NCBI GenBank assembly: GCA_963663765.2
Contig: CAXXUA010000006.1
Span: forward strand, 352,001 to 416,000
From: Candidatus Poribacteria bacterium
GTDB taxonomy: Bacteria > Poribacteria > WGA-4E > WGA-3G
DNA length: 64,000 bases
Direction of reading: 5' to 3'
In this document: positions 1 through 64,000 of the stretch, in pieces
Layout of the letters: the number at the start of each line of letters is the position of its first letter
How positions within the stretch are numbered: position 1 is the stretch's first letter
The notes under the pieces: model-generated
What the model saw: only the letters and a program-made list of their open reading frames with translations
Databases searched by the model: none
What the model was told of the DNA's origin: nothing
Translations under genes and position numbers: made by a program

Positions 1-32
1 TTTTCAACCCCGATCGTCAAAACCCATGCAGT

Positions 33-1250
33 GTCCTCTGTGCTTTTGTCTGAACCAGGATTTTCAGGATTTACGGATTTTAAGGATTAGTGTCTTGTGC
101 GGTCTGATGCTATTCACAAGGAAGCCTAAACGCACACAAAAATACCTGGATGTGGGAAATCTTGTCCATCTGGTAATCCTGTACATCCAGGTTCAGACAA
201 TACACCCGAGGACAGTCGCGACCGGGAGGTCGCTCCTACCAAGAGGGCTTCTCCGCGTGCCTCCGCGTCCTCTGTGCTTTTGTCTGAACCAGGATTTTCA
301 GGATTTTGTGATTTTCAGGATTAGTGTCTTGTGCGGTCTGATGCTATTCACAAGGAAGCCTAAACGCACACAAAAATACCTGGATGTGGGAAATCTTGTC
401 CATCTGGTAATCCTGTACATCCAGGTTCAGACAATACACCCGCGGACAGTCGCGACCGGGAGGTCGCTCCTACCAAGAGGGCTTCTCCGCGTGCCTCCGC
501 GTCCTCTGTGCTTTTGTCTGAACCAGGATTTTCAGGATTTTGTGATTTTCAGGATTAGTGTCTTGTGCGGTCTGATGCTATTCACAAGGAAGCCTAAACG
601 CACACAAAAATACCTGGATGTGGGAAATCCTCTCCATCTGGTAATCTTGTCCATCCAGGTTCAGACAATACACCCGCGGACAGTCGCGACCGGGAGGTCG
701 CTCCTACCAAGAGGGCTTCTCCGCGTGCCTCCGCGTCCTCTGTGCTTTTGTCTGAACCAGGATTTTCAGGATTTACGGATTTTTAGGATTAGTGTCTTGT
801 GCGGTCTGATGCTATTCACAAGGAAGCCTAAACGCACACAAAAATACCTGGATGTGGGAAATCCTATCCATCTGGTAATCCTGTACATCCTGGTTCAGAC
901 AATACACCCGAGGACAGTCGCGACCGGGAGGTCGCTCCTACCAAGAGGGTTTCTCCGCGTGCCTCCGCATCCTCTGGGATTTTGTCTGAACCAGGATTTT
1001 CAGGATTTACGGATTTTTAGGATTAGTGTCTTGTGCGGTCTGATGCTATTCACAAGGAAGCCTAAACGCACACAAAAATACCTGGATGTGGGAAATCCTA
1101 TCCATCTGGTAATCCTGTACATCCTGGTTCAGACAATACACCCGCGGACAGTCGCGACCGGGAGGTCGCTCCTACCAAGAGGGCTTCTCCGCGTGCCTCC
1201 GCGTCCTCTGAGATTTTGACTGAACCAGGATTTTCAGGATTTTGTGATTA
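33..1250. repeat. Tandem repeat, 234-bp unit, about 5.2 copies
   Basis: The TCTGTGCTTT register recurs at 37, 271, 505, 739, 973, 1207 (last two diverged). Each unit has a TGTCTGAACCAGGAT...ATCC(A/T)GGTTCAGACA long palindrome plus a GTAG-type REP (GTCGCGACCGGGAGGTCGCTCCTACC). Confidence 0.95.
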
Positions 1251-1448
1251 CCAGGATTTCCCACATCCAGGTATATATGATGTGCGTTTAGGCTTACTTT
1301 TAGATAGGGTCAGACTGCACCGAACTTTAATCCTGAAAATCTGGTAATCCTGTCCATCCTGGTTCAGACAATTGGAGCAACCCCCTTGCAAGAAACCTGA
1401 CAAATTTGGTATACTACACCAACAAATAACAAAAATGGAGATATACAC

Positions 1449-3317
1449 ATGCCAACAAAACACACACGTAACACAGTACACATAACACTATACCTACTGC
1501 TTTTCAGCCTATCTACCTTATTCGCGCAAACCCCCGATACCTCTGTCGATCTACCCGACGGTGCAAAAGCACAGCTCGGTAAAGGACACATACACGAAGT
1601 CAAATATAGTCCAGACGGCACGCAGCTTGTAGTCGCAACAGAACTTGGCATCTGGATATATGACGCATTCAAACATAAACCCATTCACTGGCTCACTAAA
1701 CACAACTATCCTATCCTACAAATCGTTTTTAGTCCGGATGGCAACCTGTTCGCAAGTAAGGATAATAGGTCGCATGTCCACCTATGGGACAGCAAAACAG
1801 GCGAACACAAATATAAACTTGACAATAAAGAATTTATCATAGAAATGGTTTTCACCACAGATTTAGACGCCATCATGACAGTAAACACTATCGGGCAAGT
1901 GATCTATTGGGATACTGAGACAGGTGAAAAGAAGAAAGAGATCGCACAGATAGATGAAATAAAAGAAGGTCTTTTCAGATGTATCATCAGTCCCAAAGTC
2001 TTTCTACTCGCAACCTCACATCAACACAACGTGGTAGAGTTATGGGACATATTAACAGGTGAAAACACGCATACACTTGAGGGACATGAAGCCACCCCGC
2101 TCAAACTGGCATTCAGCCCGGATGGTGCAACATTGGTCAGCTCAGGATTGGACGGGAATGCCCGAATCTGGAACACAGATACTGGCAAACAGAAACACAC
2201 CATTGGAGATCAAAACATCGCGTTTATGAGCCTCGCGTTCAGTCCCGATGGCGGTGTATTCGCCACAGGTGACTTTTTCGGTGTTATCAACATCTATCAG
2301 TCAGACAGCGGCAAACGTTTAAAGAGGCATCTAATACATCAAGATATGGTAGAAACCATAGACTTCAGCCCGGATTTACGCACCGCTGCAAGTGCCAGTT
2401 TGGACGGCACACTCAGCTTATGGAATGTCGGCTCCGGTAAAAAGATGCACACCTATGACGATCACTTAGGTGGGTTCGCCTGTTTCGCCTACAGCCCGGA
2501 TGGCAAAACCATCGTCTCTCCGAGTTTGGATCGTACCGTGTGGCTGTGGAACGCTACCACCACCAAGATAAACAGCAGCTTTCACAAAGAGGGTTACTTC
2601 AAAGTCGCTGACGTTGCGTTCAGTCCGGATGGCAAAACCATCGCCACCGCCAGTTACGGAGATTACATCATGCTGTGGGATGCGAAAACGGGTGACCGGA
2701 AGAGTAGGTTGCAGGGACATGAGTCCGATGCGTTGAGTGTGACCTTTAGTCCGGACGGCAAAACCATCGCCACTGGCAGTGCTGATAACACCGTCCGTCT
2801 CTGGGATACCGAAACAGGTCAACACAAGCACACGTTCAAAGGACATACGAACAAAGTCAATGAAGTTGTATATCATCCGGATGGTAAAACCATTATCACT
2901 GGCAGTGATGATAGGACAGTCCGCCACTGGAATGCTGACACAGGCGAACAGAACCACATGCATTTACGTGCAAATGCTATCTCCAGTCTCACCTATAGTT
3001 CTGATGGGAAAACCATCGCAATCGCAGACAGCACAAAAACCATCGTTCTATGGAATGGCAACATCAACTCAGCAAAGAAAACGCTTGTAAAACAAGAGGA
3101 AAATGTCACCAGTCTCGCTTTTAGTCCGGATGGGAAACACCTTGTGACCGGCAGTCCCACAGGCAAGGTCCGCGTATTAGAAGCGACGACAGGCAACGCA
3201 ATTCGCTTGTATGCAGGGCACCGCACCACAGTAGAGAACGTTGCGTTCGCCTCCGATGGCAAAACCTTCGCTAGCCAGTGTGAAAAAGGCATCCTCATGC
3301 TGTGGAATGCGCCGTAA
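1449..3317 (+). CDS. Secreted WD40-repeat beta-propeller protein
   Basis: Signal peptide, LPDGAKAQLGKG N-terminal motif, about 13 GH...FSPDG...W(D/N) repeats, GGAG RBS. Confidence 0.93.
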   Translation: MPTKHTRNTVHITLYLLLFSLSTLFAQTPDTSVDLPDGAKAQLGKGHIHEVKYSPDGTQLVVATELGIWIYDAFKHKPIHWLTKHNYPILQIVFSPDGNLFASKDNRSHVHLWDSKTGEHKYKLDNKEFIIEMVFTTDLDAIMTVNTIGQVIYWDTETGEKKKEIAQIDEIKEGLFRCIISPKVFLLATSHQHNVVELWDILTGENTHTLEGHEATPLKLAFSPDGATLVSSGLDGNARIWNTDTGKQKHTIGDQNIAFMSLAFSPDGGVFATGDFFGVINIYQSDSGKRLKRHLIHQDMVETIDFSPDLRTAASASLDGTLSLWNVGSGKKMHTYDDHLGGFACFAYSPDGKTIVSPSLDRTVWLWNATTTKINSSFHKEGYFKVADVAFSPDGKTIATASYGDYIMLWDAKTGDRKSRLQGHESDALSVTFSPDGKTIATGSADNTVRLWDTETGQHKHTFKGHTNKVNEVVYHPDGKTIITGSDDRTVRHWNADTGEQNHMHLRANAISSLTYSSDGKTIAIADSTKTIVLWNGNINSAKKTLVKQEENVTSLAFSPDGKHLVTGSPTGKVRVLEATTGNAIRLYAGHRTTVENVAFASDGKTFASQCEKGILMLWNAP

Positions 3318-3575
3318 TCGTCCACCCATGGTAGGCCGGGAATCATGCAGATTACCCATAGGTGTCAACTTAAGAAAAAAGTGTTGGCATATTCTCTTTT
3401 GGTAGGTGTTTTCAACCCCATAGGTGTCAACTTAAGAAAAAGTCAAGTGCTAAATACCCCATCCCGGTAGGCGTGCTTTGTAAGTGCGCCGATAAACACA
3501 CGATTGGCAACGGCGCGCTTACAAAGCACGCCTACCGTTGGGGGCGCGCTTACAAAGCACGCCTACCACTGAGGG

Positions 3576-5232
3576 CTTTCTTTTACCCATAAGTTTTCAG
3601 CTATAGTGTCTATCAAGGTTGTTTAGCTGGTATTGTTTTGTCCAGCCGCTTGAAAGAGAGCATAGGTGGCAGCAATATCAGAAAGCCTTTTCCATCCTCG
3701 CCAGATAACAGTCACCCCCGGATTGCCATCGGACTTGCGTGCTAAAAATCCACCGAGTTTAGCAATCCAGACAACGACTTCAGACACTCTCGGTATTTTT
3801 TCGGGTAAAATTTGGGTCTTATGCGTTATACAGTAAAGTGCTTGCCATTCTATCTCTGTCAACACGCTCGTGCAATCTACATCCGGTGAGTGCCGATTGA
3901 TGTGGGTCAGCCAGTAAAGTCGCCACGCAATTACACTCAGCAATGCGATATAGCGTTCAAGCCGGTCTTTGGTCTGCAAACGAACTGCCTCCGCCTTCAT
4001 CCCAGATTTGAGCACTTTAAAATAAACTTCAATGTGCCAGCGTTGGCGATACCAGCTTATCCTTTCAACCGCATCGGCGAAGTCCGACACTTCTACATTT
4101 GTTATCAGAAGCCATTCCAAGGGCGTAGCACCCTCAGGCGGGTTTTTCTCTACTACCCATACAAGATACACATCTACAGCAGGCAACTCTTGTGATCGTG
4201 ATGCTTGTGAACGATGTGGTGGGCGAAGCGTCGCTGTTGTAAAATGGACACTCAAGGTCGCCTCACGAGCAGGTTGAGACGCACGCACTGGCACTTGTGC
4301 CGTAATCTCGCCAATAACAGGTTGACTTCTCACCAAATCACTCAGTTTACCGACATCAGCAGCAACCACACGATCCTGAGCCGCGCGTATCACAAAAGGC
4401 AGTTCTTTTGCCTCTACGAAAAACTCGTAAATATCTGCTTCACGATCACACACACAAATCACCTCAACATCTGCTAATGTGTCTGAACGCAACGCTGATA
4501 ATGCCTCAATCCATTTGTAGCTCTCTTTTTCTATGAGCGGTCTGAACTTAGGGGCACTTTGAACGGAGGGTTCGCGAACCCAAACTTTATCTGTCAGACA
4601 CCCTAACGGAAGACCCGCATCACTTACAATGAGGGTCGTGTGTTTGACAAGTCCCTGAATCTGTTGAGACTTGGTGCCGATTGAACCTAAACCCTCTGTT
4701 GCTGGGTGATCAGTGTAATTAAGAAAAGTCGTATCTTGTATCGCAAAAACACGACGATTTTTACACATCCGTTCAAGTGTTCTTTCAAAATGCGGTTTGA
4801 ATATCTTTTCCGATGAGACTTTTTCATTGTCAATTAAACGATAGGCTGCTTTCACTGACGCCCAATCGCCACACGCAGCGTTGATCGCCGAACCGGGTTG
4901 TGCCTCTAAAGCCTCCGCAATGCTGAGCAGCCGTTCATTGAGACGCATATCTCCCAAATCAAGACCTTCAAACTCTTGACGGCTCCAAGATGCAGATAAC
5001 TCTTGATCGTTTTCAGGATTGTGTAAAGACATCATTCACTCCTATAGCATAAGCGTAATAAATGTTTATCGACTTTGTAAATATCACTTTTGAACATAAC
5101 ATATTTGCTTTTGCTATGCAAGGAATATTAGAACTGACTTGAAAACTATACCATCTTTACCAAAACAACAGACATAACTCAACAAAAAAGAAGATGTTTA
5201 CTCAATACATCAAACTTATGGGTAAAAGTAAG
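3576..5232 (-). mobile_element. IS4-family (IS50/Tn5-like) insertion sequence
   Basis: 21-bp TIR CTT(T/A)CTTTTACCCATAAGTTT at both ends; 9-bp TSD CACTGAGGG (3567-3575, 5233-5241); inserted in a REP tandem array. Confidence 0.93.
3623..5035 (-). CDS. IS4-family DDE transposase
   Basis: LGDMRLNERL, IQDTT, CDREADIY, YRQRWHIEVYFKVLKSG and KLGGFLARKSDGNPG..IWRGW motifs of IS50/Tn5-type Tnp. Confidence 0.93.
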   Translation of the reverse strand: MMSLHNPENDQELSASWSRQEFEGLDLGDMRLNERLLSIAEALEAQPGSAINAACGDWASVKAAYRLIDNEKVSSEKIFKPHFERTLERMCKNRRVFAIQDTTFLNYTDHPATEGLGSIGTKSQQIQGLVKHTTLIVSDAGLPLGCLTDKVWVREPSVQSAPKFRPLIEKESYKWIEALSALRSDTLADVEVICVCDREADIYEFFVEAKELPFVIRAAQDRVVAADVGKLSDLVRSQPVIGEITAQVPVRASQPAREATLSVHFTTATLRPPHRSQASRSQELPAVDVYLVWVVEKNPPEGATPLEWLLITNVEVSDFADAVERISWYRQRWHIEVYFKVLKSGMKAEAVRLQTKDRLERYIALLSVIAWRLYWLTHINRHSPDVDCTSVLTEIEWQALYCITHKTQILPEKIPRVSEVVVWIAKLGGFLARKSDGNPGVTVIWRGWKRLSDIAATYALFQAAGQNNTS

Positions 5233-5975
5233 CACTGAGGGAAGGGGCGCGCTTACAAAGCACGCCTACAATCGGGGGAAGGGGCGCGCTTACAAAGCAC
5301 GCCTACCGTTGGGGGAAGGGGCGCGCTTACAAAGCACGCCTACCATTGAGGGAAGGAGCGCGCTTACAAAGCACGCCTACCATTGGGGAACATTGGGGGA
5401 AGGGGCGCGCTTACAAAGCACGCCTACCATTGGGGAAGGAGCGCGCTTACAAAGCACGCCTACAATCGGGGGAAGGGGCGCGCTTACAAAGCACGCCTAC
5501 CATTGAGGGAAGGGGCGCGCTTACAAAGCACGCCTACCATTGAGGGAAGGGGCGCGCTTACAAAGCACGCCTACCATTGAAGGAAGGGGCGCGCTTACAA
5601 AGCACGCCTACCATTGAGGGAAGGGGCGCGCTTACAAAGCACGCCTACAATCGGGGGAAGGGGCGCGCTTACAAAGCACGCCTACCATTGGGGGCGCGCT
5701 TACAAAGCACGCCTACCATTGGGGGAAGGAGCGCGCTTACAAAGCACGCCTACCACTGAGGGAAGGGGCGCGCTTACAAAGCACGCCTACCATTGAGGGA
5801 AGGGGCGCGCTTACAAAGCACGCCTACAATCGGGGGAAGGGGCGCGCTTACAAAGCACGCCTACCGTTGGGGGCGCGCTTACAAAGCACGCCTACCATTG
5901 GGGGAAGGAGCGCGCTTACAAAGCACGCCTACCACTGAGGGAAGGGGCGCGCTTACAAAGCACGCCTACCGTTGG
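5233..5975. repeat. Tandem array of REP-like hairpins, about 37-bp unit, about 20 copies
   Basis: GGCGCGCTTACAAAGCACGCCTAC repeated; on the minus strand this is GTAG + GCGTGCTT-TGT-AAGCGCGC hairpin. The array continues at 3466-3575 on the other side of the IS. Confidence 0.9.
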
Positions 5976-6256
5976 GTGCGTAAGTTCTGTACAATTAAGT
6001 TTACACTTTTTCTGTAGGTGGGGAATGCAAATAGGCGAATGCGCGTATGGCATTCGCCATGATTCATACCGTTGAATGCGATCTCTGAATAGCGACTGAA
6101 CGTCTTGATAGTCGGGAATCGGAATTCCCTCCTACCCCTGAAAGTGTAAAAATAATTCTAAAATCCACTATAATATCAGGGTTTCTACAAAAACTTTACA
6201 CACCCGGATTTCAATCTTACATTGACAATGGTGCGTTTATGTGTCAATATTAACAG

Positions 6257-6413
6257 CAGGACTTACGCAGTTTTCATGATTTGATGAAGAATTATGAGGA
6301 AAATGGTGTAATTTTCAACATTTTTTCGGTTTCCAGCGCCAAATTAACGGTATGAATGCCTTTTGGCATTCCCCGCCTACAAAGCGCGCCTACCGTTGGG
6401 TACGTAAGTCCTG
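6257..6413. mobile_element. MITE with IS701-type ends
   Basis: TIR CAGGACTTACG / CGTAAGTCCTG; 5-bp TSD AACAG; same ends as the IS at 6911-8001. Confidence 0.85.
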
Positions 6414-6464
6414 AACAGCATACGAATACTAATATTGAACTACACGCAAGGGGAAAATAATCCG

Positions 6465-6854
6465 ATGAAAAACCTTATCCATATTGATGACCAGAAAGAA
6501 TATACGCTTACAGAGTTTGCACAGATAGTAAGACGTGCGTTATCTGCTGCCGCAAATGAATGTCCGGACAACGAATATGTATATCCCGGCCGCGAGGTTT
6601 ATTTCGCTGTGTTTGACCTGCTGGGGTATGTCAATCAACGCGTGCAAGGCGAGTTTCGTCTGATACAACCGAAACATAAGGAGTATCAGATACTGTATGT
6701 GCCAGAGAAGTCTGCTCGGAACGAAGCGAATAAACCGCTGATGCATTCGCGGAAGGAAACCGCGAAATTGCTGGAACAGATGACAGGCAGACGTCCAAAT
6801 TGGGCGGACTCGCAACCGAGACGTCCGGAGGATAGTGAGATAGAAGATGGCTAA
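6465..6854 (+). CDS. Hypothetical protein, possibly MGE-derived
   Basis: Non-repetitive ORF with a purine-rich RBS; its stop overlaps the start of the disrupted HTH gene. Confidence 0.6.
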   Translation: MKNLIHIDDQKEYTLTEFAQIVRRALSAAANECPDNEYVYPGREVYFAVFDLLGYVNQRVQGEFRLIQPKHKEYQILYVPEKSARNEANKPLMHSRKETAKLLEQMTGRRPNWADSQPRRPEDSEIEDG

Positions 6855-6910
6855 GAAGTACGACTTGTGCCAGTTAACCCATTGTTTTCAAAGTTATTAC
6901 ATATATTAGG

Positions 6911-8001
6911 CAGGACTTACGCAGTCTCAAAGATTATCGATGGATTTGAGAGTTGATATCGCATATAATCATCCAATAAACTTTGTTTAAGTTCATAAAT
7001 TGTTTTGCCAAGTTTACGCGCAACACGTTTCAAACAGACCCATATTTGAAAACAACAGGCAATATGATTTCTTTGGGCACGCAACTTGCGACATTGACAT
7101 TTGCCAATACCCGTGACTTGTTTGATCTCACGATGGAGTTGTTCAATCTTCCAACGCATACGACATTCTTGGTGTGCCGCATCCGCATCCGATTGAGATA
7201 AATCGTTTGTCACAATATATTCCGTGCGCCCGGTAGAGGAGGCTATCCGGAACAACTTTACTTGATACCCTTTTGGAAACTTCTTGATGTGCACGCTTTT
7301 CCCTTGCCGGATTTCTGTCCGGGTCCAAGATAGGTCTTGGACTTGTTGGTGCGGTTGCTCGCCATCCGTATCGTTTACAAGACGATTTCGTTTCAGGGGT
7401 ACGTAGTAAATCTTAGAAAGTTTTTCAATCGCTTTCATAACTTGCATGGAGGCATACCAAGTATCCATTAGCACCGTCCGAAACGGTAACTGTTTTTTAG
7501 AGTAAGCGTTGTGCAACATTTCCAGTAAATGGTCTATTTTGGTTTTACCATCATGATCTATGTCATAAATACGGTAATCAATAATCCAATACTCTTCTGT
7601 CTTTGGATTGACATAGATACACGTCACAATACCAATGCCTTTAACGACTTTTTTGTCGCTACCACTCCACTGAGAACGGAGGACCTCAATCTCTTTCGCA
7701 TAGAGTTTAGGTAGCACAACATCGTCAAAAACAATGTAGCCATCATCATCAAACTCAATGTCGTTTTTGACCGAGTTCCAAAGTTCATTCGCGGGGATGT
7801 TTTCACCGCTCAGAAACCGATTGATTTGATCGTGGCTCCACTTATCAGTATGGTCTGCCATATAGGTTTGTGTAAAGTTTGTAAAACTTGATAACAAAAA
7901 TTGACAATAATCTGAATATAAACTTTGTTTCTTTTCGGAAAGTGTAAATGTAATCATAATGGAATAGTATAGCACAAATCTATTATAGTGCGTAAGTCCT
8001 G
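6911..8001 (-). mobile_element. IS701-family insertion sequence
   Basis: TIR CAGGACTTACGCA / TGCGTAAGTCCTG; 5-bp TSD TTAGG; the empty site is visible in the other MITE copies. Confidence 0.9.
6917..7975 (-). CDS. IS701-family DDE transposase
   Basis: SHDQINRFL, FDDVVLPK, QWSG..KVVKGIGIV, VLMDTWYA and RWKIEQLHREIKQVTG motifs. Confidence 0.88.
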   Translation of the reverse strand: MLYYSIMITFTLSEKKQSLYSDYCQFLLSSFTNFTQTYMADHTDKWSHDQINRFLSGENIPANELWNSVKNDIEFDDDGYIVFDDVVLPKLYAKEIEVLRSQWSGSDKKVVKGIGIVTCIYVNPKTEEYWIIDYRIYDIDHDGKTKIDHLLEMLHNAYSKKQLPFRTVLMDTWYASMQVMKAIEKLSKIYYVPLKRNRLVNDTDGEQPHQQVQDLSWTRTEIRQGKSVHIKKFPKGYQVKLFRIASSTGRTEYIVTNDLSQSDADAAHQECRMRWKIEQLHREIKQVTGIGKCQCRKLRAQRNHIACCFQIWVCLKRVARKLGKTIYELKQSLLDDYMRYQLSNPSIIFETA

Positions 8002-8808
8002 TTAGGTTTATAATGCATACATATCGTCCCTACGGGACTAAAGAGGATGTACTATGCCGTTTTTCTATAAACATATCGTCCCTACGGGACTAAAGATCGT
8101 TTCAAACTATGAAGGACACCTGCAAAACGCCATGCTTATGTGAAACAATGATTAACGTATAGTTATTTAGCACAATTCGTTAAGAAGTATGCGAATATGC
8201 CGTTTGCACAGATCACACAGCAGGAAGCGGAGAACCTGAACAAGAATAGAGCCTCTGGGGCAACTTGAGCAGTCTTCGCATTCTTGAAGATGAACTTCAA
8301 TACGAAAAACGGTATGCTGACGACGACTATCGGTGATGATGCGATCAACTACCAGACGATTGCGAACCGGTTGGGGTATCACCGGACGATTATTCGGCGG
8401 TCAGTGCATTGGTTAAATCGGCATCAGATGGTAAATACATACTTGGACAAATTTTTGCGGGGCGTGTCCATAATGTCCTTCCTTCCCCGCAGTCACAGCA
8501 AAATGAGAAGAAAAAATAAAATGTATACTTGTATATTGTCTGAACCAGGATTTACAGGATTAGGGTTTTGAGGAATTAAATCCATCGCGTTGGTAGGAGC
8601 GACCCGGGGAATGCCTTGGGCGAATGCGCTTGGTAGATTACGCGTATGGTATTCTACATGATTCGCCATGATTCATACCTTTGATTTACCTGTCGCGATT
8701 GTCTCGGTACTTGTCCTTCGCAGGTGATGACTGACCGCTGATGGTTATTACCGTTTCTATTCCAAACTGGTGCGATTAGAAGTTTTCCTTTTTGCAGATT
8801 TGTTAAAT

Positions 8809-9135
8809 TTATTTTTTATTGGAGCTGGTTGGTATATTTTTGAAATTAATCCCGATACTAATGACTATCCCTGTTTTTACTTCAACGATGTATGTATGAT
8901 ATTCATGAATTTTACGTTCTTTTGTTTGAGTTTCATATTCAAACTGATAGGCTTTTAGTGTGAGTTCTTCATTGACCAATCGGGGTGTTGAATACTCATA
9001 TCCTTTATAGAACACTTTAACGTGATCTATATGTTGTCCTATGAAGTTATCTTGATGTGTTTTTTCAAAGACTGGGGGATTTGTGGTGCAACTGAAAAGT
9101 GTGAGTATACAGAGTATTAATATTATTTGACGCAT
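8809..9135 (-). CDS. Small lipoprotein (paralog B)
   Basis: MRQIILILCILTLFSC lipobox; GAGG RBS; tandem duplicate of 9157-9495 at a 360-bp offset. Confidence 0.8.
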   Translation of the reverse strand: MRQIILILCILTLFSCTTNPPVFEKTHQDNFIGQHIDHVKVFYKGYEYSTPRLVNEELTLKAYQFEYETQTKERKIHEYHTYIVEVKTGIVISIGINFKNIPTSSNKK

Positions 9136-9156
9136 TTGGTTTTACCTCTATGTTGG

Positions 9157-9495
9157 TTATTTTTTATTGAAACTGGTTGGTCGGTTTTTCATTATGTTTT
9201 TGTATTCAACACCAACGGTAATGACTTTTCCTGTTTTTACTTCAACGATGTATGTATGATATTCATGAATTCTACGTTCTTTTGTTTGAGTTTCATATTC
9301 AAACAGATAGCCTTTTCGTGTGCTATCTCTATCGACCCATCGGGGTGTTGGGTGTTTATATTCTTTATAGAACTCTTTAACGTTATCTATATGTTGTCCT
9401 ATGAAGTTATTTTGGTGTCTATTTTCAAAGATTGAGGGATTTGTGGTGCAACTGAAAAGTGTGAGTATGCAGAGTATTAATATAGTTTGACGCAT
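9157..9495 (-). CDS. Small lipoprotein (paralog A)
   Basis: MRQTILILCILTLFSC lipobox; GAGG RBS; highly similar to paralog B. Confidence 0.8.
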   Translation of the reverse strand: MRQTILILCILTLFSCTTNPSIFENRHQNNFIGQHIDNVKEFYKEYKHPTPRWVDRDSTRKGYLFEYETQTKERRIHEYHTYIVEVKTGKVITVGVEYKNIMKNRPTSFNKK

Positions 9496-9679
9496 TTGGT
9501 TTTACCTCTATGTTGTTATTTTCTGAGTAATTATTATAATATATTTATGCAGAACTGATTTCATATTTGTATAGGTTTGTTTCTATTCCAAACTGATTCA
9601 ATTAGATAGAAGAAAACCCCTGCCCCTCATCAAAGGGGTAAGAGCAAAAGTTTCTATTCCAAATTAGTTCGATTAGAAA

Positions 9680-9835
9680 GACATCCAAAAACTATATTAA
9701 TATAATAACTTACCCGCTCGGTACTTGTCAAGTCAATTTTGGTTTTGCTCGGATTTTTGGGGTGTTTGCTGTCGACCTCCAATCGTGCAAAATCTCTGGG
9801 AGGTTGACAGCAGAGTTGTTGGATGTATACACGTA
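9680..9835 (-). promoter_or_regulatory. CRISPR leader of the mini-array
   Basis: CTGCTGTCAACCTCCCAGAGATTTTGCACGATTGGAGGTCGACAGCA is nearly identical to the leaders at 24744 and 61202; TTGACA-N18-TATTAT promoter at the equivalent position. Confidence 0.85.
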
Positions 9836-10474
9836 TAAATGTATACACACGACTTGTGTCAGTTAACCCATTGTTTTCAAAGTTATTACATATATTAGGT
9901 TTATAATGCGCACATATCGTCCCTACCAAATCAACCCCAAATGCGCCAAATCAACGGTATGAATGCCATTAAGGCATTCCCCGTATGGCATTTGTCGGGA
10001 CTGAAGATCGTTTCAAACTATGAAGGACACCTGCAAAACGTTATGCTTATGTGAAACAATGATTAACATATAGTTATTTAGCACAACTCGTTAATATTAT
10101 ATATGAACGGGTGAGGTGTTTGGGAGGTTTTTTGGATGTTGTTTATTGGGATTTCATATAGATATACAACGGATAATCAATTGACTGGATTGTCTGAACC
10201 AGGATTTTCAGGATTATGAGTTTTGCTCGTTATGGTGCGAATCACAAGTAATACCATTTTCATGTGATAATGTCTCATTAGCAGCGGAAATCTGGTAGGA
10301 GCGACCTCACGGTCGCGACCGGGAGGTCGCTCCTACCGAAGAGAGTAACCCCCTGCCAGTATACAGTAGAATTCCTTAATGAGACAAGATTTATTTGAAT
10401 TGGTATAAGGATAAACGCACATCATATATACCTGGATTTTTTCTGAACCAGGATTTTCAAATCAAGAAATCAAG

Positions 10475-10761
10475 AAATCAACGGTATGAATGCCATTTAG
10501 GCATTCCCCCAAATCAACGGTATGAATGCCATTTAGGCATTCCCCCAAATCAACGGTATGAATGCCATTTAGGCATTCCCCCAAATCAACGGTATGAATG
10601 CCATTTAGGCATTCCCCCAAATCAACGGTATGAATGCCATTTAGGCATTCCCCCAAATCAACGGTATGAATGCCATTTAGGCATTCCCCCAAATCAACGG
10701 TATGAATGCCATTTAGGCATTCCCCCAAATCAACGGTATGAATGCCATTTAGGCATTCCCC
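10475..10761. repeat. Tandem 36-bp hairpin module, 8 copies
   Basis: CAAATCAACGGTATGAATGCCATTTAGGCATTCCCC repeated; GAATGCC/GGCATTC stem. Confidence 0.93.
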
Positions 10762-11234
10762 GGGTATGAATGCTATAAAGCATTCCCCCAAATCAACGCC
10801 AAATGCGCCTATGGCATTCGTCGGGTATGAATGCCTTATGGCATTCCCCGGGATTTCCAAATTTCCGGGATTATGAGTTTTGCTGTTTCTGCTGGTAATG
10901 AAAAGTGAGCATAAACGCCCATCATATATACCTGGATGTGGAAAATCCTGTTAATCTGGTAATCCTGATAAACATGGTTCAGAAAAATAAAACCCGCGAA
11001 CGGTCGCGACCAGGAGGTCGCTCCTACCAACGCGGGGAGTGTAATGCGTGTAATCCGCGATTCCGAACATATTTTCCATACCTGGATGTGGTAAATCCTG
11101 TAAATCTGGTGATCCTGTGAATCCTGGTTCAGAAAAATAAAACCCGCAAACGGTCGCGACCAGGAGGTCGCTCCTACCACTGCGGGGAGTGTAATGCGTG
11201 TAATCCGCGATTCCGAACATATTCCCCATATCAG

Positions 11235-11417
11235 GGGTGTGTAAAGTTTTGGTTACTGTGCGTAGGGGCGGGGTCTCCCCGCCCGAAAAGAGGTCTTACG
11301 CGGGCGAGGAAACCTCGCCCCTACGATGTCCACAGTTCCCTAACGTCAAGCAAGTTTTGATAGTAACTGGACGGACTTCTTTTAATATTAGAGTTCTACA
11401 AAACACTTTACACACCC
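11235..11417. mobile_element. MITE (GGGTGTGTAAAG ends) carrying a REP doublet
   Basis: TIR GGGTGTGTAAAG / CTTTACACACCC; 9-bp TSD CCATATCAG; internal GTAGGGGCGGGGTCTCCCCGCCC...GCCCCTAC pair. Confidence 0.85.
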
Positions 11418-11498
11418 CCATATCAGAAGATACTTGACTTTTTCACCGACCTTTTGTATATTTTGGTAGCAATATTCAGAGAAAAGGAACAAACATAC

Positions 11499-13340
11499 AT
11501 GAAACATTTATTTTTTTCACTCTTGATGACCCTTGCGATAACCTTCACAAACGCACACACATCGTTTGCACAAGATTACACAATAATGAACCTGCCCGAA
11601 GGTGCGAAGGCCCGATTTGGAAAAAGTTGGGCTGGCGAAATGCAGTATTCACCTGACGGCACAAAGTTAGCGGTAGCAAGTGGCATCGGCGTATGGTTGT
11701 ACGAAACACAGCGAGGCAAAGAACTCTATCTCTACACAGGTCATACGGAGTCGGTCGGAAGCGTAGCGTTCAGTCCGGATGGAGAAACTATCGCCAGTGG
11801 GAGTAGGGACGGCTCAACACATTTATGGAACACAAACACGGGCGCACAGATAGCAATACTTTCGGGATTTACAGGCTCGGTCGGAAGCGTAGCGTTCAGT
11901 CCGGATGGAGAAACTATCGCCAGTGGAGATTATGAAGGCATGATTCATTTATGGTCAGACACAGGTGATTTTATAGAAACGTTTACAGGACATACGGATT
12001 TGGTCAGAAGCATCGCTTTTTCTCCAGATAGCAAGACACTTGCAAGTGGGGGTTGGGATAAAACGCTCCGCTTATGGAACGCAAACACAGGTGTGCATCT
12101 AAAAACACTCTCGGGACATGCGGCTCGGATCAGAAGCGTCGCGTTCAGTCCAGATGGTAAAACTGTCGCAAGTGCAAGTGATGACGACACAATTCGTTTG
12201 TGGAACGCCAACACGGGAACGCTTATGAAAAAACTCACACAACATAGGGATGAAGTCTATAGTATCGCGTTCAGTCCGGATGGCACAACACTCGCAAGCG
12301 GGGGTGATGATAATATGATCCGCATATGGAATGTGAAAACTGGAATGCATGTAAAAACACTCTCCGGACATAAGCGTTTTGTCATCAGCGTTGCGTTCAG
12401 CCCGGATGGCACAACACTTGCAAGTGGGAGTAGGGACGGAACCATCCGTTTCTGGAACGCAAACACGGACAAACTTTTGAATACAATTACAGACCATACA
12501 AATCCTATCAGAAGCGTTGCATTCAGTCCGGATGGAAATACAATTGCAAGTGGAAGTTACAAGAGCATCAAGCTATGGAACACAAACACGGGCGCGAATA
12601 TGATAACACTCTCTGGATTTACAGATTATATCTTCACCGTTGCGTTCAGTCCGGATGGCAACACACTCGCAAATGCAAGTTATGAGAACATCAAGCTATG
12701 GAACGCACACACGGGTGAGCTTCTAAACACTTTATTAGGGCATAAGATTCGTGTCGCAAGCATCGCGTTTTCTCCAGATGGCAGCACACTCGCAAGTGGG
12801 GGTTGGGATAAAACGCTCCGCTTATGGAACGCAAACACCGGTGTGCATCTAAAAACACTCTCTGGATTTCCAGATTATATCTACACCGTCGCGTTCAGTC
12901 CGGATGGAGAAACTATCGCCGGTGCGAGTAAGAACAAGGTACTTTTGTGGAACGTAGACACCGTAGCGCATGTAAAAACACTCTCCGGACATACAGCCGT
13001 TGTGAGCAGCGTTGCGTTCAGTCCAGATGGTAGCATGGTCGCCAGTGGAAGTCGGGATAAAACGCTCCGCTTATGGAACGCAAACACCGGTGCGCACATA
13101 CACACACTCTCTGGACATACGGATGAAGTCAAAACCGTAGCATTCAGTCCAGATGGAGAAATGATTGCAAGCGGGAGTATAGACAAAACCATCCGTTTGT
13201 GGAACGCAAACACCGGTGTGCATCTAAAAACACTCTCGGGACATACGGATGAAGTCTATGGTATTGCGTTCAGTCCGGATGGTAAGACAATCGCCAGTGG
13301 GAGTGATGACGGCACTGTCTTGCTGTGGACAACCCCGTAG
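11499..13340 (+). CDS. Secreted WD40-repeat protein
   Basis: Signal peptide (SFAQD), LPEGAKARFGK motif, about 13 very regular WD40 repeats. Confidence 0.95.
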   Translation: MKHLFFSLLMTLAITFTNAHTSFAQDYTIMNLPEGAKARFGKSWAGEMQYSPDGTKLAVASGIGVWLYETQRGKELYLYTGHTESVGSVAFSPDGETIASGSRDGSTHLWNTNTGAQIAILSGFTGSVGSVAFSPDGETIASGDYEGMIHLWSDTGDFIETFTGHTDLVRSIAFSPDSKTLASGGWDKTLRLWNANTGVHLKTLSGHAARIRSVAFSPDGKTVASASDDDTIRLWNANTGTLMKKLTQHRDEVYSIAFSPDGTTLASGGDDNMIRIWNVKTGMHVKTLSGHKRFVISVAFSPDGTTLASGSRDGTIRFWNANTDKLLNTITDHTNPIRSVAFSPDGNTIASGSYKSIKLWNTNTGANMITLSGFTDYIFTVAFSPDGNTLANASYENIKLWNAHTGELLNTLLGHKIRVASIAFSPDGSTLASGGWDKTLRLWNANTGVHLKTLSGFPDYIYTVAFSPDGETIAGASKNKVLLWNVDTVAHVKTLSGHTAVVSSVAFSPDGSMVASGSRDKTLRLWNANTGAHIHTLSGHTDEVKTVAFSPDGEMIASGSIDKTIRLWNANTGVHLKTLSGHTDEVYGIAFSPDGKTIASGSDDGTVLLWTTP

Positions 13341-14727
13341 ACGTCAATTTAAGGATATTGACATCTTGTGGGAAGGGTCGCTCCTTTTGTCTGAACCAGG
13401 ATTTTCAAATCAAGAAATCAAGAAATCAACGGTATGAATGCCATTTAGGCATTCCCCGGGTATGAATGCTATAAAGCATTCCCCCAAATCAACCCGAATG
13501 CGCCTATGGCATTCGTCGGGTATGAATGCCTTATGGCATTTCCCGGGATTTCCAGATTTCCAAGATTATGAGTTTGGCTCGTTATGGTGCTAATGAAAAG
13601 TAAGCATCAACGCGCATCATATATACCCAGATATGGAAAATCCTGGTAATCCGCTAATCCTGTGAATCCTGGTTCAGACAGAAGCACGAATGAAAAGTAA
13701 GCCTAAACGCGCACCATATATACCTGGATGTGGTAAATTCTGTTAATCTGTAAATTCTGTTAATCCTGGTTCAGAAAAATAAAACCAGGAACGGTCGCGA
13801 CCAGGAGGTCGCTCCTACCAGAACTCTGCAGCTAATGAGACATAATACAATAGAAATGGTATAAGCATCAACGCGCATCATATATACCTGGATGTGGAAA
13901 ATCCTCTTAATCTGCTAATCCTGATAATCCTGGTTCAGAAATATAAAACCCGCGAACGGTCGCGACCAGGAGGTCGCTCCTACCGAAGAGAGTAACCCCC
14001 TGCCAGTAAACAGTAGAATTCCTTAATGAGACAAGATTTATTTGAATTGGTATAAGGATAAACGCGCGTCATATATACCTGGATGTGGTAAATCCTGGTA
14101 ATCTGGTAATCCTGATAATCCTGGTTCAGAAAAAAGCGCTGAGGACGCGGATTCCTTAGAAAACCTCTATCCTTACGACTTGTGCCAGTTAACCCATTGT
14201 TTTCAAAGTTTTTACATATATTAGGTTTATAATGCACACATATCGTCCCTACCAAATCAACGCCAAATGCGCCAAATCAACGGTATGAATGCCATTAAGG
14301 CATTCCCCGTATGGCATTTGTCGGGACTAAAGAGGATGTACTATGACGTTTTTCTATAAACATATCGTCCCTACCAAATCAACGCCAAATGCGCCAAATC
14401 AAGAAATCAACGGTATGAATGCCTTTTGGCATTCCCCGTATGGCATTTGTCGGGACTGAAGATCGTTTCAAACTATGAAGGACACCTGCAAAACGCCATG
14501 CTTATGTGAAACAATGATTAACATATAGTTATTTAGCACAACTCGTTATCCTTAGTAATAGAATATTGGCGAGATGTCTTCTCCGCGGCTTACGTGGAAT
14601 ACGTGTAATCCGTGATTCCGCACGTTTGTCAGCGCAATAAGAAGTTACAAACCGCACATACTTAGGGGAATGCACTGAAGGGATACAATTTCTACTTGAC
14701 AACTCGTTCATAATATACGATACTTAA

Positions 14728-15078
14728 ATGACACCATTATCATTTTATGAGGATGAAAAAATGACTAACAAACACGATTTCATGATTGAACAAATCAAAA
14801 TATCCCCTACGAACATTGATGCCGAAGATGTTCAAGACATTGAACAAACGATATCTAAGCTTGCATGCGGTCCACAAATAGGTGAAACAGAGATAGCGGT
14901 ATTTAAGAAATTTGCATCTGCATTGGAACGGGCATTTCGGGCTGAAATATCTACGTTTACCCCACCTTCAGAAGACTATGAGCATTGGATGATGTTTATC
15001 CCGAAAGATGGTAATTTTGATGCCACTCCGTCACGCTTCTCCGTTTCATTTCACATTAAACGCGTTGAAAACAATTAG
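14728..15078 (+). CDS. Hypothetical protein
   Basis: 116-aa ORF with TTGACA upstream, 23 bp ahead of the DUF2971-like gene; the start may be at 14761. Confidence 0.55.
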   Translation: MTPLSFYEDEKMTNKHDFMIEQIKISPTNIDAEDVQDIEQTISKLACGPQIGETEIAVFKKFASALERAFRAEISTFTPPSEDYEHWMMFIPKDGNFDATPSRFSVSFHIKRVENN

Positions 15079-15101
15079 TTCATCCGCATCAGGAATGTAT
15101 T

Positions 15102-15887
15102 ATGTATAGTTCTTTACCCGGAATTGGTCTACCTGAAGATACAGACCTTCTGTGGAGATATATGAGTTTTGAGAAGTTCGTAAGCCTGTTGAATACGAAA
15201 AGTTTATTTTTTACAAGAGCTGATAAATTTGACGACAAGTTTGAAGGTTTTACACCGCCTTTAGTAAAGAAAGACTATGAGCGTTCCGTAGATACGAATT
15301 CCATAATAGAGTTCCAAAAAAACTTACCCAAATATGCGTTGTGTAGCTGCTGGCACCATGCTGAGGAAGAATCAATAGCGATGTGGGAGAAATATCACAT
15401 GCAGAATAGCGGTATTGCTATCAAAACAACATTCAGCAAGTTTAAAGAGTGTTTGAAAGAAGACTATCGTGTATTTCTCGGCAAAATTGAATATATCAAT
15501 CACTATGAATACCCAGTTCCGCAAAATATATCGGAAATGAGTATGTTCTATACTTGGTATTTTCATAAGCGGAAAACGTTTGAGTACGAAAGAGAATTTC
15601 GTGCTATTTTTTTTCACTTTCCAAGGCCCTTTACAAATTATATTGATGACAACGGTAATTTCATCAATCGTAGAACGCCAATAAAAGAGATTGATTTTGA
15701 AGATATTTGTAATACGGGTATGTCTCTTGAAGTAGATCTCAATAGTTTGATCTGCGAAGTCGTCATCTCACCATATATGAGAAAAGAGGAATGGATTTTA
15801 GATACAGTTAGGTCGGTCATTCACCAATACGGTTTTGATTTTGATGTTAATGCCTCACCCCTTTTGGATGAACCTGAAATGAGTTAA
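15102..15887 (+). CDS. DUF2971-like protein
   Basis: LWRYMSFEKF, FDDKFEG, CSCWH...ESIAMWEKY, GIAIKT and KRKTFEYEREFR motif series. Confidence 0.75.
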   Translation: MYSSLPGIGLPEDTDLLWRYMSFEKFVSLLNTKSLFFTRADKFDDKFEGFTPPLVKKDYERSVDTNSIIEFQKNLPKYALCSCWHHAEEESIAMWEKYHMQNSGIAIKTTFSKFKECLKEDYRVFLGKIEYINHYEYPVPQNISEMSMFYTWYFHKRKTFEYEREFRAIFFHFPRPFTNYIDDNGNFINRRTPIKEIDFEDICNTGMSLEVDLNSLICEVVISPYMRKEEWILDTVRSVIHQYGFDFDVNASPLLDEPEMS

Positions 15888-15988
15888 GATATTGAAGATT
15901 CGCAGGGTGTCCAGCCGCGGATGATGTTCTTCCCTCTTGGTAGGAGCGACCCGGGAATGCCATACGCGCATTCATACCGTTGATTTAC

Positions 15989-16370
15989 CGGTCACGAACA
16001 TATTCAAACACGGACGCGAACATATTCAAACACGGACGTGACCATATTCAAACACGGACGTGACCATATTCAAACACGGACGCGAACATATTCAAATACG
16101 GACGCGAACATATTCAAATACGGACGCGAACATATTCAAACACGGACGCGAACATATTCAAACACGGACGCGACCGTCTTCCAACACGGTCACGACCATA
16201 TTCAAACACGGACGCGAACATATTCAAACACGGACGCGAACATATTCAAACACGGACGCGAACATATTCAAACACGGTCGCGACCGTCTTCCAACACGGT
16301 CACGACCATATTCAAACACGGTCGCGAACATATTCAAACACGGTCGCGACCATATTCAAACACGGTCGCG
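15989..16370. repeat. 22-bp minisatellite, about 17 copies, between convergent REPs
   Basis: CGGACGCGAACATATTCAAACA and variants; flanked by GGTAGGAGCGACC (15939) and GGTCGCTCCTACC (about 16378-16390). Confidence 0.9.
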
Positions 16371-16505
16371 ACCAGGAGGTCGCTCCTACCAAGAGGTTTT
16401 CTCCGCGTCTTCTGTGTAATCCGTGATTCTGCACACCCATCAGCGAAATCCGCAACCAAAGCGCAAATTATCTTTTACGGGGGGCGCGGCGTTTGAGACG
16501 TGCTT

Positions 16506-17150
16506 TCAGGTCCTCTGGCGGTTCGTGGGTATCGGTAGTGGTTCTGCCTGTCGGAAGGTTTTGCTTGCTTCTGCATCGCCTGTGAGTAGGTCCAGCTGTT
16601 CACGCAAGCTGGAAACTTCTGCTTGTAAGGTGTGGACGACAGTTTCAGGGTCGCCCGTGAGCGGCATATCCAAAGCGGTGCGGATTTTGTCTATCCATTG
16701 TTGGTCTGTCATCAGTATCTCCTGTATGACACTACGCATCTCGTGTTTTTTCTGGATGGCGGTGTCTCGGTTTGACCCGAACTCAACGAGGGAGACCTCT
16801 TTGAGATGGGCATCGTAGACGTTGTATGTGGTGGTTTGTATCCTGCCGTTGCCGTCATCGTATTGTTTTCCGGGTTTGTGTGTGCAGTATTCATCAGTGT
16901 CTGTGTTGTCCCACCAATACCAGCGACGCAACTCGCGTTGACAGAGGTTGCAGACCTCTCGCTCGCCGTAGAAACCGACTGAGATCTGATTTATCAAGCC
17001 GTATTCAATGGCGCGTATCAGTTTTTCGCTTGTGCGGAACTCGCGTCCCTGCCCCTCGTTTTCCATATTTTTGAGGATATAGAAGTCAATCATGAGCTCG
17101 TTTTTATCGGTGAGGACAGCATTGTTTGAACGTCCGTATCTGAAGGAACG
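16506..17150 (-). pseudogene. Phage prohead-protease-like fragment
   Basis: AIEYGLINQISVGF, CxxC...CTHKPGKQY and EVSLVEFGSN. The frame stays open upstream of the ATG (SFRYGRSNNAVLTDKNEL) until a REP, which suggests N-terminal truncation. Confidence 0.55.
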
Positions 17151-17482
17151 GTAGGCGTGCTTTGTAAGCGCTCCCTCTTGTCTGAACCAGGATTTTCAGG
17201 ATTTTTAGGATTTCCACATTAGATGTTTCTGTATAGGGAAAGTGTATCTTTTCAATGGAAATCAACGACATAAAATTCATAATCCTGAAAATCTGGTAAT
17301 CCTGTAAATCATGGTTCAGACAAGAGGGAGCGCTTACAAAGCACCAAATCAAAAAATCAACGGTATGAATACCTTATGGTATTCCCCGGGTATGAATGCC
17401 ATTTAGGCATTCCCCGCCTGCAGGTAATGTTATCGTTTGTGATGTAATATGTCCAAATATTACAACACAAAAGGAGTTTTGT

Positions 17483-18511
17483 ATGAAAAGATGCTTATTG
17501 TTACTCAGTATTTTTTTCGCTATGATGCTCGTTGCGTGTGGCGGTGATGATGAGATAACTACACCTATAGAAGACGATAATATGGTGATGGATAACGGCA
17601 CACAAACGCCTATAGAACTACTACCAGAACCTGTCAGGATCTATTATTCAGGCACACTCACAGGACATTGGGATTATGTTGAATCCGTGGCGTTTAGTCC
17701 GGATGGGAGCATGCTCGCCAGTGGAAGTTGGGACAACACCGTTCGTTTGTGGAACACAAGTGACGGCACGCCTCTCCGCACACTTACAGGACATTGGCGC
17801 AGTATCTATAGCGTCGCTTTTAGTCCGGATGGCATCATCATCGCCAGTGGGAGTTCTGACAACACCATTCGTTTGTGGAACACAAGCTGCGGAACGCTTC
17901 TCCGCACACTTACAGGGCATACTCATTTTGTCAGAAGCGTAGCGTTCAGTCCGGATGGTAAGACAATTGCGAGTGGTAGTTCTGACAACACCATTCGTTT
18001 GTGGAATGTAAACGACGGCACACACATCCGCACGTTCACAGGACATACGCATATTATCAGAAGCGTAGCGTTCAGTCCAGATGGAGACACTCTCGCCAGT
18101 TGCAGTGGGGACAACACCGTCCGTTTGTGGAATATAAGTGATGGTACATACCTCAGCACGTTCACAGGACATCCGGAAACCGTCGCGTTCAGTCCGGATG
18201 GTAAAACTCTCGCCAGCAGCAGTAGAGAGGACATCCGTTTATTGAACGTAAGTGACGGCTCGCTTATCCGTACGTTCAGAGGGCATTTGAATGGTGTCTC
18301 ACAAGTAGTGTTCAGTCCGGATGGTAAAACTCTCGCTAGCAGCAGTTGGGACGCCACCGCCCGTTTGTGGAATGTAGACGACGGCACGCATCTCCGCACG
18401 TTCACAGGGTATTTGAATGTTGTTTTGAGCGTCGCGTTCAGTTCTGACGGTAATTCCCTCGCAAGTGGCAGTGGGGACAACACCGTGCGTATGTGGGATG
18501 TAAGTGAGTGA
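17483..18511 (+). CDS. WD40-repeat lipoprotein
   Basis: AAGGAG RBS, MKRCLLLL...LVACGG lipobox, 7 WD40 repeats. Confidence 0.92.
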   Translation: MKRCLLLLSIFFAMMLVACGGDDEITTPIEDDNMVMDNGTQTPIELLPEPVRIYYSGTLTGHWDYVESVAFSPDGSMLASGSWDNTVRLWNTSDGTPLRTLTGHWRSIYSVAFSPDGIIIASGSSDNTIRLWNTSCGTLLRTLTGHTHFVRSVAFSPDGKTIASGSSDNTIRLWNVNDGTHIRTFTGHTHIIRSVAFSPDGDTLASCSGDNTVRLWNISDGTYLSTFTGHPETVAFSPDGKTLASSSREDIRLLNVSDGSLIRTFRGHLNGVSQVVFSPDGKTLASSSWDATARLWNVDDGTHLRTFTGYLNVVLSVAFSSDGNSLASGSGDNTVRMWDVSE

Positions 18512-18700
18512 TGCGGGTTATCTGAACAAGGATGGACAGGATTACCAGACTATCAGGATTAGAGTTTGCTGCATCTGGCTTCCATTCAAAAGAAAACATA
18601 AATGTGTATCACATACATTGAAGGCTGTCTGAACCAGGATTTTTAGGATAGGCATGGTTTGGTTAGGGTTTTTCTTGTTTTAGGATGACAAGCAAGACGG

Positions 18701-19102
18701 TTAGGTTTGCATTATTTCAAGACTCTCGGTTTTGAGTTTTGAATTGCTTTGTTCTTCAGTTAATGTAGGAGCTTTCTGATAATCAGTCTCAACACCATCT
18801 AATGGCACAATTGAAAGCCGACACCCAATAGCGTTGAGGACGGTAGTAAACATATCAATATGCAGTGCTTCTTTCCTCGTTAACACATCGGAGAGGATTT
18901 GTGGGTCAATGTCTGTTTTCTTTGCGACTTCAGCAATTCCACCCTTTGCTTCAACGATACTCTCTAAGGAAATTTGAATGACAGCGGCATTGCCATGGGT
19001 TTGATATTCTTCCATTACGGCAGAGAGGTATCCACTCATATCTTCCTCTTCGGCAAGTTGTTCAATTAGAAATGCTCTCCATGTTCCATGTGCTTTATTC
19101 AT
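18701..19102 (-). CDS. Addiction-module antitoxin (HTH, HI1420-like)
   Basis: YLSAVME...IVEAKGGIAEVAKKT...TVLNAIGCRL; overlaps the toxin stop. Confidence 0.8.
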   Translation of the reverse strand: MNKAHGTWRAFLIEQLAEEEDMSGYLSAVMEEYQTHGNAAVIQISLESIVEAKGGIAEVAKKTDIDPQILSDVLTRKEALHIDMFTTVLNAIGCRLSIVPLDGVETDYQKAPTLTEEQSNSKLKTESLEIMQT

Positions 19103-19436
19103 TTTGTCTCTCCTTGTAATCTTTCCAATAGTTTTTTGCCAGGTTTATATCCCGATTTTGCGAAGACTTGTCTCCACCACAAAGCAGAAGAACGATTGTA
19201 TTGTCCACTTCACCATAATAGATACGGTAACCTGGTCCGAAGTCAAGTTTCAATTCCCAAACCCCGTCACCTACCGATCTATATTTGCCAAGGTTCCCAA
19301 TTTCGACTGAATCTACACGAGCTTGAATCCGTTCTTTTACCTTTTTATCCCGAATTGAATTGAACCAATCGGTGAATGGTATGGTTCCGTTTGGTCGTTG
19401 GTAAGTATCAATTGTTCGTGGTCGAGTGTCACGCAT
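19095..19436 (-). CDS. RelE/HigB-type toxin (HI1419-like)
   Basis: PFTDWF...GNLGKYRSVGDGVWELKLDFGPGYRIYYG...LLLCGGDKSSQNRDI; toxin-first order. Confidence 0.9.
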   Translation of the reverse strand: MRDTRPRTIDTYQRPNGTIPFTDWFNSIRDKKVKERIQARVDSVEIGNLGKYRSVGDGVWELKLDFGPGYRIYYGEVDNTIVLLLCGGDKSSQNRDINLAKNYWKDYKERQNE

Positions 19437-19677
19437 TGACGAATTTCACAGGTTATTATTCGGGAAGCGAGTAAAAAAAAGTTATCATAAACTATATTTA
19501 CATATAGTATCATAATTACTACACAAAGTCAAGATTCAAATATAGCAGTATCAGAGGTTTTCAATTGTCGAATTTCGCTCTTGTGGGAGTGGTTTTTTTA
19601 ACTCCAACTGTGTGGGGTTTATCTTGTAAGACTGTCGGGGTTGAAAACCCCTCCCACAAGAGAAACCTCACACAAGA

Positions 19678-20545
19678 GGGCGCGCTTACAAAGCACGCCT
19701 ACTGATGGCGGGGTGGGGCGCGCTTACAAAGCACGCCTACTGATGACGGGGTGGGGCGCGCTTACAAAGCACGCCTGCAAGAGGGATAAGAGGGCGCGCT
19801 TAAAAAGCACGCCTGCAAGAGGGATAAGAGGTGCGCGCTTAAAAAGCACCAAATCAACGGTATGAATCATGGAGCATGCCATACGCGCATGCTTCTTTAA
19901 GCATTCCCCGCCCGCAAGAGGGGTAAGAGGGGCGCGCTTACAAAGCACCAAATTAACGGTATGAATCATGGAGCATGCCATACGCGCATGCTTCTTTAGG
20001 CATTCCCCGCCCGCAAGCTTACTATTACCCATAAGTGGAATTGGAGGGACAAAGGCTCGACATGCTGCTGTAGGAGGAGTTTCTAACCCCGATAGAGGAC
20101 AGAAAACTGGTCATAAGAACTAAAAAACCTTGTGAAATTAGTCTAAAAGGCCTATAAAGGTATCCTACATCTAAAATATTGGTCAGTTTTCAGGCGTTTT
20201 TGAGCAACAGGCACCTACAAAAGACTTAACGGACTATACCCAAAAACTTATGGGTAATAGTAAGGCCCGCAAGAGGGGTAAGAGGGGCGCGCTTACAAAG
20301 CACGCCTACAGTTAGGGGCGCGCTTGCAAAGCACGCCTACAGTTAGGGGCGCGCTTACAAAGCACGCCTGCAAGAGGGATAAGAGGGGCGCGCTTACAAA
20401 GCACCAAATCAAAAAATCAACGGTATGAATACCTTATGGTATTCCCCGGGTATGAATGACATTTAGGCATTCCCCGCCTGCAAGAGGGATAAGAGGGGCG
20501 CGCTTACAAAGCACGCCTGCAGTTAGGGGCGCGCTTACAAAGCAC
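19678..20545. repeat. REP cluster with nested 36-bp modules
   Basis: Many GGCGCGCTTACAAAGCACGCCT copies, some interrupted by CAAATCAACGGTATGAAT...GCATTCCCC; similar clusters at 21990-22310 and 49065-49330. Confidence 0.85.
20018..20264. mobile_element. MITE with IS4-type ends
   Basis: TIR CTTACTATTACCCATAAG / CTTATGGGTAATAGTAAG matches the IS at 3576-5232; 9-bp TSD GCCCGCAAG. Confidence 0.88.
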
Positions 20546-20847
20546 GCATACCACAAGAGGGGTGGAATCCGTGTCATTCGCGATCCTGGAGCGTTCGGAA
20601 TCGCGGAGAAGAGTTCTGCCAATCAATCATATATAAATATGCTGATCTTGCTGTTTTTTCTATATGTCAGCTGTTCCTTTTTGTGCAGCAAAAGATAATA
20701 TTTGCACCTAATGGTGCATTTCATTGTGGCTGTTCTCTGCTTTTACAAGTATTACGGGTTTCTTAAATTGGCACGCGAATTGCTTTTTTATTCATAAGTC
20801 TACCATAAATGTAATATATCCAAATATTACAACACAAGGAGTTTCTT

Positions 20848-21825
20848 ATGAGAAGAAGTTTATTGATACTCAGTATTTTCCTTGCCATGATGCTGGTTGC
20901 ATGTGGTGGTGATGATGAACCTATCATAGATCCTGACAAGACGTATTTTTCAGGCATACTCAAAGGGCATACAAAGAGTGTCTACACTGTAGCGTTTAGT
21001 CCGGATGGGAACACCCTTGCCAGTGGGGGTTATGACAAAACCATTCGTCTGTGGGACACGGACGATGGGACACAGATACGTATATTATCAGGACATAGGG
21101 GGCCTGTCAGTAGCGTAGCGTTCAGTCCGGATGGTAGCACTATCGCAAGTGGCAGTCAGGACTATACTATTCTATTATGGAACGCAAATAACGGCACGCC
21201 TCTCCGCTCCCTCACAGGGCATACGAATGAGGTCAGAAGTGTTGCGTTCAGTCCGGATGGTAGCACGGTCGCCAGTGGCAGTAATGACAGTACCATCCGT
21301 TTGTGGAACGCAAGTAACGGTACACATATCCGCACGTTCACAGGGCATAGGGGAGCTGTCCGGAGTGTTGCGTTCAATCCGGATGGTAATACCCTCGCCA
21401 GTGGGAGTGATGACGGTACCATTCGCGTGTGGAATGTAAGTGATGACAAGCTTCCTCGCACGCTCCCAGGTCATTTGCTGGGTGTCTTCACCGTAGCGTT
21501 CAATCCGGATGGTAGCACCCTCGCCAGTGGGAGTTGGGACGCAACCATCAATTTGTGGGACGCAAATGACTGCATACATCTCCACACCCTCACTGGGCAT
21601 ACAGGTTCTATCTTAAGCGTGGTGTTTAGTCCCGATGGTAGCACACTCGCAAGTGGGAGTGGTGACGATACCATACGTTTGTGGGACGCAAGTGATGGGT
21701 CGCATCTCCGCACGCTTTTATGGAATTTCTATGAGATCACAAGCGTAGCGTTTAGTCCGGATGGTAAAGCCCTTGCCGGTGCCAATGGTGACATCACCGT
21801 CCGCATGTGGGACCTCACTGAGTGA
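20848..21825 (+). CDS. WD40-repeat lipoprotein
   Basis: AAGGAG RBS, LVACGG lipobox, 7 WD40 repeats; paralog of 17483-18511. Confidence 0.92.
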   Translation: MRRSLLILSIFLAMMLVACGGDDEPIIDPDKTYFSGILKGHTKSVYTVAFSPDGNTLASGGYDKTIRLWDTDDGTQIRILSGHRGPVSSVAFSPDGSTIASGSQDYTILLWNANNGTPLRSLTGHTNEVRSVAFSPDGSTVASGSNDSTIRLWNASNGTHIRTFTGHRGAVRSVAFNPDGNTLASGSDDGTIRVWNVSDDKLPRTLPGHLLGVFTVAFNPDGSTLASGSWDATINLWDANDCIHLHTLTGHTGSILSVVFSPDGSTLASGSGDDTIRLWDASDGSHLRTLLWNFYEITSVAFSPDGKALAGANGDITVRMWDLTE

Positions 21826-22482
21826 TGTTGGTTGTCTGAACCAGGATGGACAGGATTAGCGGATTGCCAGGATTTACCTCATCCAGGTATATATGATGCG
21901 CGTTTAGGCTTACTTTTGGTTAGGAGCAGAAAGAGACAAACTCATAATCTTGGAAATCTGGTAATCCTGTGAATCCTGGTTCAGAAAAGAGGGCGCGCTT
22001 ACAAAGCACGCCTGCAGTTAGGGGCGCGCTTACAAAGCACGCCTACAGTTAGGGGCGCGCTTACAAAGCACGCCTGCAAGAGGGATAAGAGGGCGCGCTT
22101 ACAAAGCACGCCTGCAGTTAGGGGCGCGCTTACAAAGCACGCCTACTGATGGCGGGGTGGGGCGCGCTTACAAAGCACCAAATCAAGTAATCAAGAAATC
22201 AACGGTATGAATGCCTTTTGGCATTCCCCGGGTATGAATCATGGAGCATGCCATACGCGCATGCTTCTTTAGGCATTCCCCGCCTACCATTGGAGGAAGG
22301 GGCGCGCTTTTACAAGAGGGGAACAGTCGCGACCAGGAGGTCGCTCCTACGTTGACCTGCTCTACTACCTCAGTAGTAATAAAAAGAACAGTCGCGACCA
22401 GGAGGTCGCTCCTACCAGCGCGCGGGGTAGTGTACGGAATCACGGAGGACATGGAAAAACACGGATAAGTCACCTCATCCAT

Positions 22483-23042
22483 GGGTGTGTAAAGTTTTTG
22501 CACAGAGGTACAAACTTTTGTTCTCTTTAGTCCCGTAGGGACGCAATGTTTATTGATAGGTGTAATCACCCTCTCTTGAGTTCCGTAGGAACGACATAGA
22601 AGAATAAACATATCGTCCCTACGGGACTAAAGAACTGGGAAGGGTACTTGTTTTCTATAAACATATCGTCCCTACGGGATTGAAGAGTATGGTTGATATT
22701 AACAATATTTCCTTATATTGACACCTATGGGTCTCTGTGCCCGCAATCTCTCATTTAATCAGTTGCGGCGGGGTACAGAGACCCCGCTCTACAATGGAGA
22801 ATGTGAAGTTTGTGCAAAAACTTTTCACACCCCTCATCCACAGGGTTATTTAGTTTTAAGAATTATCAGTTAATGGGTGTTACTTAAAGTTAATATCGTA
22901 GGTCGGGTAGAGCGTATGCGAAACCCGACATTTATTGATTTTGTCTATCATGTCGGGTTTCGCTCACGCTCTACCCGACCTACGATATAAAATCACGAAT
23001 GTTATAAATATCTGCCAAAATATTTATAACTGAATAACCCTG
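22483..23042. mobile_element. Two different MITEs inserted side by side at one target
   Basis: GGGTGTGTAAAG...CTTTTCACACCC (22483-22832), then CAGGGTTATTTAGT...ACTGAATAACCCTG (22841-23042); CCTCATCCA appears three times (22473, 22832, 23043). Confidence 0.8.
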
Positions 23043-23127
23043 CCTCATCCATGGGGTTACTTGTAAGAAAACACGATTTGTGATAACCTATCATGCATAC
23101 CCTGATTTCACAAGGAGCAAACAGACA

Positions 23128-24531
23128 ATGAACCAGCCTAACATAATTCTAATGATGTGCGATGATCTCGGATATGGTGATGTGGGATTTAACGGAAACG
23201 ACACCATCAAAACCCCAAATTTGGACAATCTGGCGAACAATGGCATCCGATTTACGCGGTTTTACGCTGGCGGTCCCGTCTGCTCGCCGACACGCGGCAC
23301 CTGTCTCACCGGACGACACTATTTTCGTTATGGCGTGACTCACGCTAATCGCGGACACTTACCTGCACAGGAAATCACTCTGGCACGTATGCTAAAATCT
23401 TATGGATACGCCACGGGACATTTTGGTAAATGGCATCTTGGGACGTTGGACAGAGAGTATTCGGGCAAACCGAACCGCAATCCTGCACGGAACTACGCAC
23501 CACCGTGGGAACGGGATTACGATACCTCTTTTGCGACCGAATATGCCGTGCCGACTTGGGATCCTACTGTCGGTGTGCAAGGGAAAAACCGACGTTCAGA
23601 GCGCCCCTGGGCTTCGCCATATTATGAGAACGGAAAACTGGCTACAGAAAATCTGTCGGGATGTGATTCTCGTGTGTTGATGGATCGCGCGATTCCATTT
23701 ATTGAACAATCCGTAGATAACGGACAACCGTTCTTTACGTCAATCTGGTTTCACGCACCGCATACGCCCGTGTTTGCTGGGCCGGAATATCGTGCTATGT
23801 ATGCCGACTACAGCGAAGATGAACAGCACTATTACGGCTGCATCACCGCGATAGACGATCAGGTGAAACGATTGTATCACACATTGGCTGCTTGGGGTGT
23901 CTCCCAAAACACGATGATCTGGTTCTGTTCGGACAACGGTCCGGAAGGACGTACCGGTCAAGATGGACGTAACAGGGGGTCAACAGGTGGTTTACGTGGA
24001 CGCAAACGGTCTCTGTTTGATGGTGGTGTTGGGGTGCCAGCTCTATTGCACTGGCCGGGTCATGCGGATGCCGGACGCGTCATGGAAATGCCGTGCAGCA
24101 CGTTGGATTACTTCCCGACAATCGCTGAGGTGATGGGATATGAAATGCCCGATAACCGACCAATCGACGGCATCAGTCTGCTACCGGCGATTGGGGGTAA
24201 CATGACGGAACGTCCCACTCCGATTCCGTATCGGTTCAATAGTGGTAAAAACGGTATGTTTGGTGCACCGACCATCGCAATGACAGACAATCGCTACAAA
24301 TGTTTGACGAACTTGTCAGATGATGGCAGCGAAGATCTCTGTTTTGATATGATAAAAGACCGCGCAGAAACGACTAACTTGGCAGAGGAACAGAGCGACC
24401 GTATGGCACAAACGCGTAAGACTCTGCACGAATGGCTCCGCTCATGTGCGGTTAGCCACAACGGTGGTGATTATGACGAACCTTTTGAACCTGTTGGCAA
24501 ATTTGAAGAGGTTACGGGTCGGTGGCGGTGA
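23128..24531 (+). CDS. Formylglycine-dependent sulfatase (S1 family)
   Basis: PNIILMMCDDLG, CSPTRG signature, GKWHLG, HAPH, SDNG; AAGGAG RBS. Confidence 0.95.
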   Translation: MNQPNIILMMCDDLGYGDVGFNGNDTIKTPNLDNLANNGIRFTRFYAGGPVCSPTRGTCLTGRHYFRYGVTHANRGHLPAQEITLARMLKSYGYATGHFGKWHLGTLDREYSGKPNRNPARNYAPPWERDYDTSFATEYAVPTWDPTVGVQGKNRRSERPWASPYYENGKLATENLSGCDSRVLMDRAIPFIEQSVDNGQPFFTSIWFHAPHTPVFAGPEYRAMYADYSEDEQHYYGCITAIDDQVKRLYHTLAAWGVSQNTMIWFCSDNGPEGRTGQDGRNRGSTGGLRGRKRSLFDGGVGVPALLHWPGHADAGRVMEMPCSTLDYFPTIAEVMGYEMPDNRPIDGISLLPAIGGNMTERPTPIPYRFNSGKNGMFGAPTIAMTDNRYKCLTNLSDDGSEDLCFDMIKDRAETTNLAEEQSDRMAQTRKTLHEWLRSCAVSHNGGDYDEPFEPVGKFEEVTGRWR

Positions 24532-24654
24532 TGGTATGCGCGGTTCTGTTGCGTGATTCAAAATGGATGACAAAAAAGGTGATGGGTGTAGATGAGAATC
24601 CTTCTACAAACCTACTTTAGATAAGGGGTCACAGCAACTATCGTTCAAGTATTC

Positions 24655-24867
24655 TGCTGTCGACCTCCGAATTATGCGGATTTTTTTACGGACATATTTT
24701 GCGAATTATCCTCAAAATTGCGTGTAAACCCTTTCTACTTCTACTGCCGTCAGCCTCCCAGAGAATTTGCACGATTGGAGGTTGACGGCAAATCGTAAAT
24801 ATATTGAAATTTAACTTGACGATAACTGTGGGAGTTTGTTATGATGTAACTGTTGTTTTTGGGGAGC
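24655..24867 (+). promoter_or_regulatory. CRISPR leader of array 1
   Basis: Conserved inverted repeat CTGCCGTCAGCCTCC...GGAGGTTGACGGCA (24744-24790), upstream GTCGACCTCC copy, TTGACG-N18-TATGAT. Confidence 0.85.
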
Positions 24868-27800
24868 CTTTTAATCGAACCAGTTTGGAATAGAAACATA
24901 GTCCATCCTTCCTAACCAAAAGGGGATACCTACTTTTAATCGAACCAGTTTGGAATAGAAACAGAGGAACGCTCTCACAAAATCAATCTCCAAATTGAAA
25001 TCTTTTAATCGAACCAGTTTGGAATAGAAACTCTAATTTCATTTGAAACAGCCAACCTACATGTCTGCTTTTAATCGAACCAGTTTGGAATAGAAACACT
25101 CTTTGAACTCCCACGTCTCCCACGGATTACGTGCTTTTAATCGAACCAGTTTGGAATAGAAACTGGTACGTTGAAAAAGCACCAGGACATGCAACGCAGG
25201 CTTTTAATCGAACCAGTTTGGAATAGAAACCCAATAGCAGCACCTTTGGGTCCAAAAAAACTACCGACTTTTAATCGAACCAGTTTGGAATAGAAACCTC
25301 TGTGTCCAATTCGCCCTGAAGTATGGCAGCACCCTTTTAATCGAACCAGTTTGGAATAGAAACGTCTTCTTCCTTCATAATATTCTCCCTTGTAAATGAC
25401 CTTTTAATCGAACCAGTTTGGAATAGAAACTTCAACCCATTGTTCGTCTGACTCCCCTTCACGTCTTTTAATCGAACCAGTTTGGAATAGAAACTTAGGT
25501 GTGGGTGCTTTGGTACTGTGTGTGGTTGGCTTTTAATCGAACCAGTTTGGAATAGAAACATCTCAGCAAATCCGGATTCAGTTGGTGCTTTACGAGTGCC
25601 TTTTAATCGAACCAGTTTGGAATAGAAACGGTCTAAAGGACTTTCTTTCTTATCACGGGTTGTCGCCAACTTTTAATCGAACCAGTTTGGAATAGAAACT
25701 TTTCATTTGTTCATATTTGGTGAAAGTAATAGCTATACTTTTAATCGAACCAGTTTGGAATAGAAACATCGTCCCCGCTGTCCGTGCCGTTGGCGTGGTT
25801 GCACTTTTAATCGAACCAGTTTGGAATAGAAACGATATAGATTATACACCTCAAAAGTCAAGTCTTCGCCTTTTAATCGAACCAGTTTGGAATAGAAACG
25901 AAACCGGTGATGCACTAACTTTTAAAGTGAACTTGAGACTTTTAATCGAACCAGTTTGGAATAGAAACTTAATAGAAAATCAGGCTCTTATCATTGAAAC
26001 CTACTTTTAATCGAACCAGTTTGGAATAGAAACTGACTTCCTGCAAGGATTTCCCAATTTTCCGTTGTTCTTTTAATCGAACCAGTTTGGAATAGAAACT
26101 CTGGCACATCATAATCAGATTGAAACGCAATGGACTTTTAATCGAACCAGTTTGGAATAGAAACTTTGGCATAGGATACATCGCCTGAACACGTGCTTGC
26201 CACTTTTAATCGAACCAGTTTGGAATAGAAACACCTACATCAAAAACCTATGAATGATAAAAACAAATTCTTTTAATCGAACCAGTTTGGAATAGAAACA
26301 CGGAAAGCCATTACACCCTAACGGGAAAGGATAATCTTTTAATCGAACCAGTTTGGAATAGAAACTTATGACGATTGATACGTCCCAAATACAACATGTA
26401 ATCTTTTAATCGAACCAGTTTGGAATAGAAACAATGAAGAATTAAACGCTTATACTCTTATTGATGGTGACTTTTAATCGAACCAGTTTGGAATAGAAAC
26501 GTAGTACCACCAAGCCGACCAGCCAAGTTAGTTCCCATCCTTTTAATCGAACCAGTTTGGAATAGAAACTCTGTGATATACTATATCATAGACAAATTAA
26601 CGCAAATACTTTTAATCAAACCAGTTTGGAATAGAAACAAATCTCTCCGTCATACTGAGCGACACACTCAAACTTTTAATCGAACCAGTTTGGAATAGAA
26701 ACCAGTTTTGCGATTTCACAGCAGCAATAAATTTGTGAACTTTTAATCGAACCAGTTTGGAATAGAAACTCAAGTCCTTGCGAGACTCTACCTGATGTTC
26801 CTTCCTTTTAATCGAACCAGTTTGGAATAGAAACCTTTATGAAATCTGTTAATTTCTTGGGATCGGTGCGTCTTTTAATCGAACCAGTTTGGAATAGAAA
26901 CGATAATACTACCAGTTTGCCTTTAACGTTATGACCTTGTCTTTTAATCGAACCAGTTTGGAATAGAAACGACTCCGCATTAACCTCAAACTGCTTCTTT
27001 ACATTACTTTTAATCGAACCAGTTTGGAATAGAAACTGTTTGGCAAGCTTCAACGATGCACGAATTGTTTCCTTTTAATCGAACCAGTTTGGAATAGAAA
27101 CGTGAAATTATGTGTGAGTGCCGTTGCTGCAAGGTCTATCCACCTTTTAATCGAACCAGTTTGGAATAGAAACAATGGATTACTCATTACTCTGATGTCT
27201 CCTCAAAGTCCTTTTAATCGAACCAGTTTGGAATAGAAACTCTTGACGCGCTTTATATATAACACAAAACTTTGACTTTTAATCGAACCAGTTTGGAATA
27301 GAAACGCTTTTCGGCACAAGCACAATGCGTATCATATTACTTTTAATCGAACCAGTTTGGAATAGAAACTACGCTATGACAATAGCTCTGTTTTCATCTT
27401 TTACTTTTAATCGAACCAGTTTGGAATAGAAACTCTATAACAAATCCTTATATAATTGCAGCAATTGAGACTTTTAATCGAACCAGTTTGGAATAGAAAC
27501 GGCGACATATAAAGAGGTAGGAATGTGCCGAGTGTTACTTTTAATCGAACCAGTTTGGAATAGAAACCGTCAAGTTCATCAAAAGCGACTGACAAGTTAT
27601 TGCTTTTAATCGAACCAGTTTGGAATAGAAACGCTGCCTTGCGCGCGGATTTTAGGTTGATCGCAGTTTGCTTTTAATCGAACCAGTTTGGAATAGAAAC
27701 GTGGGGTGCAAGGGTGTGGTGTGTATTCCGCACACAAACGACTTTTAATCGAACCAGTTTGGAATAGAAACTGTATTAGGGATAAATAAGGTCAACAATT

Positions 27801-30800
27801 AAAATTGACTTTTAATCGAACCAGTTTGGAATAGAAACCAATTTGGATTAGACAACTTGTGGAGAAAGCGATCATCTTTTAATCAAACCAGTTTGGAATA
27901 GAAACTCACTTCTTGATTGAGTGAAATAGTTGTAAGATAGACTTTTAATCGAACCAGTTTGGAATAGAAACACACTGCCATCAGTCCATATCTTTTGCAG
28001 TGACAACTTTTAATCGAACCAGTTTGGAATAGAAACTGTGGGAATTGCAACGTGATGTTCGCATCCGTCGGTTCACTTTTAATCGAACCAGTTTGGAATA
28101 GAAACAGGCTAACATAATTCTAACTCCTGATGTGTGAGTGGCTTTTAATCGAACCAGTTTGGAATAGAAACAGCATCTCATGCACACCAGAACTACGCCG
28201 CACGTGTTCCTTTTAATCGAACCAGTTTGGAATAGAAACGCTAACGATGTGCTTTTGATAGGTGCTGAGTATGACTTTTAATCGAACCAGTTTGGAATAG
28301 AAACGATGCTTCGATACCAACAGGATTTAGTATTTCAGGAACTTTTAATCGAACCAGTTTGGAATAGAAACAACACACTCACAGCATCATTTTTAGATTG
28401 TGCAAGGCTTTTAATCGAACCAGTTTGGAATAGAAACGTCGTCCTCGCCTAGTGTGTGTTTTTTATATGTCATGCTTTTAATCGAACCAGTTTGGAATAG
28501 AAACTCTGACGCTTTTTACGAGTAGGTTCTGATAGGTGTTACCTTTTAATCGAACCAGTTTGGAATAGAAACGTTTCCTCTGGGTCGCAGCTGAGGTTTT
28601 GCAGGCGTTCTACTTTTAATCGAACCAGTTTGGAATAGAAACTATCATTTCCTAATGTTGCCCGATACCGCAACCGACTTTTAATCGAACCAGTTTGGAA
28701 TAGAAACATTCAAGTATGTTGTGCCATCTTTATCAGACAACGCCTTCTTTTAATCGAACCAGTTTGGAATAGAAACGAGATCATAGATTGTTTTTCCAGT
28801 ATTGTTCTGAGTTCACTTTTAATCGAACCAGTTTGGAATAGAAACTAAAAGAGCCGAGCCGTATTTTTCCCTGATTTGTGGCACTTTTAATCGAACCAGT
28901 TTGGAATAGAAACATGGATTAGTTGACATTGAAAATGTTAGCGATATTATTAAACTTTTAATCGAACCAGTTTGGAATAGAAACATGACTTCTGCATATC
29001 CTACGAGATCAAGTGGCATTGCCTTTTAATCGAACCAGTTTGGAATAGAAACGGAACATCGCAATCAAATAAAAGAGGGTAATATTCACCTTTTAATCGA
29101 ACCAGTTTGGAATAGAAACACCACATTTTCAGAGATAGTGGCAGGATCACCAACGACTTTTAATCGAACCAGTTTGGAATAGAAACGTATCTTGCTGAAA
29201 TCAATATCACGCAAGAATCTACCTTTTAATCGAACCAGTTTGGAATAGAAACGAATATGCGACTAATTTTGACAATCCTGACATAGTGACTTTTAATCGA
29301 ACCAGTTTGGAATAGAAACAAGCCAGTATGGTCACGTGATTACTTTATGCAAACTTTTAATCGAACCAGTTTGGAATAGAAACCTTTTCTTTGGTTGGCG
29401 ACCATCGACAACGCAATTTTCTTTTAATCGAACCAGTTTGGAATAGAAACATTTTTGGTCCTTATACGGTCACTGCTCCGATTGTCTTTTAATCGAACTA
29501 GTTTGGAATAGAAACGCTCTCGGTTGGTGTTGTTCACAACAAACGCATGAACACGTCTTTTAATCGAACCAGTTTGGAATAGAAACGAAATTTATTATGC
29601 TGGATTACAAGACGAGGGAGGAACTTTTAATCGAACCAGTTTGGAATAGAAACTTCACGGTGTTGTAGTACTGCTTGGTGCTTGTCAGGCTTTTAATCGA
29701 ACCAGTTTGGAATAGAAACACAGACGCATCATCGTGGCAAAACTGGTAAACGACAAGCTTTTAATCGAACCAGTTTGGAATAGAAACAGAGGTGCGTGTG
29801 GGCAGAGTAAAGTCTAAATCACACTTTTAATCGAACTAGTTTGGAATAGAAACAGTATTTAGACATTCGCGTGGACATTCTCTTAATATCTTTTAATCGA
29901 ACTAGTTTGGAATAGAAACCCGTCTTGTCAGATGATCCTGTGTCTGTAATCACGCTTTTAATCGAACCAGTTTGGAATAGAAACTCATTTGGATGAAGCG
30001 TTCGGAGGTAATGTTCATTACTTTTAATCCAACCAGTTTGGAATAGAAACGTCTTATCTAAAAGTGTTTTCAGTTCCCTTAAAGCTTTTAATCGAACCAG
30101 TTTGGAATAGAAACCCTAACTGGACTCACTTTCGTATGATAGATTTTGGATCTTTTAATCGAACCAGTTTGGAATAGAAACCTGACAACGAGTGCATCAT
30201 CTGATCCGCTATTTACCTTTTAATCGAACCAGTTTGGAATAGAAACCTAAATGTAGCAGTGTCAATAGAAAGTGTTGTGCCCTTTTAATCGAACCAGTTT
30301 GGAATAGAAACATATAAGCAAAGTCATAAGGTATGTCTTTAGGTTCCTTTTAATCGAACCAGTTTGGAATAGAAACAATTGCACGCAATGGAAGAAAGAA
30401 AACAGGACGAGTTAACTTTTAATCGAACCAGTTTGGAATAGAAACATTCCTGCTAAATCAATTATTATTTTACTCTTCTTTCTTTTAATCGAACCAGTTT
30501 GGAATAGAAACGAACCATGCCTTACTGTGTCAAAATTCCATATTCTACTTTTAATCGAACCAGTTTGGAATAGAAACTTTGGTAAGAAACAACATCAAGA
30601 GGTATAACGTGACTTTTAATCGAACCAGTTTGGAATAGAAACATTGCTTCAGGTCAGACATATCCTCCAATTCCGCACTTTTAATCGAACCAGTTTGGAA
30701 TAGAAACAACTTTTTACAAGAACGGCGAGGTGGAACTCAAAAAGCTTTTAATCGAACCAGTTTGGAATAGAAACTTCACGTTCGGTTTCAGGGATGACGA

Positions 30801-32614
30801 GGAGGACTTGGACTTTTAATCGAACCAGTTTGGAATAGAAACTTAAATCTTTATCCTCAACTATTTCTGCAGTTTCTATGACTTTTAATCGAACCAGTTT
30901 GGAATAGAAACATTTACTTCTCAGGCCTCTACTGGATAAAAGCGTCGCTTTTAATCGAACCAGTTTGGAATAGAAACTTTGACGAATTATGACGAATTAT
31001 GACGAATTTTAAGGCTTTTAATCGAACCAGTTTGGAATAGAAACTTCCTTTGCGATGTATATCGCTTCTGGGTTTTGATCTTTTAATCGAACCAGTTTGG
31101 AATAGAAACTCGTATTAGCAGCAGGTCTCGCAATCCCCCAAGACGCTTTTAATCGAACCAGTTTGGAATAGAAACTTTTGATGCGACAGTACGACATGCC
31201 ACCAGAAACCTTTTAATCGAACCAGTTTGGAATAGAAACAAGCCCGCGACGACGAGAGACGACTCAACGAAGACTTTTAATCGAACCAGTTTGGAATAGA
31301 AACAACTTCCCCGTAATCCTATCAAAAAACATGCTAAACCTTTTAATCGAACCAGTTTGGAATAGAAACGTTTCGTGTCCCCCCGTCTTCAGCGTTTTGT
31401 TCCATCCTTTTAATCGAACCAGTTTGGAATAGAAACTAAGTAAAACCAGTATTTAGAAGATAATAAATTTCACTTTTAATCGAACCAGTTTGGAATAGAA
31501 ACTTAGCATAAACATCAATAAACATTATGTCTTCAGCTTTTAATCGAACCAGTTTGGAATAGAAACTTCAAAAGGTCTTTGACGTAGTGGTACCAAATCA
31601 CTTTTAATCGAACCAGTTTGGAATAGAAACTCGAGAGTACAATAGAAAGGATGAAAATAAGAAATAAACTTTTAATCGAACCAGTTTGGAATAGAAACAT
31701 CCTAATCCTAACTAAAATTGAAAATGAACTTTTACTTTTAATCGAACCAGTTTGGAATAGAAACCTGCCTATAAGCATAGAAGAACAAAGAGAGAAGGTA
31801 CTTTTAATCGAACCAGTTTGGAATAGAAACGTTGGCTCCATTATCATTACGCAACTGGGTACTTTGCTCTTTTAATCGAACCAGTTTGGAATAGAAACTC
31901 TGCTGTGGTCTCTGGGGCTGCGGCGACTCTTTTTCCCTTTTAATCGAACCAGTTTGGAATAGAAACTCAAGCACGGTGGATTTTTCGGTTGACGCATCAA
32001 CTTCCTTTTAATCGAACCAGTTTGGAATAGAAACTCAACCAATCGTATCTTACTTGATTTCAAATCATATACTTTTAATCGAACCAGTTTGGAATAGAAA
32101 CAACACATTTATTGCATCTAATTGAGCGTTCTTTAAACTTTTAATCGAACCAGTTTGGAATAGAAACTTGTAATTGGTCGGCATATCAAAGTTGAACTTG
32201 GTTTTCTTTTAATCGAACCAGTTTGGAATAGAAACTTCTCAACTTGCTGATGCCTGTGATGCCTTTGTCTTTTGCCTTTTAATCGAACCAGTTTGGAATA
32301 GAAACTGATGTAGCATTTCCTGAATTGTGAGTGAACGGTTTCTTTTAATCGAACCAGTTTGGAATAGAAACATTTTCAGATCTCCCAACACCGAAGCCAA
32401 CCCCAAACTTTTAATCGAACCAGTTTGGAATAGAAACGGTCTTATTGTCCTTCTTCATATAGCCGTCTCGCTTCTTTTAATCGAACCAGTTTGGAATAGA
32501 AACTTGATTTTAAATATGTAGTATGGAATGGCTAGGTTTGCTTTTAATCGAACCAGTTTGGAATAGAAACTTTTGCCACGCATTCCTACTGATTTTAAGT
32601 CTTTCCTTTTAATC
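24868..32614 (+). CRISPR. CRISPR array 1, about 116 repeats
   Basis: Repeat CTTTTAATCGAACCAGTTTGGAATAGAAAC (30 nt) with mostly 33-42-nt spacers; last full repeat 32541-32570; truncated CTTTTAATC at 32606-32614. Confidence 0.99.
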
Positions 32615-33189
32615 AATACCTTCGGCAATAATAGACATACTTCCAGATTGTGCGGGTAGTTGTAGCACATTCTTCCAGATTGTGCATATAAATTATTCTG
32701 TCAGATTGCTGATATAGTCATTTCTATTGTCAAATTAGAGGATGTGATAACAGGGTTATTCAGTTTTCAATATTATTGATAATATTTTGCTATGTCGTTA
32801 ATTTTATGTGTTGCCATCTTGTCCATGTCTTTAGTCCCGTAGGGACGATATGTTTATAGAAACATGTTATCTATCCCTCTTGAGTTCCGTAGGAACGACA
32901 TAGAAAAATAAACATATCGTCCCTACGGGACTAAAGAGCGATATTCATTTTTCAATAATCTAAAACTGATGCAGAAAGTTCGGTTAGGAAACCCAACCTG
33001 GGTATTAACTTTCAGTAAATCTCAACAACAGAAAACTCTTAATACTAAATAACCCTGCTATGATAAAAAAACTTCAACGAAAACCTGAAGTTATTTTTAT
33101 TTATATAATCCTAACAATATCACAGAGCAATGGTAGATCAACACTATATACTCATTCAACTGAAGCACTCAAAAATGGCGAAGGTATTG
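32614..33189. mobile_element. MITE with CAATACCTTCG ends, containing a nested CAGGGTTATT MITE (32751-33057)
   Basis: CAATACCTTCGGCA ... TGGCGAAGGTATTG; the same TIR lies upstream of the transposase at 48855-48869; no clean TSD. Confidence 0.7.
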
Positions 33190-33393
33190 GTATATATTTA
33201 ATTGTTTTTATGCTATATTACGTGTATAATATATACATATTAGTCGTATTAGGTCGTATTAGGTCGTTTTAGGTCGTATTTAGTCACATTTAGATATATT
33301 AATCAGTCTATATCCTATTATGTTTTATGTATTGGTAATATGTTGGTAGCATATTGAGTTGCCATAATTGTAAGGAGTAAATTTTACGCTCTT

Positions 33394-33785
33394 CCGTCAA
33401 ATCCCCATGCTTTAGCTTGTAGGATGTTGACGGCTAAAGGTGTGATAGTCCAAAACAATTGAAATTCACACAGAAATGTGGTGTATTACTATTAGCACTT
33501 GGTTAGGGTTCTTCCCTCTCTCAATCTCTGAGAGAGGGAAGAACCCTAACCGATCCCGTGAGAAGTATCATGAGTGTGAAGTGCTATTCCACTAAAAACT
33601 ATATCGGTAACATCGCGTAATCTCGTAGTAGCAGTGAAATGCACACGTTGCGTTTGCTACCACTTTTCAACTTTCAAAACAGGCAGGCTTAGCTGCCTAA
33701 AATGGAGCAGATGTAAGACGTAGCTCAGATCGGCTGTCCGCGAGGAAGCACAAGCCCCAACGTTTACGCAGTGGGCAACTATGAC
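33394..33785 (+). mobile_element. Non-autonomous IS200/IS605-like element with an omega-RNA-like right end
   Basis: Left hairpin CCGTCAA-ATCCCCATGCTTTAGC...GGATG-TTGACGG; right end GGAGCAGATGTAAGACG...GAAGCACAAGCCCCAACGTTTACGCAGTGGGCAACTATGAC resembles tnpB 3' ends; no tnpA or tnpB ORF. Confidence 0.55.
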
Positions 33786-33815
33786 TCTCAAGATTCGGTC
33801 TAAAAAGAGGGTAAA

Positions 33816-34160
33816 GTGAAGATTAAGGCAACCTTTGATGTTTTAGTATTTCTTATGGCATTAATGGTTCTCTGTATGCATTTTACTATTTTGGCACAAG
33901 AAAGTTCATAGTTGGAAGATGCTGAAGTCGCTGTTAATCAAGTGGAGTGGGGTTCCTATGTGGTTTCCGACGGTTATTGTGGTTTTTACGCTGTAACCAC
34001 CGTCTGCAGCACGGTTCGTTGGAAAATCGCTAGAATATAACTGTATTTGTATACAAACTTACAAAGCAAAGGTCCGGAACCGTCAAGCAGGTCCTGTTTT
34101 CTGGGTTGTTTGGCTGGATGGCTTGCTTTATACTTAACCGGTCTGGTATCCAATCAATGA
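33816..34160 (+). pseudogene. Degraded small secreted or membrane protein gene
   Basis: GAGG RBS, signal peptide VKIKATFDVLVFLMALMVLCMHFTILAQ, in-frame TAG at 33909, then LEDAEVAVNQVEW and frameshifted PPSAARFVGKSLEY...QTYKAKVRNRQ and GCLAGW. Confidence 0.5.
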
Positions 34161-34711
34161 AGATTATAGAATCTCTGTTGCCGCATCGCCCTCCATTTTT
34201 AATGGTTGAATCAATCATTGGATACATAGGTGGTGATACTCCTATTCTCAATGCGGAGCGACCTATCTGTCCCTCTGAGTCCGTGTTCTTCAGTGTTGAA
34301 CCGCCGTTGCATTGGCCATCGGTGTACATCATTGAAGGGCTGGCACAATGCTGTATTCTCTTGACTCTTATTTGGGCATGTGAACGTAGGTGTGAGGCGG
34401 ATGGATTAGGCGCGGAAAATGTGAGTGATCTTTTCACAAACACAGAGAGTGTTGATAACGACTACACTTTGGCGCAATTATTAGAAAATTTGACAGACAA
34501 AACAGTGAATGATGTTTCCAGAAAAGGCATGTTAGCTTCGGTAGATGTTGAGATCGTTGGTAATGTTCAAGCAGGCAAGTTACTTCAATATAGGATAGAA
34601 CTGACACGTGTGTTTGGAAGATTCGTCAGCTTTGCGGTACAAGCATCTGTTGAAACCCAGGTTGTCACCCATGGTACGATAGTGGGTGCACAATTGGAGA
34701 ATTATTTATGA
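34157..34711 (+). CDS. FabZ-like hotdog-fold protein, catalytic His apparently absent
   Basis: IESLLPHRPPFLMVE and WPSVYIIEGLAQ present; GHFP motif missing. Confidence 0.75.
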   Translation: MKIIESLLPHRPPFLMVESIIGYIGGDTPILNAERPICPSESVFFSVEPPLHWPSVYIIEGLAQCCILLTLIWACERRCEADGLGAENVSDLFTNTESVDNDYTLAQLLENLTDKTVNDVSRKGMLASVDVEIVGNVQAGKLLQYRIELTRVFGRFVSFAVQASVETQVVTHGTIVGAQLENYL

Positions 34712-36252
34712 CGCGCTATTCCGATGTAGTAATCATTGGTGGCGGCCTTGCGGGGTTGACTTTGGCACTTCAGCTGCGGCAAACGCTTCCGACACTCAGT
34801 GTGACAGTGCTTGAGCGGCACCGATACCCTGTTCCTGAAACAACTTTCAAGGTTGGTGAGTCAATGGTCGAGGTCTCTTCTTGGTATCTTCGAGAAACGT
34901 TGGGTTTAGGCGATCATCTTCTTGCGTCACACCTGCCCAAGTTTGGGTTGCGCTTTTTTATGAGTAACTCAGACAACAGGGATCTGGGATGCCGTCCGGA
35001 ATATGGTCTGCTCAGAATTCCAGAAGATATGCCCACTAAACCAAAGATGAACCTGCCGGGAATCCATCTGCCGACATATAACATTGACCGGGGACGTTTA
35101 GAGAACCATCTTCTGGAGTGCTGTCGCAAGATTGGTGCTGAAGTTATAGAAGCGTGCAAAGTTAAAAGTTTGAATCTCGGTGATCCGCATGAACTTGTCA
35201 CCGACACAAGTATGCCCAATTCAAAACTACGGTCGCGTTGGATTATTGACGCAACTGGTCGTGCGGGGTTCCTCGCGCGGCGTTTGAAACTTAGACAGAC
35301 GCGAGAACATGAGGTCAATGCTGCATGGTTTCGGCTTGCTGGACGGATAGACCCAGATTGTTGGAGCGAGGATACAGCGTATCACGATAGAACACGTCCA
35401 GGTCTACGTTGGCTAAGCACGAATCATTTAATGGGAGACGGTTACTGGATCTGGCTGATTCCACTTCCAAGTGGTGCTACGAGCGTCGGCATTATGGCAG
35501 ATCCTAACCGGCATGCGCTTGAGCAACTCAACCGATTTGAAAAGGTGTTGACTTGGCTTAAACGACGGGAACCGCAACTGGCTGAGGTTGTCAGTTCTAT
35601 GGAACATCTGGACTTTCACGCCATGAAAGCGAGATCTTATCTCTGTCGTCGGACACTTTCGGCGGATCGTTGGGCACTCTGCGGTGAATCCGCTTTTTTT
35701 GTAGATGCACTCTATTCACCGGGCGGCGATTTCATCGCTGTGGGGAACACCCTCATCACACAGATGATTGCGGCAGATTACGCCGAAGATCGACTCCGAT
35801 TAGCAATTCTTGCCAGATTTGGTGAGGGGTTGCTTAAAGGCATGTTCCGGCACTATTTTGGGTTGTATCACGGAAACTACGCGTTGATGGGGAGACCTGG
35901 AACCATGCTACAGAAGGTTGCATGGGACACTGCCGTTTACTTCGCTTACAATGTTCTGCTTTTCTGTAACGATCATTTCTGTGACCCTGGGTTTCACCAG
36001 ATGATTAAAAAGGAAAATGCCCTATTAGAGAGTCTGCAACAGCGTATGATACACCATTTCAAACGGTATGAATCACCAAGAAACTCTTACGCTGGGTACT
36101 TTATTGATCAAGCCTATGTTGAGCATGTTCAGTCGCTCTATTTGTCCAGTGAAGACCGTTTAGAAGATGTTGATGTGCTCAAAGCCCGGTTAAAAGAAAA
36201 TATAGATATCTTAGAGGATTTTAGCAAAACAATAGAGGAAATTGTGAGGTGA
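34708..36252 (+). CDS. Flavin-dependent halogenase-like protein
   Basis: GGGLAG FAD motif, KVGES, DATGR, WIWLIP (WxWxIP) and FVDALYSPG. Confidence 0.85.
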   Translation: MTRYSDVVIIGGGLAGLTLALQLRQTLPTLSVTVLERHRYPVPETTFKVGESMVEVSSWYLRETLGLGDHLLASHLPKFGLRFFMSNSDNRDLGCRPEYGLLRIPEDMPTKPKMNLPGIHLPTYNIDRGRLENHLLECCRKIGAEVIEACKVKSLNLGDPHELVTDTSMPNSKLRSRWIIDATGRAGFLARRLKLRQTREHEVNAAWFRLAGRIDPDCWSEDTAYHDRTRPGLRWLSTNHLMGDGYWIWLIPLPSGATSVGIMADPNRHALEQLNRFEKVLTWLKRREPQLAEVVSSMEHLDFHAMKARSYLCRRTLSADRWALCGESAFFVDALYSPGGDFIAVGNTLITQMIAADYAEDRLRLAILARFGEGLLKGMFRHYFGLYHGNYALMGRPGTMLQKVAWDTAVYFAYNVLLFCNDHFCDPGFHQMIKKENALLESLQQRMIHHFKRYESPRNSYAGYFIDQAYVEHVQSLYLSSEDRLEDVDVLKARLKENIDILEDFSKTIEEIVR

Positions 36253-37028
36253 GTATACACGTTGATCGTGTGAGGGTGCGGTTATCTCAATTATTCCGTG
36301 ATATACCACAGCCTTCGCCTATTGATGTCCATCCAAAAATATATGAGCGTGTATCGGATGCACGTGCATACTTTTTGCGTGGATTCAGTGAAGCACTGAA
36401 GGTTCCACCGGAAGCACTGCCTAATCTTTTGCAGGTTACGCCATTTCAAGGGCGTGGTTTCGCAATTGAAGGTATGGCTATGGCACTTACCTTAATGGAT
36501 GAATTAAGCCCAGTACCATATAGTAGGCTCTGTGTCTTGTTTGATGGTAGATCAGCTGAAGAACAGACACTTGCTGCGATTGGTGTCGGATGGGCAAGTG
36601 CGCGCTTGGGCAAACCGCTTGACTGGTCACCGACGGCGTTAGGTTCACATTATATGTCCGCAGTTGTAGACGGGTACGGCTTTCACCAAGGATTCTTCCA
36701 TCTCCAGCGGTTCACAGGCAGAGGATTTCCTATGAACACTGGCGTATTAAGCAATTTTTATGATATAGGTCTCGGACGTGCATTGTGGTTTGTTCATATC
36801 GGTCGCGTTGAACCTATTGTACACACGATTGACAGATTTTTACCGGACCGACGTATTCAACTTTGGCAAGGGGTCGGTACTGCTTGTGCTTTTACGGGTA
36901 GCACAGAATATGCAGCGGCACAGATAGGTGAAGCCGCTGCAAAGTTTGTGTCTGATTTTCAAATAGGATTAAAAACTGGCAAGCAATTGCTACATAATTT
37001 CGCTAAACAAACGGAGAAAATAAAATGA
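36249..37028 (+). CDS. DUF1702 family protein (enediyne E3/UnbL-like)
   Basis: GFAIEGMAMAL, IGVGWASAR, DGYGFHQGFF, DIGLGRALWF and LWQGVGTAC motif series. Confidence 0.78.
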   Translation: MSIHVDRVRVRLSQLFRDIPQPSPIDVHPKIYERVSDARAYFLRGFSEALKVPPEALPNLLQVTPFQGRGFAIEGMAMALTLMDELSPVPYSRLCVLFDGRSAEEQTLAAIGVGWASARLGKPLDWSPTALGSHYMSAVVDGYGFHQGFFHLQRFTGRGFPMNTGVLSNFYDIGLGRALWFVHIGRVEPIVHTIDRFLPDRRIQLWQGVGTACAFTGSTEYAAAQIGEAAAKFVSDFQIGLKTGKQLLHNFAKQTEKIK

Positions 37029-38116
37029 AAAGAAGAGATTTCTTGATAGGTGGTATGGGTGCCCTGGCAGCCGGTGTCACCGGTTGTGCGGGGATCAACC
37101 AAGTTATTGCCCCAAGTTGGTCCGATGTTACGCCTTTGGAGATGGATCGTTTTCTAATTGCTTCGGATGAAGCAATGAATCGCATTGTGGAAAACCCAGA
37201 CGGAGGGCACGCTATCAGTAAACTTCAACAGAAACCGATGCGTGAAAAAGACGCACAGCTGTTCCGTCAAAGTATGCGCTCTCTCCTACTCGTCGGCAAC
37301 TTCGGTGATTTATCTGTAGCTGGCCAAGTGCATCCGGGTGTCCAGAAAAGGCTTCACTACTCTGCTCCAGAGATGGGTGCAGCGGCCTTTGGTACAATGA
37401 ATCAGATGAGGTCGCTGTCTCCGACTGCGCGTGCCGATATTCAATCAGTTCTCCGTGAAGATCCCACGCTTGGTGCTCAAACGCTTGAGGCAATGGACCT
37501 TGAAGCTGCTGCTGTCGGGGCATCTAATCGTCGCCGAAAGCAGTTGCATGTGATAGGGCAACGTATCATTGATCGTTTGAAGCATTCCTCAGACATGTTT
37601 ATTAACGAATATGTCACCAAATGCGAAAAACTTGCAGCCTTATCAGGTTCCGCTGCTGAAACGCAGCGATTTATGGCGGCGCGCATAGGGCAGGCAGCTT
37701 TTAAAGCCCGGCTTAAGGAAGCAGAAAACGCGGTTCGGTATTGGCAAAAGCAGGATCTTGAAGATATTCCCATTAGCTATCAACCGGTGACAGATAAAGG
37801 AATAAACGACGAAAATTTGCCAGATGTTGCCAGCCAAGATCAACGCAAACCACAGCAGTTGCCGAAACCGGGAAATATAGCGAGCCAAAGTGGTAGCGAG
37901 CCAAGTGATGGTTGGTACAGATCAGGTTTATTTATGCTTGGGATTAGTAGTGTAGTCTTTGTGAGCGGTTTGGGACTCATCGCAATTGGTGGTGGCATAG
38001 ATTCAGAAGTGGGCAACGTTGGAGCAATTATGACCATCGGAGCTGTGTTACTTGGGATGTTTAGTTGTTGTATTATCCTCATCGGAGGTATTATAGATAT
38101 ATTTGATGGTCCATGA
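37025..38116 (+). CDS. Tat-exported lipoprotein with C-terminal TM helices
   Basis: MKRRDFL twin-arginine motif, VTGC lipobox, two hydrophobic C-terminal segments. Confidence 0.75.
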   Translation: MKRRDFLIGGMGALAAGVTGCAGINQVIAPSWSDVTPLEMDRFLIASDEAMNRIVENPDGGHAISKLQQKPMREKDAQLFRQSMRSLLLVGNFGDLSVAGQVHPGVQKRLHYSAPEMGAAAFGTMNQMRSLSPTARADIQSVLREDPTLGAQTLEAMDLEAAAVGASNRRRKQLHVIGQRIIDRLKHSSDMFINEYVTKCEKLAALSGSAAETQRFMAARIGQAAFKARLKEAENAVRYWQKQDLEDIPISYQPVTDKGINDENLPDVASQDQRKPQQLPKPGNIASQSGSEPSDGWYRSGLFMLGISSVVFVSGLGLIAIGGGIDSEVGNVGAIMTIGAVLLGMFSCCIILIGGIIDIFDGP

Positions 38117-40041
38117 AAATTGTCGTCACTGGTCTCGGGGTACACTGTGCTTTGGGCAAAAACATTCAAACGTTCTGGCATGCTATAGAACAAGGCAGCA
38201 GCGGTATTGCATCTATCAATCGCTTCAACGTTGATTCATTTGATACCGAGTTGGGGGCGATGGTGTGTTCGGGCGATCGCTACGACACCGACGCACAACG
38301 TCTCTTGGCTTACGGGTGTGCTGCAGCCACTGAGGCGCTCCAACATGCCAAAATTGGCAATAGGGATCGAGTTGGCTTGGTGCTTGGGACTTGTAATGGA
38401 TTGTTGGGGAGAGAGTTACACAGTGTAAGCACTGATCTCGCGAGCACCTTGAAACTTGAAGGACCCGCTATTACTGTTTCAACAGCGTGTGCATCGTCCG
38501 CGCATGCGATAGGGTTCGCTGCAGATTTGGTACAACACGGTGTCGTTACGTCTGTTCTTGCAGGTGGCGTAGATATTCTCAGCGCAGAGATTTTCGCTGG
38601 ATTTCACAGTTTGGGTCTTCTCTCTAAACACCCGTGTGCGCCCTTCAGTACAAATATTGGAACTACCCTTGGTGAAGGTGCTGCGTTTATGGTTCTTGAA
38701 TCTGAATGCTCAGCGAAAGCACGGGATGCTACACCTCTGGCAGAATTCATGGGCTACGGATTGTCTGCCGATGCCTACCACGATACAACGCCTATCCCGT
38801 CAGGCTTAGGGATGTCACAGTCACTTACTGTTGCTGTGAAGGATGCAGGACTTACCTCCGAGGAAATTAACTATCTTAATGCTCATGGCACAGGCACAGC
38901 CTCGAACGATGCGTCTGAATGGCGGGGAATTCAGCGCGTCTTCGGCGATTTTGCTAACCTATTACCAGTTAGTTCAAGCAAGAGTTTTCTCGGCCACGCA
39001 CAAGGTGCTGCCGGTGCACTTGAGGCAGTGGTAACTTTGATGGCTATGAAGCACAAAGTTGTCCCTCCGACCATCAATGTTACGCAACTCCGTCGCAACG
39101 CTCCGACGGATCCCGTTGCAGAACCAAAACCGAGACCGTATATGATACGGCACGCCATAAGTACCAATGCGGCGTTTGGAGGTGTCAACACTGCCTTGGT
39201 TTTTGGGCAAGCAGATGGGACACCACGAGACCAGAGAGAAGTTCCACGTTTTATAAGCCTTACTGGCGAGGGAACAGTTCAAGATGGTCAACAAGTTATC
39301 CAGTTCGCGCCGCGTCCTGAGCTGCGAGGTATAGATATGTCAGCGCGCCTTCTCGCCGGTGCGACCGGTGCTGCCTTAGCAGATGCCGGAGTCCGCCTTC
39401 GAACATCAGGCTGCGAAGAGGTTGGTCTTTTCGTTGGTCAGACCCGAGTCTCGCCAGAGAGTGTCAAAGCCTTTGATAAAAGTGTTCAAGCAGGCGGATT
39501 AACACACCTTTCGGTAGCTGCCTTCACGCGAATGGTCTGTAATTATGCGACCGGTGTTTGTTGCAGACTTTTTGGATTAAAAGGTCCCACAGCGACACTT
39601 TCAACCGGAGTGGATAGTGGACTTACGGCTCTTATTTTTGCGGCAGACCATCTCGCCTGGCGTGATGATGTTAATCACCTATTGGCTGCAGCAGTTGACG
39701 AATCGGACGAATCGGATAATTATGAAAATGGAGCTGCCAGTATTCTTCTTAAAGCGGGAGAAGCGTCTGCTCCTATTAATCTAACCGGATGGGCACTTGC
39801 AACAAATTGTGAATTAGCTACTGAACGGGCTTTGGCGAATGCATCTCTCAACCGCGAAGCGGTTGTGCCGATGGCTGTTCCGGGACCCCCTACCGTTGCT
39901 GGACTTTGGGCAGTTATCGCTGCTATGGATGCCTTAAAAGCAGGGGCAAATGGGCCTTTCCTTATATGTAACCGAGGTGAGGGATCTGTAGGCGCAGCTG
40001 TCATTCTGCAAACTGGGAGCAAAGCATGCAACCTGAACTAA
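38113..40041 (+). CDS. Type II ketosynthase fused to an inactive KS-like (CLF-like) domain
   Basis: TACASS, HGTGT and KSFLGHAQGAAG (Cys-His-His); second domain GLKGPTATLSTGVDSG lacks the Cys. Confidence 0.9.
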   Translation: MKIVVTGLGVHCALGKNIQTFWHAIEQGSSGIASINRFNVDSFDTELGAMVCSGDRYDTDAQRLLAYGCAAATEALQHAKIGNRDRVGLVLGTCNGLLGRELHSVSTDLASTLKLEGPAITVSTACASSAHAIGFAADLVQHGVVTSVLAGGVDILSAEIFAGFHSLGLLSKHPCAPFSTNIGTTLGEGAAFMVLESECSAKARDATPLAEFMGYGLSADAYHDTTPIPSGLGMSQSLTVAVKDAGLTSEEINYLNAHGTGTASNDASEWRGIQRVFGDFANLLPVSSSKSFLGHAQGAAGALEAVVTLMAMKHKVVPPTINVTQLRRNAPTDPVAEPKPRPYMIRHAISTNAAFGGVNTALVFGQADGTPRDQREVPRFISLTGEGTVQDGQQVIQFAPRPELRGIDMSARLLAGATGAALADAGVRLRTSGCEEVGLFVGQTRVSPESVKAFDKSVQAGGLTHLSVAAFTRMVCNYATGVCCRLFGLKGPTATLSTGVDSGLTALIFAADHLAWRDDVNHLLAAAVDESDESDNYENGAASILLKAGEASAPINLTGWALATNCELATERALANASLNREAVVPMAVPGPPTVAGLWAVIAAMDALKAGANGPFLICNRGEGSVGAAVILQTGSKACNLN

Positions 40042-40328
40042 AAGAAAAAATTGAACATCGTGAAAATACACTCAATCGTGTGATTGAACTGCTAATTTCC
40101 GGTCTGCAACTTGATCGTTCTTATGAAGAATTAGATCCGGATACACCCCTTTTCGGTACCGGACTCGGGCTTGACTCTGTAGATGCTGTTGAGATCGTTG
40201 TGGCTTTGGAATCGGAATTCGGTGTTTCACTTGAGGAAGGTGATAGCATGTTCGCCCTACGCACAATTAATTCCCTTGTGGATGTGGTACTGAGTCAAAG
40301 TGAGGATAATCTTGATGACGGAAGCTGA
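40026..40328 (+). CDS. Acyl carrier protein
   Basis: PLFGTGLGLDSVDAVE phosphopantetheine site; acidic, 100 aa. Confidence 0.92.
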   Translation: MQPELKEKIEHRENTLNRVIELLISGLQLDRSYEELDPDTPLFGTGLGLDSVDAVEIVVALESEFGVSLEEGDSMFALRTINSLVDVVLSQSEDNLDDGS

Positions 40329-41343
40329 AATTAGTTATCATGCTATTCGTAACTCGGTTGCTTTTGCTGAAGAACCTGAGCTGCGGTGCCTGCAGCTGAC
40401 TGGTAGCCAAGCCATTGATGTGCTTGATGCCGTATGTCCATGCGATATCTTTCTTCAAGATGGGCAGATGAAGCACACATTGCTGCTGGACGATACGGGT
40501 GTCCCTTTTGCTGATGTGTATGTTTGCAGAGAAGACGAAAATGCGTATCTGATTGGCTATGGATCCAGTGCTGATGAGATTACCGACTGGATTACCAATC
40601 GCGCAACCGGTATTACCGATTTTTCAGTGGTCAATCTTGGCGAGTCATACGATAATTTGACAATTGAGGGTCCCTATGCTTGGGAACTGTGTGCGGAAGT
40701 ATTCGGGGCTGATATGCTCGGTTTACCCTATTTGGGGATGCAGGTGTTGAATGAAATGCTTGTGTTTCGTGCGGGCAGGACAGGGGAATATGGGTATCAC
40801 CTATTGGTGCCGACGGACCAAAAAGACAGTTGGATTGAAAATTTGCTTGCTACAGGTGCAGCATTCGAGATAGCACGCGCCGATGCGTCTGTCCGAGCCC
40901 AATGTGTATTAGAAAATTTCTTCTTTGATATCAATAGAGAAGGTGCGTATAATCTGACACCTTTGGAGTTGCAGCTACAGTGGCGGTTGTCCTCACAGAA
41001 AACCGCGTATCCCGGTGCTGAAGCGATACACGCGCGCCGACAATCTGGATGGACGCATAGGCTCACCTGTTTTACTACACCGGACCCTGTAAATGCTGAT
41101 GCAGAAATTACCTGTGAAGGTGTAGTCGTTGGGCATGTTTTAGTGGCAGGATATTCGCCTGCGCGAGGTGATTACGTGGGTAAGGCGTTGCTTCGCCAAC
41201 CGTATTGGCACGCTGGTTTGGATGCCTTTCAAGTCGGTGATATTCCTTTAAAGACCATCTCGGCTCCAGCGATCAATAACCTGAGTTTAAAAGTTAGCCC
41301 CTACCGTCACAGTTTTCACACGCGAGCGGAGGACCTAATCTGA
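40315..41343 (+). CDS. GcvT/aminomethyltransferase-like folate-binding protein
   Basis: YHAIRNSVA, MKHTLLLDDTG..FADVYV, IEGPYAWEL, RAGRTGEYGY and TPLELQLQW. Confidence 0.8.
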   Translation: MTEAEISYHAIRNSVAFAEEPELRCLQLTGSQAIDVLDAVCPCDIFLQDGQMKHTLLLDDTGVPFADVYVCREDENAYLIGYGSSADEITDWITNRATGITDFSVVNLGESYDNLTIEGPYAWELCAEVFGADMLGLPYLGMQVLNEMLVFRAGRTGEYGYHLLVPTDQKDSWIENLLATGAAFEIARADASVRAQCVLENFFFDINREGAYNLTPLELQLQWRLSSQKTAYPGAEAIHARRQSGWTHRLTCFTTPDPVNADAEITCEGVVVGHVLVAGYSPARGDYVGKALLRQPYWHAGLDAFQVGDIPLKTISAPAINNLSLKVSPYRHSFHTRAEDLI

Positions 41344-42086
41344 TGCGTTGGGAAGGTTCAACTGTGTTAGTCACGGGTGCTTCTCGAGGATTGGGAGGGA
41401 TCATCGCTAAAGCGTTTGCAGACGAAGGTGCCTTCGTCGGGATTGGTTACCGTCGCTTTGACAAGGGTGCTGAGAAAACGCTTGCCGAGATCCGCCGAGA
41501 TGGTGGAAGTGCTACACTGGTAAAAGCAGATGTGAGCGATGCTGAAGCAGTTGACAAGGCGATTAAAGTTTTCCTTGTTCAGCGTGAAGGTATTGATGTG
41601 TTGGTAAATAACGCAGCAATTGTAGAGGACAAGCCTTTCGCGCTCATGTCTACAGAGAGTTGGACAGCAATCCTTGAAACTAACCTCGGCGGTGTTTTCA
41701 ATTGTTCACGAGCAGTGGTCCGTTCAATGATGGCAAAAGGTAAAGGTTCTATTGTAAATATTGGTTCTGTAGCGGGGCTTATTGCTAGTCCTGGACAAGC
41801 CAATTACGCAGCATCTAAAGGTGGAATTATGGCTTTGACGCGTACTTTAGCGGCTGAACTTGCCCCTAAAGGGATTCGTGTTAATACTGTGGTGCCTGGA
41901 CTTCTCACAGAAGGTATGGCACAGCGAATGAATAGACACCTTGCTGAAGAGAAGCGATGCCACATTCCCTTAGCCCGTTTTGGAAACCCCGAAGAGGTTG
42001 CTCACGCAGTGCTTTTTCTCGCTTCCGATGAGGCGAGTTATATCACAGGGCAGCAGTTAGTCGTAGACGGAGGGTTGTCATTGTGA
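41343..42086 (+). CDS. 3-oxoacyl-ACP reductase (FabG-like SDR)
   Basis: TGASRGLG, NNA, GQANYAASK, YITGQ..VDGG. Confidence 0.93.
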   Translation: MRWEGSTVLVTGASRGLGGIIAKAFADEGAFVGIGYRRFDKGAEKTLAEIRRDGGSATLVKADVSDAEAVDKAIKVFLVQREGIDVLVNNAAIVEDKPFALMSTESWTAILETNLGGVFNCSRAVVRSMMAKGKGSIVNIGSVAGLIASPGQANYAASKGGIMALTRTLAAELAPKGIRVNTVVPGLLTEGMAQRMNRHLAEEKRCHIPLARFGNPEEVAHAVLFLASDEASYITGQQLVVDGGLSL

Positions 42087-42943
42087 AGACTGCCCTTCTC
42101 TTTAGCGGTCTGGGTGATCCCACTACGCACACAGTCCTGCAGCGGGAAATGGCACAAGATTCTCGATTGATTGAATGTGCTCTTCGTGCCAGCAACTGTA
42201 CTGCTGACTCGCTTTTTTCTGATGATGGACGCATGCTGCAGTTAAGCGAGGTAATTCAACCCTTACATATTGCTTTAGCGTTGACACAAGCACTCAGGGC
42301 GCGGGAGGAGGGCTTTGAAGCAGATTTCTTTGCTGGTCATTCTTTAGGAGAAGTCGCAGCATGGACATTCGCGGGCGCGATGTCCGCTGAAGATGCCATC
42401 GAAATCGCTGCAGTTCGGGGACGATCCATGGGGGCCGTTGCTCGTATCTATGAAGGCGATATGCTCGCGTTAACTGATATTGATGCGGGTGGGGTGCAAA
42501 AAATGCTGACTATTGGACAGACACACGGTCGGTTGACCGTGGGAGCATACAATGCACCTCAAGAAGTCGTTCTCACGGGAACGTTTCCGGCATTACAAGC
42601 AGTCGTACCTCTTTGCCAATCCCGCCGTTTAAACGTGGGCGGTCCCTGGCACAGCCCGCTTATGAAAGAAGCAACCCCAGAACTTGCTGCAGCGTTAGAC
42701 AGGGTGTGCATCAGACAAAATATTCGTCCTATTATTTCTGGAATCACTGGGGCTTGCATCAATGACACAAAAGATATAGTGTCTCAATTTCTGTCACAAT
42801 TGACTGAACCCTTACATTGGACGACTGCCCTCGCCACCTTAGCCTCATTAGGGGTTGAACGTTTCGTGATAGCAGGTCCGGGTAGAACACTCCGTTATTT
42901 GGTACGTCGTAATCTCCCCCAAGCAAAAGTAGCGTTGATATGA
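42083..42943 (+). CDS. Malonyl-CoA:ACP transacylase (FabD-like)
   Basis: GHSLGE, VRG, YNAPQEVV and PWHSPLM. Confidence 0.9.
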   Translation: MKTALLFSGLGDPTTHTVLQREMAQDSRLIECALRASNCTADSLFSDDGRMLQLSEVIQPLHIALALTQALRAREEGFEADFFAGHSLGEVAAWTFAGAMSAEDAIEIAAVRGRSMGAVARIYEGDMLALTDIDAGGVQKMLTIGQTHGRLTVGAYNAPQEVVLTGTFPALQAVVPLCQSRRLNVGGPWHSPLMKEATPELAAALDRVCIRQNIRPIISGITGACINDTKDIVSQFLSQLTEPLHWTTALATLASLGVERFVIAGPGRTLRYLVRRNLPQAKVALI

Positions 42944-42990
42944 AGTAGTCCCAAATTCTCTTATTTGACCTTGTTCAGGGAATACGCCTC

Positions 42991-43545
42991 TTGAAAGATG
43001 ATAGAAAATTTCTTATCGGTGCCGATGTCATTGCACACTTGATACCTGAGCGGCATCCAATGATTATGGTTGATCGGGTTATTGGTTATAGGAGTTCACC
43101 GCGACTCCAACTATCTGCCGAACGCTATGTGTCTGCTAACGAACCGGTATTTGTTGGGCATTTTCCAGATTTAAAATTGTGGCCCGGTGTTCACACTATT
43201 GAGGGTCTCCGACAATGCTGTGTACTTCTTGATGTCATTCGCCAACTGGAAAAAGTAGGGATGCTTGACGGACTTCTTGAGCTTCAAAGGGGCTATACGT
43301 TACAACTTCAAGTGGATCAAGTTCTGTGTCAGCGTGTGCTTGATACCCTACAAAGGTTACGTCAGCTTGAGCAATTGCCCCTTAGATTACGCGTAAAACT
43401 GCTTTCTCCGATTTTCGCGGGATGTACCATTGCGTATCAGGTCTATCAGAATACCCCAGACGTGCAGAGTTGGTCAGTACAAGCCGAAGTCAATGGGCAA
43501 AGCGTTGCGAAAGGAGAAATTGTATGTACATCTTTCGCTGGCTAA
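42991..43545 (+). CDS. FabZ-like dehydratase
   Basis: LIPERHPMIMVDRV and NEPVFVGHFP..WPGVHTIEGL. Confidence 0.82.
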   Translation: MKDDRKFLIGADVIAHLIPERHPMIMVDRVIGYRSSPRLQLSAERYVSANEPVFVGHFPDLKLWPGVHTIEGLRQCCVLLDVIRQLEKVGMLDGLLELQRGYTLQLQVDQVLCQRVLDTLQRLRQLEQLPLRLRVKLLSPIFAGCTIAYQVYQNTPDVQSWSVQAEVNGQSVAKGEIVCTSFAG

Positions 43546-44867
43546 CGTTGATGCTGGCACTACTCATTTGCGGTTGTAGTAAGGAATATCTCGTTTGGTA
43601 CGGTCACAGTCCTGACCGCCTCCACCGAGTAGAAGTCATTGAAAAAGATAAACGTCAACAACTCAAGTTAGACGCAACACTTTCGCAACCTTACCTTGGT
43701 GTGGCACTGGAAACCATTGTCTTTAGTAAAGATTCCAAACGTTTTGCCTATGCTGCTGAGACAGATTCGGGTTGGGTTGTCATCGCTGATGGCGTGCATA
43801 GCCGTCCATGGACAGGCGTCGGAGAAGTCGTATTTGGTCCTCAGCATCAACTCGCTTATGTTGCTGCGGATTCGGAAGGTTGGCGAGTTATACTCGAAAG
43901 CACACCGAGCTCTCCGTTTGAAGCTGTAATGCAAGGATCGCTTACCTTATCACCCAGGGGGTGCCGCCTCGCTTTCGTGGTTGTTGAGGGTAATCAATTC
44001 CGTGTCATTGTGGACGGAGAGGCTGACCCACTTTATGACGCTATTGGTATGCTTCGGTTCGTACCTATAGGTGAACAGTTCGTCTATGTTGCCAGAATAG
44101 GTGATCAACAATACCTCGCCTTAGATGAGAAATTGCTGGGACCGTTTGATTTACTTGCTGATTTCACCTTCGGTCCAAACGGCAAATTAGGTATACTGGC
44201 TCGATACAATGACGGATGGCAAGCAGTAATAGATGGTCAAAAGAGTGAAGTCTTTGATAACTTAGGCAGCATTCAATTCTCGCAAGGCGGACAGTATGCC
44301 TATGCTGCCGAACTGAACGATAGCTGGTTCATTATCCGAGATGGTGAACGCAGTTTAGCCTTTAGCAGCGTCAATCAACTTACTTTTGCGGGGGAGTCAT
44401 TATTCTACAAGGCAAGTTGTGACAGCGACAACTTTGTTGTCTCTGACACTATTCGCGGCCCATCATTGAAATGGGTAGGACGTTTGATTGTCAGTCCTGA
44501 TGGGCTTCACCTCGTCTACATGGGACAGCCTTGGGACGGGAGCGTCTCAGTTTTTCACAATGGGACGGTGAACGCTGTCCCTTACGCGCTAAAAGGCACA
44601 CTCGTTTTGAGCAACGACTATCAACATTGGGCATGCTTAGTGCAAAACGAAATTGATGGGGGCATTGATATTGTTGTTGATGGACAATTTCGTTACCCTT
44701 TTGATTTGGAAGAGATGATGGCACTCATCATGTTAACCCCTGATGCTTTGAGTTTCCAACACGAAAAAATGATACGCCGTTGGGTTAAAGCGGAACTCGA
44801 ACACTACTACGCCAAAGCAGCATCAACACAATCGTCTGAAAAGTCTAAGAATTCAACGCAAAAGTAA
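43524..44867 (+). CDS. Beta-propeller-like lipoprotein
   Basis: AAGGAG RBS, LLICGC lipobox, repeated FS.DG..FAY.A....W.VI.DG units. Confidence 0.72.
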   Translation: MYIFRWLTLMLALLICGCSKEYLVWYGHSPDRLHRVEVIEKDKRQQLKLDATLSQPYLGVALETIVFSKDSKRFAYAAETDSGWVVIADGVHSRPWTGVGEVVFGPQHQLAYVAADSEGWRVILESTPSSPFEAVMQGSLTLSPRGCRLAFVVVEGNQFRVIVDGEADPLYDAIGMLRFVPIGEQFVYVARIGDQQYLALDEKLLGPFDLLADFTFGPNGKLGILARYNDGWQAVIDGQKSEVFDNLGSIQFSQGGQYAYAAELNDSWFIIRDGERSLAFSSVNQLTFAGESLFYKASCDSDNFVVSDTIRGPSLKWVGRLIVSPDGLHLVYMGQPWDGSVSVFHNGTVNAVPYALKGTLVLSNDYQHWACLVQNEIDGGIDIVVDGQFRYPFDLEEMMALIMLTPDALSFQHEKMIRRWVKAELEHYYAKAASTQSSEKSKNSTQK

Positions 44868-45776
44868 TCTGAAAAGCATATAATGGGAAATATATGCAGA
44901 AAACGGAAAAATATCTGCAAGGAGGTACGCATGAAAGCAGGGTTATTCAGTTTTAACCATTTTTCACATTTTTGTGAGAAAATCGCGACCGGGAGGTCGC
45001 TCCTACCGCATTGGGCATGCTTAGTGCAAAACGAAATTGATGGGGGCATTGATATTGTTGTTGATGGACAATTTCGTTACCCTTTTGATTTGGAAGAGAT
45101 GATGGCACTCATCATGTTAACCCCTGATGCTTTGAGTTTCCAACACGAAAAAATGATACGCCGTTGGGTTAAAGCGAAACTCGAACACTACTACGCCAAA
45201 GCAGCATCAACACAATCGTCTGAAAAGTCTAAGAATTCAACGCAAAAGTAATCTGAAAAGCATATAATGGGAAATATATGCAGAAAACAGAAAAATATCT
45301 GCAAGGAGGTACGCATGAAAGCAGGGTTATTCAGTTTTAACCATTTTTCACATTTTTGTGAGAAAATCGCGACCGGGAGGTCGCTCCTACCGCATTGGGC
45401 ATGCTTAGTGCAAAACGAAATTGATGGGGGCATTGATATTGTTGTTGATGGAAAATTTCAATACCCTTTTGATTTGGAAGAGATGATGGCACTCATCATG
45501 TTAACCCCTGATGCTTTGAGTTTCCAACACGAAAAAATGATACGCCGTTGGGTTAAAGCGGAACTCGAACACTACTACGCCAAAGCAGCATCAACACAAT
45601 CGTCTGAAAAGTCTAAGAATTCAACGCAAAAGTAATCTGAAAAGCATATAATGGGAAATATATGCAGAAAACGGAAAAATATCTGCAAGGAGGTACGCAT
45701 GAAAGCAGGGTTATTCAGTTTTAACCATTTTTCACATTTTTGTGAGAAAATCGCGACCGGGAGGTCGCTCCTACCG
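44625..45776. repeat. Tandem triplication, 384-bp unit (gene 3' end + MITE arm + REP)
   Basis: CATTGGGCATGC starts at 44625, 45009, 45393; each unit ends in GGTCGCTCCTACCG; only a few SNPs between copies. Confidence 0.95.
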
Positions 45777-45931
45777 CGAGGTCTCTTTTTCAATTATCCA
45801 AAAATTAGGAAAACTGAATAACCCTGGGGTTGGAATAGAATATGCTTGTTTTAAAAATGAGTTAGGTTTTGATAATTAGCATTATCAAACATTATACAAA
45901 GTTCAACACTTTTTCAAAAAGGGAATATCGT

Positions 45932-46174
45932 ATGATAGAACTTATCAGATTTATTCTTTTCATGGTCATCATACTTACTTCAGCTATTCTGTGGTTTAAA
46001 TACAATAGCGGGTGGGTCACTGCAATATTGCTTGGTGGTCTTGTTATCGATTTTTGTTTATATACTTATTCTTTAAGTCGCGACGTGGATGGCGACATAA
46101 TAGAGGACAAACGTTTCAAAGTGTCTTTGATCAGTTATGTTTTTGCATTCCTTTTCATACTGGCTACTACGTGA
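45932..46174 (+). CDS. Small membrane protein
   Basis: 80 aa, three hydrophobic segments, AAGGGA RBS. Confidence 0.55.
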   Translation: MIELIRFILFMVIILTSAILWFKYNSGWVTAILLGGLVIDFCLYTYSLSRDVDGDIIEDKRFKVSLISYVFAFLFILATT

Positions 46175-46232
46175 TATTAGCACTATCAAACCTATTTGTA
46201 AGGTTTCGGCTATACATTTAGTGATTATATTT

Positions 46233-46994
46233 CTAAGCTTTTGGAAGTGCATATACACCGCGTTGGACTCGGACAACCTCACCTTTTTCAACAAGCCTTG
46301 AAAGGGCATAGTTTATCGCTTGCAGTGTTCCATTAAGTGCAGCAACTAACTCGGCTGTTTTTTTCTTACCGTCAGAAAGCAAAGAGAGTATCTCATCTCG
46401 GTAAGGGGCACGTAAGATATTCCTACCTCTGATCTTTTGTAGGATACGGTTTGCTTGCCGGACAGAGCATCCCAAAATACGTTCCACCTCTTCTCTGCTT
46501 GTTTCGTCAGTAATATTTTCGCGTTCAGTTTCAAAACGTTGCCGTGTGCGTATCTTCTCCGCAAGTTTATCTATTCCACCAGCAATCTCAAAATCTTCCC
46601 AGTCAAAAAGTAGGACTTCCGGTCTGTTAGTGATGTTGGGTAGTTCTAAGCTTGATATTAAAACGATTTTTTTATCTGTGAAACGATCTAATCCAACGTG
46701 CCCGATAATTTGCATGAATACATTAATTACTACTTCTTCATAAATACTTTGTACGCGTTCGTCTTTGTAGTATCCTGTTTTCGAATCTCTTTCATAACAC
46801 AGCGGAATTTCGTCATTTCCAAACAAAATATGTGCTCTTGACCAAACAGCACGCGGTCCTACTTCTGGTGTGCCAATGATCCAGATAACATCTGCTGCCT
46901 CAAAAGATGCTTTAAATTTTCCGGTTTCATTAAAGCCTGATATGAAACAAACCTTTTCCTTTTCCACAGTCCCTTTTAAGTGTCTAATACCCAA
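46233..46994 (-). pseudogene. C-terminal fragment of a large protein ending in a winged HTH
   Basis: No good start; ends ILSLLSDGKKKTAELV...YALSRLVEKGEVVRVQRGVYAL; separated from the upstream fragment by a small REP-containing insert. Confidence 0.55.
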
Positions 46995-47064
46995 TTAACG
47001 TGAGTCGTCTTGCTAAGTGTGCGGTTAGGAAACCGCACCTACCGTTGGAAAAAGATAAATTACG

Positions 47065-48786
47065 TTAATTTGGTATAAGTTCGTGAAGTTCAGCGCGGAG
47101 CGCATTGATGGGTGCAAACAGTACCTCTTTGACAATAACAGGTGGGTCTAATAAGTTGCCATGCAGGATTTCGTAGCGCGCATCCCAGCAACCATATCCT
47201 TCTTTCCCTAACATTTGAAGAAAGAGGACGTGTTGATGTTGATTTTCCGATGTCGATGTGCCTTTATGGATATAATATGTTGCCTTACCGGTATTTGGAT
47301 GTAGGTAATCCTGCACCCTGCAAGAAAAGCGTATACCACCCAATTCTGTAAGTGTCAAGAGTGGATTTTTAACGAGATTAACAAGAAATTCAACACAGTG
47401 AAGAACAGCATCTGGGACTGCACATATTCCCTCATAAGTGAATACGAGATCGTGCCAATTTGCCCCGTTGTAACCAGAAGGGGAACCAGTATAAACGTTC
47501 ATCCCCCACGAGTTATCCCACCGTTCCATTGGCCAATCTTTTATTCCTTGGCGTTGGTAAAAACGTTCTCCACCAAAGAAACTCGGACCTTGGTCATCTT
47601 CAGGGGAGTGACCTATCGGCATAAAGGAAATACCAGCATCCTCTAAATCATCAAGCAACACAGGATAATTGCGTGCACAATAGATGCTGTGTTGATGCGG
47701 ATAACCTCTGTTGTGAATAGCAGGCATTATCTCTGTCCTGCGTTGCCTGATTTGAAAACGGAGCGAATAATAATCTATCATTTTTTCTGCGTCAAGTTCT
47801 AAATCAGAACTGAATAATAAGACGTAAGCTTGCTGTTTAGTGGTTAGGTTTGTTTTTTTGATACAAACGACATTCAATGGGTCGGGGAACTTTTTGTGGT
47901 GTAGTTCCATTTGATACACATCAGTTCTCAGATTGTCCTCTGTCTGTGTAAAAATAGAGTATTTTTCATCAATCTTATGTGGATTGACACGTTCTCCATA
48001 GATCGCACGCCGTCCGCGTCCCTTGTAAGGTGTTGTCGGTGGAAAATGCAACGCAGCATCGGTGCGTAGTTTTGAAATAAGATGGAGACCACATTGATTT
48101 ACCATTTGTAGAGCGTTATTATTTCCAAAATAGCCATCCAGGACAAAATAACGGATGGGTATCAAGTTATTTATTAGTTGTAGCACTTTTTTGAGCAGCG
48201 TTTGAAGTTGTTTCAAAGTATCACTGAGAACGACATCTCTTTTATTTTTGTTTCGGCTCCCTTTTGGACGTCCACCTTTAGATTTTGCTGTCTTGTTGGT
48301 GATGTCTGACTGTTTAGTCGGAGCGGCAGCAGGCTTTGAAGTTTTTTCACACCGAACGATTTGCTCAATAGCCATCGGGTAGGAACGTCGCTGAGATACA
48401 CTGACTAAGGATATGGCTAAGAACGATAAACCGGGTATGCTTTTCCCATGCAATGAGGAAAAAAAGCGTGATAAACCATAGGTGCATTTTCCATCTTTGC
48501 TTCTGACAACTTCATCGCCTGCTAAGATATAAACACTCTCATGATCAAGCAAGTGTGTGCGAAAAAAAGTCCAACACATTGTCGTCCAAGGAAGAACTGT
48601 GTTGAAAAAGCGTTGTATAGTGCGGTAACTACCTCCTTTTAATGTCCAACGAGAGATATTTAACATGGTGACCCGTCCTGTCATCGCAAGTAGTGCGAAT
48701 ACAACTTGACATAACTGACGGATCGTTGTTTTTGAAATACATGGATTAAGAATTGAAAAAAGTGCTATAATTTCTAACATGGGCAT
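47065..48786 (-). pseudogene. Truncated DDE transposase (IS4/IS701-like) fused in frame to an unrelated protein fragment
   Basis: GGSYRTIQRFF, AGDEVV and VLDGYFG; transposase similarity ends at YYSLRFQI before the expected Glu; TIR upstream at 48855-48869. Confidence 0.75.
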
Positions 48787-48892
48787 TTGTCCTTTTGTTT
48801 TGTGATTATAATGTAAACATTATAGGACAAAAGCCCATTTTATTCAACTAATTTTTGGCGAAGGTATTGATATAATACACGTTGTTTTCATC

Positions 48893-49473
48893 CTTTTAAT
48901 CGAACCAGTTTGGAATAGAAACATAACGATCTATGCTACGCTGTAGACCCTTGGGGTAACTTTTAATCGAACCCATAGGTGTCAACATAAGAAAAAGTCA
49001 AGTGCTAAATACCCCATCCCGGTAGGCATGCTTTGTAAGTGCGCCGATAAACACAGGATTGGAAAAGGCGCGCTTACAAAGCACCAAATCAACGGTATGA
49101 ATGCTGTTTAGGCATTCCCCGCCTACCTTGAGTGAGAAAATCGGGATTTCAAGGTTTCCCTCCTATTGGCAACGGCGCGCTTACAAAGCACGCTGCAGGG
49201 GAGTGCGGGTGAGTGCGGGGCGCGCTTACAAAGCACGCCTGCAGGAGAGTGCAGTTGGGTGGCGCGCTTACAAAGCACGCCTGCAGGGGAGTGCAGTTGG
49301 GTGGCGCGCTTACAAAGCACGCCTACCTTGAGTGAGAAAATCGGGGTTTCAAGGTTTCCCTCCTACAATAATATGAATCGCTAAGTTGACACCTATGGGG
49401 TACCTTTTAATCGAACCAGTTTGGAATAGAAACGGGGATAGTTGTCAGTTGTCAGCCGTAAGCCTTTTAATCG
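48893..49473 (+). CRISPR. Array remnant (CTTTT-type repeats) interrupted by a MITE
   Basis: Full repeats at 48893-48922 and about 49404-49433; partial repeats at about 48960 and 49464; CCCATAGGTGTCAAC...GTTGACACCTATGGG element at about 48972-49399. Confidence 0.85.
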
Positions 49474-49845
49474 CTATGCGTTCGGAATCGCGGATTACAC
49501 GGAAGAACGCGGAGAAGAAACCTACATCTAATCTTATTCCTTAGAAAACATTTATCCTCTGCAATAAAATATCAGGAAGGGATCTTAACCGTGAGTCTGT
49601 CTGAACGAGGATGGACAGGATGGACAGATTACCAGGATTTACCTCATCAGATCCTATTTCAAAAGAGAGCATAAACGCATATCAAATACAATTGAAGAGG
49701 GAAATACCGGTTCAAACACAAGAGCAGAGGACGCGGAGAACGCGGGTTGGGGTACGGAATCGCGGGTTATGCGGATTGCGCGGAAGAACGCGGGGAGTTT
49801 CATCCGTGTAATCCGTGATTCCTTACACACCCTGCCAAACTATAG

Positions 49846-50124
49846 CAGGACTTACGCAGTTTCTTGATTTAATCAAGGATTATGTTGAAAATGATGTAAT
49901 TAATCAGTATTGTTATAGGGTTCCAGCGCGCTTACAAAGCACCAAATCAAGAAATCAAGAAATCAACGGTATGAATGCCTTTTGGCATTCCCCGGGTATG
50001 AATGCCTTTTGGCATTCCCCGGGTATGAATGCCTTTTGGCATTCCCCGGGTATGAATCATGGAGCATGCCACACGCGCATGCTTCTTTATGCATTCCCCG
50101 CCTACCGTTTTTGCGTAAGTTCTG
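49846..50124. mobile_element. MITE with IS701-type ends
   Basis: CAGGACTTACGCA / TGCGTAAGTTCTG; 5-bp TSD TATAG. Confidence 0.85.
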
Positions 50125-50139
50125 TATAGTAATTAATTA

Positions 50140-50168
50140 TTGACAAGGAAGGCAAATATTGGTAAAAT
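50140..50168 (+). promoter_or_regulatory. Sigma70-type promoter of cas6
   Basis: TTGACA-N17-TAAAAT. Confidence 0.6.
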
Positions 50169-50222
50169 ACAGATACTGATTTGAATGTTTTTTTCTATCC
50201 CCTTCACAAAGTATAATCGTGT

Positions 50223-50975
50223 ATGCGCATACAAATCCTTGCGGATGTCGGTAAAGGCATCACCTTACCCATCAACTACAATCACCTGCTTGTAGGTGTA
50301 ATTTACAAGTTCCTTGCAGAATCTAACTCGGAATATGCCGATTTTCTCCACGAAGAAGGCTACCACGTTGATGCGAAACGGTTCAAACTCTTTACCTTCT
50401 CGCAACTGATGGCTGAACGCAGACATATCAACGGTGATCAGATACATTTTCGTTCTGCTTTGACGTGGTTTGTCTCCTCTCCTATTGAACAATTCCTATC
50501 GCATTTTGCGGATACACTCCTCACCGGAGGTAGACTTTCGGTTGGCAAACACGACCTCAAGATTCGGGATGTGACAATCCCGCGCGCACCGCGTTTTCGG
50601 TCGGAGATGGCGTTCCGATGCTTGTCTCCGATCGTGATGTCGGCTGTGCGTGAACACGAAGGCAAACGTGGCATGCACTACTGCTTGCCTGACGATTCTG
50701 AACTCTCCGAACTCATCCGTCAAAACCTTATCCGCAAACATCAAGCGATTTATGAACGCACACCGCAAGACGATTCGTTATCCTTCCGTTTTGATGACCG
50801 CTATATCCATAGGAAACAGGGACGCGTCACTCGGCTTGTTGATTTCAAGGGCATCAAAATACGTGGGATTTTGTGTCCGTTTCGTGTGTCTGGCAGCGTG
50901 GCATTGATTCAGACGGGTTATGAATGCGGGTTTGGGGATAAGAATAGTGCTGGTTTTGGGATGGTTGGGGTTTGA
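50223..50975 (+). CDS. cas6: CRISPR endoribonuclease Cas6
   Basis: LPINYNH, FLHEEGY, FKLFTFS, LSPI and the G-rich loop GFGDKNSAGFG. Confidence 0.96.
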   Translation: MRIQILADVGKGITLPINYNHLLVGVIYKFLAESNSEYADFLHEEGYHVDAKRFKLFTFSQLMAERRHINGDQIHFRSALTWFVSSPIEQFLSHFADTLLTGGRLSVGKHDLKIRDVTIPRAPRFRSEMAFRCLSPIVMSAVREHEGKRGMHYCLPDDSELSELIRQNLIRKHQAIYERTPQDDSLSFRFDDRYIHRKQGRVTRLVDFKGIKIRGILCPFRVSGSVALIQTGYECGFGDKNSAGFGMVGV

Positions 50976-51067
50976 GAGTCACGATTTTCATCTTGACAGA
51001 TATATCAAGAACCTTGTATAATGTTAATGCTTTTTTAGAAGTCTTAGAATTAATATAGGTTGTAGGA

Positions 51068-51289
51068 TTGAAATTTCAATGGGATAGTCAACATAACACA
51101 GAAATGCTTGATGAATATGATTTCAGCGAAGGTATACGAGGTAAATATGCTGAAAAATACTACGCAGTAAGAAATATGGTTAGGCTTGATGCGGATGTTG
51201 CCAAGATGTTCCCTGATACGAAATCTGTCAACGATGTTTTGCGAACGTTAGGTAAAATCATCGCAGACTATCAGAAAAAAGCATTATAG
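51068..51289 (+). CDS. BrnA-like antitoxin, fused to a BrnT-like N-terminal stub
   Basis: EYDFSEGIRGKYA...VRLDADVAKMFPDTKSVNDVLR preceded by (M)KFQWD; promoter TTGACA-N18-TATAAT at 50993-51022. Confidence 0.65.
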   Translation: MKFQWDSQHNTEMLDEYDFSEGIRGKYAEKYYAVRNMVRLDADVAKMFPDTKSVNDVLRTLGKIIADYQKKAL

Positions 51290-51332
51290 TCTTAAATGTC
51301 CGCGCTTCAGAGAGAAAAGCATACGTAGGTTG

Positions 51333-51477
51333 AGTTTGGAATAGAAACCTGTCTTGCTAAATTGCACGTGGTGGAAGTGTTAGTTTTAATCGCACCAGTT
51401 TGGAATAGAAATGTATATTGTTGTATAGTTTTATTAAGAACTGTAATTATCTAATCGAACCAATTTGGAATATGTTA
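51333..51477 (+). ncRNA. crRNA-like regulatory mini-array (CreR-like)
   Basis: Half repeat 51333-51348, 34-nt spacer, repeat 51383-51412, 35-nt spacer, degenerate repeat 51448-51477; spacer 2 matches 51673-51689. Confidence 0.8.
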
Positions 51478-51639
51478 GGTTTTAGAATTAATTGGACATT
51501 ATTCGCCTGTAGGAGGGAACTCAGATTCCCGACTATCAGTGCCTTTAGTCGCGATTGGGAGATCGCTCCTACAAGTGTGGTGTATAATAATTTAAATAAT
51601 TCACGATAAACAAGAATTACGCCCAAAATAAAAAAAGAT

Positions 51640-51668
51640 TTGACATCCACTAATTATTAAGGTATAAT
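51640..51668 (+). promoter_or_regulatory. Consensus sigma70 promoter of the cas8 operon
   Basis: TTGACA-N17-TATAAT, immediately followed by the mini-array target. Confidence 0.8.
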
Positions 51669-51808
51669 ACCAGTATATTGTTGTGTAGTAAGTAAAAAAT
51701 TGATAAGTTATTGACAATTTAATCCGATATGTAATAGTTTTACATGACAACCGTTATTTACTTACGTTATAATTATCTTTACATAGTCTTTTGTAGGAGG
51801 TGTTTGGA

Positions 51809-53578
51809 ATGGCAGAACAATCCACCCTTAATTTAGAAGATAATTCATCTCAATTAGTTTTAGAACTAACAGGCAATCCGTGGACAGATTTCGGCATTGT
51901 GAGTTTATGTGAAGAATTACGGATGGGTGCCCCAGATTTCTTGATTGAAGGGCCTACTTTGACAGAAAACGAGGTAACAATTACCATTAATGCTTTAGAT
52001 AAAGAGTCGGTAAAGGCTTGGTTTAATGACAGACTGAAAAGTCAGTGGAATCAGATATATTGGTTGAGCAAGGACGCAAGAATTTACAATAAGTCATTGA
52101 TGCATGACTTATCTCTAAAAACTGATACGGAAGGTTTCGTTGTTACCGACGAAAAAATACCGATTATGGAGAACCAAAAAAAGCGGATCAAGAAATTATC
52201 GCCGCAAACCCAAGTCAAAAATGAAATACGAGTTGCATCGCACCGATTGAATTTCATCGGTACGTTGGGAGAAGGAAAAACGAGAGATGTTCAAAAGATA
52301 AAAAGGGAAAAGGAAAACATTGTTCAAGCCTTCGTTGAAAATTGGATTTTACCTGAAGGTAAAAAAATATGCGAAATTTCTGGACGTGTAAGTAAGAAAT
52401 TAGAAGAGGCACATCAAGTGCTTAACCCTTTTTTGAATAAGCATCAAAACGTTAAAGTGCGCGGTTTTGGTGGAACAAACACTTACTCCAAGGTTAGCCC
52501 GATACTAAGATTTGTCAACCTTTGCACTACATTGGATCCGTCTATTCCATATATTTACAAACATCCGACAACATTTTTGATTTTACCAGAAATTGCTAAC
52601 TTATCACTTTTGACAAAGGTATATGGCTTATTGCAGATAAATCTCAAGGATATTAGTGATAAAAATGAACTTTCCACAGCAACAAACCTTCGTGGGATTC
52701 TGCGGACATCAGATGCATATTCGCTTGTAATCACATTGTTTCATAATATTTTCTACAAGTTTACAACAAAAGATGAATGGGATTTAGCCCCGTGGAAAGA
52801 ACCTGAAGAAATTCGACACCAAGTAACTCGGTGGGTGATTATTCCATTCGCGAGAGAACAAAATATCCGTTTCGGAAATTTCAATACAATAGAGGTGGAC
52901 CATAGACTTTACGATTTTATTAAACCGATTCGGTACAATGAAAACGATGACATCCGACTTGTACTGGATATCCTGAGTCGTATTAGTTTCAGTGCCGGTG
53001 GGGAAAACGCTGTTCGTTTATTAAGCAAGGCAATTGCAATCAGTGATTCCCAATTGATGAAAACTGCAATTTTTGGAATCTGGAAGCATGCTGATGCAAT
53101 CAATTTTCGTCCGCAAGAAGCTCGACCACATCCAATCAGATTATTACCACATTTCATTAGATATTTCTTGGAGGTGAATACTGTGTTAAATGATGAAATC
53201 CGTAAGGATTTACAAGAATTAGGACGCACAATTGGGTCCGTTTTTTCAAGCGATGTAACGCTGATTAGTAAACTTTACAACGTTTCAAGCGAGAACGCAC
53301 TTCGTGAATTTCTGAAGCAGTCCCAATATCGACTTTATAAAATTGGCCGGGTGGGTGAAGTAAAAGTCGATGGTTTTCTACACGCTGATGTGCAGGGTGA
53401 GAACAAGTCAATATCTAATGTCAAGGAAGAGCGAATCACACGCATATTAGATAAGTTATCTGAAGACACTAACGCTTGGAAACTGATTGCAGAGACCCTT
53501 TCAACGTTTGCAAGCCTCTACGCATTTAAGGCAAACTTTTTCAAATCTAAAAACCAAGGAGAGAAAGATAATGAATAA
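51809..53578 (+). CDS. cas8b: Type I-B large subunit Cas8 (Cst1/Cas8b-like)
   Basis: TGNPWTDFGI N-terminal motif, CEISG, position before cas7; AGGAGG RBS. Confidence 0.75.
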   Translation: MAEQSTLNLEDNSSQLVLELTGNPWTDFGIVSLCEELRMGAPDFLIEGPTLTENEVTITINALDKESVKAWFNDRLKSQWNQIYWLSKDARIYNKSLMHDLSLKTDTEGFVVTDEKIPIMENQKKRIKKLSPQTQVKNEIRVASHRLNFIGTLGEGKTRDVQKIKREKENIVQAFVENWILPEGKKICEISGRVSKKLEEAHQVLNPFLNKHQNVKVRGFGGTNTYSKVSPILRFVNLCTTLDPSIPYIYKHPTTFLILPEIANLSLLTKVYGLLQINLKDISDKNELSTATNLRGILRTSDAYSLVITLFHNIFYKFTTKDEWDLAPWKEPEEIRHQVTRWVIIPFAREQNIRFGNFNTIEVDHRLYDFIKPIRYNENDDIRLVLDILSRISFSAGGENAVRLLSKAIAISDSQLMKTAIFGIWKHADAINFRPQEARPHPIRLLPHFIRYFLEVNTVLNDEIRKDLQELGRTIGSVFSSDVTLISKLYNVSSENALREFLKQSQYRLYKIGRVGEVKVDGFLHADVQGENKSISNVKEERITRILDKLSEDTNAWKLIAETLSTFASLYAFKANFFKSKNQGEKDNE

Positions 53579-54551
53579 ACTTAAAGGTATCACTATAGTT
53601 TGGTTGAGTAAAACCGACCTGAGCAATCTCAACGCAGGTGAGGGTGGTGGCGGTAACGTTACCGAACTTAAGACTTATGACAACGGTAAACCGTATGCCT
53701 CCGGGCAGTCAGTCCGACATGCGCTCCGCGAGGCAATAGAACGTAACAATCCTGGAGTGTTCCATTGTACGCCAGAATCACCTTGCGGTGATATTGATAA
53801 TTGCTGGCTTTGCGATCTTTTTGGTTTTTTAAATCCAAAACTTGATGAAGGTTTTGACCGCAGATGGTCACCCATTAAAGCGACACCTGCTTTGGGACAG
53901 ATCGCAAGTGACATTGTTACCGATATGCTAATTCGGATGAGTGAAAAACCTAAACCGAGAACCAGAAGGGCACAAACAGAAGATGAACAAGAAAGTTCTG
54001 ACAACGAAGAACAGAGAAAGAGAGATCAGCGTATAGCGTACGTCCAAATGATGTCTAACGTATACCGTATAGGGCTTTCTCTTGACTTTGCAAACATTGG
54101 CTTCGCAAAAAAAGCCAAGTACGATGGTTCTGGTAACAAGGCTGAATTTAAAGGATGGGAAGAACTTGCTAACATTAGTTTGGACGATCGTAAAAAACGC
54201 GCTCTTGCTGTATTAGAAGCAATTGGCGGCATTGCAGATTTTGCGAAACAAGCACGAAACGCCGCATCGCTCTCACCCGATATTTTTATCGCATCAATCC
54301 ATTATCGTTATTCACACAGAACGCTTCGTGCTTTGGAGTGTGATGATAATGGCAAAGTCAGAACCGATACATTAAAGTTTATATTAAAAGATTTACAAGA
54401 CGACGGGGCAAAGTTGTTTTTTGGATTCACGCCAAGTGTGGTAGAAAATGACGACGAACTTCTTAAAACCGTTAAGGAATTCGAACTTGAACCTGTGAAT
54501 CCGATTCAGTCATTGAGAAATCTGTCGGAATTTGTTGAGAATGCAACGTAA
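53571..54551 (+). CDS. cas7: Cas7 (DevR/Cst2 type)
   Basis: NLNAGEG...NVTELK, YASGQSVRHALRE, CDLFGF and RWSPIK. Confidence 0.92.
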   Translation: MNKLKGITIVWLSKTDLSNLNAGEGGGGNVTELKTYDNGKPYASGQSVRHALREAIERNNPGVFHCTPESPCGDIDNCWLCDLFGFLNPKLDEGFDRRWSPIKATPALGQIASDIVTDMLIRMSEKPKPRTRRAQTEDEQESSDNEEQRKRDQRIAYVQMMSNVYRIGLSLDFANIGFAKKAKYDGSGNKAEFKGWEELANISLDDRKKRALAVLEAIGGIADFAKQARNAASLSPDIFIASIHYRYSHRTLRALECDDNGKVRTDTLKFILKDLQDDGAKLFFGFTPSVVENDDELLKTVKEFELEPVNPIQSLRNLSEFVENAT

Positions 54552-54608
54552 GAGTAAAAATCGGTTAGGGTGAATCAATTTTCACTCTAATTTCGATTGG
54601 AGATAATC

Positions 54609-55307
54609 ATGGAAAAAATTCTAACATGCGGTCTGCTTTGTCCATTCTGGACATCTTTCCGAAATCCAAGTACGGTGAATGTTCATGTAACTTATCCGTT
54701 CCCTCCGCCAACTACACTTTATGGCATGTTAAATGCAGCACGTGGTATGCCACAAGACTGGCAGGATGACCGTGATGAATGGCAGGTTTCTCTTGTTATT
54801 GAGTCAAAAGGGAAGTCAATTCAGACATTCAGCAAAATACTGAAAATCTATGAAGAAAAACGGAGTAAAGCGGATGCCGCAAAAGACGAATTTGGTAAGG
54901 CGTTATTTTATAAGATAACAGTCATGCGCCAGAAAATGATCGGTGTTGAATATAAGGCTTATTTCAAGGCACCAGAGAAACAACTTATTGAAGGACATCA
55001 AGCATTACTATCTCCACACTGGCCCCTTTACTTGGGCGAATCCGATGACCTTGTTGATGTGCTTTCACCTCGTATTATCGAAGTTGAACCAATTCCAGTA
55101 AAACGTATCCATTCAATAATCCCAGGATTAGAACATGACTGTCGGTTAGTAAAAGTCCCACACCGATTTGAAAAACAAGGTAAAAGTTGGCACGTTGAAC
55201 AACAACTCTACTCGATTCCACCTGAGAGAGGAATTCAGTTGAGTGAACCGAAATTAGCATATCCAATTGAAGGGAGGAATATAGTATTCAATGGAAATTC
55301 TTGGTAA
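54609..55307 (+). CDS. cas5: Cas5
   Basis: WTSFRNP..TYPFPPPTTLYGML and LYLGESDD. Confidence 0.93.
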   Translation: MEKILTCGLLCPFWTSFRNPSTVNVHVTYPFPPPTTLYGMLNAARGMPQDWQDDRDEWQVSLVIESKGKSIQTFSKILKIYEEKRSKADAAKDEFGKALFYKITVMRQKMIGVEYKAYFKAPEKQLIEGHQALLSPHWPLYLGESDDLVDVLSPRIIEVEPIPVKRIHSIIPGLEHDCRLVKVPHRFEKQGKSWHVEQQLYSIPPERGIQLSEPKLAYPIEGRNIVFNGNSW

Positions 55308-57753
55308 ATCAAATCAAACATTGCTTGGGCATACCCGTGACTGCATGACTGTCTGTGATAGAATACTTTCCTTGCGCGAACCTTTTTTGCAGAACTTATG
55401 TGATCAATATGATTGGGATTGGGAGGAAGTGAAAGGTTGCGTTCGCTTTGCAGTTTGGTTTCATGACATCGGTAAAGCATCAAATCAGTGGCAGGAATAC
55501 ATAAAGGGAAATGGTAAATCAGTCACACACGCGCTCCCATCTTTTGCAATCGGCGCGATGAGTCTTGACATACGGGGATTTGAGAAAAGTCCAAGACTTG
55601 CTGCACTCTTCGCGATTTTAGCACATCACACGCAAATACTCCATAACGGTTCTTTTCCTGAAGAGAGATATCGGCGCAGTATTGATATACCTTTATCATA
55701 TCTTAACGAACATTTCGCAGCTTTTCGTAAAATTGAACCTAACTTCAAAATAGATGAATGGAATAAGCAGCAACTTCAGTTCAATCCTTTCTGTAAATAT
55801 TTAGACAAATTCAAAACAGAAGTACGAAATCATCCTGATTTACAATTTAAAACCCTTTATACCCTCATTCTCAACATACTAACAGCATCCGATAACTACG
55901 CAAGCAAGAATGAACCGAAAGGCGGTTCCCAAGATAAACCCCATGGTAGAAATCTTACTCTCGGGCAACTTATGCTAATCAACGATAAATTCCCGCTTTA
56001 CGACAATACGCCTCTGAAATTGTTGTCATTTTTACCAGAAGGTGCACAACCCAACAAGATGCAACAAAATATAGTAGCATCCGATTCTGACCGAATGATT
56101 CTAAACGCGGGATGTGGTGAAGGTAAAACTGCAGCAGCATTGCTTTTTGCACAAAGGTTGTTACAGGAAAATAAAATTGAAAGAATCATTCTGACACTGC
56201 CAACGAAATTCACAGCAAATAATCTATATCGGGATTTGGTTAGTCCAGATGGATACGATATTCCTGAGCAATTAGTTGGGATCGTACATGGCGATTCAGA
56301 ACAATTCCTGACGCAACTCTCAGATGATGGAAAAAAGCCGAATGAAGTTGAGAATGAGGAAAAGCAGAACGAAGCTGAGGAAACAAATGAGAATGTTAAA
56401 GCACAGGAATTTGAGAATAATTTCTATGCCAAACCTGTTACGATCTCAACAGTAGATCATTTGTTGATGAGTCTATATCACGGTTACAAATATGCCGATC
56501 GCGCATTTTTCAATATCGCCTCCTCTCTTGTAGTTTTCGATGAAGTCCACTACTATCAAGGAAAAACAACTAAAGCAATCGCAACGGCAATACGCCGCTT
56601 AACGCAGTTAAAAATCCCGCATCTTGTGATGACCGCGACGATACCAGACGCTGTGCGTGAACGTTTCAACTATCCTGAAAAATACCCATTTCAAAAAGCC
56701 CCCGCACTAATCAACGGCACATCAGACCCAAAGACTCCTTTTGAGATAGTCAAACTGAAAGAAACCCCATTGGATAAGGATAACGCTATTTCACCAGAAC
56801 TTGTGGATTTGGTCAATCAGAACCAAAATAAAAAACAAATCATCTTTGTTAACCAAGTCAACTGCGCAAAACATGTTTATCTTGCATTGAAAGATCAAGG
56901 TATCTGTGAAAACCTAATCTGCTATCATTCCGGTTTTATTGGCAAACATCGCGTTGAAAAAGAAATAATGATACGTTCACTTTTCAAGGGTTCAGATTCT
57001 TGTGTGTTGGTCTCAACTCAAGTAAGTGAACTTAGTTTGGACATCAGCGCAGATGTGATGTATTCTGAAATCGCACCGATAGACTCTATTGTACAAAGGG
57101 GTGGACGATTGCACCGAAACGGATGGAATATTGATGCACCTTGTGGATATGACCGCTGTAGAACTTGTGACCAAGATAGGGATGTAAACCATAGCACATA
57201 TCGACTCTATCTTATGCCTCCTTATGAGGACGAAAAAGCGTGTTTACCTTACGAACCTGACATCTTAGGCAAATCATGGAATGTTATTGGAGATCGTTAC
57301 ACGTTTGCTGATGCATGCAAGTGGGTAAATGAAGTATATCAAGATTGCCCAGTACTTATGCACACCGAACTTTCAAAAGCAATACACAACGATCTAATTT
57401 TTGGCAAAAAGCCACAAGACAACTATGCAGGAGAAAAAGCCGAGGAGGGAAGAGTCGTCATTCGAGAACAGAAATATCGTACTTATGATGTTGTTCCTTA
57501 TGATGAATTTGCCGAAATCGTCAAGCAGGATTATCGGGAATTCAAAAACTATCACCTGAGTATCCCGTCCTGGGCATTTTGGAAGGCTGAAAAGGGGAAC
57601 CAACTTCACCTTAAAGAGGGTAAACTTGAGATTAGAAATCCAAAGACAAAAAAGAGTACGACTCATCAAATTCCGTTTACAGTAATCCATGCGGACTATA
57701 ATTTTGATATTGGGCTTCCAGTAGGTTTAGAGAAACCTACAAACATGATATAA
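55291..57753 (+). CDS. cas3: Cas3 HD nuclease-helicase
   Basis: HDIGK, HH, GCGEGKT, DEVH, MTAT, STQV and QRGGR. Confidence 0.96.
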   Translation: MEILGKSNQTLLGHTRDCMTVCDRILSLREPFLQNLCDQYDWDWEEVKGCVRFAVWFHDIGKASNQWQEYIKGNGKSVTHALPSFAIGAMSLDIRGFEKSPRLAALFAILAHHTQILHNGSFPEERYRRSIDIPLSYLNEHFAAFRKIEPNFKIDEWNKQQLQFNPFCKYLDKFKTEVRNHPDLQFKTLYTLILNILTASDNYASKNEPKGGSQDKPHGRNLTLGQLMLINDKFPLYDNTPLKLLSFLPEGAQPNKMQQNIVASDSDRMILNAGCGEGKTAAALLFAQRLLQENKIERIILTLPTKFTANNLYRDLVSPDGYDIPEQLVGIVHGDSEQFLTQLSDDGKKPNEVENEEKQNEAEETNENVKAQEFENNFYAKPVTISTVDHLLMSLYHGYKYADRAFFNIASSLVVFDEVHYYQGKTTKAIATAIRRLTQLKIPHLVMTATIPDAVRERFNYPEKYPFQKAPALINGTSDPKTPFEIVKLKETPLDKDNAISPELVDLVNQNQNKKQIIFVNQVNCAKHVYLALKDQGICENLICYHSGFIGKHRVEKEIMIRSLFKGSDSCVLVSTQVSELSLDISADVMYSEIAPIDSIVQRGGRLHRNGWNIDAPCGYDRCRTCDQDRDVNHSTYRLYLMPPYEDEKACLPYEPDILGKSWNVIGDRYTFADACKWVNEVYQDCPVLMHTELSKAIHNDLIFGKKPQDNYAGEKAEEGRVVIREQKYRTYDVVPYDEFAEIVKQDYREFKNYHLSIPSWAFWKAEKGNQLHLKEGKLEIRNPKTKKSTTHQIPFTVIHADYNFDIGLPVGLEKPTNMI

Positions 57754-57766
57754 GGAGAACACAAAA

Positions 57767-58276
57767 ATGCAAAACCCAGAACACCCCAACATCACTGGCA
57801 CAGCCATCAACTACCTCTACATCTGCCAACGCAAACTCTGGTTCTACACACACCATCTCGAAATGGAGCATACCTCCGATAAAGTTGACCTCGGCAAACA
57901 CCTCCACGATGAGAGTTATCCACGCGAAAAACGCAGAGAATGGGATATCGACAGCCTCATCAAGATAGACTTCGTCGACAAACAAGGCATCCTCCACGAC
58001 ATCAAATTTGGCACATCAATGGAAACAGCACACATCATGCAGATATGTTACTACCTCTATCTGCTCAAACAGAAAGGCGTATCCAATAGGAAAGGCATCA
58101 TCAACTATCCCCGCCAACGGAAGACGACAGAAGTTGAACTCACACCCGAAAGAGAAGAAGAGGTGGAAGATTCTATCGCAAAGGTTAACGAAATATCAGC
58201 ACTACCTACACCTCCACACGCAGATTATATGAAAATATGTAAATCCTGCAGCTATCAAGAACTATGTTGGAGTTAA
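57767..58276 (+). CDS. cas4: Cas4
   Basis: ICQRKLW, KIDF, QICYYL and CKSCSYQELC Fe-S ligands. Confidence 0.96.
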   Translation: MQNPEHPNITGTAINYLYICQRKLWFYTHHLEMEHTSDKVDLGKHLHDESYPREKRREWDIDSLIKIDFVDKQGILHDIKFGTSMETAHIMQICYYLYLLKQKGVSNRKGIINYPRQRKTTEVELTPEREEEVEDSIAKVNEISALPTPPHADYMKICKSCSYQELCWS

Positions 58277-58284
58277 AAATATCC

Positions 58285-59765
58285 TAATCAGGTAGGTGCG
58301 ATTTCTATACGGATTGGACTATAACAAGAAATTTAGCATTCTGTAGGTGCGATCTACGAATTATGATAGGTCGGGAATCGGAGTTCCCTCCTACAGAAGA
58401 AGGAAAGAGAAAAAATCAGGTAGGTGCGATTTCTATCCCTATTGGAATATAACAAGAGATTTAGCATTCTGTAGGAGTGATCTCCGAATTATGATAGGTC
58501 GGGAATCGGAGTTCCCTCATACAGAAGAAAGCAAGAGCCAAAATCAGGTAGGTGCGATTTCTATCCCTATTGGAATATAACAAGAGATTTAGCATTCTGT
58601 AGGAGCGATCGCCGAATTATGATAGGTCGGGAATCGGAGTTCCCTCATACAGAAGAAGGAAAGAGAAAAAATCAGGTAGGTGCGATCTCCGAATTACGAT
58701 AGGTCGGGAATCGGAGTTCCCTCATACAGAAGAAGGCAAGAGCCAAAATCAGGTAGGTGCGATTTCTATACGTTTTGGACTATAAAAAGAGAGTTAGCAT
58801 TCTGTAGGAGAGATCTCCGAATTACGATAGGTCGGGAATCGGAGTTCCCTCATACAGAAGAAAACAAGTGCCAAAATCAGGTAGGTGCGATTTCCGAATC
58901 GCGATAGGTCGGGAATCGGAGTTCCCTCATACAGAAGAAAGCAAGAGCCAAAATCAGGTAGGTGCGATTTCCGAATCACGATATGTCGGGAATCGGAGTT
59001 CCCTCCTACAGAAGAAGGCAAGTGTCAAAATCAGGTAGGTGCGATCTCCGAATCGCGATAGGTCGGGAATCGGAGTTCCCTCATACAGAAGAAAGCAAGA
59101 GTCAAAATCAGGTAGGAGCGATTTCTATACGTATTGGAATATAACAAGAGATTTAGCAGTCTGTAGGAGCGACCTCCGAATCGCGTTAGGTCGGGAATCG
59201 GAGTTCCCTCCTACAGAAGAAGCAAAGAGCCAAAATCAGGTAGGTGCGATTTCTATACGTATTGGAATATAACAAGAGATTTAGCAGTCTGTAGGAGCGA
59301 CCTCCGAATTATGATAGGTCGGGAATCGGAGTTCCCTCCTACAGAAGAAGGAAAGAGCCAAAATCAGGTAGGTGCGATTTCTATACGGATTGGACTATAA
59401 CAAGAAATTTAGCAGTCTGTAGGAGCGATCTACGAATCACGATAGGTCGGGAATCGGAGTTCCCTCCTACAGAAGAAGGAAAGAGCCAAAATCAGGTAGG
59501 TGCGATCTCCGAATCGCGATAGGTCGGGAATCGGAGTTCCCTCCTACAGAAGAAAGCAAGAGCCAAAATCAGGTAGGTGCGATCTCCGAATCGCGATAGG
59601 TCGGGAATCGGAGTTCCCTCCTACAGAAGAATGCAAGTGTCAAAATCAGGTAGGTGCGATTTCTATTGGACTATAACAAGAGATTTAGCAGTCTGTAGGA
59701 GCGACCTCCGAATCGCGTTAGGTCGGGAATCGGAGTTCCCTCCTACAGAAGAAGAAAAGAGTCAA
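58285..59765. repeat. REP-doublet (BIME-like) tandem array, about 14 units of 77 or 128 bp
   Basis: GTAGGTGCGATCTCCGAATCGCGA facing GTCGGGAATCGGAGTTCCCTCCTAC, repeated between cas4 and cas1. Confidence 0.9.
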
Positions 59766-59777
59766 AGGAGGCAAAAT

Positions 59778-60773
59778 ATGTCACGCAATTACTACATCAC
59801 GCAACCCGGCAGAATTCGCCGAAAAGATAACACTATCTACCTTGAACCCGAAGATGCCAAACGTATCCCTATACCCGTAGAAGACATAGACGCACTCTAT
59901 TTTTACGGAGAACTTGACCTCAACACCAAACTGCTCAACTTCCTCGCACAAAAGAAAATAGCCTTCCATGTGTTCAACTATTACGGCTACTATTCTGGAA
60001 GCTACTATCCGAGAGAATATCTCAACTCCGGTTCACTGCTCGTTAAACAGGTGCAGCACTATGAAAAACCGACGAAACGGATGGTAATCGCACACGAATT
60101 CGTCGCCTCCGCAGTTTTCAATATGCTCCGAATACTGCGGTATCATACCAATCGTGGCAAAGATTGCAGCACACAAATTCAAACAATAGAAACACTACTT
60201 AACGAAAGTCAAACTGCTACCAATACAAATCAGTTGATGGGATACGAAGGAACAATCCGAGACACCTACTACTCCGCTTTCAATACAATACTGGCGTTGG
60301 AAACACCTTTAGAAAGACGCGTTCGTCGTCCCCCAGACAATCCTATCAACGCCGCAATCTCATTCGGCAACTCATTGATGTATCCAGCGTGTCTCACAGA
60401 GATCTATCGGACACAACTCAACCCGACAATCAGTTTCCTGCATGAACCGGGAGAACGTCGTTTCTCGCTCAGCCTTGACCTTGCCGAAATCTTCAAACCG
60501 CTGATTATTAACAGAATCATCTTTCGTCTATTCAACCTCGGTCAGCTCAACGAATCCAAACATTTTGAAACGACCGTTGGTGCATGTTATCTGAATGAAC
60601 AAGGACGCAAAACATTTATTGCTGCTTTTGATGAACAACTCAAGCAGACCGTGTCGCACCGAACATTGAAACGGCACGTCTCATATCAGCGACTTATCAG
60701 ATTGGAGTGTTACAAACTCATCAAACATCTTGTCGGCATGGAGACGTATCAAGCACTCCGCCCGTGGTGGTAG
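59778..60773 (+). CDS. cas1: Cas1 (type I-B)
   Basis: RKDNT, FNYYGYYSGSYYPRE, GYEG, RRPPDNPINA, FLHEP and LDLAEIFKP; AAGGAGG RBS. Confidence 0.97.
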   Translation: MSRNYYITQPGRIRRKDNTIYLEPEDAKRIPIPVEDIDALYFYGELDLNTKLLNFLAQKKIAFHVFNYYGYYSGSYYPREYLNSGSLLVKQVQHYEKPTKRMVIAHEFVASAVFNMLRILRYHTNRGKDCSTQIQTIETLLNESQTATNTNQLMGYEGTIRDTYYSAFNTILALETPLERRVRRPPDNPINAAISFGNSLMYPACLTEIYRTQLNPTISFLHEPGERRFSLSLDLAEIFKPLIINRIIFRLFNLGQLNESKHFETTVGACYLNEQGRKTFIAAFDEQLKQTVSHRTLKRHVSYQRLIRLECYKLIKHLVGMETYQALRPWW

Positions 60774-60814
60774 AGGCGAGATCACCTCGCCCGAAATACA
60801 AGGAGGCATTCACA

Positions 60815-61078
60815 ATGTATATCATACTCGTTTATGACATTGAGGTAAAACGTGTGGCAAAGGTATGCAAATATCTGCGTCAACATCTCAATTGGATTCA
60901 AAACTCAGTATTTGAAGGACAATTAACCAAAGCACAGTTCGCCCGCGTCAAATCGGGTTTAGCAGAGATTACCGATCCCGAAAAAGACTCTGTCATCATC
61001 TTTCAACTGCGCGATGCGAAATGGATGACCAAAGAGGTGATGGGTGTAGACAAAAATCCCGCCACAAACTTGTTATAG
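60815..61078 (+). CDS. cas2: Cas2
   Basis: MYIILVYDI..RVAKV and WIQNSVFEG. Confidence 0.97.
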   Translation: MYIILVYDIEVKRVAKVCKYLRQHLNWIQNSVFEGQLTKAQFARVKSGLAEITDPEKDSVIIFQLRDAKWMTKEVMGVDKNPATNLL

Positions 61079-61109
61079 ACTGGTGTTAGGGCAATAATCG
61101 GTCAACACA

Positions 61110-61335
61110 TCTGCCGTCAACCTCTGAATTATAGCGAATATTGCGTTAATACTCTCTTACGAAATATAGTAAAAAGTGTCTATAAACGCAGTCAGGACAT
61201 ACTGCCGTCAACCTCCCAGAGAATTTGCACGATTGGAGGTCGACAGCAGACACCCAAAAAATCTGTGCAAAACAAAAATTAACTTGACAGGAACTGTGGG
61301 GGTTTGTTATCATATACATGTCATTTTCGGAGAGC
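61110..61335 (+). promoter_or_regulatory. CRISPR leader of array 2
   Basis: CTGCCGTCAACCTCC...GGAGGTCGACAGCAG (61202-61249), upstream direct copy, TTGACA-N18-TATCAT. Confidence 0.85.
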
Positions 61336-64000
61336 CTTCTAATCGAACCAGTTTGGAATAGAAACAATGCTGCGTTGGCAGATAAGGTTATGCAGCGTAT
61401 TGATCTTCTAATCGAACCAGTTTGGAATAGAAACTAGAGATAGAAAGTCTTGCACCTGAAAAGACATCGTTTGCTTCTAATCGAACCAGTTTGGAATAGA
61501 AACGTGTAAACATCGCAGGCAGGCTACCACTACCAATAGACTTCTAATCGAACCAGTTTGGAATAGAAACTTTCACAAACAATATGAGCATACCAACCTG
61601 ACGCTTTTCTTCTAATCGAACCAGTTTGGAATAGAAACAAAATCTATAACAGTATCATAACTCAAGATCCAAGACTTCTAATCGAACCAGTTTGGAATAG
61701 AAACGTCAATATCCAAAATCAGTTCCCCATCTTCAACATACCTTCTAATCGAACCAGTTTGGAATAGAAACCTCAAACTTTGTCTCTCTTTCAGGGAAAG
61801 AGATAGTCTTCTAATCGAACCAGTTTGGAATAGAAACGTAGTTTCCATAGATTAAACCCTCTGGAATATTACTTCTAATCGAACCAGTTTGGAATAGAAA
61901 CTTAACAAATAGCGTCCCGACTCTATGTTATACAGACTTCTAATCGAACCAGTTTGGAATAGAAACTCATCAGTGGACGAAACTTCAATCGCCTTAACCT
62001 ATACTTCTAATCGAACCAGTTTGGAATAGAAACGTATGAAGAAAGTGCGCTGCAAGCAGCGCGTATCGGCTTCTAATCGAACCAGTTTGGAATAGAAACG
62101 GTGCTGCTACTGGTTTGGTAGCAGAACGTTGACTTCTAATCGAACCAGTTTGGAATAGAAACAAAACTGCCGGAGGATTAGATTTCAGAAGTGATTTAAC
62201 TTCTAATCGAACCAGTTTGGAATAGAAACACTTAACAAGGGTATATCCGTGCTTGGCAAGCTTCACTTCTAATCGAACCAGTTTGGAATAGAAACAAGCA
62301 ATTCCTATATATATTTTTACTGATGTTTTAGTCTTCTAATCGAACCAGTTTGGAATAGAAACTATCCTATAGGTCACCCGAGATGTCCAGTTATACACTT
62401 CTAATCGAACCAGTTTGGAATAGAAACGTGAGACTGAGGCTGAGGTGAAGGCTCATGATCTACCTTCTAATCGAACCAGTTTGGAATAGAAACTTGTCCG
62501 TCTTCGACACTTCCGTAAGGATTTTGCTTCTAATCGAACCAGTTTGGAATAGAAACTAAGGTTATTTCAATATAGTCATCTTACGCATTTCAGCTTCTAA
62601 TCGAACCAGTTTGGAATAGAAACAAGCCGTTGCTGCTCCCAAGTTGTGGGAAGAATTTAACCTTCTAATCGAACCAGTTTGGAATAGAAACGAAGCAAAC
62701 GATGCAGAAAAAGCACGTGTCAATACTTCTAATCGAACCAGTTTGGAATAGAAACTGCAGGACTTTCAACTCGGATGGGACAACCGAAGCAGCCTTGTAA
62801 TCGAACCAGTTTGGAATAGAAACTCAATCGTTCCTGCCTTTATCATTTCGGTGCGGATCCTTCTAATCGAACCAGTTTGGAATAGAAACCCTGCCAGAAC
62901 TTGACAGACTATTTGACGACTGGAATATACTTCTAATCGAACCAGTTTGGAATAGAAACCCTTCACAGTGCCATCCGGGCAATTCCGATACGGTTACTTC
63001 TAATCGAACCAGTTTGGAATAGAAACTGAAACGCTCAAAGACACTTATTCGGACAAGGACTATCTTCTAATCGAACCAGTTTGGAATAGAAACTTTATCA
63101 GTTAACTCTTGCTGTTCTGTGTCTGATAACCTTCTAATCGAACCAGTTTGGAATAGAAACGTTGGCAGATGTATTTGTCTGTCAACCCATACCCGCTTCT
63201 AATCGAACCAGTTTGGAATAGAAACGCTCTAATAACTCCCCAACGTCAAGCATAACGTGACCTTCTAATCGAACCAGTTTGGAATAGAAACCACGCAATC
63301 CATTCTGTTCAGACGGAACGTAACAAACCTTCTAATCGAACCAGTTTGGAATAGAAACCTGCTTGCCTTTCTCTACTTTCACATTCTTGTTTTCCTTCTA
63401 ATCGAACCAGTTTGGAATAGAAACGATTTCATCTTACTTTATCTCCTCAATTATTTCGTCCTTCTAATCGAACCAGTTTGGAATAGAAACATTTGAGATT
63501 GACTTGAATGACGGCAAGGGTGCGCGTGACTTCTAATCGAACCAGTTTGGAATAGAAACACAGACTTTGATGGCACGATTGCACGTCTAAATACTTCTTC
63601 TAATCGAACCAGTTTGGAATAGAAACTCTTTTGCTGCTTCATAATCGTTTTGAATGTCTTTACCTTCTAATCGAACCAGTTTGGAATAGAAACATAGTCA
63701 TCACGGAAGACGAACCGCGGTGGACATTACGCTTCTAATCGAACCAGTTTGGAATAGAAACACGCGCAAGGACGAAGTAGCGAATATGATCTTTGACCTT
63801 CTAATCGAACCAGTTTGGAATAGAAACCCCTGCTACTGATGACGGCACACACTGGACACAGTTTCACTTCTAATCGAACCAGTTTGGAATAGAAACATTC
63901 AATTGGGACTGAACCTAACGTATCAGCAATACTTCTAATCGAACCAGTTTGGAATAGAAACATGTTTCCTTAGATGAAATAGGCGATATGTATGGATTGC
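61336..64000 (+). CRISPR. CRISPR array 2, 40 repeats in the window, probably runs off the end
   Basis: Repeat CTTCTAATCGAACCAGTTTGGAATAGAAAC; differs from array 1 at position 4. Confidence 0.99.

What the first reader, a model, noticed from the sequence alone, without database searches (positions are those of the whole stretch)
8753..9835. Protein genes as a giant spacer: leader-driven mini-array bracketing two lipoprotein genes
Seen: on the minus strand a leader nearly identical to those of both big arrays is followed by repeat, 41-nt spacer, repeat, a 796-nt interval with two intact tandem lipoprotein genes in the same orientation, then a third repeat. All three repeats keep the 3' TTTGGAATAGAAAC intact while their 5' parts are mutated. 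Known: Cas6 cuts type I-B repeats leaving an 8-nt 5' handle (here ATAGAAAC). Inference: the lipoprotein mRNA is driven by a CRISPR leader and could be excised by Cas6 with a crRNA handle, coupling surface-protein expression to Cas activity. Alternatively the genes were captured or inserted into an array. I know of no described system with this layout.
Basis: partly seen in the sequence, partly recalled or inferred. Interest (0 to 1): 0.85.

Follow-up and report, generated by a model that had tools for sequence, protein, structure and literature searches.

The report
Lipoprotein genes inside a mini-CRISPR array
A tiny, decaying CRISPR array in a sponge-symbiont-type (Poribacteria-like) genome carries two small lipoprotein genes where a spacer should be; related genomes show similar gene-sized inserts, so it is probably a tolerated insertion, though the genes could be expressed through the array.

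Summary
The layout is real. On the minus strand a CRISPR leader conserved across the genus (9813-9680; 71-86% identical to the genome's three other leaders) is followed by R1, a 41-nt spacer, R2, 796 nt with two intact tandem lipoprotein ORFs, and R3. After R3 comes the same ancestral terminal spacer that ends two other arrays. This is therefore a complete, tiny, degenerating type I-B-like array whose last spacer slot holds a gene cassette.

The cassette is an ORFan (no relative among 5.8 billion or 1.84 billion proteins). It lies in the most AT-rich 0.4% of the genome and has no transposon marks.

The "leader-driven, Cas6-excised mRNA" idea is neither shown nor excluded.
- For: the leader promoter is intact, the 3' halves of all three repeats are intact, and no terminator-like site was found before R3.
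- Against: the 41-nt spacer is the most stable hairpin of 309 spacers and looks like a terminator, and the cassette has its own promoter-like site.

New here: in related genomes 11 of 1924 inter-repeat intervals are gene-sized. All 7 independent non-transposase, ORF-bearing ones point the same way as the array, mostly near the trailer end, and one is again a lipoprotein. The most likely reading is tolerated insertions. Array-based gene expression remains possible.

The parts
9680..9813 (-). CRISPR leader, with a conserved block containing a palindrome (about 9808-9771) and a sigma-70-like promoter (-35 TTGACA 9731-9726, -10 TATTAT 9707-9702)
   Evidence: Alignment with the leaders of arrays 1 and 3. 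BLAST gives 71-86% identity to three other leaders in the genome. Related leaders at 70-80% identity occur across the genus. The promoter scan matches 11 of 12 positions.
9650..9679 (-). R1, a degenerate repeat with 3 substitutions (positions 1, 14, 16); the 8-nt 3' end ATAGAAAC is intact
   Evidence: Positions 1 and 14 never vary among 20 distinct consensus repeats; an A at position 16 is a natural variant.
9609..9649 (-). S1, a 41-nt spacer that forms a 12-pair hairpin followed by UUUCUUCU, so it looks like an intrinsic terminator
   Evidence: MFE -16.2 kcal/mol, rank 1 of 309 spacers (mean -3.75, sd 2.97). It is listed as a terminator-like site. The fold of 9570-9700 has z -2.9. No self-target was found beyond chance. 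No exact match in viral contigs and none in related loci.
9579..9608 (-). R2, a degenerate repeat with 4 substitutions (positions 1, 2, 9, 13), all at positions that are otherwise invariant; the 3' 17 nt are intact
8783..9578 (-). 796-nt low-GC cassette occupying the spacer slot between R2 and R3
   Evidence: GC is 31.4%; only 0.38% of 15,850 genome windows of this size are as low. It is single-copy in the genome apart from its internal duplication. No terminal inverted repeats or target duplication were found.
9536..9564 (-). Promoter-like site inside the cassette (ATGAAA, 17 nt, TATTAT), upstream of lp1
   Evidence: 9 of 12 consensus positions. The scan as a whole is not above shuffles (11 sites against 8.1 +/- 2.9).
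9157..9495 (-). lp1, 112 aa: signal peptide ending in LFSC (lipobox-like), with a GAGG Shine-Dalgarno 8 nt before the ATG
   Evidence: No family was found in Pfam, PHROGs, PADLOC or the PDB. The AlphaFold2 model is poor, pLDDT 52.
8809..9135 (-). lp2, 108 aa: a tandem paralogue of lp1 (74% amino-acid identity; 42 differences in 324 aligned nt), 21 nt downstream of lp1
   Evidence: dN/dS is 0.46-0.69 overall and 0.13 in the signal peptide.
8753..8782 (-). R3, a near-perfect repeat (A11 to C); this sequence is identical to the consensus repeat of 2 large arrays in related genomes
8716..8752 (-). Terminal spacer, homologous to the terminal spacers of array 3 (contig C6:423021 onward) and of the small array at 48893-49433
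   Evidence: BLAST of 8725-8783 against C6:422990-423048 gives 85% over 59 nt, E 4e-10. Alignment.
8703..8715 (-). 13-nt copy of the leader's -35 region (GACAAGTACCGAG), meaning unknown
   Evidence: Direct repeat with 9717-9729

Best explanation
This is an orphan, decaying type I-B-like mini-CRISPR, complete from its leader to the ancestral terminal spacer. Its last spacer slot is filled by a horizontally acquired, AT-rich ORFan cassette of two tandemly duplicated small lipoprotein genes that point the same way as the array.

The cassette landed, or was left, at the trailer end, where crRNA output matters least, and was tolerated. Gene-sized inserts have accumulated in the same way in arrays of related genomes.

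The genes are probably transcribed from the promoter-like AT-rich stretch inside the cassette, plus whatever reads through the terminator-like first spacer from the leader promoter. The scan found no terminator-like site between lp2 and R3, and R3 is a fully functional-type repeat. Cas6 therefore probably trims the 3' end of the mRNA at R3. I read this as a by-product of location, not a designed link between surface-protein expression and Cas activity.

Shown: the layout, the homologies, the composition, the ORFan status and the recurrence in relatives. Inferred: horizontal origin, the transcription routes and Cas6 cutting.
For: **Array identity**
- The leader, three repeats and a terminal spacer are shared with two other arrays.

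**Decay**
- R1 and R2 carry 2 and 4 substitutions at positions that never vary among 20 distinct consensus repeats from 44 arrays.
- By contrast, 110 of 116 repeats in array 1 are perfect.

**Foreign origin of the cassette**
- GC is 31.4%, in the lowest 0.38% of 15,850 windows.
- The only hits were the two window genes themselves, among 4 candidates in the 5.8-billion-protein collection, and lp2 alone in the profile search of 1.84 billion representatives.
- 1 of 41 related genomes has a match, and that one is the window's own genome.
- There is no DNA match in the loci fetched from relatives up to that call.

**The genes look real**
- They have a lipoprotein-type signal peptide and a Shine-Dalgarno sequence.
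- The two copies differ by an in-frame 12-nt indel.
- dN/dS is 0.13 in the signal peptide.

**Barrier between leader and genes**
- S1 is rank 1 of 309 spacers for fold stability and looks like a terminator.

**Own promoter-like site**.

**Insertions into arrays are common in this lineage**
- A MITE sits in a repeat at 48958-49403.
- 2 kb of repeat-rich DNA interrupts array 3.
- In relatives, 11 of 1924 intervals are 300 nt or longer.
- In the 6 arrays whose end lies inside the fetched stretch, the 7 non-transposase inserts sit at intervals 60 and 72 of 75, 65 of 65, 25 of 25, 94 of 94 and 3 of 3. The two transposase inserts sit at 74 of 75 and 1 of 10.
- The inserted genes are unrelated to each other: a Uma2 endonuclease, a 267-aa lipoprotein, membrane proteins and ORFans.
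- The homologues checked lie outside arrays.
- The 267-aa lipoprotein ORF in L118 runs into the terminal repeat and stops at the repeat's TAG. That is the mark of an accidental junction.
Against: - In relatives, 7 of 7 independent non-transposase inserts that carry an ORF point the same way as the array; with this window it is 8 of 8. A purely neutral insertion model would predict about half. The bias needs selection against antisense genes, or a real use of array transcription.
- In three relatives the Shine-Dalgarno sequence lies 0-33 nt after a repeat, which leaves no room for a promoter of their own (L016, L085 first insert, L118).
- All 8 repeat substitutions in the window fall in positions 1-16. 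My own arithmetic gives (16/30)^8 = 0.0065, computed after seeing the pattern. This may mean the Cas6 and handle part is under selection.
- The cassette sits between two full-length repeats with no visible spacer remnant and no transposon marks, so how it got there is unexplained.
- No expression data exist either way.
Confidence: 0.5

Rival explanations
1. The lipoprotein operon is a working part of the array transcript. The leader promoter drives it, Cas6 cuts at R2 and R3 and releases an mRNA with an 8-nt crRNA handle at its 5' end and a repeat tag at its 3' end. Lipoprotein output would then depend on Cas6 and array transcription.
For: - The leader promoter matches 11 of 12 positions and is the best promoter-like site upstream of the genes.
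- The genes and the array point the same way. In relatives, 7 of 7 independent ORF-bearing, non-transposase inserts do too.
- Inserts without room for a promoter exist in relatives: in L118 GGAGG lies 33 nt after a perfect repeat, in L016 GGAG lies 10 nt after one, and in L085 GGAGG follows a degenerate repeat directly.
- The 3' 14 nt of all three window repeats are intact.
- R3 equals a functional consensus repeat.
- The scan found no terminator-like site before R3.
- cas6 is present.
- A second array-embedded lipoprotein exists in a relative.
Against: - S1 is a terminator-like hairpin, the most stable of 309 spacers, and lies between leader and genes.
- R2 has 4 changes at invariant positions, so Cas6 recognition is uncertain.
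- Most inserts in relatives lie 1.6-6 kb from their leader, at the trailer end.
- In L118, a cut at the terminal repeat would remove the stop codon.
- The inserted genes share no family, and the homologues checked sit outside arrays.
- No RNA data are available.
Confidence: 0.2
2. A Cre-like regulatory mini-array. R1-S1-R2 would encode a crRNA-like RNA (as CreA and CreR do) that guides Cascade to repress a promoter through partial complementarity, with the neighbouring small genes as the controlled cargo or toxin.
For: - Two degenerate repeats flank one spacer, with the 5'-handle part of R1 intact. This is the hallmark described for creA genes and for the mini-arrays surveyed by Shmakov et al. 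(PMC10120712, passages read; abstracts of PMC9458426 and PMC8501985 in the listing).
- This genome does have a convincing example elsewhere. In the mini-array at 51334-51477, 16 of the first 17 nt of the second spacer match 51673-51689, 5 nt after the -10 box of a 12-of-12 consensus promoter upstream of the large-subunit gene.
Against: - S1 has no match of 9 nt or more anywhere else in the window.
- Its only seed matches in the genome are two copies of one dispersed element, at chance level and with a different flanking motif.
- It has no complementarity to the lp promoter region.
- The locus is 40 kb from the cas operon.
- No related locus carries S1.
Confidence: 0.07
3. Capture by the adaptation machinery. 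This concerns origin only and is compatible with the other explanations. Cas1-Cas2 would have integrated an oversized DNA fragment at the leader-proximal repeat and duplicated the repeat. S1 would have been added later by a normal acquisition.
For: - The cassette is bounded by two full-length repeats, with no partial repeat, no recognisable spacer remnant and no transposon marks.
- The order leader-R1-S1-R2-cassette-R3-ancestral spacer is what polarised acquisition would produce.
- cas1, cas2 and cas4 are present.
Against: - R2 and R3 differ at 5 positions.
- In relatives the junctions are untidy: a repeat with an internal 5-nt deletion in L085 and an ORF truncated by the junction in L118.
- As far as I recall, no integration of kilobase-sized spacers by Cas1-Cas2 in cells is known; this was not searched.
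Confidence: 0.1
4. The ORFs are not functional genes. They would be a duplicated AT-rich fragment whose reading frames survive by chance or are decaying.
For: - No homologue exists anywhere.
- The AlphaFold2 model has pLDDT 52.
- In the mature part dN/dS is 0.88, and the 42 differences are spread 13/15/14 over the three codon positions.
Against: - Both copies keep a lipoprotein-type signal peptide with dN/dS 0.13.
- Both keep a Shine-Dalgarno sequence.
- Neither has a stop or frameshift, and the indel between them is in frame.
- The protein-language-model recognition score was 2942, above the 2300 that 91 in 100 known families reach.
Confidence: 0.08

Closest known systems
CRISPR arrays interrupted by mobile elements (IS elements, MITEs, and the Tn7-like transposons that target CRISPR arrays in cyanobacteria; PMC11837452, abstract and outline read)
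   Same: Foreign DNA of hundreds to thousands of bases sits between or within repeats while the rest of the array stays intact. This genome and its relatives have clear cases: a MITE in a repeat at 48958-49403 and transposase genes in L099 and L121.
   Different: The 796-nt cassette has no transposase, no terminal inverted repeats and no target duplication, and it is single-copy. It carries two ordinary-looking envelope protein genes and is bounded by complete repeats.
CreTA, CreR and crRNA-like mini-arrays (PMC10120712, passages read; PMC9458426 and PMC8501985, abstracts in the search listing only)
   Same: One spacer is flanked by two degenerate repeats with the handle-forming part kept, next to small genes.
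   Different: The defining partial match of the spacer to a nearby promoter is absent. The locus is not in or beside the cas operon. It has a full leader and a third, near-perfect repeat.
Integron gene cassettes (recalled, not searched)
   Same: Small, often ORFan genes, some without a promoter, all in one orientation, sit between recombination-site repeats downstream of a single promoter.
   Different: There is no integrase or attC site. The repeats are CRISPR repeats. Junctions in relatives are imprecise. The inserts cluster at the end far from the promoter.
Synthetic use of Cas6/Csy4 sites to cut operon mRNAs into defined units (recalled from Qi et al. 2012; not read here)
   Same: An mRNA flanked by CRISPR repeats would be released by a Cas6-type nuclease with fixed ends.
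   Different: That system is engineered. Six of my seven literature searches (and, for this lineage, 52) looked for a natural case and found none, and none is shown here.

Membership tests
CRISPR array (type I-B-like) | Leader with a promoter directly upstream of the first repeat | tested here: met
   9813-9680 aligns with three other leaders at 71-86% identity. The promoter matches 11 of 12 positions.
CRISPR array (type I-B-like) | Two or more direct repeats of the genome's repeat family, in one orientation | tested here: met
   R1, R2 and R3 have 3, 4 and 1 mismatches. The repeat core occurs 164 times against 0.24 expected.
CRISPR array (type I-B-like) | Spacers of uniform length (32-42 nt in this genome) | tested here: not met
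   S1 is 41 nt, within range. The second interval is 796 nt.
CRISPR array (type I-B-like) | Matching cas genes in the genome, including cas6 | tested here: met
   cas6, a 592-aa gene with no family hit (presumed large subunit), cas7, cas5, cas3, cas4, cas1 and cas2 lie at 50223-61078. The Cas7 and Cas5 hits to the I-B-specific models fall below their curated cut-offs, hence 'I-B-like'.
CreTA / CreR / crRNA-like regulatory mini-array | Spacer partially complementary, from its 5' end and next to a PAM, to the promoter of a neighbouring toxin or cas gene | tested here: not met
   There is no other match of 9-12 nt from the 5' end of S1 in the window. The genome hits are at chance level.
CreTA / CreR / crRNA-like regulatory mini-array | Degenerate repeats that keep the handle-forming nucleotides | tested here: inconclusive
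   The 8-nt 3' end of R1 is intact. The 5' part of R2, which would form the 3' handle, is degenerate.
CreTA / CreR / crRNA-like regulatory mini-array | Conserved in related CRISPR-cas loci | tested here: not met
   S1 and the cassette are absent from the related loci fetched up to that call, and no lp match was found in 40 other genomes.
IS / MITE / transposon insertion | Transposase gene, or terminal inverted repeats with a target duplication, and usually several copies | tested here: not met
   The cassette is single-copy. No flanking inverted or direct repeats were found. No transposase domain was found.
Bacterial lipoprotein | N-terminal signal peptide ending in a lipobox with an invariant Cys | tested here: met
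   MRQTILILCILTLFSC and MRQIILILCILTLFSC. The lipobox rule is recalled, and no predictor was run.
Bacterial lipoprotein | Membership of a known lipoprotein family | tested here: not met
   No hits in Pfam, PHROGs, PADLOC or the PDB. The Atlas gave only a weak lead to BamE-like clusters, score 0.88.
Intrinsic terminator (S1) | GC-rich hairpin followed by a U tract | tested here: met
   Listed by the scan. Fold energy is -16.2 kcal/mol, followed by UUUCUUCU. Whether it terminates transcription cannot be tested here.

The most novel reading that the evidence does not exclude
In this Poribacteria lineage, type I-B arrays would double as expression sites for accessory genes, often envelope genes. 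The genes sit in spacer slots, always pointing the same way as the array, and some have no promoter of their own and a ribosome-binding site only 0-33 nt after a repeat. Their mRNAs would be made as part of the pre-crRNA, cut out by Cas6, and carry a crRNA handle. Their expression would then be tied to array transcription and to the state of the Cas proteins, for example as a back-up surface defence or an addiction module. The window's leader-proximal lipoprotein pair would be the most compact example.
Probability: 0.15. Interest if true: 0.8.

Novelty: new variant of a known kind. Interest (0 to 1): 0.6.

Why it matters
CRISPR arrays are treated as pure spacer stores that are at most disrupted by transposons. 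Here ordinary protein genes occupy spacer slots, in one orientation, repeatedly across a lineage, and twice they encode lipoproteins.

If the genes merely ride on array transcription, this shows how tolerant the trailer ends of arrays are, and it gives a natural case of Cas6 shaping an mRNA end. If the arrangement is used, it would be a natural counterpart of engineered Cas6-insulated operons. It would also be a new link between adaptive immunity and the cell surface.

The case is directly testable by RNA end-mapping and a Cas6 cleavage assay.

Tried and rejected
**Homologue and family searches for lp1/lp2 (all empty)**
- Word-indexed search of 5.8 billion proteins.
- Profile search of 1.84 billion representatives.
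- Six-frame search of 41 genomes.
- Pfam at E up to 10, PHROGs, PADLOC and PDB sequences.
- The Atlas gave only unnamed clusters at 0.92 and BamE/DUF3192 leads at 0.88.
- AlphaFold2 gave pLDDT 52. I therefore ran no fold search, because a poor model gives meaningless matches.

**Targets of S1 and of the other possible guides**
- The genome-wide short BLAST and seed searches found nothing above chance.
- There was no exact match in viral contigs. An inexact protospacer would have been missed.
- No spacer among 2228 distinct ones matches the cassette beyond chance.

**Empty-site search**
- DNA searches of 40 same-genus genomes (only part of its 1,900+ matches is listed) and of the fetched loci found neither the cassette nor the unique flank 8200-8752. 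No allele without the insert is known.
- DNA comparison of the L118 lipoprotein locus with its non-array homologues was too diverged (70%) to map capture boundaries.

**RNA evidence**
- No RNA holder was listed.
- The four runs laid are contigs. Many 'joints' there have sides under 31 nt and come from repeats, so I did not use them. Bin 8836-8902 had no cover, which says nothing.

**Other checks**
- Rfam gave nothing relevant.
- Repeat structure: RNAfold gives only weak folds (-2.6 to -4.9 kcal/mol; z -0.6 to -2.6). I dropped an earlier idea that the R1 and R2 substitutions preserve a small hairpin.
- Conservation of the cas6-proximal mini-array's promoter match: 0 of 68 related cas6 loci met my strict criterion, and 15 of 68 have a repeat-like core after cas6. 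That feature is documented for this genome only.
- Literature searches found no description of non-mobile genes in spacer slots or of natural Cas6-processed mRNAs. Supplements were not seen, and subscription journals are largely missing from the library.

**Limits of the census**
- It covers only arrays reached from leader hits, cas6 loci and a few listed repeat hits.
- Repeats were called at up to 7 mismatches to this genome's consensus.
- Intervals above 6000 nt were ignored.
- I dropped L001-L014, L128 and L138 as duplicates of other loci.
- Intervals of 80-299 nt (10) were not analysed; several contain missed degenerate repeats.
Full report
**1. The observation**

- A leader is followed by R1 (9679-9650), a 41-nt spacer S1 (9649-9609) and R2 (9608-9579).
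- Then come 796 nt (9578-8783) with two ORFs of 112 and 108 aa on the same strand (9495-9157 and 9135-8809).
- R3 follows at 8782-8753.

Against the array-3 repeat CTTCTAATCGAACCAGTTTGGAATAGAAAC, the three copies have 3, 4 and 1 mismatches. All 8 substitutions are in positions 1-16, and the last 14 nt are identical. The 15-nt core occurs 164 times in the window against 0.24 expected.

The leader aligns with those of array 1 (24868-32570) and array 3 (61336 to the window end). BLAST gives 86% over 168 nt to a fourth leader on contig C4, 78% over 239 nt to array 3 and 71% over 164 nt to array 1. 'Nearly identical' holds only for a core of about 46 nt containing a palindrome and for the -35 box. 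Homology starts at 9813. Positions 9823-9900 are a copy of a dispersed element present about 60 times in the genome, which also ends the IS at 6860-6925.

Contigs of a second study's runs cover 9439/9486-9878 without a difference in 3 of 4 runs, and 8915-9465 with 0-1 differences in 4 of 4. The leader-to-lp1 part is therefore not an assembly artefact. The lp2-R3 junction was not independently covered.

**2. The setting**

The genome (6.35 Mb, 15 contigs, 41% GC) belongs to a genus whose Cas6 relatives all lie in MAGs titled Candidatus Poribacteria.

It has three large arrays with 116, 112+4 and 80 repeats, and three small ones. The cas operon reads cas6 (50223-50975), a 592-aa gene with no family hit, then cas7, cas5, cas3, cas4, cas1 and cas2, ending at 61078 next to array 3. 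This is a type I-B-like order.

The mini-array lies about 40 kb from the operon. Its surroundings are full of transposases (3623-5035, 6917-7975), WD40 genes and short dispersed repeats with up to about 480 copies.

**3. It is a whole array, not a fragment**

The 30 nt after R3 (GGTAATAACCATCAGCGGTCAGTCATCACC) are homologous to the sequence after the last repeat of array 3 (contig C6:423021) and of the small array at 48893-49433. BLAST of repeat plus spacer gives 85% over 59 nt, E 4e-10.

The locus therefore runs from a leader to the ancestral terminal spacer. The lipoprotein genes occupy its last spacer slot.

**4. State of the repeats**

Among 44 arrays of 10 or more repeats (this genome and relatives) there are 20 distinct consensus repeats. 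They vary only at positions 4, 11, 16, 17, 18 and 25.
- R3 (A11 to C) is identical to the consensus of 2 of those arrays, so it is a functional-type repeat.
- R1 is changed at invariant positions 1 and 14. Its A at position 16 is a natural variant.
- R2 is changed at invariant positions 1, 2, 9 and 13.

This looks like decay of an array that no longer acquires spacers. Yet the part next to the expected Cas6 cut is untouched in all three repeats. My arithmetic, done after seeing the pattern, gives (16/30)^8 = 0.0065. Predicted folds of the repeats are weak, so I make no structural argument.

**5. The spacer S1**

S1 folds into a 12-pair hairpin at -16.2 kcal/mol, followed by UUUCUUCU and the U-rich start of R2.
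- It is the most stable of the 309 spacers of the genome (mean -3.75, sd 2.97).
- It is one of 3 that meet a simple terminator criterion.
- The consensus scan also lists it.
- The fold of 9570-9700 has z -2.9.

A spacer taken from a terminator region of a phage is not in itself odd. But here it stands between the leader promoter and the genes and should stop part of the transcription. S1 has no target in the genome beyond chance, no exact match in viral contigs and no copy in related loci.

**6. The cassette**

- The two ORFs are tandem duplicates: 42 differences in 324 aligned nt, 74% amino-acid identity, and one in-frame 12-nt indel.
- Each starts MRQ(T/I)ILILCILTLFSC, a lipoprotein-type signal peptide, 8 nt after GAGG.
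- dN/dS is 0.46-0.69 overall, 0.13 in the signal peptide and 0.88 in the mature part. Codons 65-88 are nearly identical.
- No relative exists in any protein collection searched, and no family or solved structure matches. The AlphaFold2 model is poor. The Atlas gives only weak leads to BamE-like small lipoproteins.
- The cassette has 31.4% GC. The low-GC block coincides with 8780-9620, and only 0.38% of 15,850 genome windows are as low.
- It is single-copy, and no terminal inverted repeats, target duplication or transposase were found.
- A promoter-like site (ATGAAA-17-TATTAT, 9564-9536) precedes lp1. The scan found no terminator-like site on this strand between lp2 and R3. That scan found sites at about the rate of shuffled sequence, so these are weak indications.

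**7. Relatives**

I fetched arrays downstream of leader hits and beside cas6 genes. After removing duplicate loci there are 38 array segments with 1963 repeats and 1924 intervals. Eleven intervals are 300 nt or longer.
- Two hold transposase genes: L099 on the opposite strand and L121 on the same strand.
- One (L100) has no convincing ORF.
- Eight carry their longest ORF on the array strand:
  - L016: 89 aa.
  - L085: 106 aa and 171 aa.
  - L099: 77 aa.
  - L099 and L104: an orthologous 223-aa Uma2 endonuclease (Pfam E 6e-20), counted as one event.
  - L118: a 267-aa lipoprotein (MKSYRQFWFIFVLVCFCILITSC...; insert GC 32%).
  - L126: 136 aa.

That makes 7 of 7 independent events co-oriented, and 8 of 8 with this window.

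Three of the seven events in relatives have independent support as genes: the Uma2 domain, homologues at 50-63% identity of the L118 protein and homologues at 44-47% of the L126 protein. The two others I checked (the 89-aa L016 ORF and the 171-aa L085 ORF) are ORFans. The 106-aa L085 ORF and the 77-aa L099 ORF were scanned against family libraries only.

The homologues checked are not next to repeats, with one exception. In L133 a distant paralogue of the L118 lipoprotein directly follows a repeat-spacer-degenerate-repeat remnant.

Where the array end lies inside the fetched stretch, the non-transposase inserts sit at intervals 60 and 72 of 75, 65 of 65, 25 of 25, 94 of 94 and 3 of 3. This is a clear bias towards the trailer end.

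Some inserts have their own promoter and terminator (the Uma2 gene and the 171-aa ORF of L085). Others have a ribosome-binding site 0-33 nt after a repeat and so no room for a promoter (L016, L085 first insert, L118). The L118 ORF runs into the degenerate terminal repeat and ends at the TAG of its ATAGAAAC. The junction therefore truncated the gene.

This genome shows two further array disruptions: a MITE of about 430 nt inside a repeat (48958-49403) and 2 kb of repeat-rich DNA inside array 3.

**8. Interpretation**

The simplest account of all this is that trailer ends of arrays in this repeat-ridden lineage collect foreign DNA, and that the window's mini-array is one such case. It is made conspicuous because the array has shrunk to three repeats, which leaves the leader only about 100 nt from the cassette.

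The points for this account are:
- the truncated L118 gene;
- the lack of relatedness among the inserted genes;
- the homologues found in ordinary contexts;
- the trailer-end bias;
- the decay of R1 and R2;
- the terminator-like S1.

Three things are not explained by accident alone:
- the uniform co-orientation;
- the promoter-less inserts in relatives;
- the intact Cas6-proximal halves of the repeats.

These observations mean either that antisense inserts are selected against, or that array transcription is really used to express such genes.

I put 0.5 on tolerated insertion with incidental processing and 0.2 on functional leader/Cas6 coupling. The smaller shares go to Cas1-Cas2 capture (an origin question), a Cre-like role (its defining promoter match was tested and is absent) and non-functional ORFs.

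**9. Novelty**

Six of seven literature searches (and, for this lineage, 52) looked for descriptions of non-mobile protein genes in spacer slots or of natural mRNAs released by Cas6, and found none. What they did find are regulatory mini-arrays (PMC10120712, passages read) and transposons that target arrays (PMC11837452, abstract and outline read). Supplements and most subscription journals were not visible.

I therefore file the finding as a new variant of a known kind (an interrupted array), with a recurrent and oriented pattern in one lineage that deserves an experimental test.

Noticed in passing
window 51334-51477, target at 51673-51689: A mini-array lies between cas6 and the large-subunit gene: half a repeat, a 35-nt spacer, a degenerate repeat, a second 35-nt spacer and another degenerate repeat. 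Of the first 17 nt of the second spacer (GTATATTGTTGTATAGT), 16 match a site 5 nt after the -10 box of a perfect TTGACA-17-TATAAT promoter (51640-51668), preceded by CCA and 130 nt upstream of the gene at 51800. It looks like a Cas-autoregulating crRNA-like RNA of the CreR type. With a strict criterion, 0 of 68 related cas6 loci showed the same match.
   Followed up: partly
window 48893-49500: A small array without the usual leader. Its second repeat is split after 14-15 nt by an element of about 430 nt with terminal inverted repeats (ATAGGTGTCAAC...) and a duplication of about 20 nt that includes the repeat start. It ends with the shared terminal spacer and a degenerate repeat.
   Followed up: partly
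contig C6:420787-422787 (beyond the window end, inside array 3): Array 3 is interrupted by 2 kb of dispersed and tandem repeats with no convincing ORF. Four more repeats and the terminal spacer follow.
   Followed up: partly
L118:8845-9648 (minus strand), same-genus genome G055: A 267-aa lipoprotein gene fills the last interval (94 of 94) of a 95-repeat array. GGAGG lies 33 nt after a perfect repeat, and the stop codon is the TAG inside the degenerate terminal repeat. Homologues in two other genomes are not near repeats.
   Followed up: yes
L133:1138-2040, same-genus genome G052: A solitary repeat, a 37-nt spacer and a degenerate repeat directly precede a lipoprotein gene (MKHIFFPLLFFSLILGC...) that is distantly related (27%) to the array-embedded L118 lipoprotein.
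   Followed up: partly
L099, L104, L085, L016, L126 (related arrays): Gene-sized inserts between repeats, all pointing the same way as the array: a Uma2 endonuclease (orthologous in two genomes), small membrane proteins and ORFans. Several ribosome-binding sites lie within 0-33 nt of the upstream repeat.
   Followed up: partly
window 9689-9702 and 9475-9488 (also 9115-9128): A 14-nt perfect inverted repeat links the leader's -10/start region with codons 3-7 of lp1 (12 of 14 with lp2). Most of the leader arm lies upstream of the likely transcription start, so RNA pairing is doubtful. It may be chance in AT-rich DNA.
   Followed up: no
window 61366-61404 and contig C4:703750: The first spacer of array 3 recurs, 3 nt shorter, inside the array on contig C4, so the arrays share spacers by duplication or recombination.
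   Followed up: no
window 58158-59743: Tandem repeats with periods of 128 and 77 nt fill the gap between cas4 and cas1 inside the cas operon.
   Followed up: no
window 5170-6050, 19680-22190, 49040-49330, 10230-11400 and elsewhere: Families of short dispersed and tandem repeats (for example GGCGCGCTTACAAAGCACGCC units) occur with tens to hundreds of copies genome-wide, so the genome is unusually repeat-ridden.
   Followed up: no
window 34106-45635: An operon of fatty-acid/polyketide-type genes (FabZ-like dehydratases, ketosynthase, short-chain reductase, acyltransferase, FAD oxidoreductase, an aminomethyltransferase-like gene) lies between array 1 and the small array at 48893.
   Followed up: no

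Follow-up and report, generated by a model that had tools for sequence, protein, structure and literature searches.

Among the described systems that come closest to the gene cluster considered here are the highly reducing (polyene-type) type II PKSs, represented by the ishigamide Iga system, the aryl-polyene (Ape) clusters and the flexirubin and xanthomonadin clusters. Xanthomonadins are brominated. PltA and the protein of PDB entry 5buk act on carrier-bound pyrrole, and DUF1702 proteins have, to our knowledge, been described elsewhere in no pathways but those to enediyne antibiotics. In the accessible text of PMC10698177, the combination of KS-CLF, KR and DH is what gives rise to polyenes.

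A related arrangement lies in a 64,000-nt stretch of a Candidatus Poribacteria genome (contig CAXXUA010000006.1), hereafter the window, where eleven genes form one compact block at 34157-44867, all on the + strand:

34157..34711, +, g01: FabZ-like protein, catalytic His absent (NCBIfam FabZ)
34708..36252, +, g02: flavin-dependent halogenase-like protein, 514 aa (PDB matches and motifs)
36249..37028, +, g03: short-form DUF1702 protein, 259 aa (Pfam PF08012)
37025..38116, +, g04: predicted Tat-exported lipoprotein of a nameless family (sequence motifs)
38113..40041, +, g05: fused KS and CLF-like domain, 642 aa (Pfam, NCBIfam and PDB)
40026..40328, +, g06: ACP (Pfam PP-binding)
40300..41343, +, g07: GcvT-like protein (Pfam GCV_T)
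41343..42086, +, g08: FabG-type 3-oxoacyl-ACP reductase (NCBIfam)
42083..42943, +, g09: FabD/MdcH-like malonyl transacylase (Pfam and NCBIfam)
42991..43545, +, g10: FabZ-like dehydratase, catalytic His kept (NCBIfam FabZ)
43524..44867, +, g11: predicted PD40/TolB-like beta-propeller lipoprotein (lipobox Cys and look-alikes)

A preliminary description had read this region as eleven co-directional, mostly overlapping genes of a type II FAS/PKS-like cluster, and that reading is borne out: every ORF was recovered on the + strand, nine of the ten junctions overlap (by 4, 4, 4, 4, 16, 29, 1 and 4 nt, then, after a 47-nt gap, by 22 nt), and its family assignments agree with our Pfam and NCBIfam searches. 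The longest form of g01 begins at a TTG at 34106, and the ATG at 34157 chosen earlier is preferred because it better fits homologues of 184-185 aa; likewise the longest g11 ORF begins at 43422, with 43524 the probable start because the homologues are 447 aa long and carry an invariant lipobox Cys. The block has no enoyl reductase and no thioesterase, in agreement with the preliminary description, nor does it hold a starter-loading enzyme, flavin reductase or PPTase, and none of the eleven proteins reaches a pathway-specific (equivalog) cut-off in NCBIfam. A CRISPR array sits immediately upstream, and a tandem repeat, an AbiEi-like ORF and a transposase follow downstream.

The nearest relatives, and the best-matching loci, are Candidatus Poribacteria MAGs, a sponge-symbiont lineage, which agrees with the host suspected at the outset. 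How the genes are ordered, that this order is conserved in several phyla, the catalytic motifs and the family assignments are matters of direct observation. The full eleven-gene order recurs in five of the thirteen short-form DUF1702 loci (L001-L013), namely L001, L002, L003 and L005 from Poribacteria and L007 from KSB1; L008, L009 and L013 are interrupted by contig ends, and partial gene sets are present in Latescibacterota and Bacteroidota. Locus L006 is missing FabG and FabD, in L008 the halogenase is not preceded by a FabZ-like gene, and in L004 nothing remains but g01-g04 and a KS stub of 74 aa, after which come ABC-2 permeases. Because identical gene order recurs in other genomes, the arrangement is not due to chance, and since the adjoining genes vary between genomes, the eleven genes constitute a conserved unit. 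The searches found no full synteny to a characterised cluster, and the literature searched held no published description of this one. The cluster is real and, among polyene-type type II PKS clusters, an uncharacterised variant; within the best explanation as a whole, which we rate slightly better than even, it would be a single operon belonging to a sponge-symbiotic member of the Poribacteria.

The core of the cluster is a dissociated (type II) FAS-like PKS made up of KS-CLF, ACP, FabD, FabG and a paired FabZ. The KS domain of g05 (residues 1-367) matches both ketoacyl-synt domains in Pfam and carries the triad Cys126, His258 and His295; the rest, an extension of about 260 aa (residues ~380-642), is a Cys-less, CLF-like half-thiolase that matches PDB 9s5h_C (6.5e-9) and has Val500 where PDB 4ewg has Cys. 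The fusion noted in the preliminary description is a family trait, with triad and Cys-less second domain kept in 6/6 homologues and almost all of the 61 homologues found being fused forms of 636-643 aa. Against PDB the KS scores nearer to FabF (5.4e-58, 200 bits) than to the Iga-type KS 6kxd, which we take to be Iga11 (6.2e-48, 167 bits), or to the KS 6qsp, presumably ApeO (2.4e-38, 135 bits). The ACP, g06, matches PP-binding at 1.6e-11, with Ser51 within LDSV, and PRK09184 at 4.9e-14, under its cut-off. FabG-type g08 matches TIGR01830 at 1.3e-80, and g09 has a GHSLGE motif and matches Acyl_transf_1 (1.7e-20) as well as, under both cut-offs, TIGR00128 (5.1e-38) and TIGR03131 (2.6e-39).

The two FabZ-like proteins differ at the catalytic residue. 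In g10 (NCBIfam FabZ, 2.3e-19) the catalytic His57 and Glu71 are present, and the GHFP...PGV..IE pattern shared with the PDB FabZ alignment is conserved in 6/6 homologues. The FabZ match of g01 (TIGR01750, 7.9e-11 to 1.2e-10) is confined to its N-terminal part, residues 19-88, where S-V-E replaces G-H-F in the alignment; Val47 thus stands at the His position, none of seven homologues has His there, and Glu60 is kept. The label "FabZ-like without His" is therefore accurate. Probably g01 is a non-catalytic partner subunit of the dehydratase, and by analogy a g01-g10 heterodimer is assumed.

Could the block simply be an auxiliary FAS, in which host FabI fully reduces the chain, the product is an ordinary or hydroxy acyl group destined for a membrane lipid or for g04/g11, and halogenation is a minor decoration? 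A KS nearest to FabF (295 bits to fabF in NCBIfam) and a g08 that passes the FabG subfamily NF009466 (244 against a cut-off of 222) fit this idea. Host FabI is recruited to a type II PKS-like ACP in the cispentacin pathway, where it reduces the chain on AmcB (accessible text of PMC10698177), and a Poribacteria-specific KS clade, which might or might not include g05, is labelled fatty-acid synthesis in the accessible text of PMC9864124. Housekeeping FAS, however, does not fuse its KS to a Cys-less CLF-like domain, pair its dehydratase with a His-less subunit, or couple translationally to a halogenase, a DUF1702 protein and a GcvT-like protein, and both FabH and FabI are absent from the unit. 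We regard an auxiliary FAS as unlikely. Very improbable, in our judgement, is a machine like those for cispentacin or coronafacic acid, performing one elongation and cyclisation to a five-membered ring with no long chain. The g05 KS is collinear with AmcF (243 bits, over 2-368 of 369), g10 matches AmcE (2e-12), the ACP matches AmcB (8.2e-7) and the C-terminal half of g05 weakly matches AmcG (20 bits), but all four scores fall under the NCBIfam cut-offs (325, 140, 80 and 80). An adenylating loader of the AmcH/Cfa5 type, an aminotransferase and an AmcD hydrolase are all missing from g01-g11, and FabD and FabG, which this cluster has, do not figure among AmcB-AmcH, the seven proteins listed in the accessible text of PMC10698177.

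The type II PKS core is joined by a flavoprotein, g02, which we predict to be a flavin-dependent halogenase resembling PltA and ChlB4. Its PDB matches include ChlB4 (3e-21), PltA (3.7e-19), 5buk (2.9e-15) and CmlS (5.4e-14); 13 of the 14 are flavin halogenases, the other being a flavoprotein with no assignment. The signatures G11-x-G-x-x-G16, K78 and W247-I-W-L-I-P252 are invariant in 7/7 homologues from four phyla, which upholds the earlier call of a halogenase bearing WxWxIP, a motif that is, as far as we know, specific to halogenases; Lys78 aligns with a Lys in the PltA segment FPKKFG. About 380 of the 514 residues align to PDB halogenases, and the C-terminal ~130 aa are family-specific. 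The same protein might instead be a reductase or monooxygenase that replaces the missing enoyl reductase or hydroxylates the chain, giving a non-halogenated lipid. This would be in keeping with an operon that has no flavin reductase, with a Trp_halogenase match (1e-9) that spans only the N-terminal residues 6-70, and with NCBIfam matches to QhpG (2.8e-21, 75.9 bits, the best), the geranylgeranyl reductase family (1e-16 to 9.9e-16), LodB/GoxB maturases and UbiH-type hydroxylases. CmlS scores much the same (7.4e-21, 74.2 bits), and all of these monooxygenase, CmlS and reductase scores are far under their cut-offs. Set against the PDB matches, Lys78 and the invariant W-x-W-x-I-P, a non-halogenase g02 seems to us quite unlikely.

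The match of g03 to the DUF1702 HMM is secure (PF08012, 3.7e-40; score 138 bits, cut-off 25), but the label "enediyne-type" holds for the family only. It has roughly 80 short-form homologues (36-90% identity) and falls in a clade of 14 rows that separates from 60 E3 rows with SH-aLRT 100, so g03 is best described as a distant relative of enediyne E3 in a short (~259 aa) clade of its own. The AF2 model is all-alpha (pLDDT 89.3), and no fold match for it was found in PDB (best E 0.053, TM 0.22). Like E3 (DUF1702/UnbL), g03 is encoded within a carrier-protein-based polyketide pathway, and at 37 positions, among them E74, D84, R119, H146, D172, R177 and R201, conservation reaches at least 85% in each of the two clades. 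In contrast, identity to E3 is 33-41%, the g03 C-terminus is shorter by a median of ~52 residues, and the enediyne cassette has PKSE, E4 and E5, all three lacking from the g01-g11 block; a type I KS lies near 52 of 67 long-form loci, and near 51 of 57 when the count is restricted to loci with 6 kb or more of downstream sequence.

Called GcvT-like from the start, g07 matches GCV_T above the Pfam cut-off (6.9e-27) and PDB T-proteins at up to 9.3e-11. It shares with the glycine-cleavage T protein and DmdA the GCV_T fold domain, and with T protein an R-T-G-E-x-G-Y motif and an Asp aligned to the T-protein 'DD'. Unlike them it scores far under every NCBIfam GcvT or DmdA cut-off (55-79 bits against 236-459 for the GcvT models), is encoded between ACP and KR, and has no H, P or L proteins nearby. 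An ACP and the GcvT-like protein are fused in two relatives, P0368 and P0444, which links the latter to the carrier. By its sequence, g07 is an aminomethyltransferase-fold protein and not a housekeeping GcvT.

Export is indicated for g04 by a twin-arginine motif, RRDFL, and by a lipobox, VTGC, in line with its first description as a Tat lipoprotein. It ends in two hydrophobic helices and has no Pfam or NCBIfam match; 510 representative clusters match it at E<=1e-3, 8 of 30 scanned relatives show weak TAT_signal matches, and its AF2 model (pLDDT 47.9) is unusable. No Pfam match was obtained for g11 either. The earlier propeller lipoprotein call is supported by an invariant Cys18 behind a hydrophobic leader, by language-model look-alikes in PD40 beta-propeller lipoprotein clusters of the atlas (score 0.95, 201 shared features) and by a weak PD40 match (1.1e-6) in a KSB1 homologue. 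Neither g04 nor g11 is a recognisable relative of E4 or E5, with hhalign probability <0.5% in all four comparisons.

Most likely, then, the g01-g11 operon builds a halogenated unsaturated lipid. We lean, though only just, towards a self-contained type II FAS-like polyketide system with tailoring and envelope proteins, and infer every chemical step, the halide, chain length, release and the roles of g03, g04, g07 and g11 from family membership. The FabD-like g09 would load malonate onto the dedicated ACP, g06; the fused KS-CLF would elongate the chain, the FabG-like g08 would reduce the beta-keto group, and an enzyme made of His-bearing g10 and His-less g01 would dehydrate it. Since the operon has no enoyl reductase, the ACP-bound chain would remain unsaturated in the way known from highly reducing type II PKSs, although, by analogy with cispentacin, host FabI could reduce it and the product may be partly saturated. 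The halogenase would then act on the carrier-bound chain, g03 and g07 might act on that ACP-bound intermediate, and the lipoproteins g04 and g11 may serve in the cell envelope to handle the product or to anchor it there. The polyene or polyyne product, the folate-dependent C1 step and the delivery to a lipoprotein put forward in the preliminary description are hypotheses.

Compared with the carrier-dependent halogenases PltA, 5buk, ChlB4 and CmlS, its best PDB matches, g02 has the FAD motif, the Lys and W-x-W-x-I-P in common. Unlike those systems, g01-g11 include no proline or pyrrole machinery, and the substrate of g02 would therefore be an aliphatic or polyene acyl-ACP, for whose halogenation the literature searched offered no precedent. 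The likeness to Iga, Ape and flexirubin-type PKSs lies in a discrete ACP, a KS with a Cys-less partner, KR, DH and no ER (accessible text of PMC10698177). The ACP and KS also match PRK09184 and PRK09185, and the KR matches FlxB (228 against 340), all under cut-off. The differences are that KS and partner are here fused in 642 aa, that this KS is nearer to FabF than to theirs, that an aryl starter ligase, thioesterase, LolA-like protein and MMPL exporter are missing from g01-g11, and that the cluster adds a halogenase, a DUF1702 protein and a GcvT-like protein.

The biosynthetic genes are packed into a single block of eleven + strand ORFs running from 34106 or 34157 to 44867. Nine of the ten junctions between them overlap (by 4, 4, 4, 4, 16, 29, 1, 4 and 22 nt) and the remaining one is a 47-nt gap. 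Matches to Pfam and NCBIfam bear out the gene list of the preliminary description for every member of the block.

Genes of the operon in order, all on the + strand, with their Pfam and NCBIfam matches
g01, from 34157: FabZ-like, N-terminal match
g02: flavoprotein matching halogenase, QhpG and CmlS
g03, 36249-37028: DUF1702 (3.7e-40)
g04: no family
g05: ketosynthase (KS) with an extension of ~260 residues
g06: acyl carrier protein (ACP)
g07, 40300-41343: GCV_T domain
g08: FabG
g09: FabD/MdcH-like
g10: FabZ
g11, ending at 44867: no Pfam family in the Pfam search

For g01, the ATG at 34157 chosen in the preliminary description suits the 184-185 aa homologues better than a TTG at 34106. The start of g11 most likely lies at 43524, which would give a protein of 447 aa like its homologues, in which the lipobox Cys is invariant. 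An Rfam scan of the window returned no match. Scans for promoter-like sites (20 versus 20.7 expected) and terminator-like sites (19 versus 12.0 expected, sd 3.7) gave no clear operon signals. The GC content of the operon (0.46-0.50) differs from that of its flanks (0.36-0.41), and this contrast was considered as a sign of transfer and set aside; the flanks with low GC consist of CRISPR arrays and non-coding DNA, and values of 0.47-0.50 are reached in other coding regions of the window.

The CRISPR-Cas locus occupies 24869-32570, 48894-49433, 50223-61078 and 61337-63961. The array immediately upstream of the biosynthetic cluster has 116 copies of a 29-30 nt repeat; a second, with 40 repeats, runs off the window. 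The cas operon is type I-B-like and comprises cas6, a 592-aa unassigned protein, cas7/DevR, cas5, cas3 with an HD domain, cas4, cas1 and cas2. Lone repeats at 48894, 49405 and 51384, between an IS701-like transposase and the cas genes, raise the thought that a formerly unbroken array may enclose the biosynthetic cluster together with a tandem repeat, an AbiEi-like ORF and the transposase.

That tandem repeat (44625-45777) is a 384-bp unit present 3.0 times at 99% identity, each unit made of the last 243 nt of g11 and 141 nt downstream. It creates two 122-aa ORFs (44883-45251 and 45267-45635) that carry the C-terminal 80 residues of g11. Either a genuine duplication or an error of assembly could explain it, and it is missing downstream of the g11 homologue in another Poribacteria locus (L003). 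Short GC-rich repeats of two families, dispersed as well as tandem, occupy intergenic sites at 5239-5976, 19674-20369, 21991-22178 and 49174-49324, and also at 10475-10852, 13431-13484 and 49968-50057. In the first family the unit is ~31-38 nt long and contains GGGCGCGCTTACAAAGCACGCCTAC; in the second it is hairpin-like and of 27-36 nt, GGTATGAATGCC...GGCATTCCCC. The stretch separating cas4 from cas1 (58286-59660) is taken up by repeats of 128 bp and 77 bp, interleaved with each other. At the start of the window (33-1242) lie 5.2 repeats of a 234-bp unit. They cover in full an ORF at 26-1219 that has no Pfam match, and this ORF is therefore doubtful as a gene.

Besides the large CRISPR-Cas locus, the window holds several other genes that bear on the identity of the host.

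Other genes of the window
1449-3317, 11454-13340, 17396-18511, 20848-21825, 23080-24531, 3623-5035, 6917-7975 and 47065-48786: four WD40-repeat proteins, a sulfatase and three transposases (Tn5/IS4-like, DDE_Tnp_1 and IS701-like)

Eukaryote-like repeat proteins of the WD40 type and sulfatases are typical of Poribacteria, and these genes, with the transposases and CRISPR-Cas, fit the assignment of the window to that phylum.

A protein search with g03 retrieved ~80 proteins of ~259 aa at 36-90% identity, followed by a tier of ~317-aa E3 proteins from actinomycetes and others at 33-41%. Genomes were then scanned with an alignment of 36 short-form DUF1702 sequences, and the best 80 of 408 confirmed loci were used. 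The top six are Candidatus Poribacteria MAGs, followed by KSB1, Latescibacterota and five Bacteroidota MAGs. Synteny, judged by tblastn with the eleven window proteins, is strict in five of these: the full set in the same order is found in four Poribacteria loci (L001, L002, L003 and L005; 63-95% identity) and in the KSB1 locus (L007; 51-79%). A further locus lacks FabG and FabD (L006:7909-18791), and three are cut by contig ends (L008, L009 and L013). In one Poribacteria locus (L004, 218-12324) only g01-g04 and a KS stub of 74 aa remain, with four ABC-2 permease genes after them. Three loci (L002, L005 and L006) carry g04 in duplicate. The genes flanking the operon vary from genome to genome, and the eleven genes are therefore a conserved unit.

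Three short-form loci from Bacteroidota MAGs, L010 (5673-6446), L011 (9896-10654) and L012 (9920-10675), belong to another type of cluster. In L011, the one scanned with Pfam, the neighbors are a TauD-family dioxygenase, methyltransferases, an NRPS (C-A-T-TE), a PPTase, an alcohol dehydrogenase, an ACP and a 644-aa protein without a family; the ORFs of L010 and L012 agree with these in size and order. Polyketide synthases are therefore not the only systems with which DUF1702 is associated. A plasmid collection yielded 49 records matching the DUF1702 query. The ten listed are all Streptomyces (32-35% identity), no record covers at least 80% of the query, and there is no short form among the matches listed.

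The preliminary description had assigned DUF1702 to 36249-37028, and the match is borne out (138 bits against the PF08012 cut-off of 25). On sequence grounds g03 is a true member of this family, in a separate short-form lineage. In a quick maximum-likelihood tree of 74 rows, 14 short-form rows split from 60 E3 rows on a branch with SH-aLRT 100; four of the 80 loci had been left out earlier for incomplete ORFs, and over-long ORF calls from L043, L052 and L062 were dropped. A type I KS lies near long-form DUF1702 in 52 of 67 loci, or in 51 of the 57 where at least 6 kb of downstream sequence is present. The short form lacks ~52 C-terminal residues (median) relative to the long. Conservation in at least 85% of both clades extends to 37 positions, and the residues common to both include E74, D84, R119, H146, D172, R177 and R201 as well as several Gly-x-Gly and Trp positions.

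The AlphaFold model of g03 is of high confidence (pLDDT 89.3, pTM 0.89) and has thirteen helices. Foldseek found nothing for it in the PDB at E<=0.001, the best hit being designed armadillo repeats (TM 0.22), and a g03 profile gave 0 matches to PDB sequences at E<=1. Paired E-x-x-H motifs are a feature of diiron desaturases; neither such a pair nor any metal-type motif was seen in g03. A lyase or isomerase would be compatible with the conserved acid-base residues, and a binding role equally so. To our knowledge, E3 has stood in the conserved enediyne cassette for some twenty years without a proven function. Gui et al., in 2024 work on a diiodotetrayne, reportedly found that iodinated polyenes and polyynes arise from the cassette. 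A 2020 review (PMC8341276) lists the formation of alkynes in enediynes as unproven.

In the synthase core, the KS of g05 carries the triad Cys126, His258 and His295, conserved in six of six homologues. Among PDB sequences it matches FabF enzymes best (5.4e-58), with a polyene KS (6kxd, 6.2e-48) and 6qsp (2.4e-38) behind. It is collinear with AmcF of NCBIfam at 243 bits, under the cut-off of 325. Residues ~380-642 form a half-thiolase (best PDB match 9s5h chain C, 6.5e-9) with Val500 where a KS has its active Cys, and this C-terminal half matches AmcG weakly (20 bits). We therefore take g05 to be a KS fused to a partner resembling a chain length factor (CLF). The fusion has 61 homologues, nearly all of 636-643 aa. 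Expected motifs are in place in the ACP (Ser51 within LDSV), in g09 (GHSLGE) and in g08 (YAASK).

The two dehydratase-like proteins differ in their motifs. Aligned with FabZ, g10 keeps GHFP...PGV..IE (His57 and Glu71), while g01 has S-V-E in place of G-H-F with the Glu kept, and this pattern of one protein with the His and one without holds in all homologues compared. FabZ active sites form across the dimer interface, and the simplest reading is therefore a g01-g10 heterodimer with one working site. The eleven-gene unit contains no enoyl reductase (ER), thioesterase, loader or PPTase, nor is there an ER anywhere between the CRISPR array and the transposase in the window. In the scheme for highly reducing type II PKSs outlined in part of PMC10698177, KS-CLF, ketoreductase (KR) and dehydratase (DH) without ER lead to a polyene. 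The same source includes an example of host FabI being recruited to such an ACP, so a saturated chain is also possible.

The flavoprotein g02 is quite probably a halogenase. Fourteen PDB sequences match it at E<=0.001, thirteen of them flavin-dependent halogenases (ChlB4, PltA, 5buk, CmlS, a tetracycline halogenase, 8zop, PltM, 5bva/5bul, 3e1t and RadH) and the other an unassigned flavoprotein. The N-terminal FAD-binding GxGxxG (G11-G-G-L-A-G16) is invariant in all seven homologues compared, drawn from Poribacteria, KSB1 and Chitinophagales. So are W247-I-W-L-I-P252, which aligns with W-M-W-Q-I-P of ChlB4 and W-V-W-Q-I-P of PltA, and K78 (LPKFGLRFF), which aligns with the Lys of FPKKFGAAW in PltA. 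We take that Lys to be the catalytic lysine of flavin halogenases, ~70-80 residues from the N-terminus. NCBIfam places the monooxygenase QhpG level with CmlS, every score being far under its cut-off. Judging from the operon, the substrate would be an ACP-bound acyl or polyene chain; the closest solved relatives presumably halogenate carrier-bound substrates. A complex prediction for g02 with g03 scored 0.00 against a mark of 0.32 and counts neither for nor against binding.

The GcvT-like g07 was considered as a glycine cleavage T protein and rejected: it falls below the equivalog cut-offs (54.9 versus 235.85 for TIGR00528, 78.7 versus 300 for NF001567), and neither gcvH nor gcvP lies near it in the window. 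As regards possible folate binding, one pairwise alignment shows just two motif-level similarities to T-protein. We take g07 to be a GcvT-fold protein that is distant from both DmdA and the housekeeping GcvT; its family, with at least 120 homologues at 42% identity or more, is larger than that of the cluster; one homologue at 54% identity (P0392) is named for the cultured Labilibacter sediminis. Two relatives, P0368 (447 aa) and the fragment P0444, are fusions of ACP and GcvT, tying g07 to the carrier, and another fragment (P0441) joins GcvT to KR. Assembly frameshifts could mimic such fusions, because the genes overlap. No earlier report of a GcvT-fold protein coupled or fused to an ACP was found in the literature searched.

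Read from the sequence, the N-terminus of g04 (M-K-R-R-D-F-L...V-T-G-C21) shows a twin arginine, a hydrophobic stretch and a lipobox Cys. In homologues holding an N-terminus the RR pair is present in nine of nine and the Cys in eight of nine, being absent in the Chitinophagales copy; one paralogue is truncated N-terminally. The protein also has two C-terminal hydrophobic helices and belongs to a broad, unnamed family (510 representative clusters) without a Pfam domain, with weak TAT_signal matches in 8 of 30 relatives scanned. Its AF2 model (pLDDT 47.9) is unusable, and the Atlas gave no usable match. Downstream, g11 is a putative lipoprotein whose look-alikes are beta-propellers of the PD40/TolB type. 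That the operon, cytoplasmic in its other members, encodes two proteins predicted to be exported suggests that its product may end up in the cell envelope.

It is tempting to see the operon as a minimal type II version of enediyne-cassette chemistry, in which g02 halogenates an ACP-bound polyene that DUF1702 then uses, and we consider this a long shot. The DUF1702 protein may eliminate HX or carry out an acid-base rearrangement, for example, and vinyl-halide or alkyne (ene-yne) units would result. By analogy with T-protein and the lipoyl arm of H-protein, g07 would act on the phosphopantetheine (Ppant) arm. Were all this true, the brominated acetylenic fatty acids of sponges, compounds that have long been known and for which we know of no identified maker, would have a source in Poribacteria.

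Whatever its chemistry, the cluster is kept in several species of a dominant, uncultivated phylum of sponge symbionts and in other candidate phyla. With a DUF1702 relative in a dissociated system that is small, its eleven proteins each expressible on their own, E3-type function could be easier to test. At ~10.7 kb it is also a concrete, clonable candidate for halogenated unsaturated lipids, and sponges are described in part of PMC2810233 as prolific sources of compounds of this type.

How, then, does the operon relate to systems already described? With the enediyne cassette (E3/E4/E5/PKSE/E10) it has DUF1702 in common, but as a separate short-form clade. The possibility that g04 and g11 are diverged forms of E4 (UnbV-like) and E5 (a UnbU-like membrane protein) was rejected: profiles of E4 and E5 built from six loci each were compared with those of g04 and g11 by hhalign, and all four comparisons gave probabilities of 0.1-0.4%. 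There is no multidomain PKS or thioesterase in the operon block. With E3 as the one shared component, the operon does not qualify as an enediyne cassette. Ape clusters feature an aryl starter-activating ligase, a thioesterase, and LolA-like and MMPL export genes, none of which is found among the eleven genes or their flanks. Scores against the cispentacin/Cfa-type equivalogs all fall short (AmcF 243 against a cut-off of 325, AmcG 20 against 80, AmcE 47 against 140, AmcB 29 against 80), and the operon has no adenylating enzyme to serve as an AmcH-type loader. PMC10698177 pairs Cfa3 and Cfa4 with AmcF and AmcG, two separate proteins, so Cfa3 is not a KS-CLF fusion. Since their defining accessory genes are missing or their equivalog scores are not reached, the operon is not an Ape, flexirubin or cispentacin system, and no description of this gene set was found in the literature searched or the NCBIfam library. 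A Poribacteria-specific KS clade labelled 'fatty-acid' in part of PMC9864124 may include the KS of g05. The closest likeness is to highly reducing type II PKSs, which the operon would resemble in mechanism: it has discrete ACP, KR and DH proteins and no ER, and a Cys-His-His KS with a Cys-less partner, both fused in g05.

What the first reader, a model, noticed from the sequence alone, without database searches (positions are those of the whole stretch)
51333..51689. CreR-like mini-array whose spacer targets the cas8 operon promoter
Seen: degenerate repeats sit between cas6 and cas8. Spacer 2 (51413-51447) begins GTATATTGTTGTATAGT and matches 51673-51689 GTATATTGTTGTGTAGT (16/17, first 12 perfect). 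The match lies 4 nt downstream of a perfect TTGACA-N17-TATAAT promoter and is preceded by CCA. The distal half of the spacer does not match. Known: creTA lies between cas6 and cas8 in the Haloarcula type I-B locus; crRNA-like RNAs with seed-only pairing make Cascade repress promoters without Cas3 cleavage; CCA/CCT is a PAM of the C. difficile I-B system. Inference: Cascade autorepression of cas8-cas3, which would be relieved by anti-CRISPRs.
Basis: partly seen in the sequence, partly recalled or inferred. Interest (0 to 1): 0.8.

Follow-up and report, generated by a model that had tools for sequence, protein, structure and literature searches.

The report
Self-repressing guide RNA for cas genes
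A decayed two-repeat CRISPR unit between cas6 and cas8 of a Poribacteria genome very probably makes a guide RNA that parks the CRISPR complex on its own cas8 promoter, a known kind of self-regulation, here backed by clean co-variation in eleven related genomes.

Summary
A degenerate mini-array lies between cas6 and a cas8-like gene: half repeat 51333-51348, spacer 1, psiR2 51383-51412, spacer 2 51413-51447, psiR3 51448-51477. The first 17 nt of spacer 2 match 51673-51689 at 16 of 17. The match follows a CCA and starts 4 nt after a perfect TTGACA-N17-TATAAT.

It is not chance. The same module (repeat with intact 5' handle, spacer, repeat with ruined 3' end, TATAAT box with an upstream hexamer, YCN, partial protospacer) occurs in 11 of 159 species genomes of the order, all Candidatus Poribacteria by record titles. 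Spacer and target differ between loci but change together. Positions 1-5, 7-11 and 13-17 agree in 160 of 165 cells. Positions 6, 12 and 18, which Cascade flips out, agree in 7 of 33. Positions 19-24 agree in 18 of 66.

This is the signature of a CreR-type regulatory crRNA that lets Cascade bind, but not cut, its own promoter. Such mini-arrays are already described for type I-B, I-E, I-F1 and V-A, so this is a new member of a known kind. No RNA or repression data exist, and the system's PAM could not be determined independently.

The parts
50223..50975 (+). cas6 (makes the 8-nt 5' handle; lies outside the repressed unit)
   Evidence: TIGR01877 E 1.8e-39; PF01881 and PF21350
50993..51022 (+). 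consensus promoter-like site TTGACA-N18-TATAAT, the only strong candidate promoter upstream of the mini-array (inferred source of the precursor RNA)
   Evidence: 12 of 12 matches; no + strand terminator predicted between it and the mini-array
51104..51289 (+). small ORF (61 aa from the ATG; listed as 73 aa from TTG 51068), no family hit; looks antitoxin-like by eye only
   Evidence: no Pfam or NCBIfam hit
51333..51348 (+). psiR1: 3' half of a repeat with an intact ATAGAAAC handle
   Evidence: 0 mismatches of 16
51349..51382 (+). spacer 1 (34 nt), no target found
   Evidence: best genome-wide site outside itself scores 13 of 15 and lacks a YCN flank
51383..51412 (+). psiR2: near-intact repeat (3 of 30 mismatches) that supplies the 5' handle ATAGAAAT of the regulatory RNA
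51413..51447 (+). psiS (spacer 2, 35 nt): positions 1-17 match the promoter site; positions 11-33 can form a hairpin
51448..51477 (+). psiR3: the first 25 nt (3' handle and cleavage context) are fairly kept; the last 5 nt of the 8-nt 5'-handle part are ruined
   Evidence: 9 of 30 mismatches, 5 of them in positions 26-30
51508..51573 (+). inserted palindromic repeat element (MITE-like, multi-copy in the genome). It lengthens the spacer-to-target distance to 260 nt, against 99-145 nt in six of the other loci
   Evidence: I1; the same unit repeats in tandem at 58286-59660; distances
51640..51668 (+). target promoter P1: TTGACA-N17-TATAAT
   Evidence: 12 of 12
51670..51672 (+). PAM-like CCA
   Evidence: YCN in 11 of 11 loci
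51673..51689 (+). matched part of the protospacer (16 of 17). It covers the expected transcription start; a full-length footprint would reach about 51707
51711..51773 (+). two further promoter-like sites (TTGACA-16-AATAGT and ATGACA-18-TATAAT) between the target and cas8; a possible escape or second promoter
   Evidence: similar TTGACA sites 41-45 nt after the target start in G077 and G056
51809..53578 (+). cas8-like large subunit (589 aa), first gene of the repressed operon
   Evidence: synteny; no Pfam, NCBIfam or PDB sequence hit; C-terminal helical bundle resembles Cas11/Csa5 (TM 0.60-0.65 on the target, E 1e-2; model pLDDT 56)
53487..57753 (+). cas7 (53487-54551 as listed), cas5 (54597-55307), cas3 (55291-57753): the rest of the operon

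Best explanation
The mini-array encodes a CreR-type regulatory crRNA. A precursor that contains psiR2-psiS-psiR3 is cut by Cas6 8 nt before the end of each repeat. This gives an RNA that begins ATAGAAAT-GTATATTG... and ends in the 5' part of psiR3. The precursor's promoter is not identified; the consensus promoter at 50993 or read-through from cas6 are candidates. Loaded into the type I-B Cascade, the RNA recognises the CCA-flanked site that starts 4 nt after the -10 box of the cas8 promoter. It pairs over only about 17 nt (three 5-nt segments) with the template strand. The short R-loop holds Cascade on the transcription start and blocks RNA polymerase. It is too short to license Cas3, so the cell does not cut its own chromosome. 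Cascade therefore represses its own operon (cas8-cas7-cas5-cas3). Anything that lowers free, CreR-loaded Cascade (many competing crRNAs from the more than 300 spacers of this genome, or anti-CRISPR proteins) would lift the repression. Shown here: the anatomy, the promoter position, the PAM-like flank, and conservation with co-variation and 6-nt periodicity. Inferred: transcription, processing, binding, repression and relief.
For: (1) Anatomy as described for CreR: the upstream psiR keeps the 8-nt 5' handle, and the downstream psiR keeps the 3'-handle part and loses the last 5-6 nt. This holds in the window and in the other six loci compared, and matches the description in section 8 of the CreR preprint. 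(2) Eleven loci in 11 species genomes carry the module. Pairing positions 1-5, 7-11 and 13-17 match in 160 of 165 cells although the spacer varies at 13 of these 15 positions. Positions 6, 12 and 18 match in 7 of 33 cells, and positions 19-24 in 18 of 66. (3) Swap control: own spacer against own promoter scores 14-15 of 15, while spacers against other loci's promoters score 9-13, except the window/G078 pair, which shares the spacer. Shuffled spacers reach the observed score in 0-2 of 2000 trials per locus. (4) The target always lies 1-11 nt after a TATAAT box. TTGACA sits 17 nt upstream of that box in 8 loci, TTGAAA or TTGCAT in 2, and there is no good -35 in 1. (5) The flank is YCN in 11 of 11 loci, the interference PAM consensus of another I-B system. 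(6) The cas genes are intact and the arrays are very large (307 spacers extracted), so the effector exists. (7) The mechanism has been shown by experiment for homologous elements in I-B, I-E, V-A and I-F1.
Against: No RNA evidence: the RNA-library contigs that could be laid do not cover the mini-array or cas8, so there is no verdict. No promoter was found directly upstream of the mini-array in the window. The PAM of this system could not be derived from canonical spacers. The only good self-match (36 of 38) has a CGC flank, which is uninformative. Two more promoter-like sites lie between the target and cas8 and could give expression that escapes repression. The five closest Cas8 relatives (70-84% identity) have no mini-array within 1.5-2.5 kb upstream, so the element is dispensable. 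The window copy is atypical: it matches at positions 6 and 12 and mismatches at position 13. The 11 loci are related, so the cell counts overstate independence.
Confidence: 0.85

Rival explanations
1. The guide is the antitoxin half of a CreTA-like addiction module. Its main job would be to repress a toxin encoded next to the target, with cas repression only a side effect.
For: CreTA sits between cas6 and cas8 in Haloarcula, and its CreA represses both creT and cas8. In three related loci (G053, G126, G154) the first gene after the target promoter is an orphan 118-140 aa ORF of unknown function.
Against: In the window no ORF with a ribosome-binding site lies between the target and cas8. The only candidate is a 30-codon frame without a Shine-Dalgarno sequence that overlaps the cas8 start. 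The orphan ORF is absent from the window. The small ORF 51104-51289 lies upstream of the mini-array and is not under the targeted promoter.
Confidence: 0.06
2. It is a decaying remnant of an ordinary array, and the similarity to the promoter is chance or the relic of an accidental self-acquired spacer without function.
For: The locus is littered with array fragments broken by IS and MITE insertions. Spacer 1 has no target. Close Cas8 relatives lack the element.
Against: A relic would not keep pairing at 160 of 165 cells across 11 species while the sequences change. It would not place its mismatches on positions 6, 12 and 18, and it would not always sit after a TATAAT box with a YCN flank. Shuffles reach the score in 0-2 of 2000 trials.
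Confidence: 0.03
3. The two 17-nt copies are two operator sites of a DNA-binding protein, or a DNA repeat kept alike by gene conversion, unrelated to RNA guidance.
For: Direct repeats near promoters are often operators. The target consensus resembles an extended -10 region.
Against: A protein operator gives no reason for a 6-nt mismatch periodicity. It also does not explain why one copy always starts exactly at the 3' end of a CRISPR repeat handle, or why the other always follows YCN. The flanks of the two copies are not homologous.
Confidence: 0.03
4. The RNA is made but acts as a decoy or sponge that titrates Cas6 or Cascade, or primes adaptation, rather than as a promoter-bound repressor.
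For: psiS is self-complementary in 7 of 11 loci, which could affect loading. Competition between CreR and crRNAs for Cas proteins is documented.
Against: A decoy needs no matching site at a promoter, so the co-variation with the target would be unexplained.
Confidence: 0.03

Closest known systems
CreR (Cas-regulating RNA) and CreA of type I-B, I-E and V-A systems (preprint 10.1101/2023.03.10.532045; passages and section 8 read)
   Same: A degenerate mini-CRISPR psiR-psiS-psiR inside the cas locus. psiR1 keeps the 5' handle and psiR2 keeps the 3'-handle part. The 5' part of psiS matches a PAM-flanked site at the promoter of the effector operon. There is no obvious toxin partner. In Haloarcula I-B the element also lies between cas6 and cas8.
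   Different: The host is a bacterial candidate phylum (Poribacteria) with a Cas8 that has no family assignment. The match is three 5-nt segments (about 17 nt), against 11 to 15 consecutive nt in the described cases. Nothing is tested by experiment here. The window has an extra upstream half repeat and a spacer without a target.
Regulatory mini-arrays / cr-like RNAs of Shmakov et al. (PMC10120712; passages read)
   Same: A standalone two-repeat unit with a degenerate distal repeat. The spacer partly matches a cas promoter, with a canonical PAM and mismatches at every sixth position. They are reported in 18% of 1243 I-B loci, where the target is the cas6 promoter.
   Different: In the window, G078 and G093 the target is the cas8 promoter downstream of cas6. 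In G095 and G132 it is the cas6 promoter, as in that survey. The sixth-position mismatches were described there for I-F1; here they are seen for I-B-like loci across 11 species. Poribacteria do not occur in the main text (0 occurrences). The supplementary tables could not be opened and may list such loci.
tracr-L autorepression of Cas9 (recalled; cited in the CreR preprint)
   Same: A natural guide with partial complementarity turns the effector into a repressor of its own promoter.
   Different: A type II single-protein effector and a tracrRNA isoform, not a degenerate array unit.
Phage-encoded crRNA-like anti-CRISPR RNAs (10.1101/2024.10.29.618823; abstract and passages read)
   Same: The same kind of guide and target.
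   Different: Carried by phages to silence the host. No copy of this module with repeat context was found among the 13 viral stretches that matched the pattern.

Membership tests
CreR / regulatory mini-array | Degenerate psiR-psiS-psiR unit within or beside a cas locus, derived from the locus's own repeat | tested here: met
   psiR2 has 3 of 30 and psiR3 has 9 of 30 mismatches to the array consensus; the unit lies between cas6 and cas8
CreR / regulatory mini-array | The upstream psiR conserves the 8-nt 5' handle; the downstream psiR conserves the 3'-handle part | tested here: met
   ATAGAAAT against consensus ATAGAAAC. psiR3 keeps positions 1-25 fairly well and loses 26-30. The same asymmetry holds in the other six loci printed
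CreR / regulatory mini-array | The 5' (seed-proximal) part of psiS matches a site in or next to the promoter of effector cas genes; the distal part does not | tested here: met
   16 of 17 match starting 4 nt after the -10 box. Positions 19-24 match in 18 of 66 cells across loci
CreR / regulatory mini-array | The target is flanked by the system's functional PAM | tested here: inconclusive
   YCN in 11 of 11 loci, equal to the C. difficile I-B consensus. The PAM of this system could not be derived from canonical spacers
CreR / regulatory mini-array | Conservation and co-variation of guide and target | tested here: met
   160 of 165 pairing cells match, with 13 of 15 columns variable; swap and shuffle controls
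CreR / regulatory mini-array | A mature crRNA-like RNA is produced by Cas6 | not testable with these tools
   Only low-depth contigs of RNA libraries were available, and they do not cover the region
CreR / regulatory mini-array | Cascade-dependent, Cas3-independent repression of the promoter | not testable with these tools
   Needs a reporter experiment
CreTA (toxin-antitoxin form) | A CRISPR-repressed toxin gene under the targeted promoter | tested here: not met
   No ORF with a ribosome-binding site lies between the target and cas8. A non-coding toxin RNA cannot be excluded
Type I-B CRISPR-Cas | Gene order cas6-cas8b-cas7-cas5-cas3-cas4-cas1-cas2 with a I-B type Cas1 | tested here: met
   Cas1 hits TIGR03641 at 449.9 bits (cut-off 304.1). 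Cas7 hits the DevR subfamily TIGR01875 at 86.4 bits (cut-off 67.3); its I-B model TIGR02585 scores 71.6, just under the cut-off of 72.75
Type I-B CRISPR-Cas | A recognisable Cas8b large subunit | tested here: inconclusive
   No Pfam, NCBIfam or PDB sequence hit. Only a Cas11-like C-terminal fold match at E 1e-2 from a model with pLDDT 56

The most novel reading that the evidence does not exclude
The unit 'psiR-psiS-psiR plus consensus promoter plus protospacer' may be a portable regulatory cassette. In Poribacteria it would have been moved in front of different first genes, and its guide may be built as a deliberately weak competitor. The first genes are two unrelated-looking cas8 families, cas6, and an orphan 118-140 aa gene. 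The unmatched half of psiS folds back on the spacer in 7 of 11 loci, in most of them on the seed. Repression would then hold only when Cascade is in excess over the very many canonical crRNAs. The window's cassette is 86% identical to that of G078, although the two Cas8 proteins are 46% identical and the closest Cas8 relatives have no cassette.
Probability: 0.2. Interest if true: 0.6.

Novelty: new member of a known kind. Interest (0 to 1): 0.45.

Why it matters
It extends crRNA-guided autorepression of cas operons to Poribacteria, an uncultivated, CRISPR-rich phylum. Several record titles and the sequencing runs that hold related sequence point to sponge metagenomes. It also offers a clean natural data set: eleven diverged guide-target pairs that show which positions of a type I-B guide must pair (1-5, 7-11, 13-17) and which are free (6, 12, 18 and beyond 18). 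This can serve as a design rule for non-cutting repression by I-B Cascade. It also gives a ready set of constructs to test how giant arrays and Cas supply are balanced. It does not reveal a new principle.

Tried and rejected
Chance match elsewhere: the pair of near-copies at C15:137616 and 137892 lies inside a repetitive coding region that read as TPR-like by eye (no family search was run). It has nothing to do with CRISPR. Other genome sites with 14 of 15 to spacer 2 (C3:170314, C4:526640 and others) lie in a repeated element or in coding DNA, not at promoters.

Spacer 1: no target. The best site outside itself scores 13 of 15 and has no YCN flank.

PAM from canonical spacers: 307 spacers were compared by BLAST with the array-masked genome. 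This gave one good self-match (36 of 38, flank CGC) and weak ones, which is uninformative. The 7.7 kb array searched against 112 family genomes returned array-to-array alignments in the rows that were listed.

More instances or phage copies: the pattern of handle plus seed consensus found 13 stretches in viral contigs, and the metagenome scan reported 103, of which loci up to L148 were listed and examined. None of the examined stretches had CRISPR-repeat context upstream; the single 7-mismatch case is random.

RNA evidence: four RNA-library runs, kept only as Logan contigs, were laid on 50000-53600. Two of the four look like one data set filed twice. Contigs cover multi-copy MITE sequence, part of cas6 from a relative, and 51088-51329 (the small ORF) at depth 3-5. 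Nothing lies on the mini-array, the promoter or cas8. Contigs cannot show ends or absence, so there is no verdict on expression.

Repeat structure: the canonical repeat, psiR2 and psiR3 fold no better than shuffles, so no Cas6 hairpin argument can be made.

Cas8 identity: the AlphaFold model has a mean pLDDT of 56. Only its C-terminal helical bundle gave Cascade-related hits, which is weak.

My first assumption that the genome is cyanobacterial (note) was wrong. Record titles name Candidatus Poribacteria.

The literature search was wasted because 'creta' matched 'Cretaceous'.

Full report
WHAT IS THERE. The window is contig C6:352001-416000 of a 6.35 Mb, 15-contig genome. Record titles of the homologous loci name Candidatus Poribacteria. 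The window holds a type I-B-like cas operon. Cas6 is at 50223-50975. A 589-aa ORF without any family hit, here called cas8-like, runs from ATG 51809 to 53578. It is followed by cas7, cas5, cas3 (HD plus helicase) and cas4, then a block of tandem MITE-like repeats, then cas1 (I-B type, TIGR03641 at 449.9 bits) and cas2. Very large arrays with a 30-nt repeat lie at 24868-32570 and from 61336 to the end of the window. Across the genome, 307 spacers of 32-42 nt could be extracted.

THE OBSERVATION. Between cas6 and cas8 there are five repeat-derived elements. They are a 3' half repeat (51333-51348), spacer 1 (51349-51382), psiR2 (51383-51412, 3 of 30 mismatches, handle ATAGAAAT), spacer 2 or psiS (51413-51447), and psiR3 (51448-51477, 9 of 30 mismatches with the last five bases ruined). 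The first 17 nt of psiS recur at 51673-51689 with one mismatch, at position 13. That site is preceded by CCA and starts 4 nt after the -10 box of a 12-of-12 TTGACA-N17-TATAAT site. The exact 12-mer occurs five times in the whole genome, these two included. None of 2000 shuffled spacers reached the observed score in the 330 nt downstream.

COMPARATIVE TEST. The cas8-like protein has homologues in 28 of 159 genomes of the order. By the genome-contig scan, it occurs almost only in Poribacteria records. Searching the upstream DNA of these loci for repeat-like sequence found the same module in G078, G093, G154, G132 and G095 and in G053. A search with the 95-nt mini-array itself added G056, G126, G077 and G140. 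That makes 11 of 159 species genomes, which is a lower bound. In all 11 loci the order is the same. First comes a repeat with an intact or nearly intact 8-nt handle, then a 30-35 nt spacer, then a repeat whose last 5-6 nt are degenerate. The target site starts 99-260 nt after the spacer start in the seven loci measured. It consists of a TATAAT box, then 1-11 nt, then YCN, then a sequence that matches the start of the spacer. TTGACA lies 17 nt upstream of the TATAAT box in 8 loci, TTGAAA or TTGCAT in 2, and there is no good -35 in 1.

The spacers differ between loci at 13 of the 15 positions 1-5, 7-11 and 13-17. Yet spacer and target agree in 160 of 165 cells at those positions. At positions 6, 12 and 18 they agree in 7 of 33 cells, and at positions 19-24 in 18 of 66. 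In G053 and G056 the mismatches within positions 1-18 are exactly 6, 12 and 18. In a swap control on seven loci, a spacer scored 14-15 of 15 on its own promoter and 9-13 on the others, except for the window/G078 pair, which shares the spacer.

Every sixth guide base is flipped out in type I Cascade and does not pair. This is established knowledge, restated for I-F1 in PMC10120712. The pattern therefore points to selection for recognition by Cascade, not for a DNA repeat or a protein operator. The loci are related, so the counts are not independent events. But the multi-base changes (for example ACTACC in G132 and the different seed of G077), matched on both sides, cannot be inherited identity alone.

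MECHANISM. The best reading is a CreR-type guide. Cas6 cuts the precursor and leaves ATAGAAAT as the 5' handle. Cascade loaded with this RNA binds the CCA-flanked site on the transcription start of the cas8 promoter and pairs with the template strand over three 5-nt segments. The absence of pairing beyond position 18 keeps the R-loop too short for Cas3. The result is autorepression of cas8-cas7-cas5-cas3. It would be relieved when canonical crRNAs or anti-CRISPR proteins reduce CreR-loaded Cascade.

The last steps are taken from experiments on homologous elements: Haloarcula I-B CreA, Salmonella I-E CreR and Moraxella V-A CreR (preprint 10.1101/2023.03.10.532045, passages and section 8), and P. 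aeruginosa I-F1 (PMC10120712, passages). The YCN flank equals the interference PAM measured in C. difficile I-B (PMC8406132, passages). The PAM of this system itself could not be determined. cas6 has its own promoter-like site (50140-50168) and lies outside the repressed unit in the window. In G095 and G132 the same module sits in front of cas6.

CAVEATS. No RNA data bear on the element (no verdict). No promoter was found directly before the mini-array in the window. The 12-of-12 site at 50993-51022, upstream of a small ORF, is the best candidate for the precursor's promoter. G078 has a TTGACA-N17-TACAAT site 24 nt before its psiR. Two more promoter-like sites lie between the target and cas8. 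Comparable TTGACA sites lie 41-45 nt after the target start in G077 and G056. They may be occluded by Cascade or may give basal expression. The five closest Cas8 relatives (70-84% identity) have no mini-array within 1.5-2.5 kb upstream. The window's mini-array is 86% identical to that of G078, whose Cas8 is only 46% identical. This suggests exchange of the module by recombination, but that is inference only. The call 'cas8' rests on position in the operon and on a weak Cas11-like fold match of the C-terminal bundle.

COMPARISON AND NOVELTY. Regulatory mini-arrays that target cas promoters are described for I-B, I-E, I-F1, I-D and V-A. In the survey of PMC10120712, 18% of 1243 I-B loci carry a mini-array. 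All sequence-level defining features of CreR that could be tested are met. Expression and repression could not be tested. The toxin-antitoxin form (CreTA) is not supported, because no ORF with a ribosome-binding site lies under the target promoter before cas8.

The word Poribacteria does not occur in the main text of the three papers checked. None of the 12 papers listed for Poribacteria, CRISPR and mini-array, out of 121 that hold two of the three terms, contains the word Poribacteria. The supplementary tables could not be read. I file this as a new member of a known kind.

Three details may be new. First, the I-B pairing rule read from 11 natural pairs. Second, the placement of the cassette before different first genes: this cas8 family, a second cas8-like family beginning MPIYEKLMGNPFVDAG, cas6, or an orphan 118-140 aa gene. 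Third, a tendency of psiS to be self-complementary: at most 5% of shuffles fold as well in 7 of 11 loci, which is unexplained.

VERDICT. Confidence in the mechanism is 0.85, and interest is moderate.

Noticed in passing
window 51413-51447 and the psiS of 10 related loci: The regulatory spacer tends to fold on itself. The MFE is reached by at most 5% of 1000 shuffles in 7 of 11 loci. Mean MFE is -5.1 kcal/mol at 27% GC, against -3.7 for 307 canonical spacers at 40% GC. In most loci the seed pairs with positions 17-28; in the window the hairpin is distal (positions 11-33). No explanation. Term searches for hairpin and stem-loop found no such feature of psiS in the main texts of the two CreR/crlRNA preprints checked.
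   Followed up: partly
window 51016-51033: A second, weaker site for spacer 2 overlaps the -10 box of the promoter at 50993-51022. Positions 1-5 and 7-10 match (12 of 15 by my reading of the 13-of-20 hit), but the flank is CTT, not YCN. It could be feedback on the guide's own promoter, or chance, because the target consensus itself resembles a TATAAT box.
   Followed up: partly
L055 1983-2405; L181 1738-2094; L049 1965-2348: An orphan 118-140 aa ORF family (25 homologues; the one named hit is a Poribacteria hypothetical protein; no Pfam domain) is the first gene after the CreR target promoter in three loci. It is a candidate cargo or CRISPR-repressed gene.
   Followed up: partly
L175 and L182 (downstream of the target), L020 about 786: A second cas8-like gene family that begins MPIYEKLMGNPFVDAG follows the same kind of CreR target promoter in G056 and G077. 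So the cassette is not tied to one Cas8 family.
   Followed up: partly
L024 645-1139 and L020 54-568 (= L047, L052): Between cas6 and cas8 lie seven variant repeats whose handle part reads ATCAATAC, ATCAACGC or ATCAATGC. They are separated by 40-64 nt 'spacers', at least one of which recurs between the two genomes. The last repeat has a normal handle and runs into a TTGACA. This is not an adaptive array, and its function is unknown.
   Followed up: no
window 8753-9780, minus strand: An array leader with its promoter, two degenerate repeats, then two tandem signal-peptide, lipoprotein-like ORFs (by eye), then one more repeat: genes sitting inside an array remnant. No partial target for the adjoining spacers was found within 6500-11500.
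   Followed up: partly
window 48894-49470 and 47065-48786: Array remnants upstream of cas6 are cut by MITE-like insertions, next to an IS701-family transposase gene.
   Followed up: no
window 58286-59660: A block of tandem 77/128/205-nt palindromic repeat units lies between cas4 and cas1. One copy of the same element sits at 51508-51573 between the mini-array and its target.
   Followed up: no
window 62756-62793 (C6:414756-414793): A canonical spacer matches the genome's own contig C4 near 209439-209476 at 36 of 38, with a 5' flank of CGC. This is a self-target that may be tolerated for lack of a PAM.
   Followed up: partly
window 51088-51329: Contigs from RNA libraries of related samples cover the small ORF but diverge upstream of 51088. 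The window's copy may therefore have lost its original 5' end.
   Followed up: no
L055 2501-2638 and 2906-4318: In G053 only the first 42 codons of this cas8 family remain. They are followed by a different large subunit with a Cas_CXXC_CXXC domain, and then by cas7.
   Followed up: no
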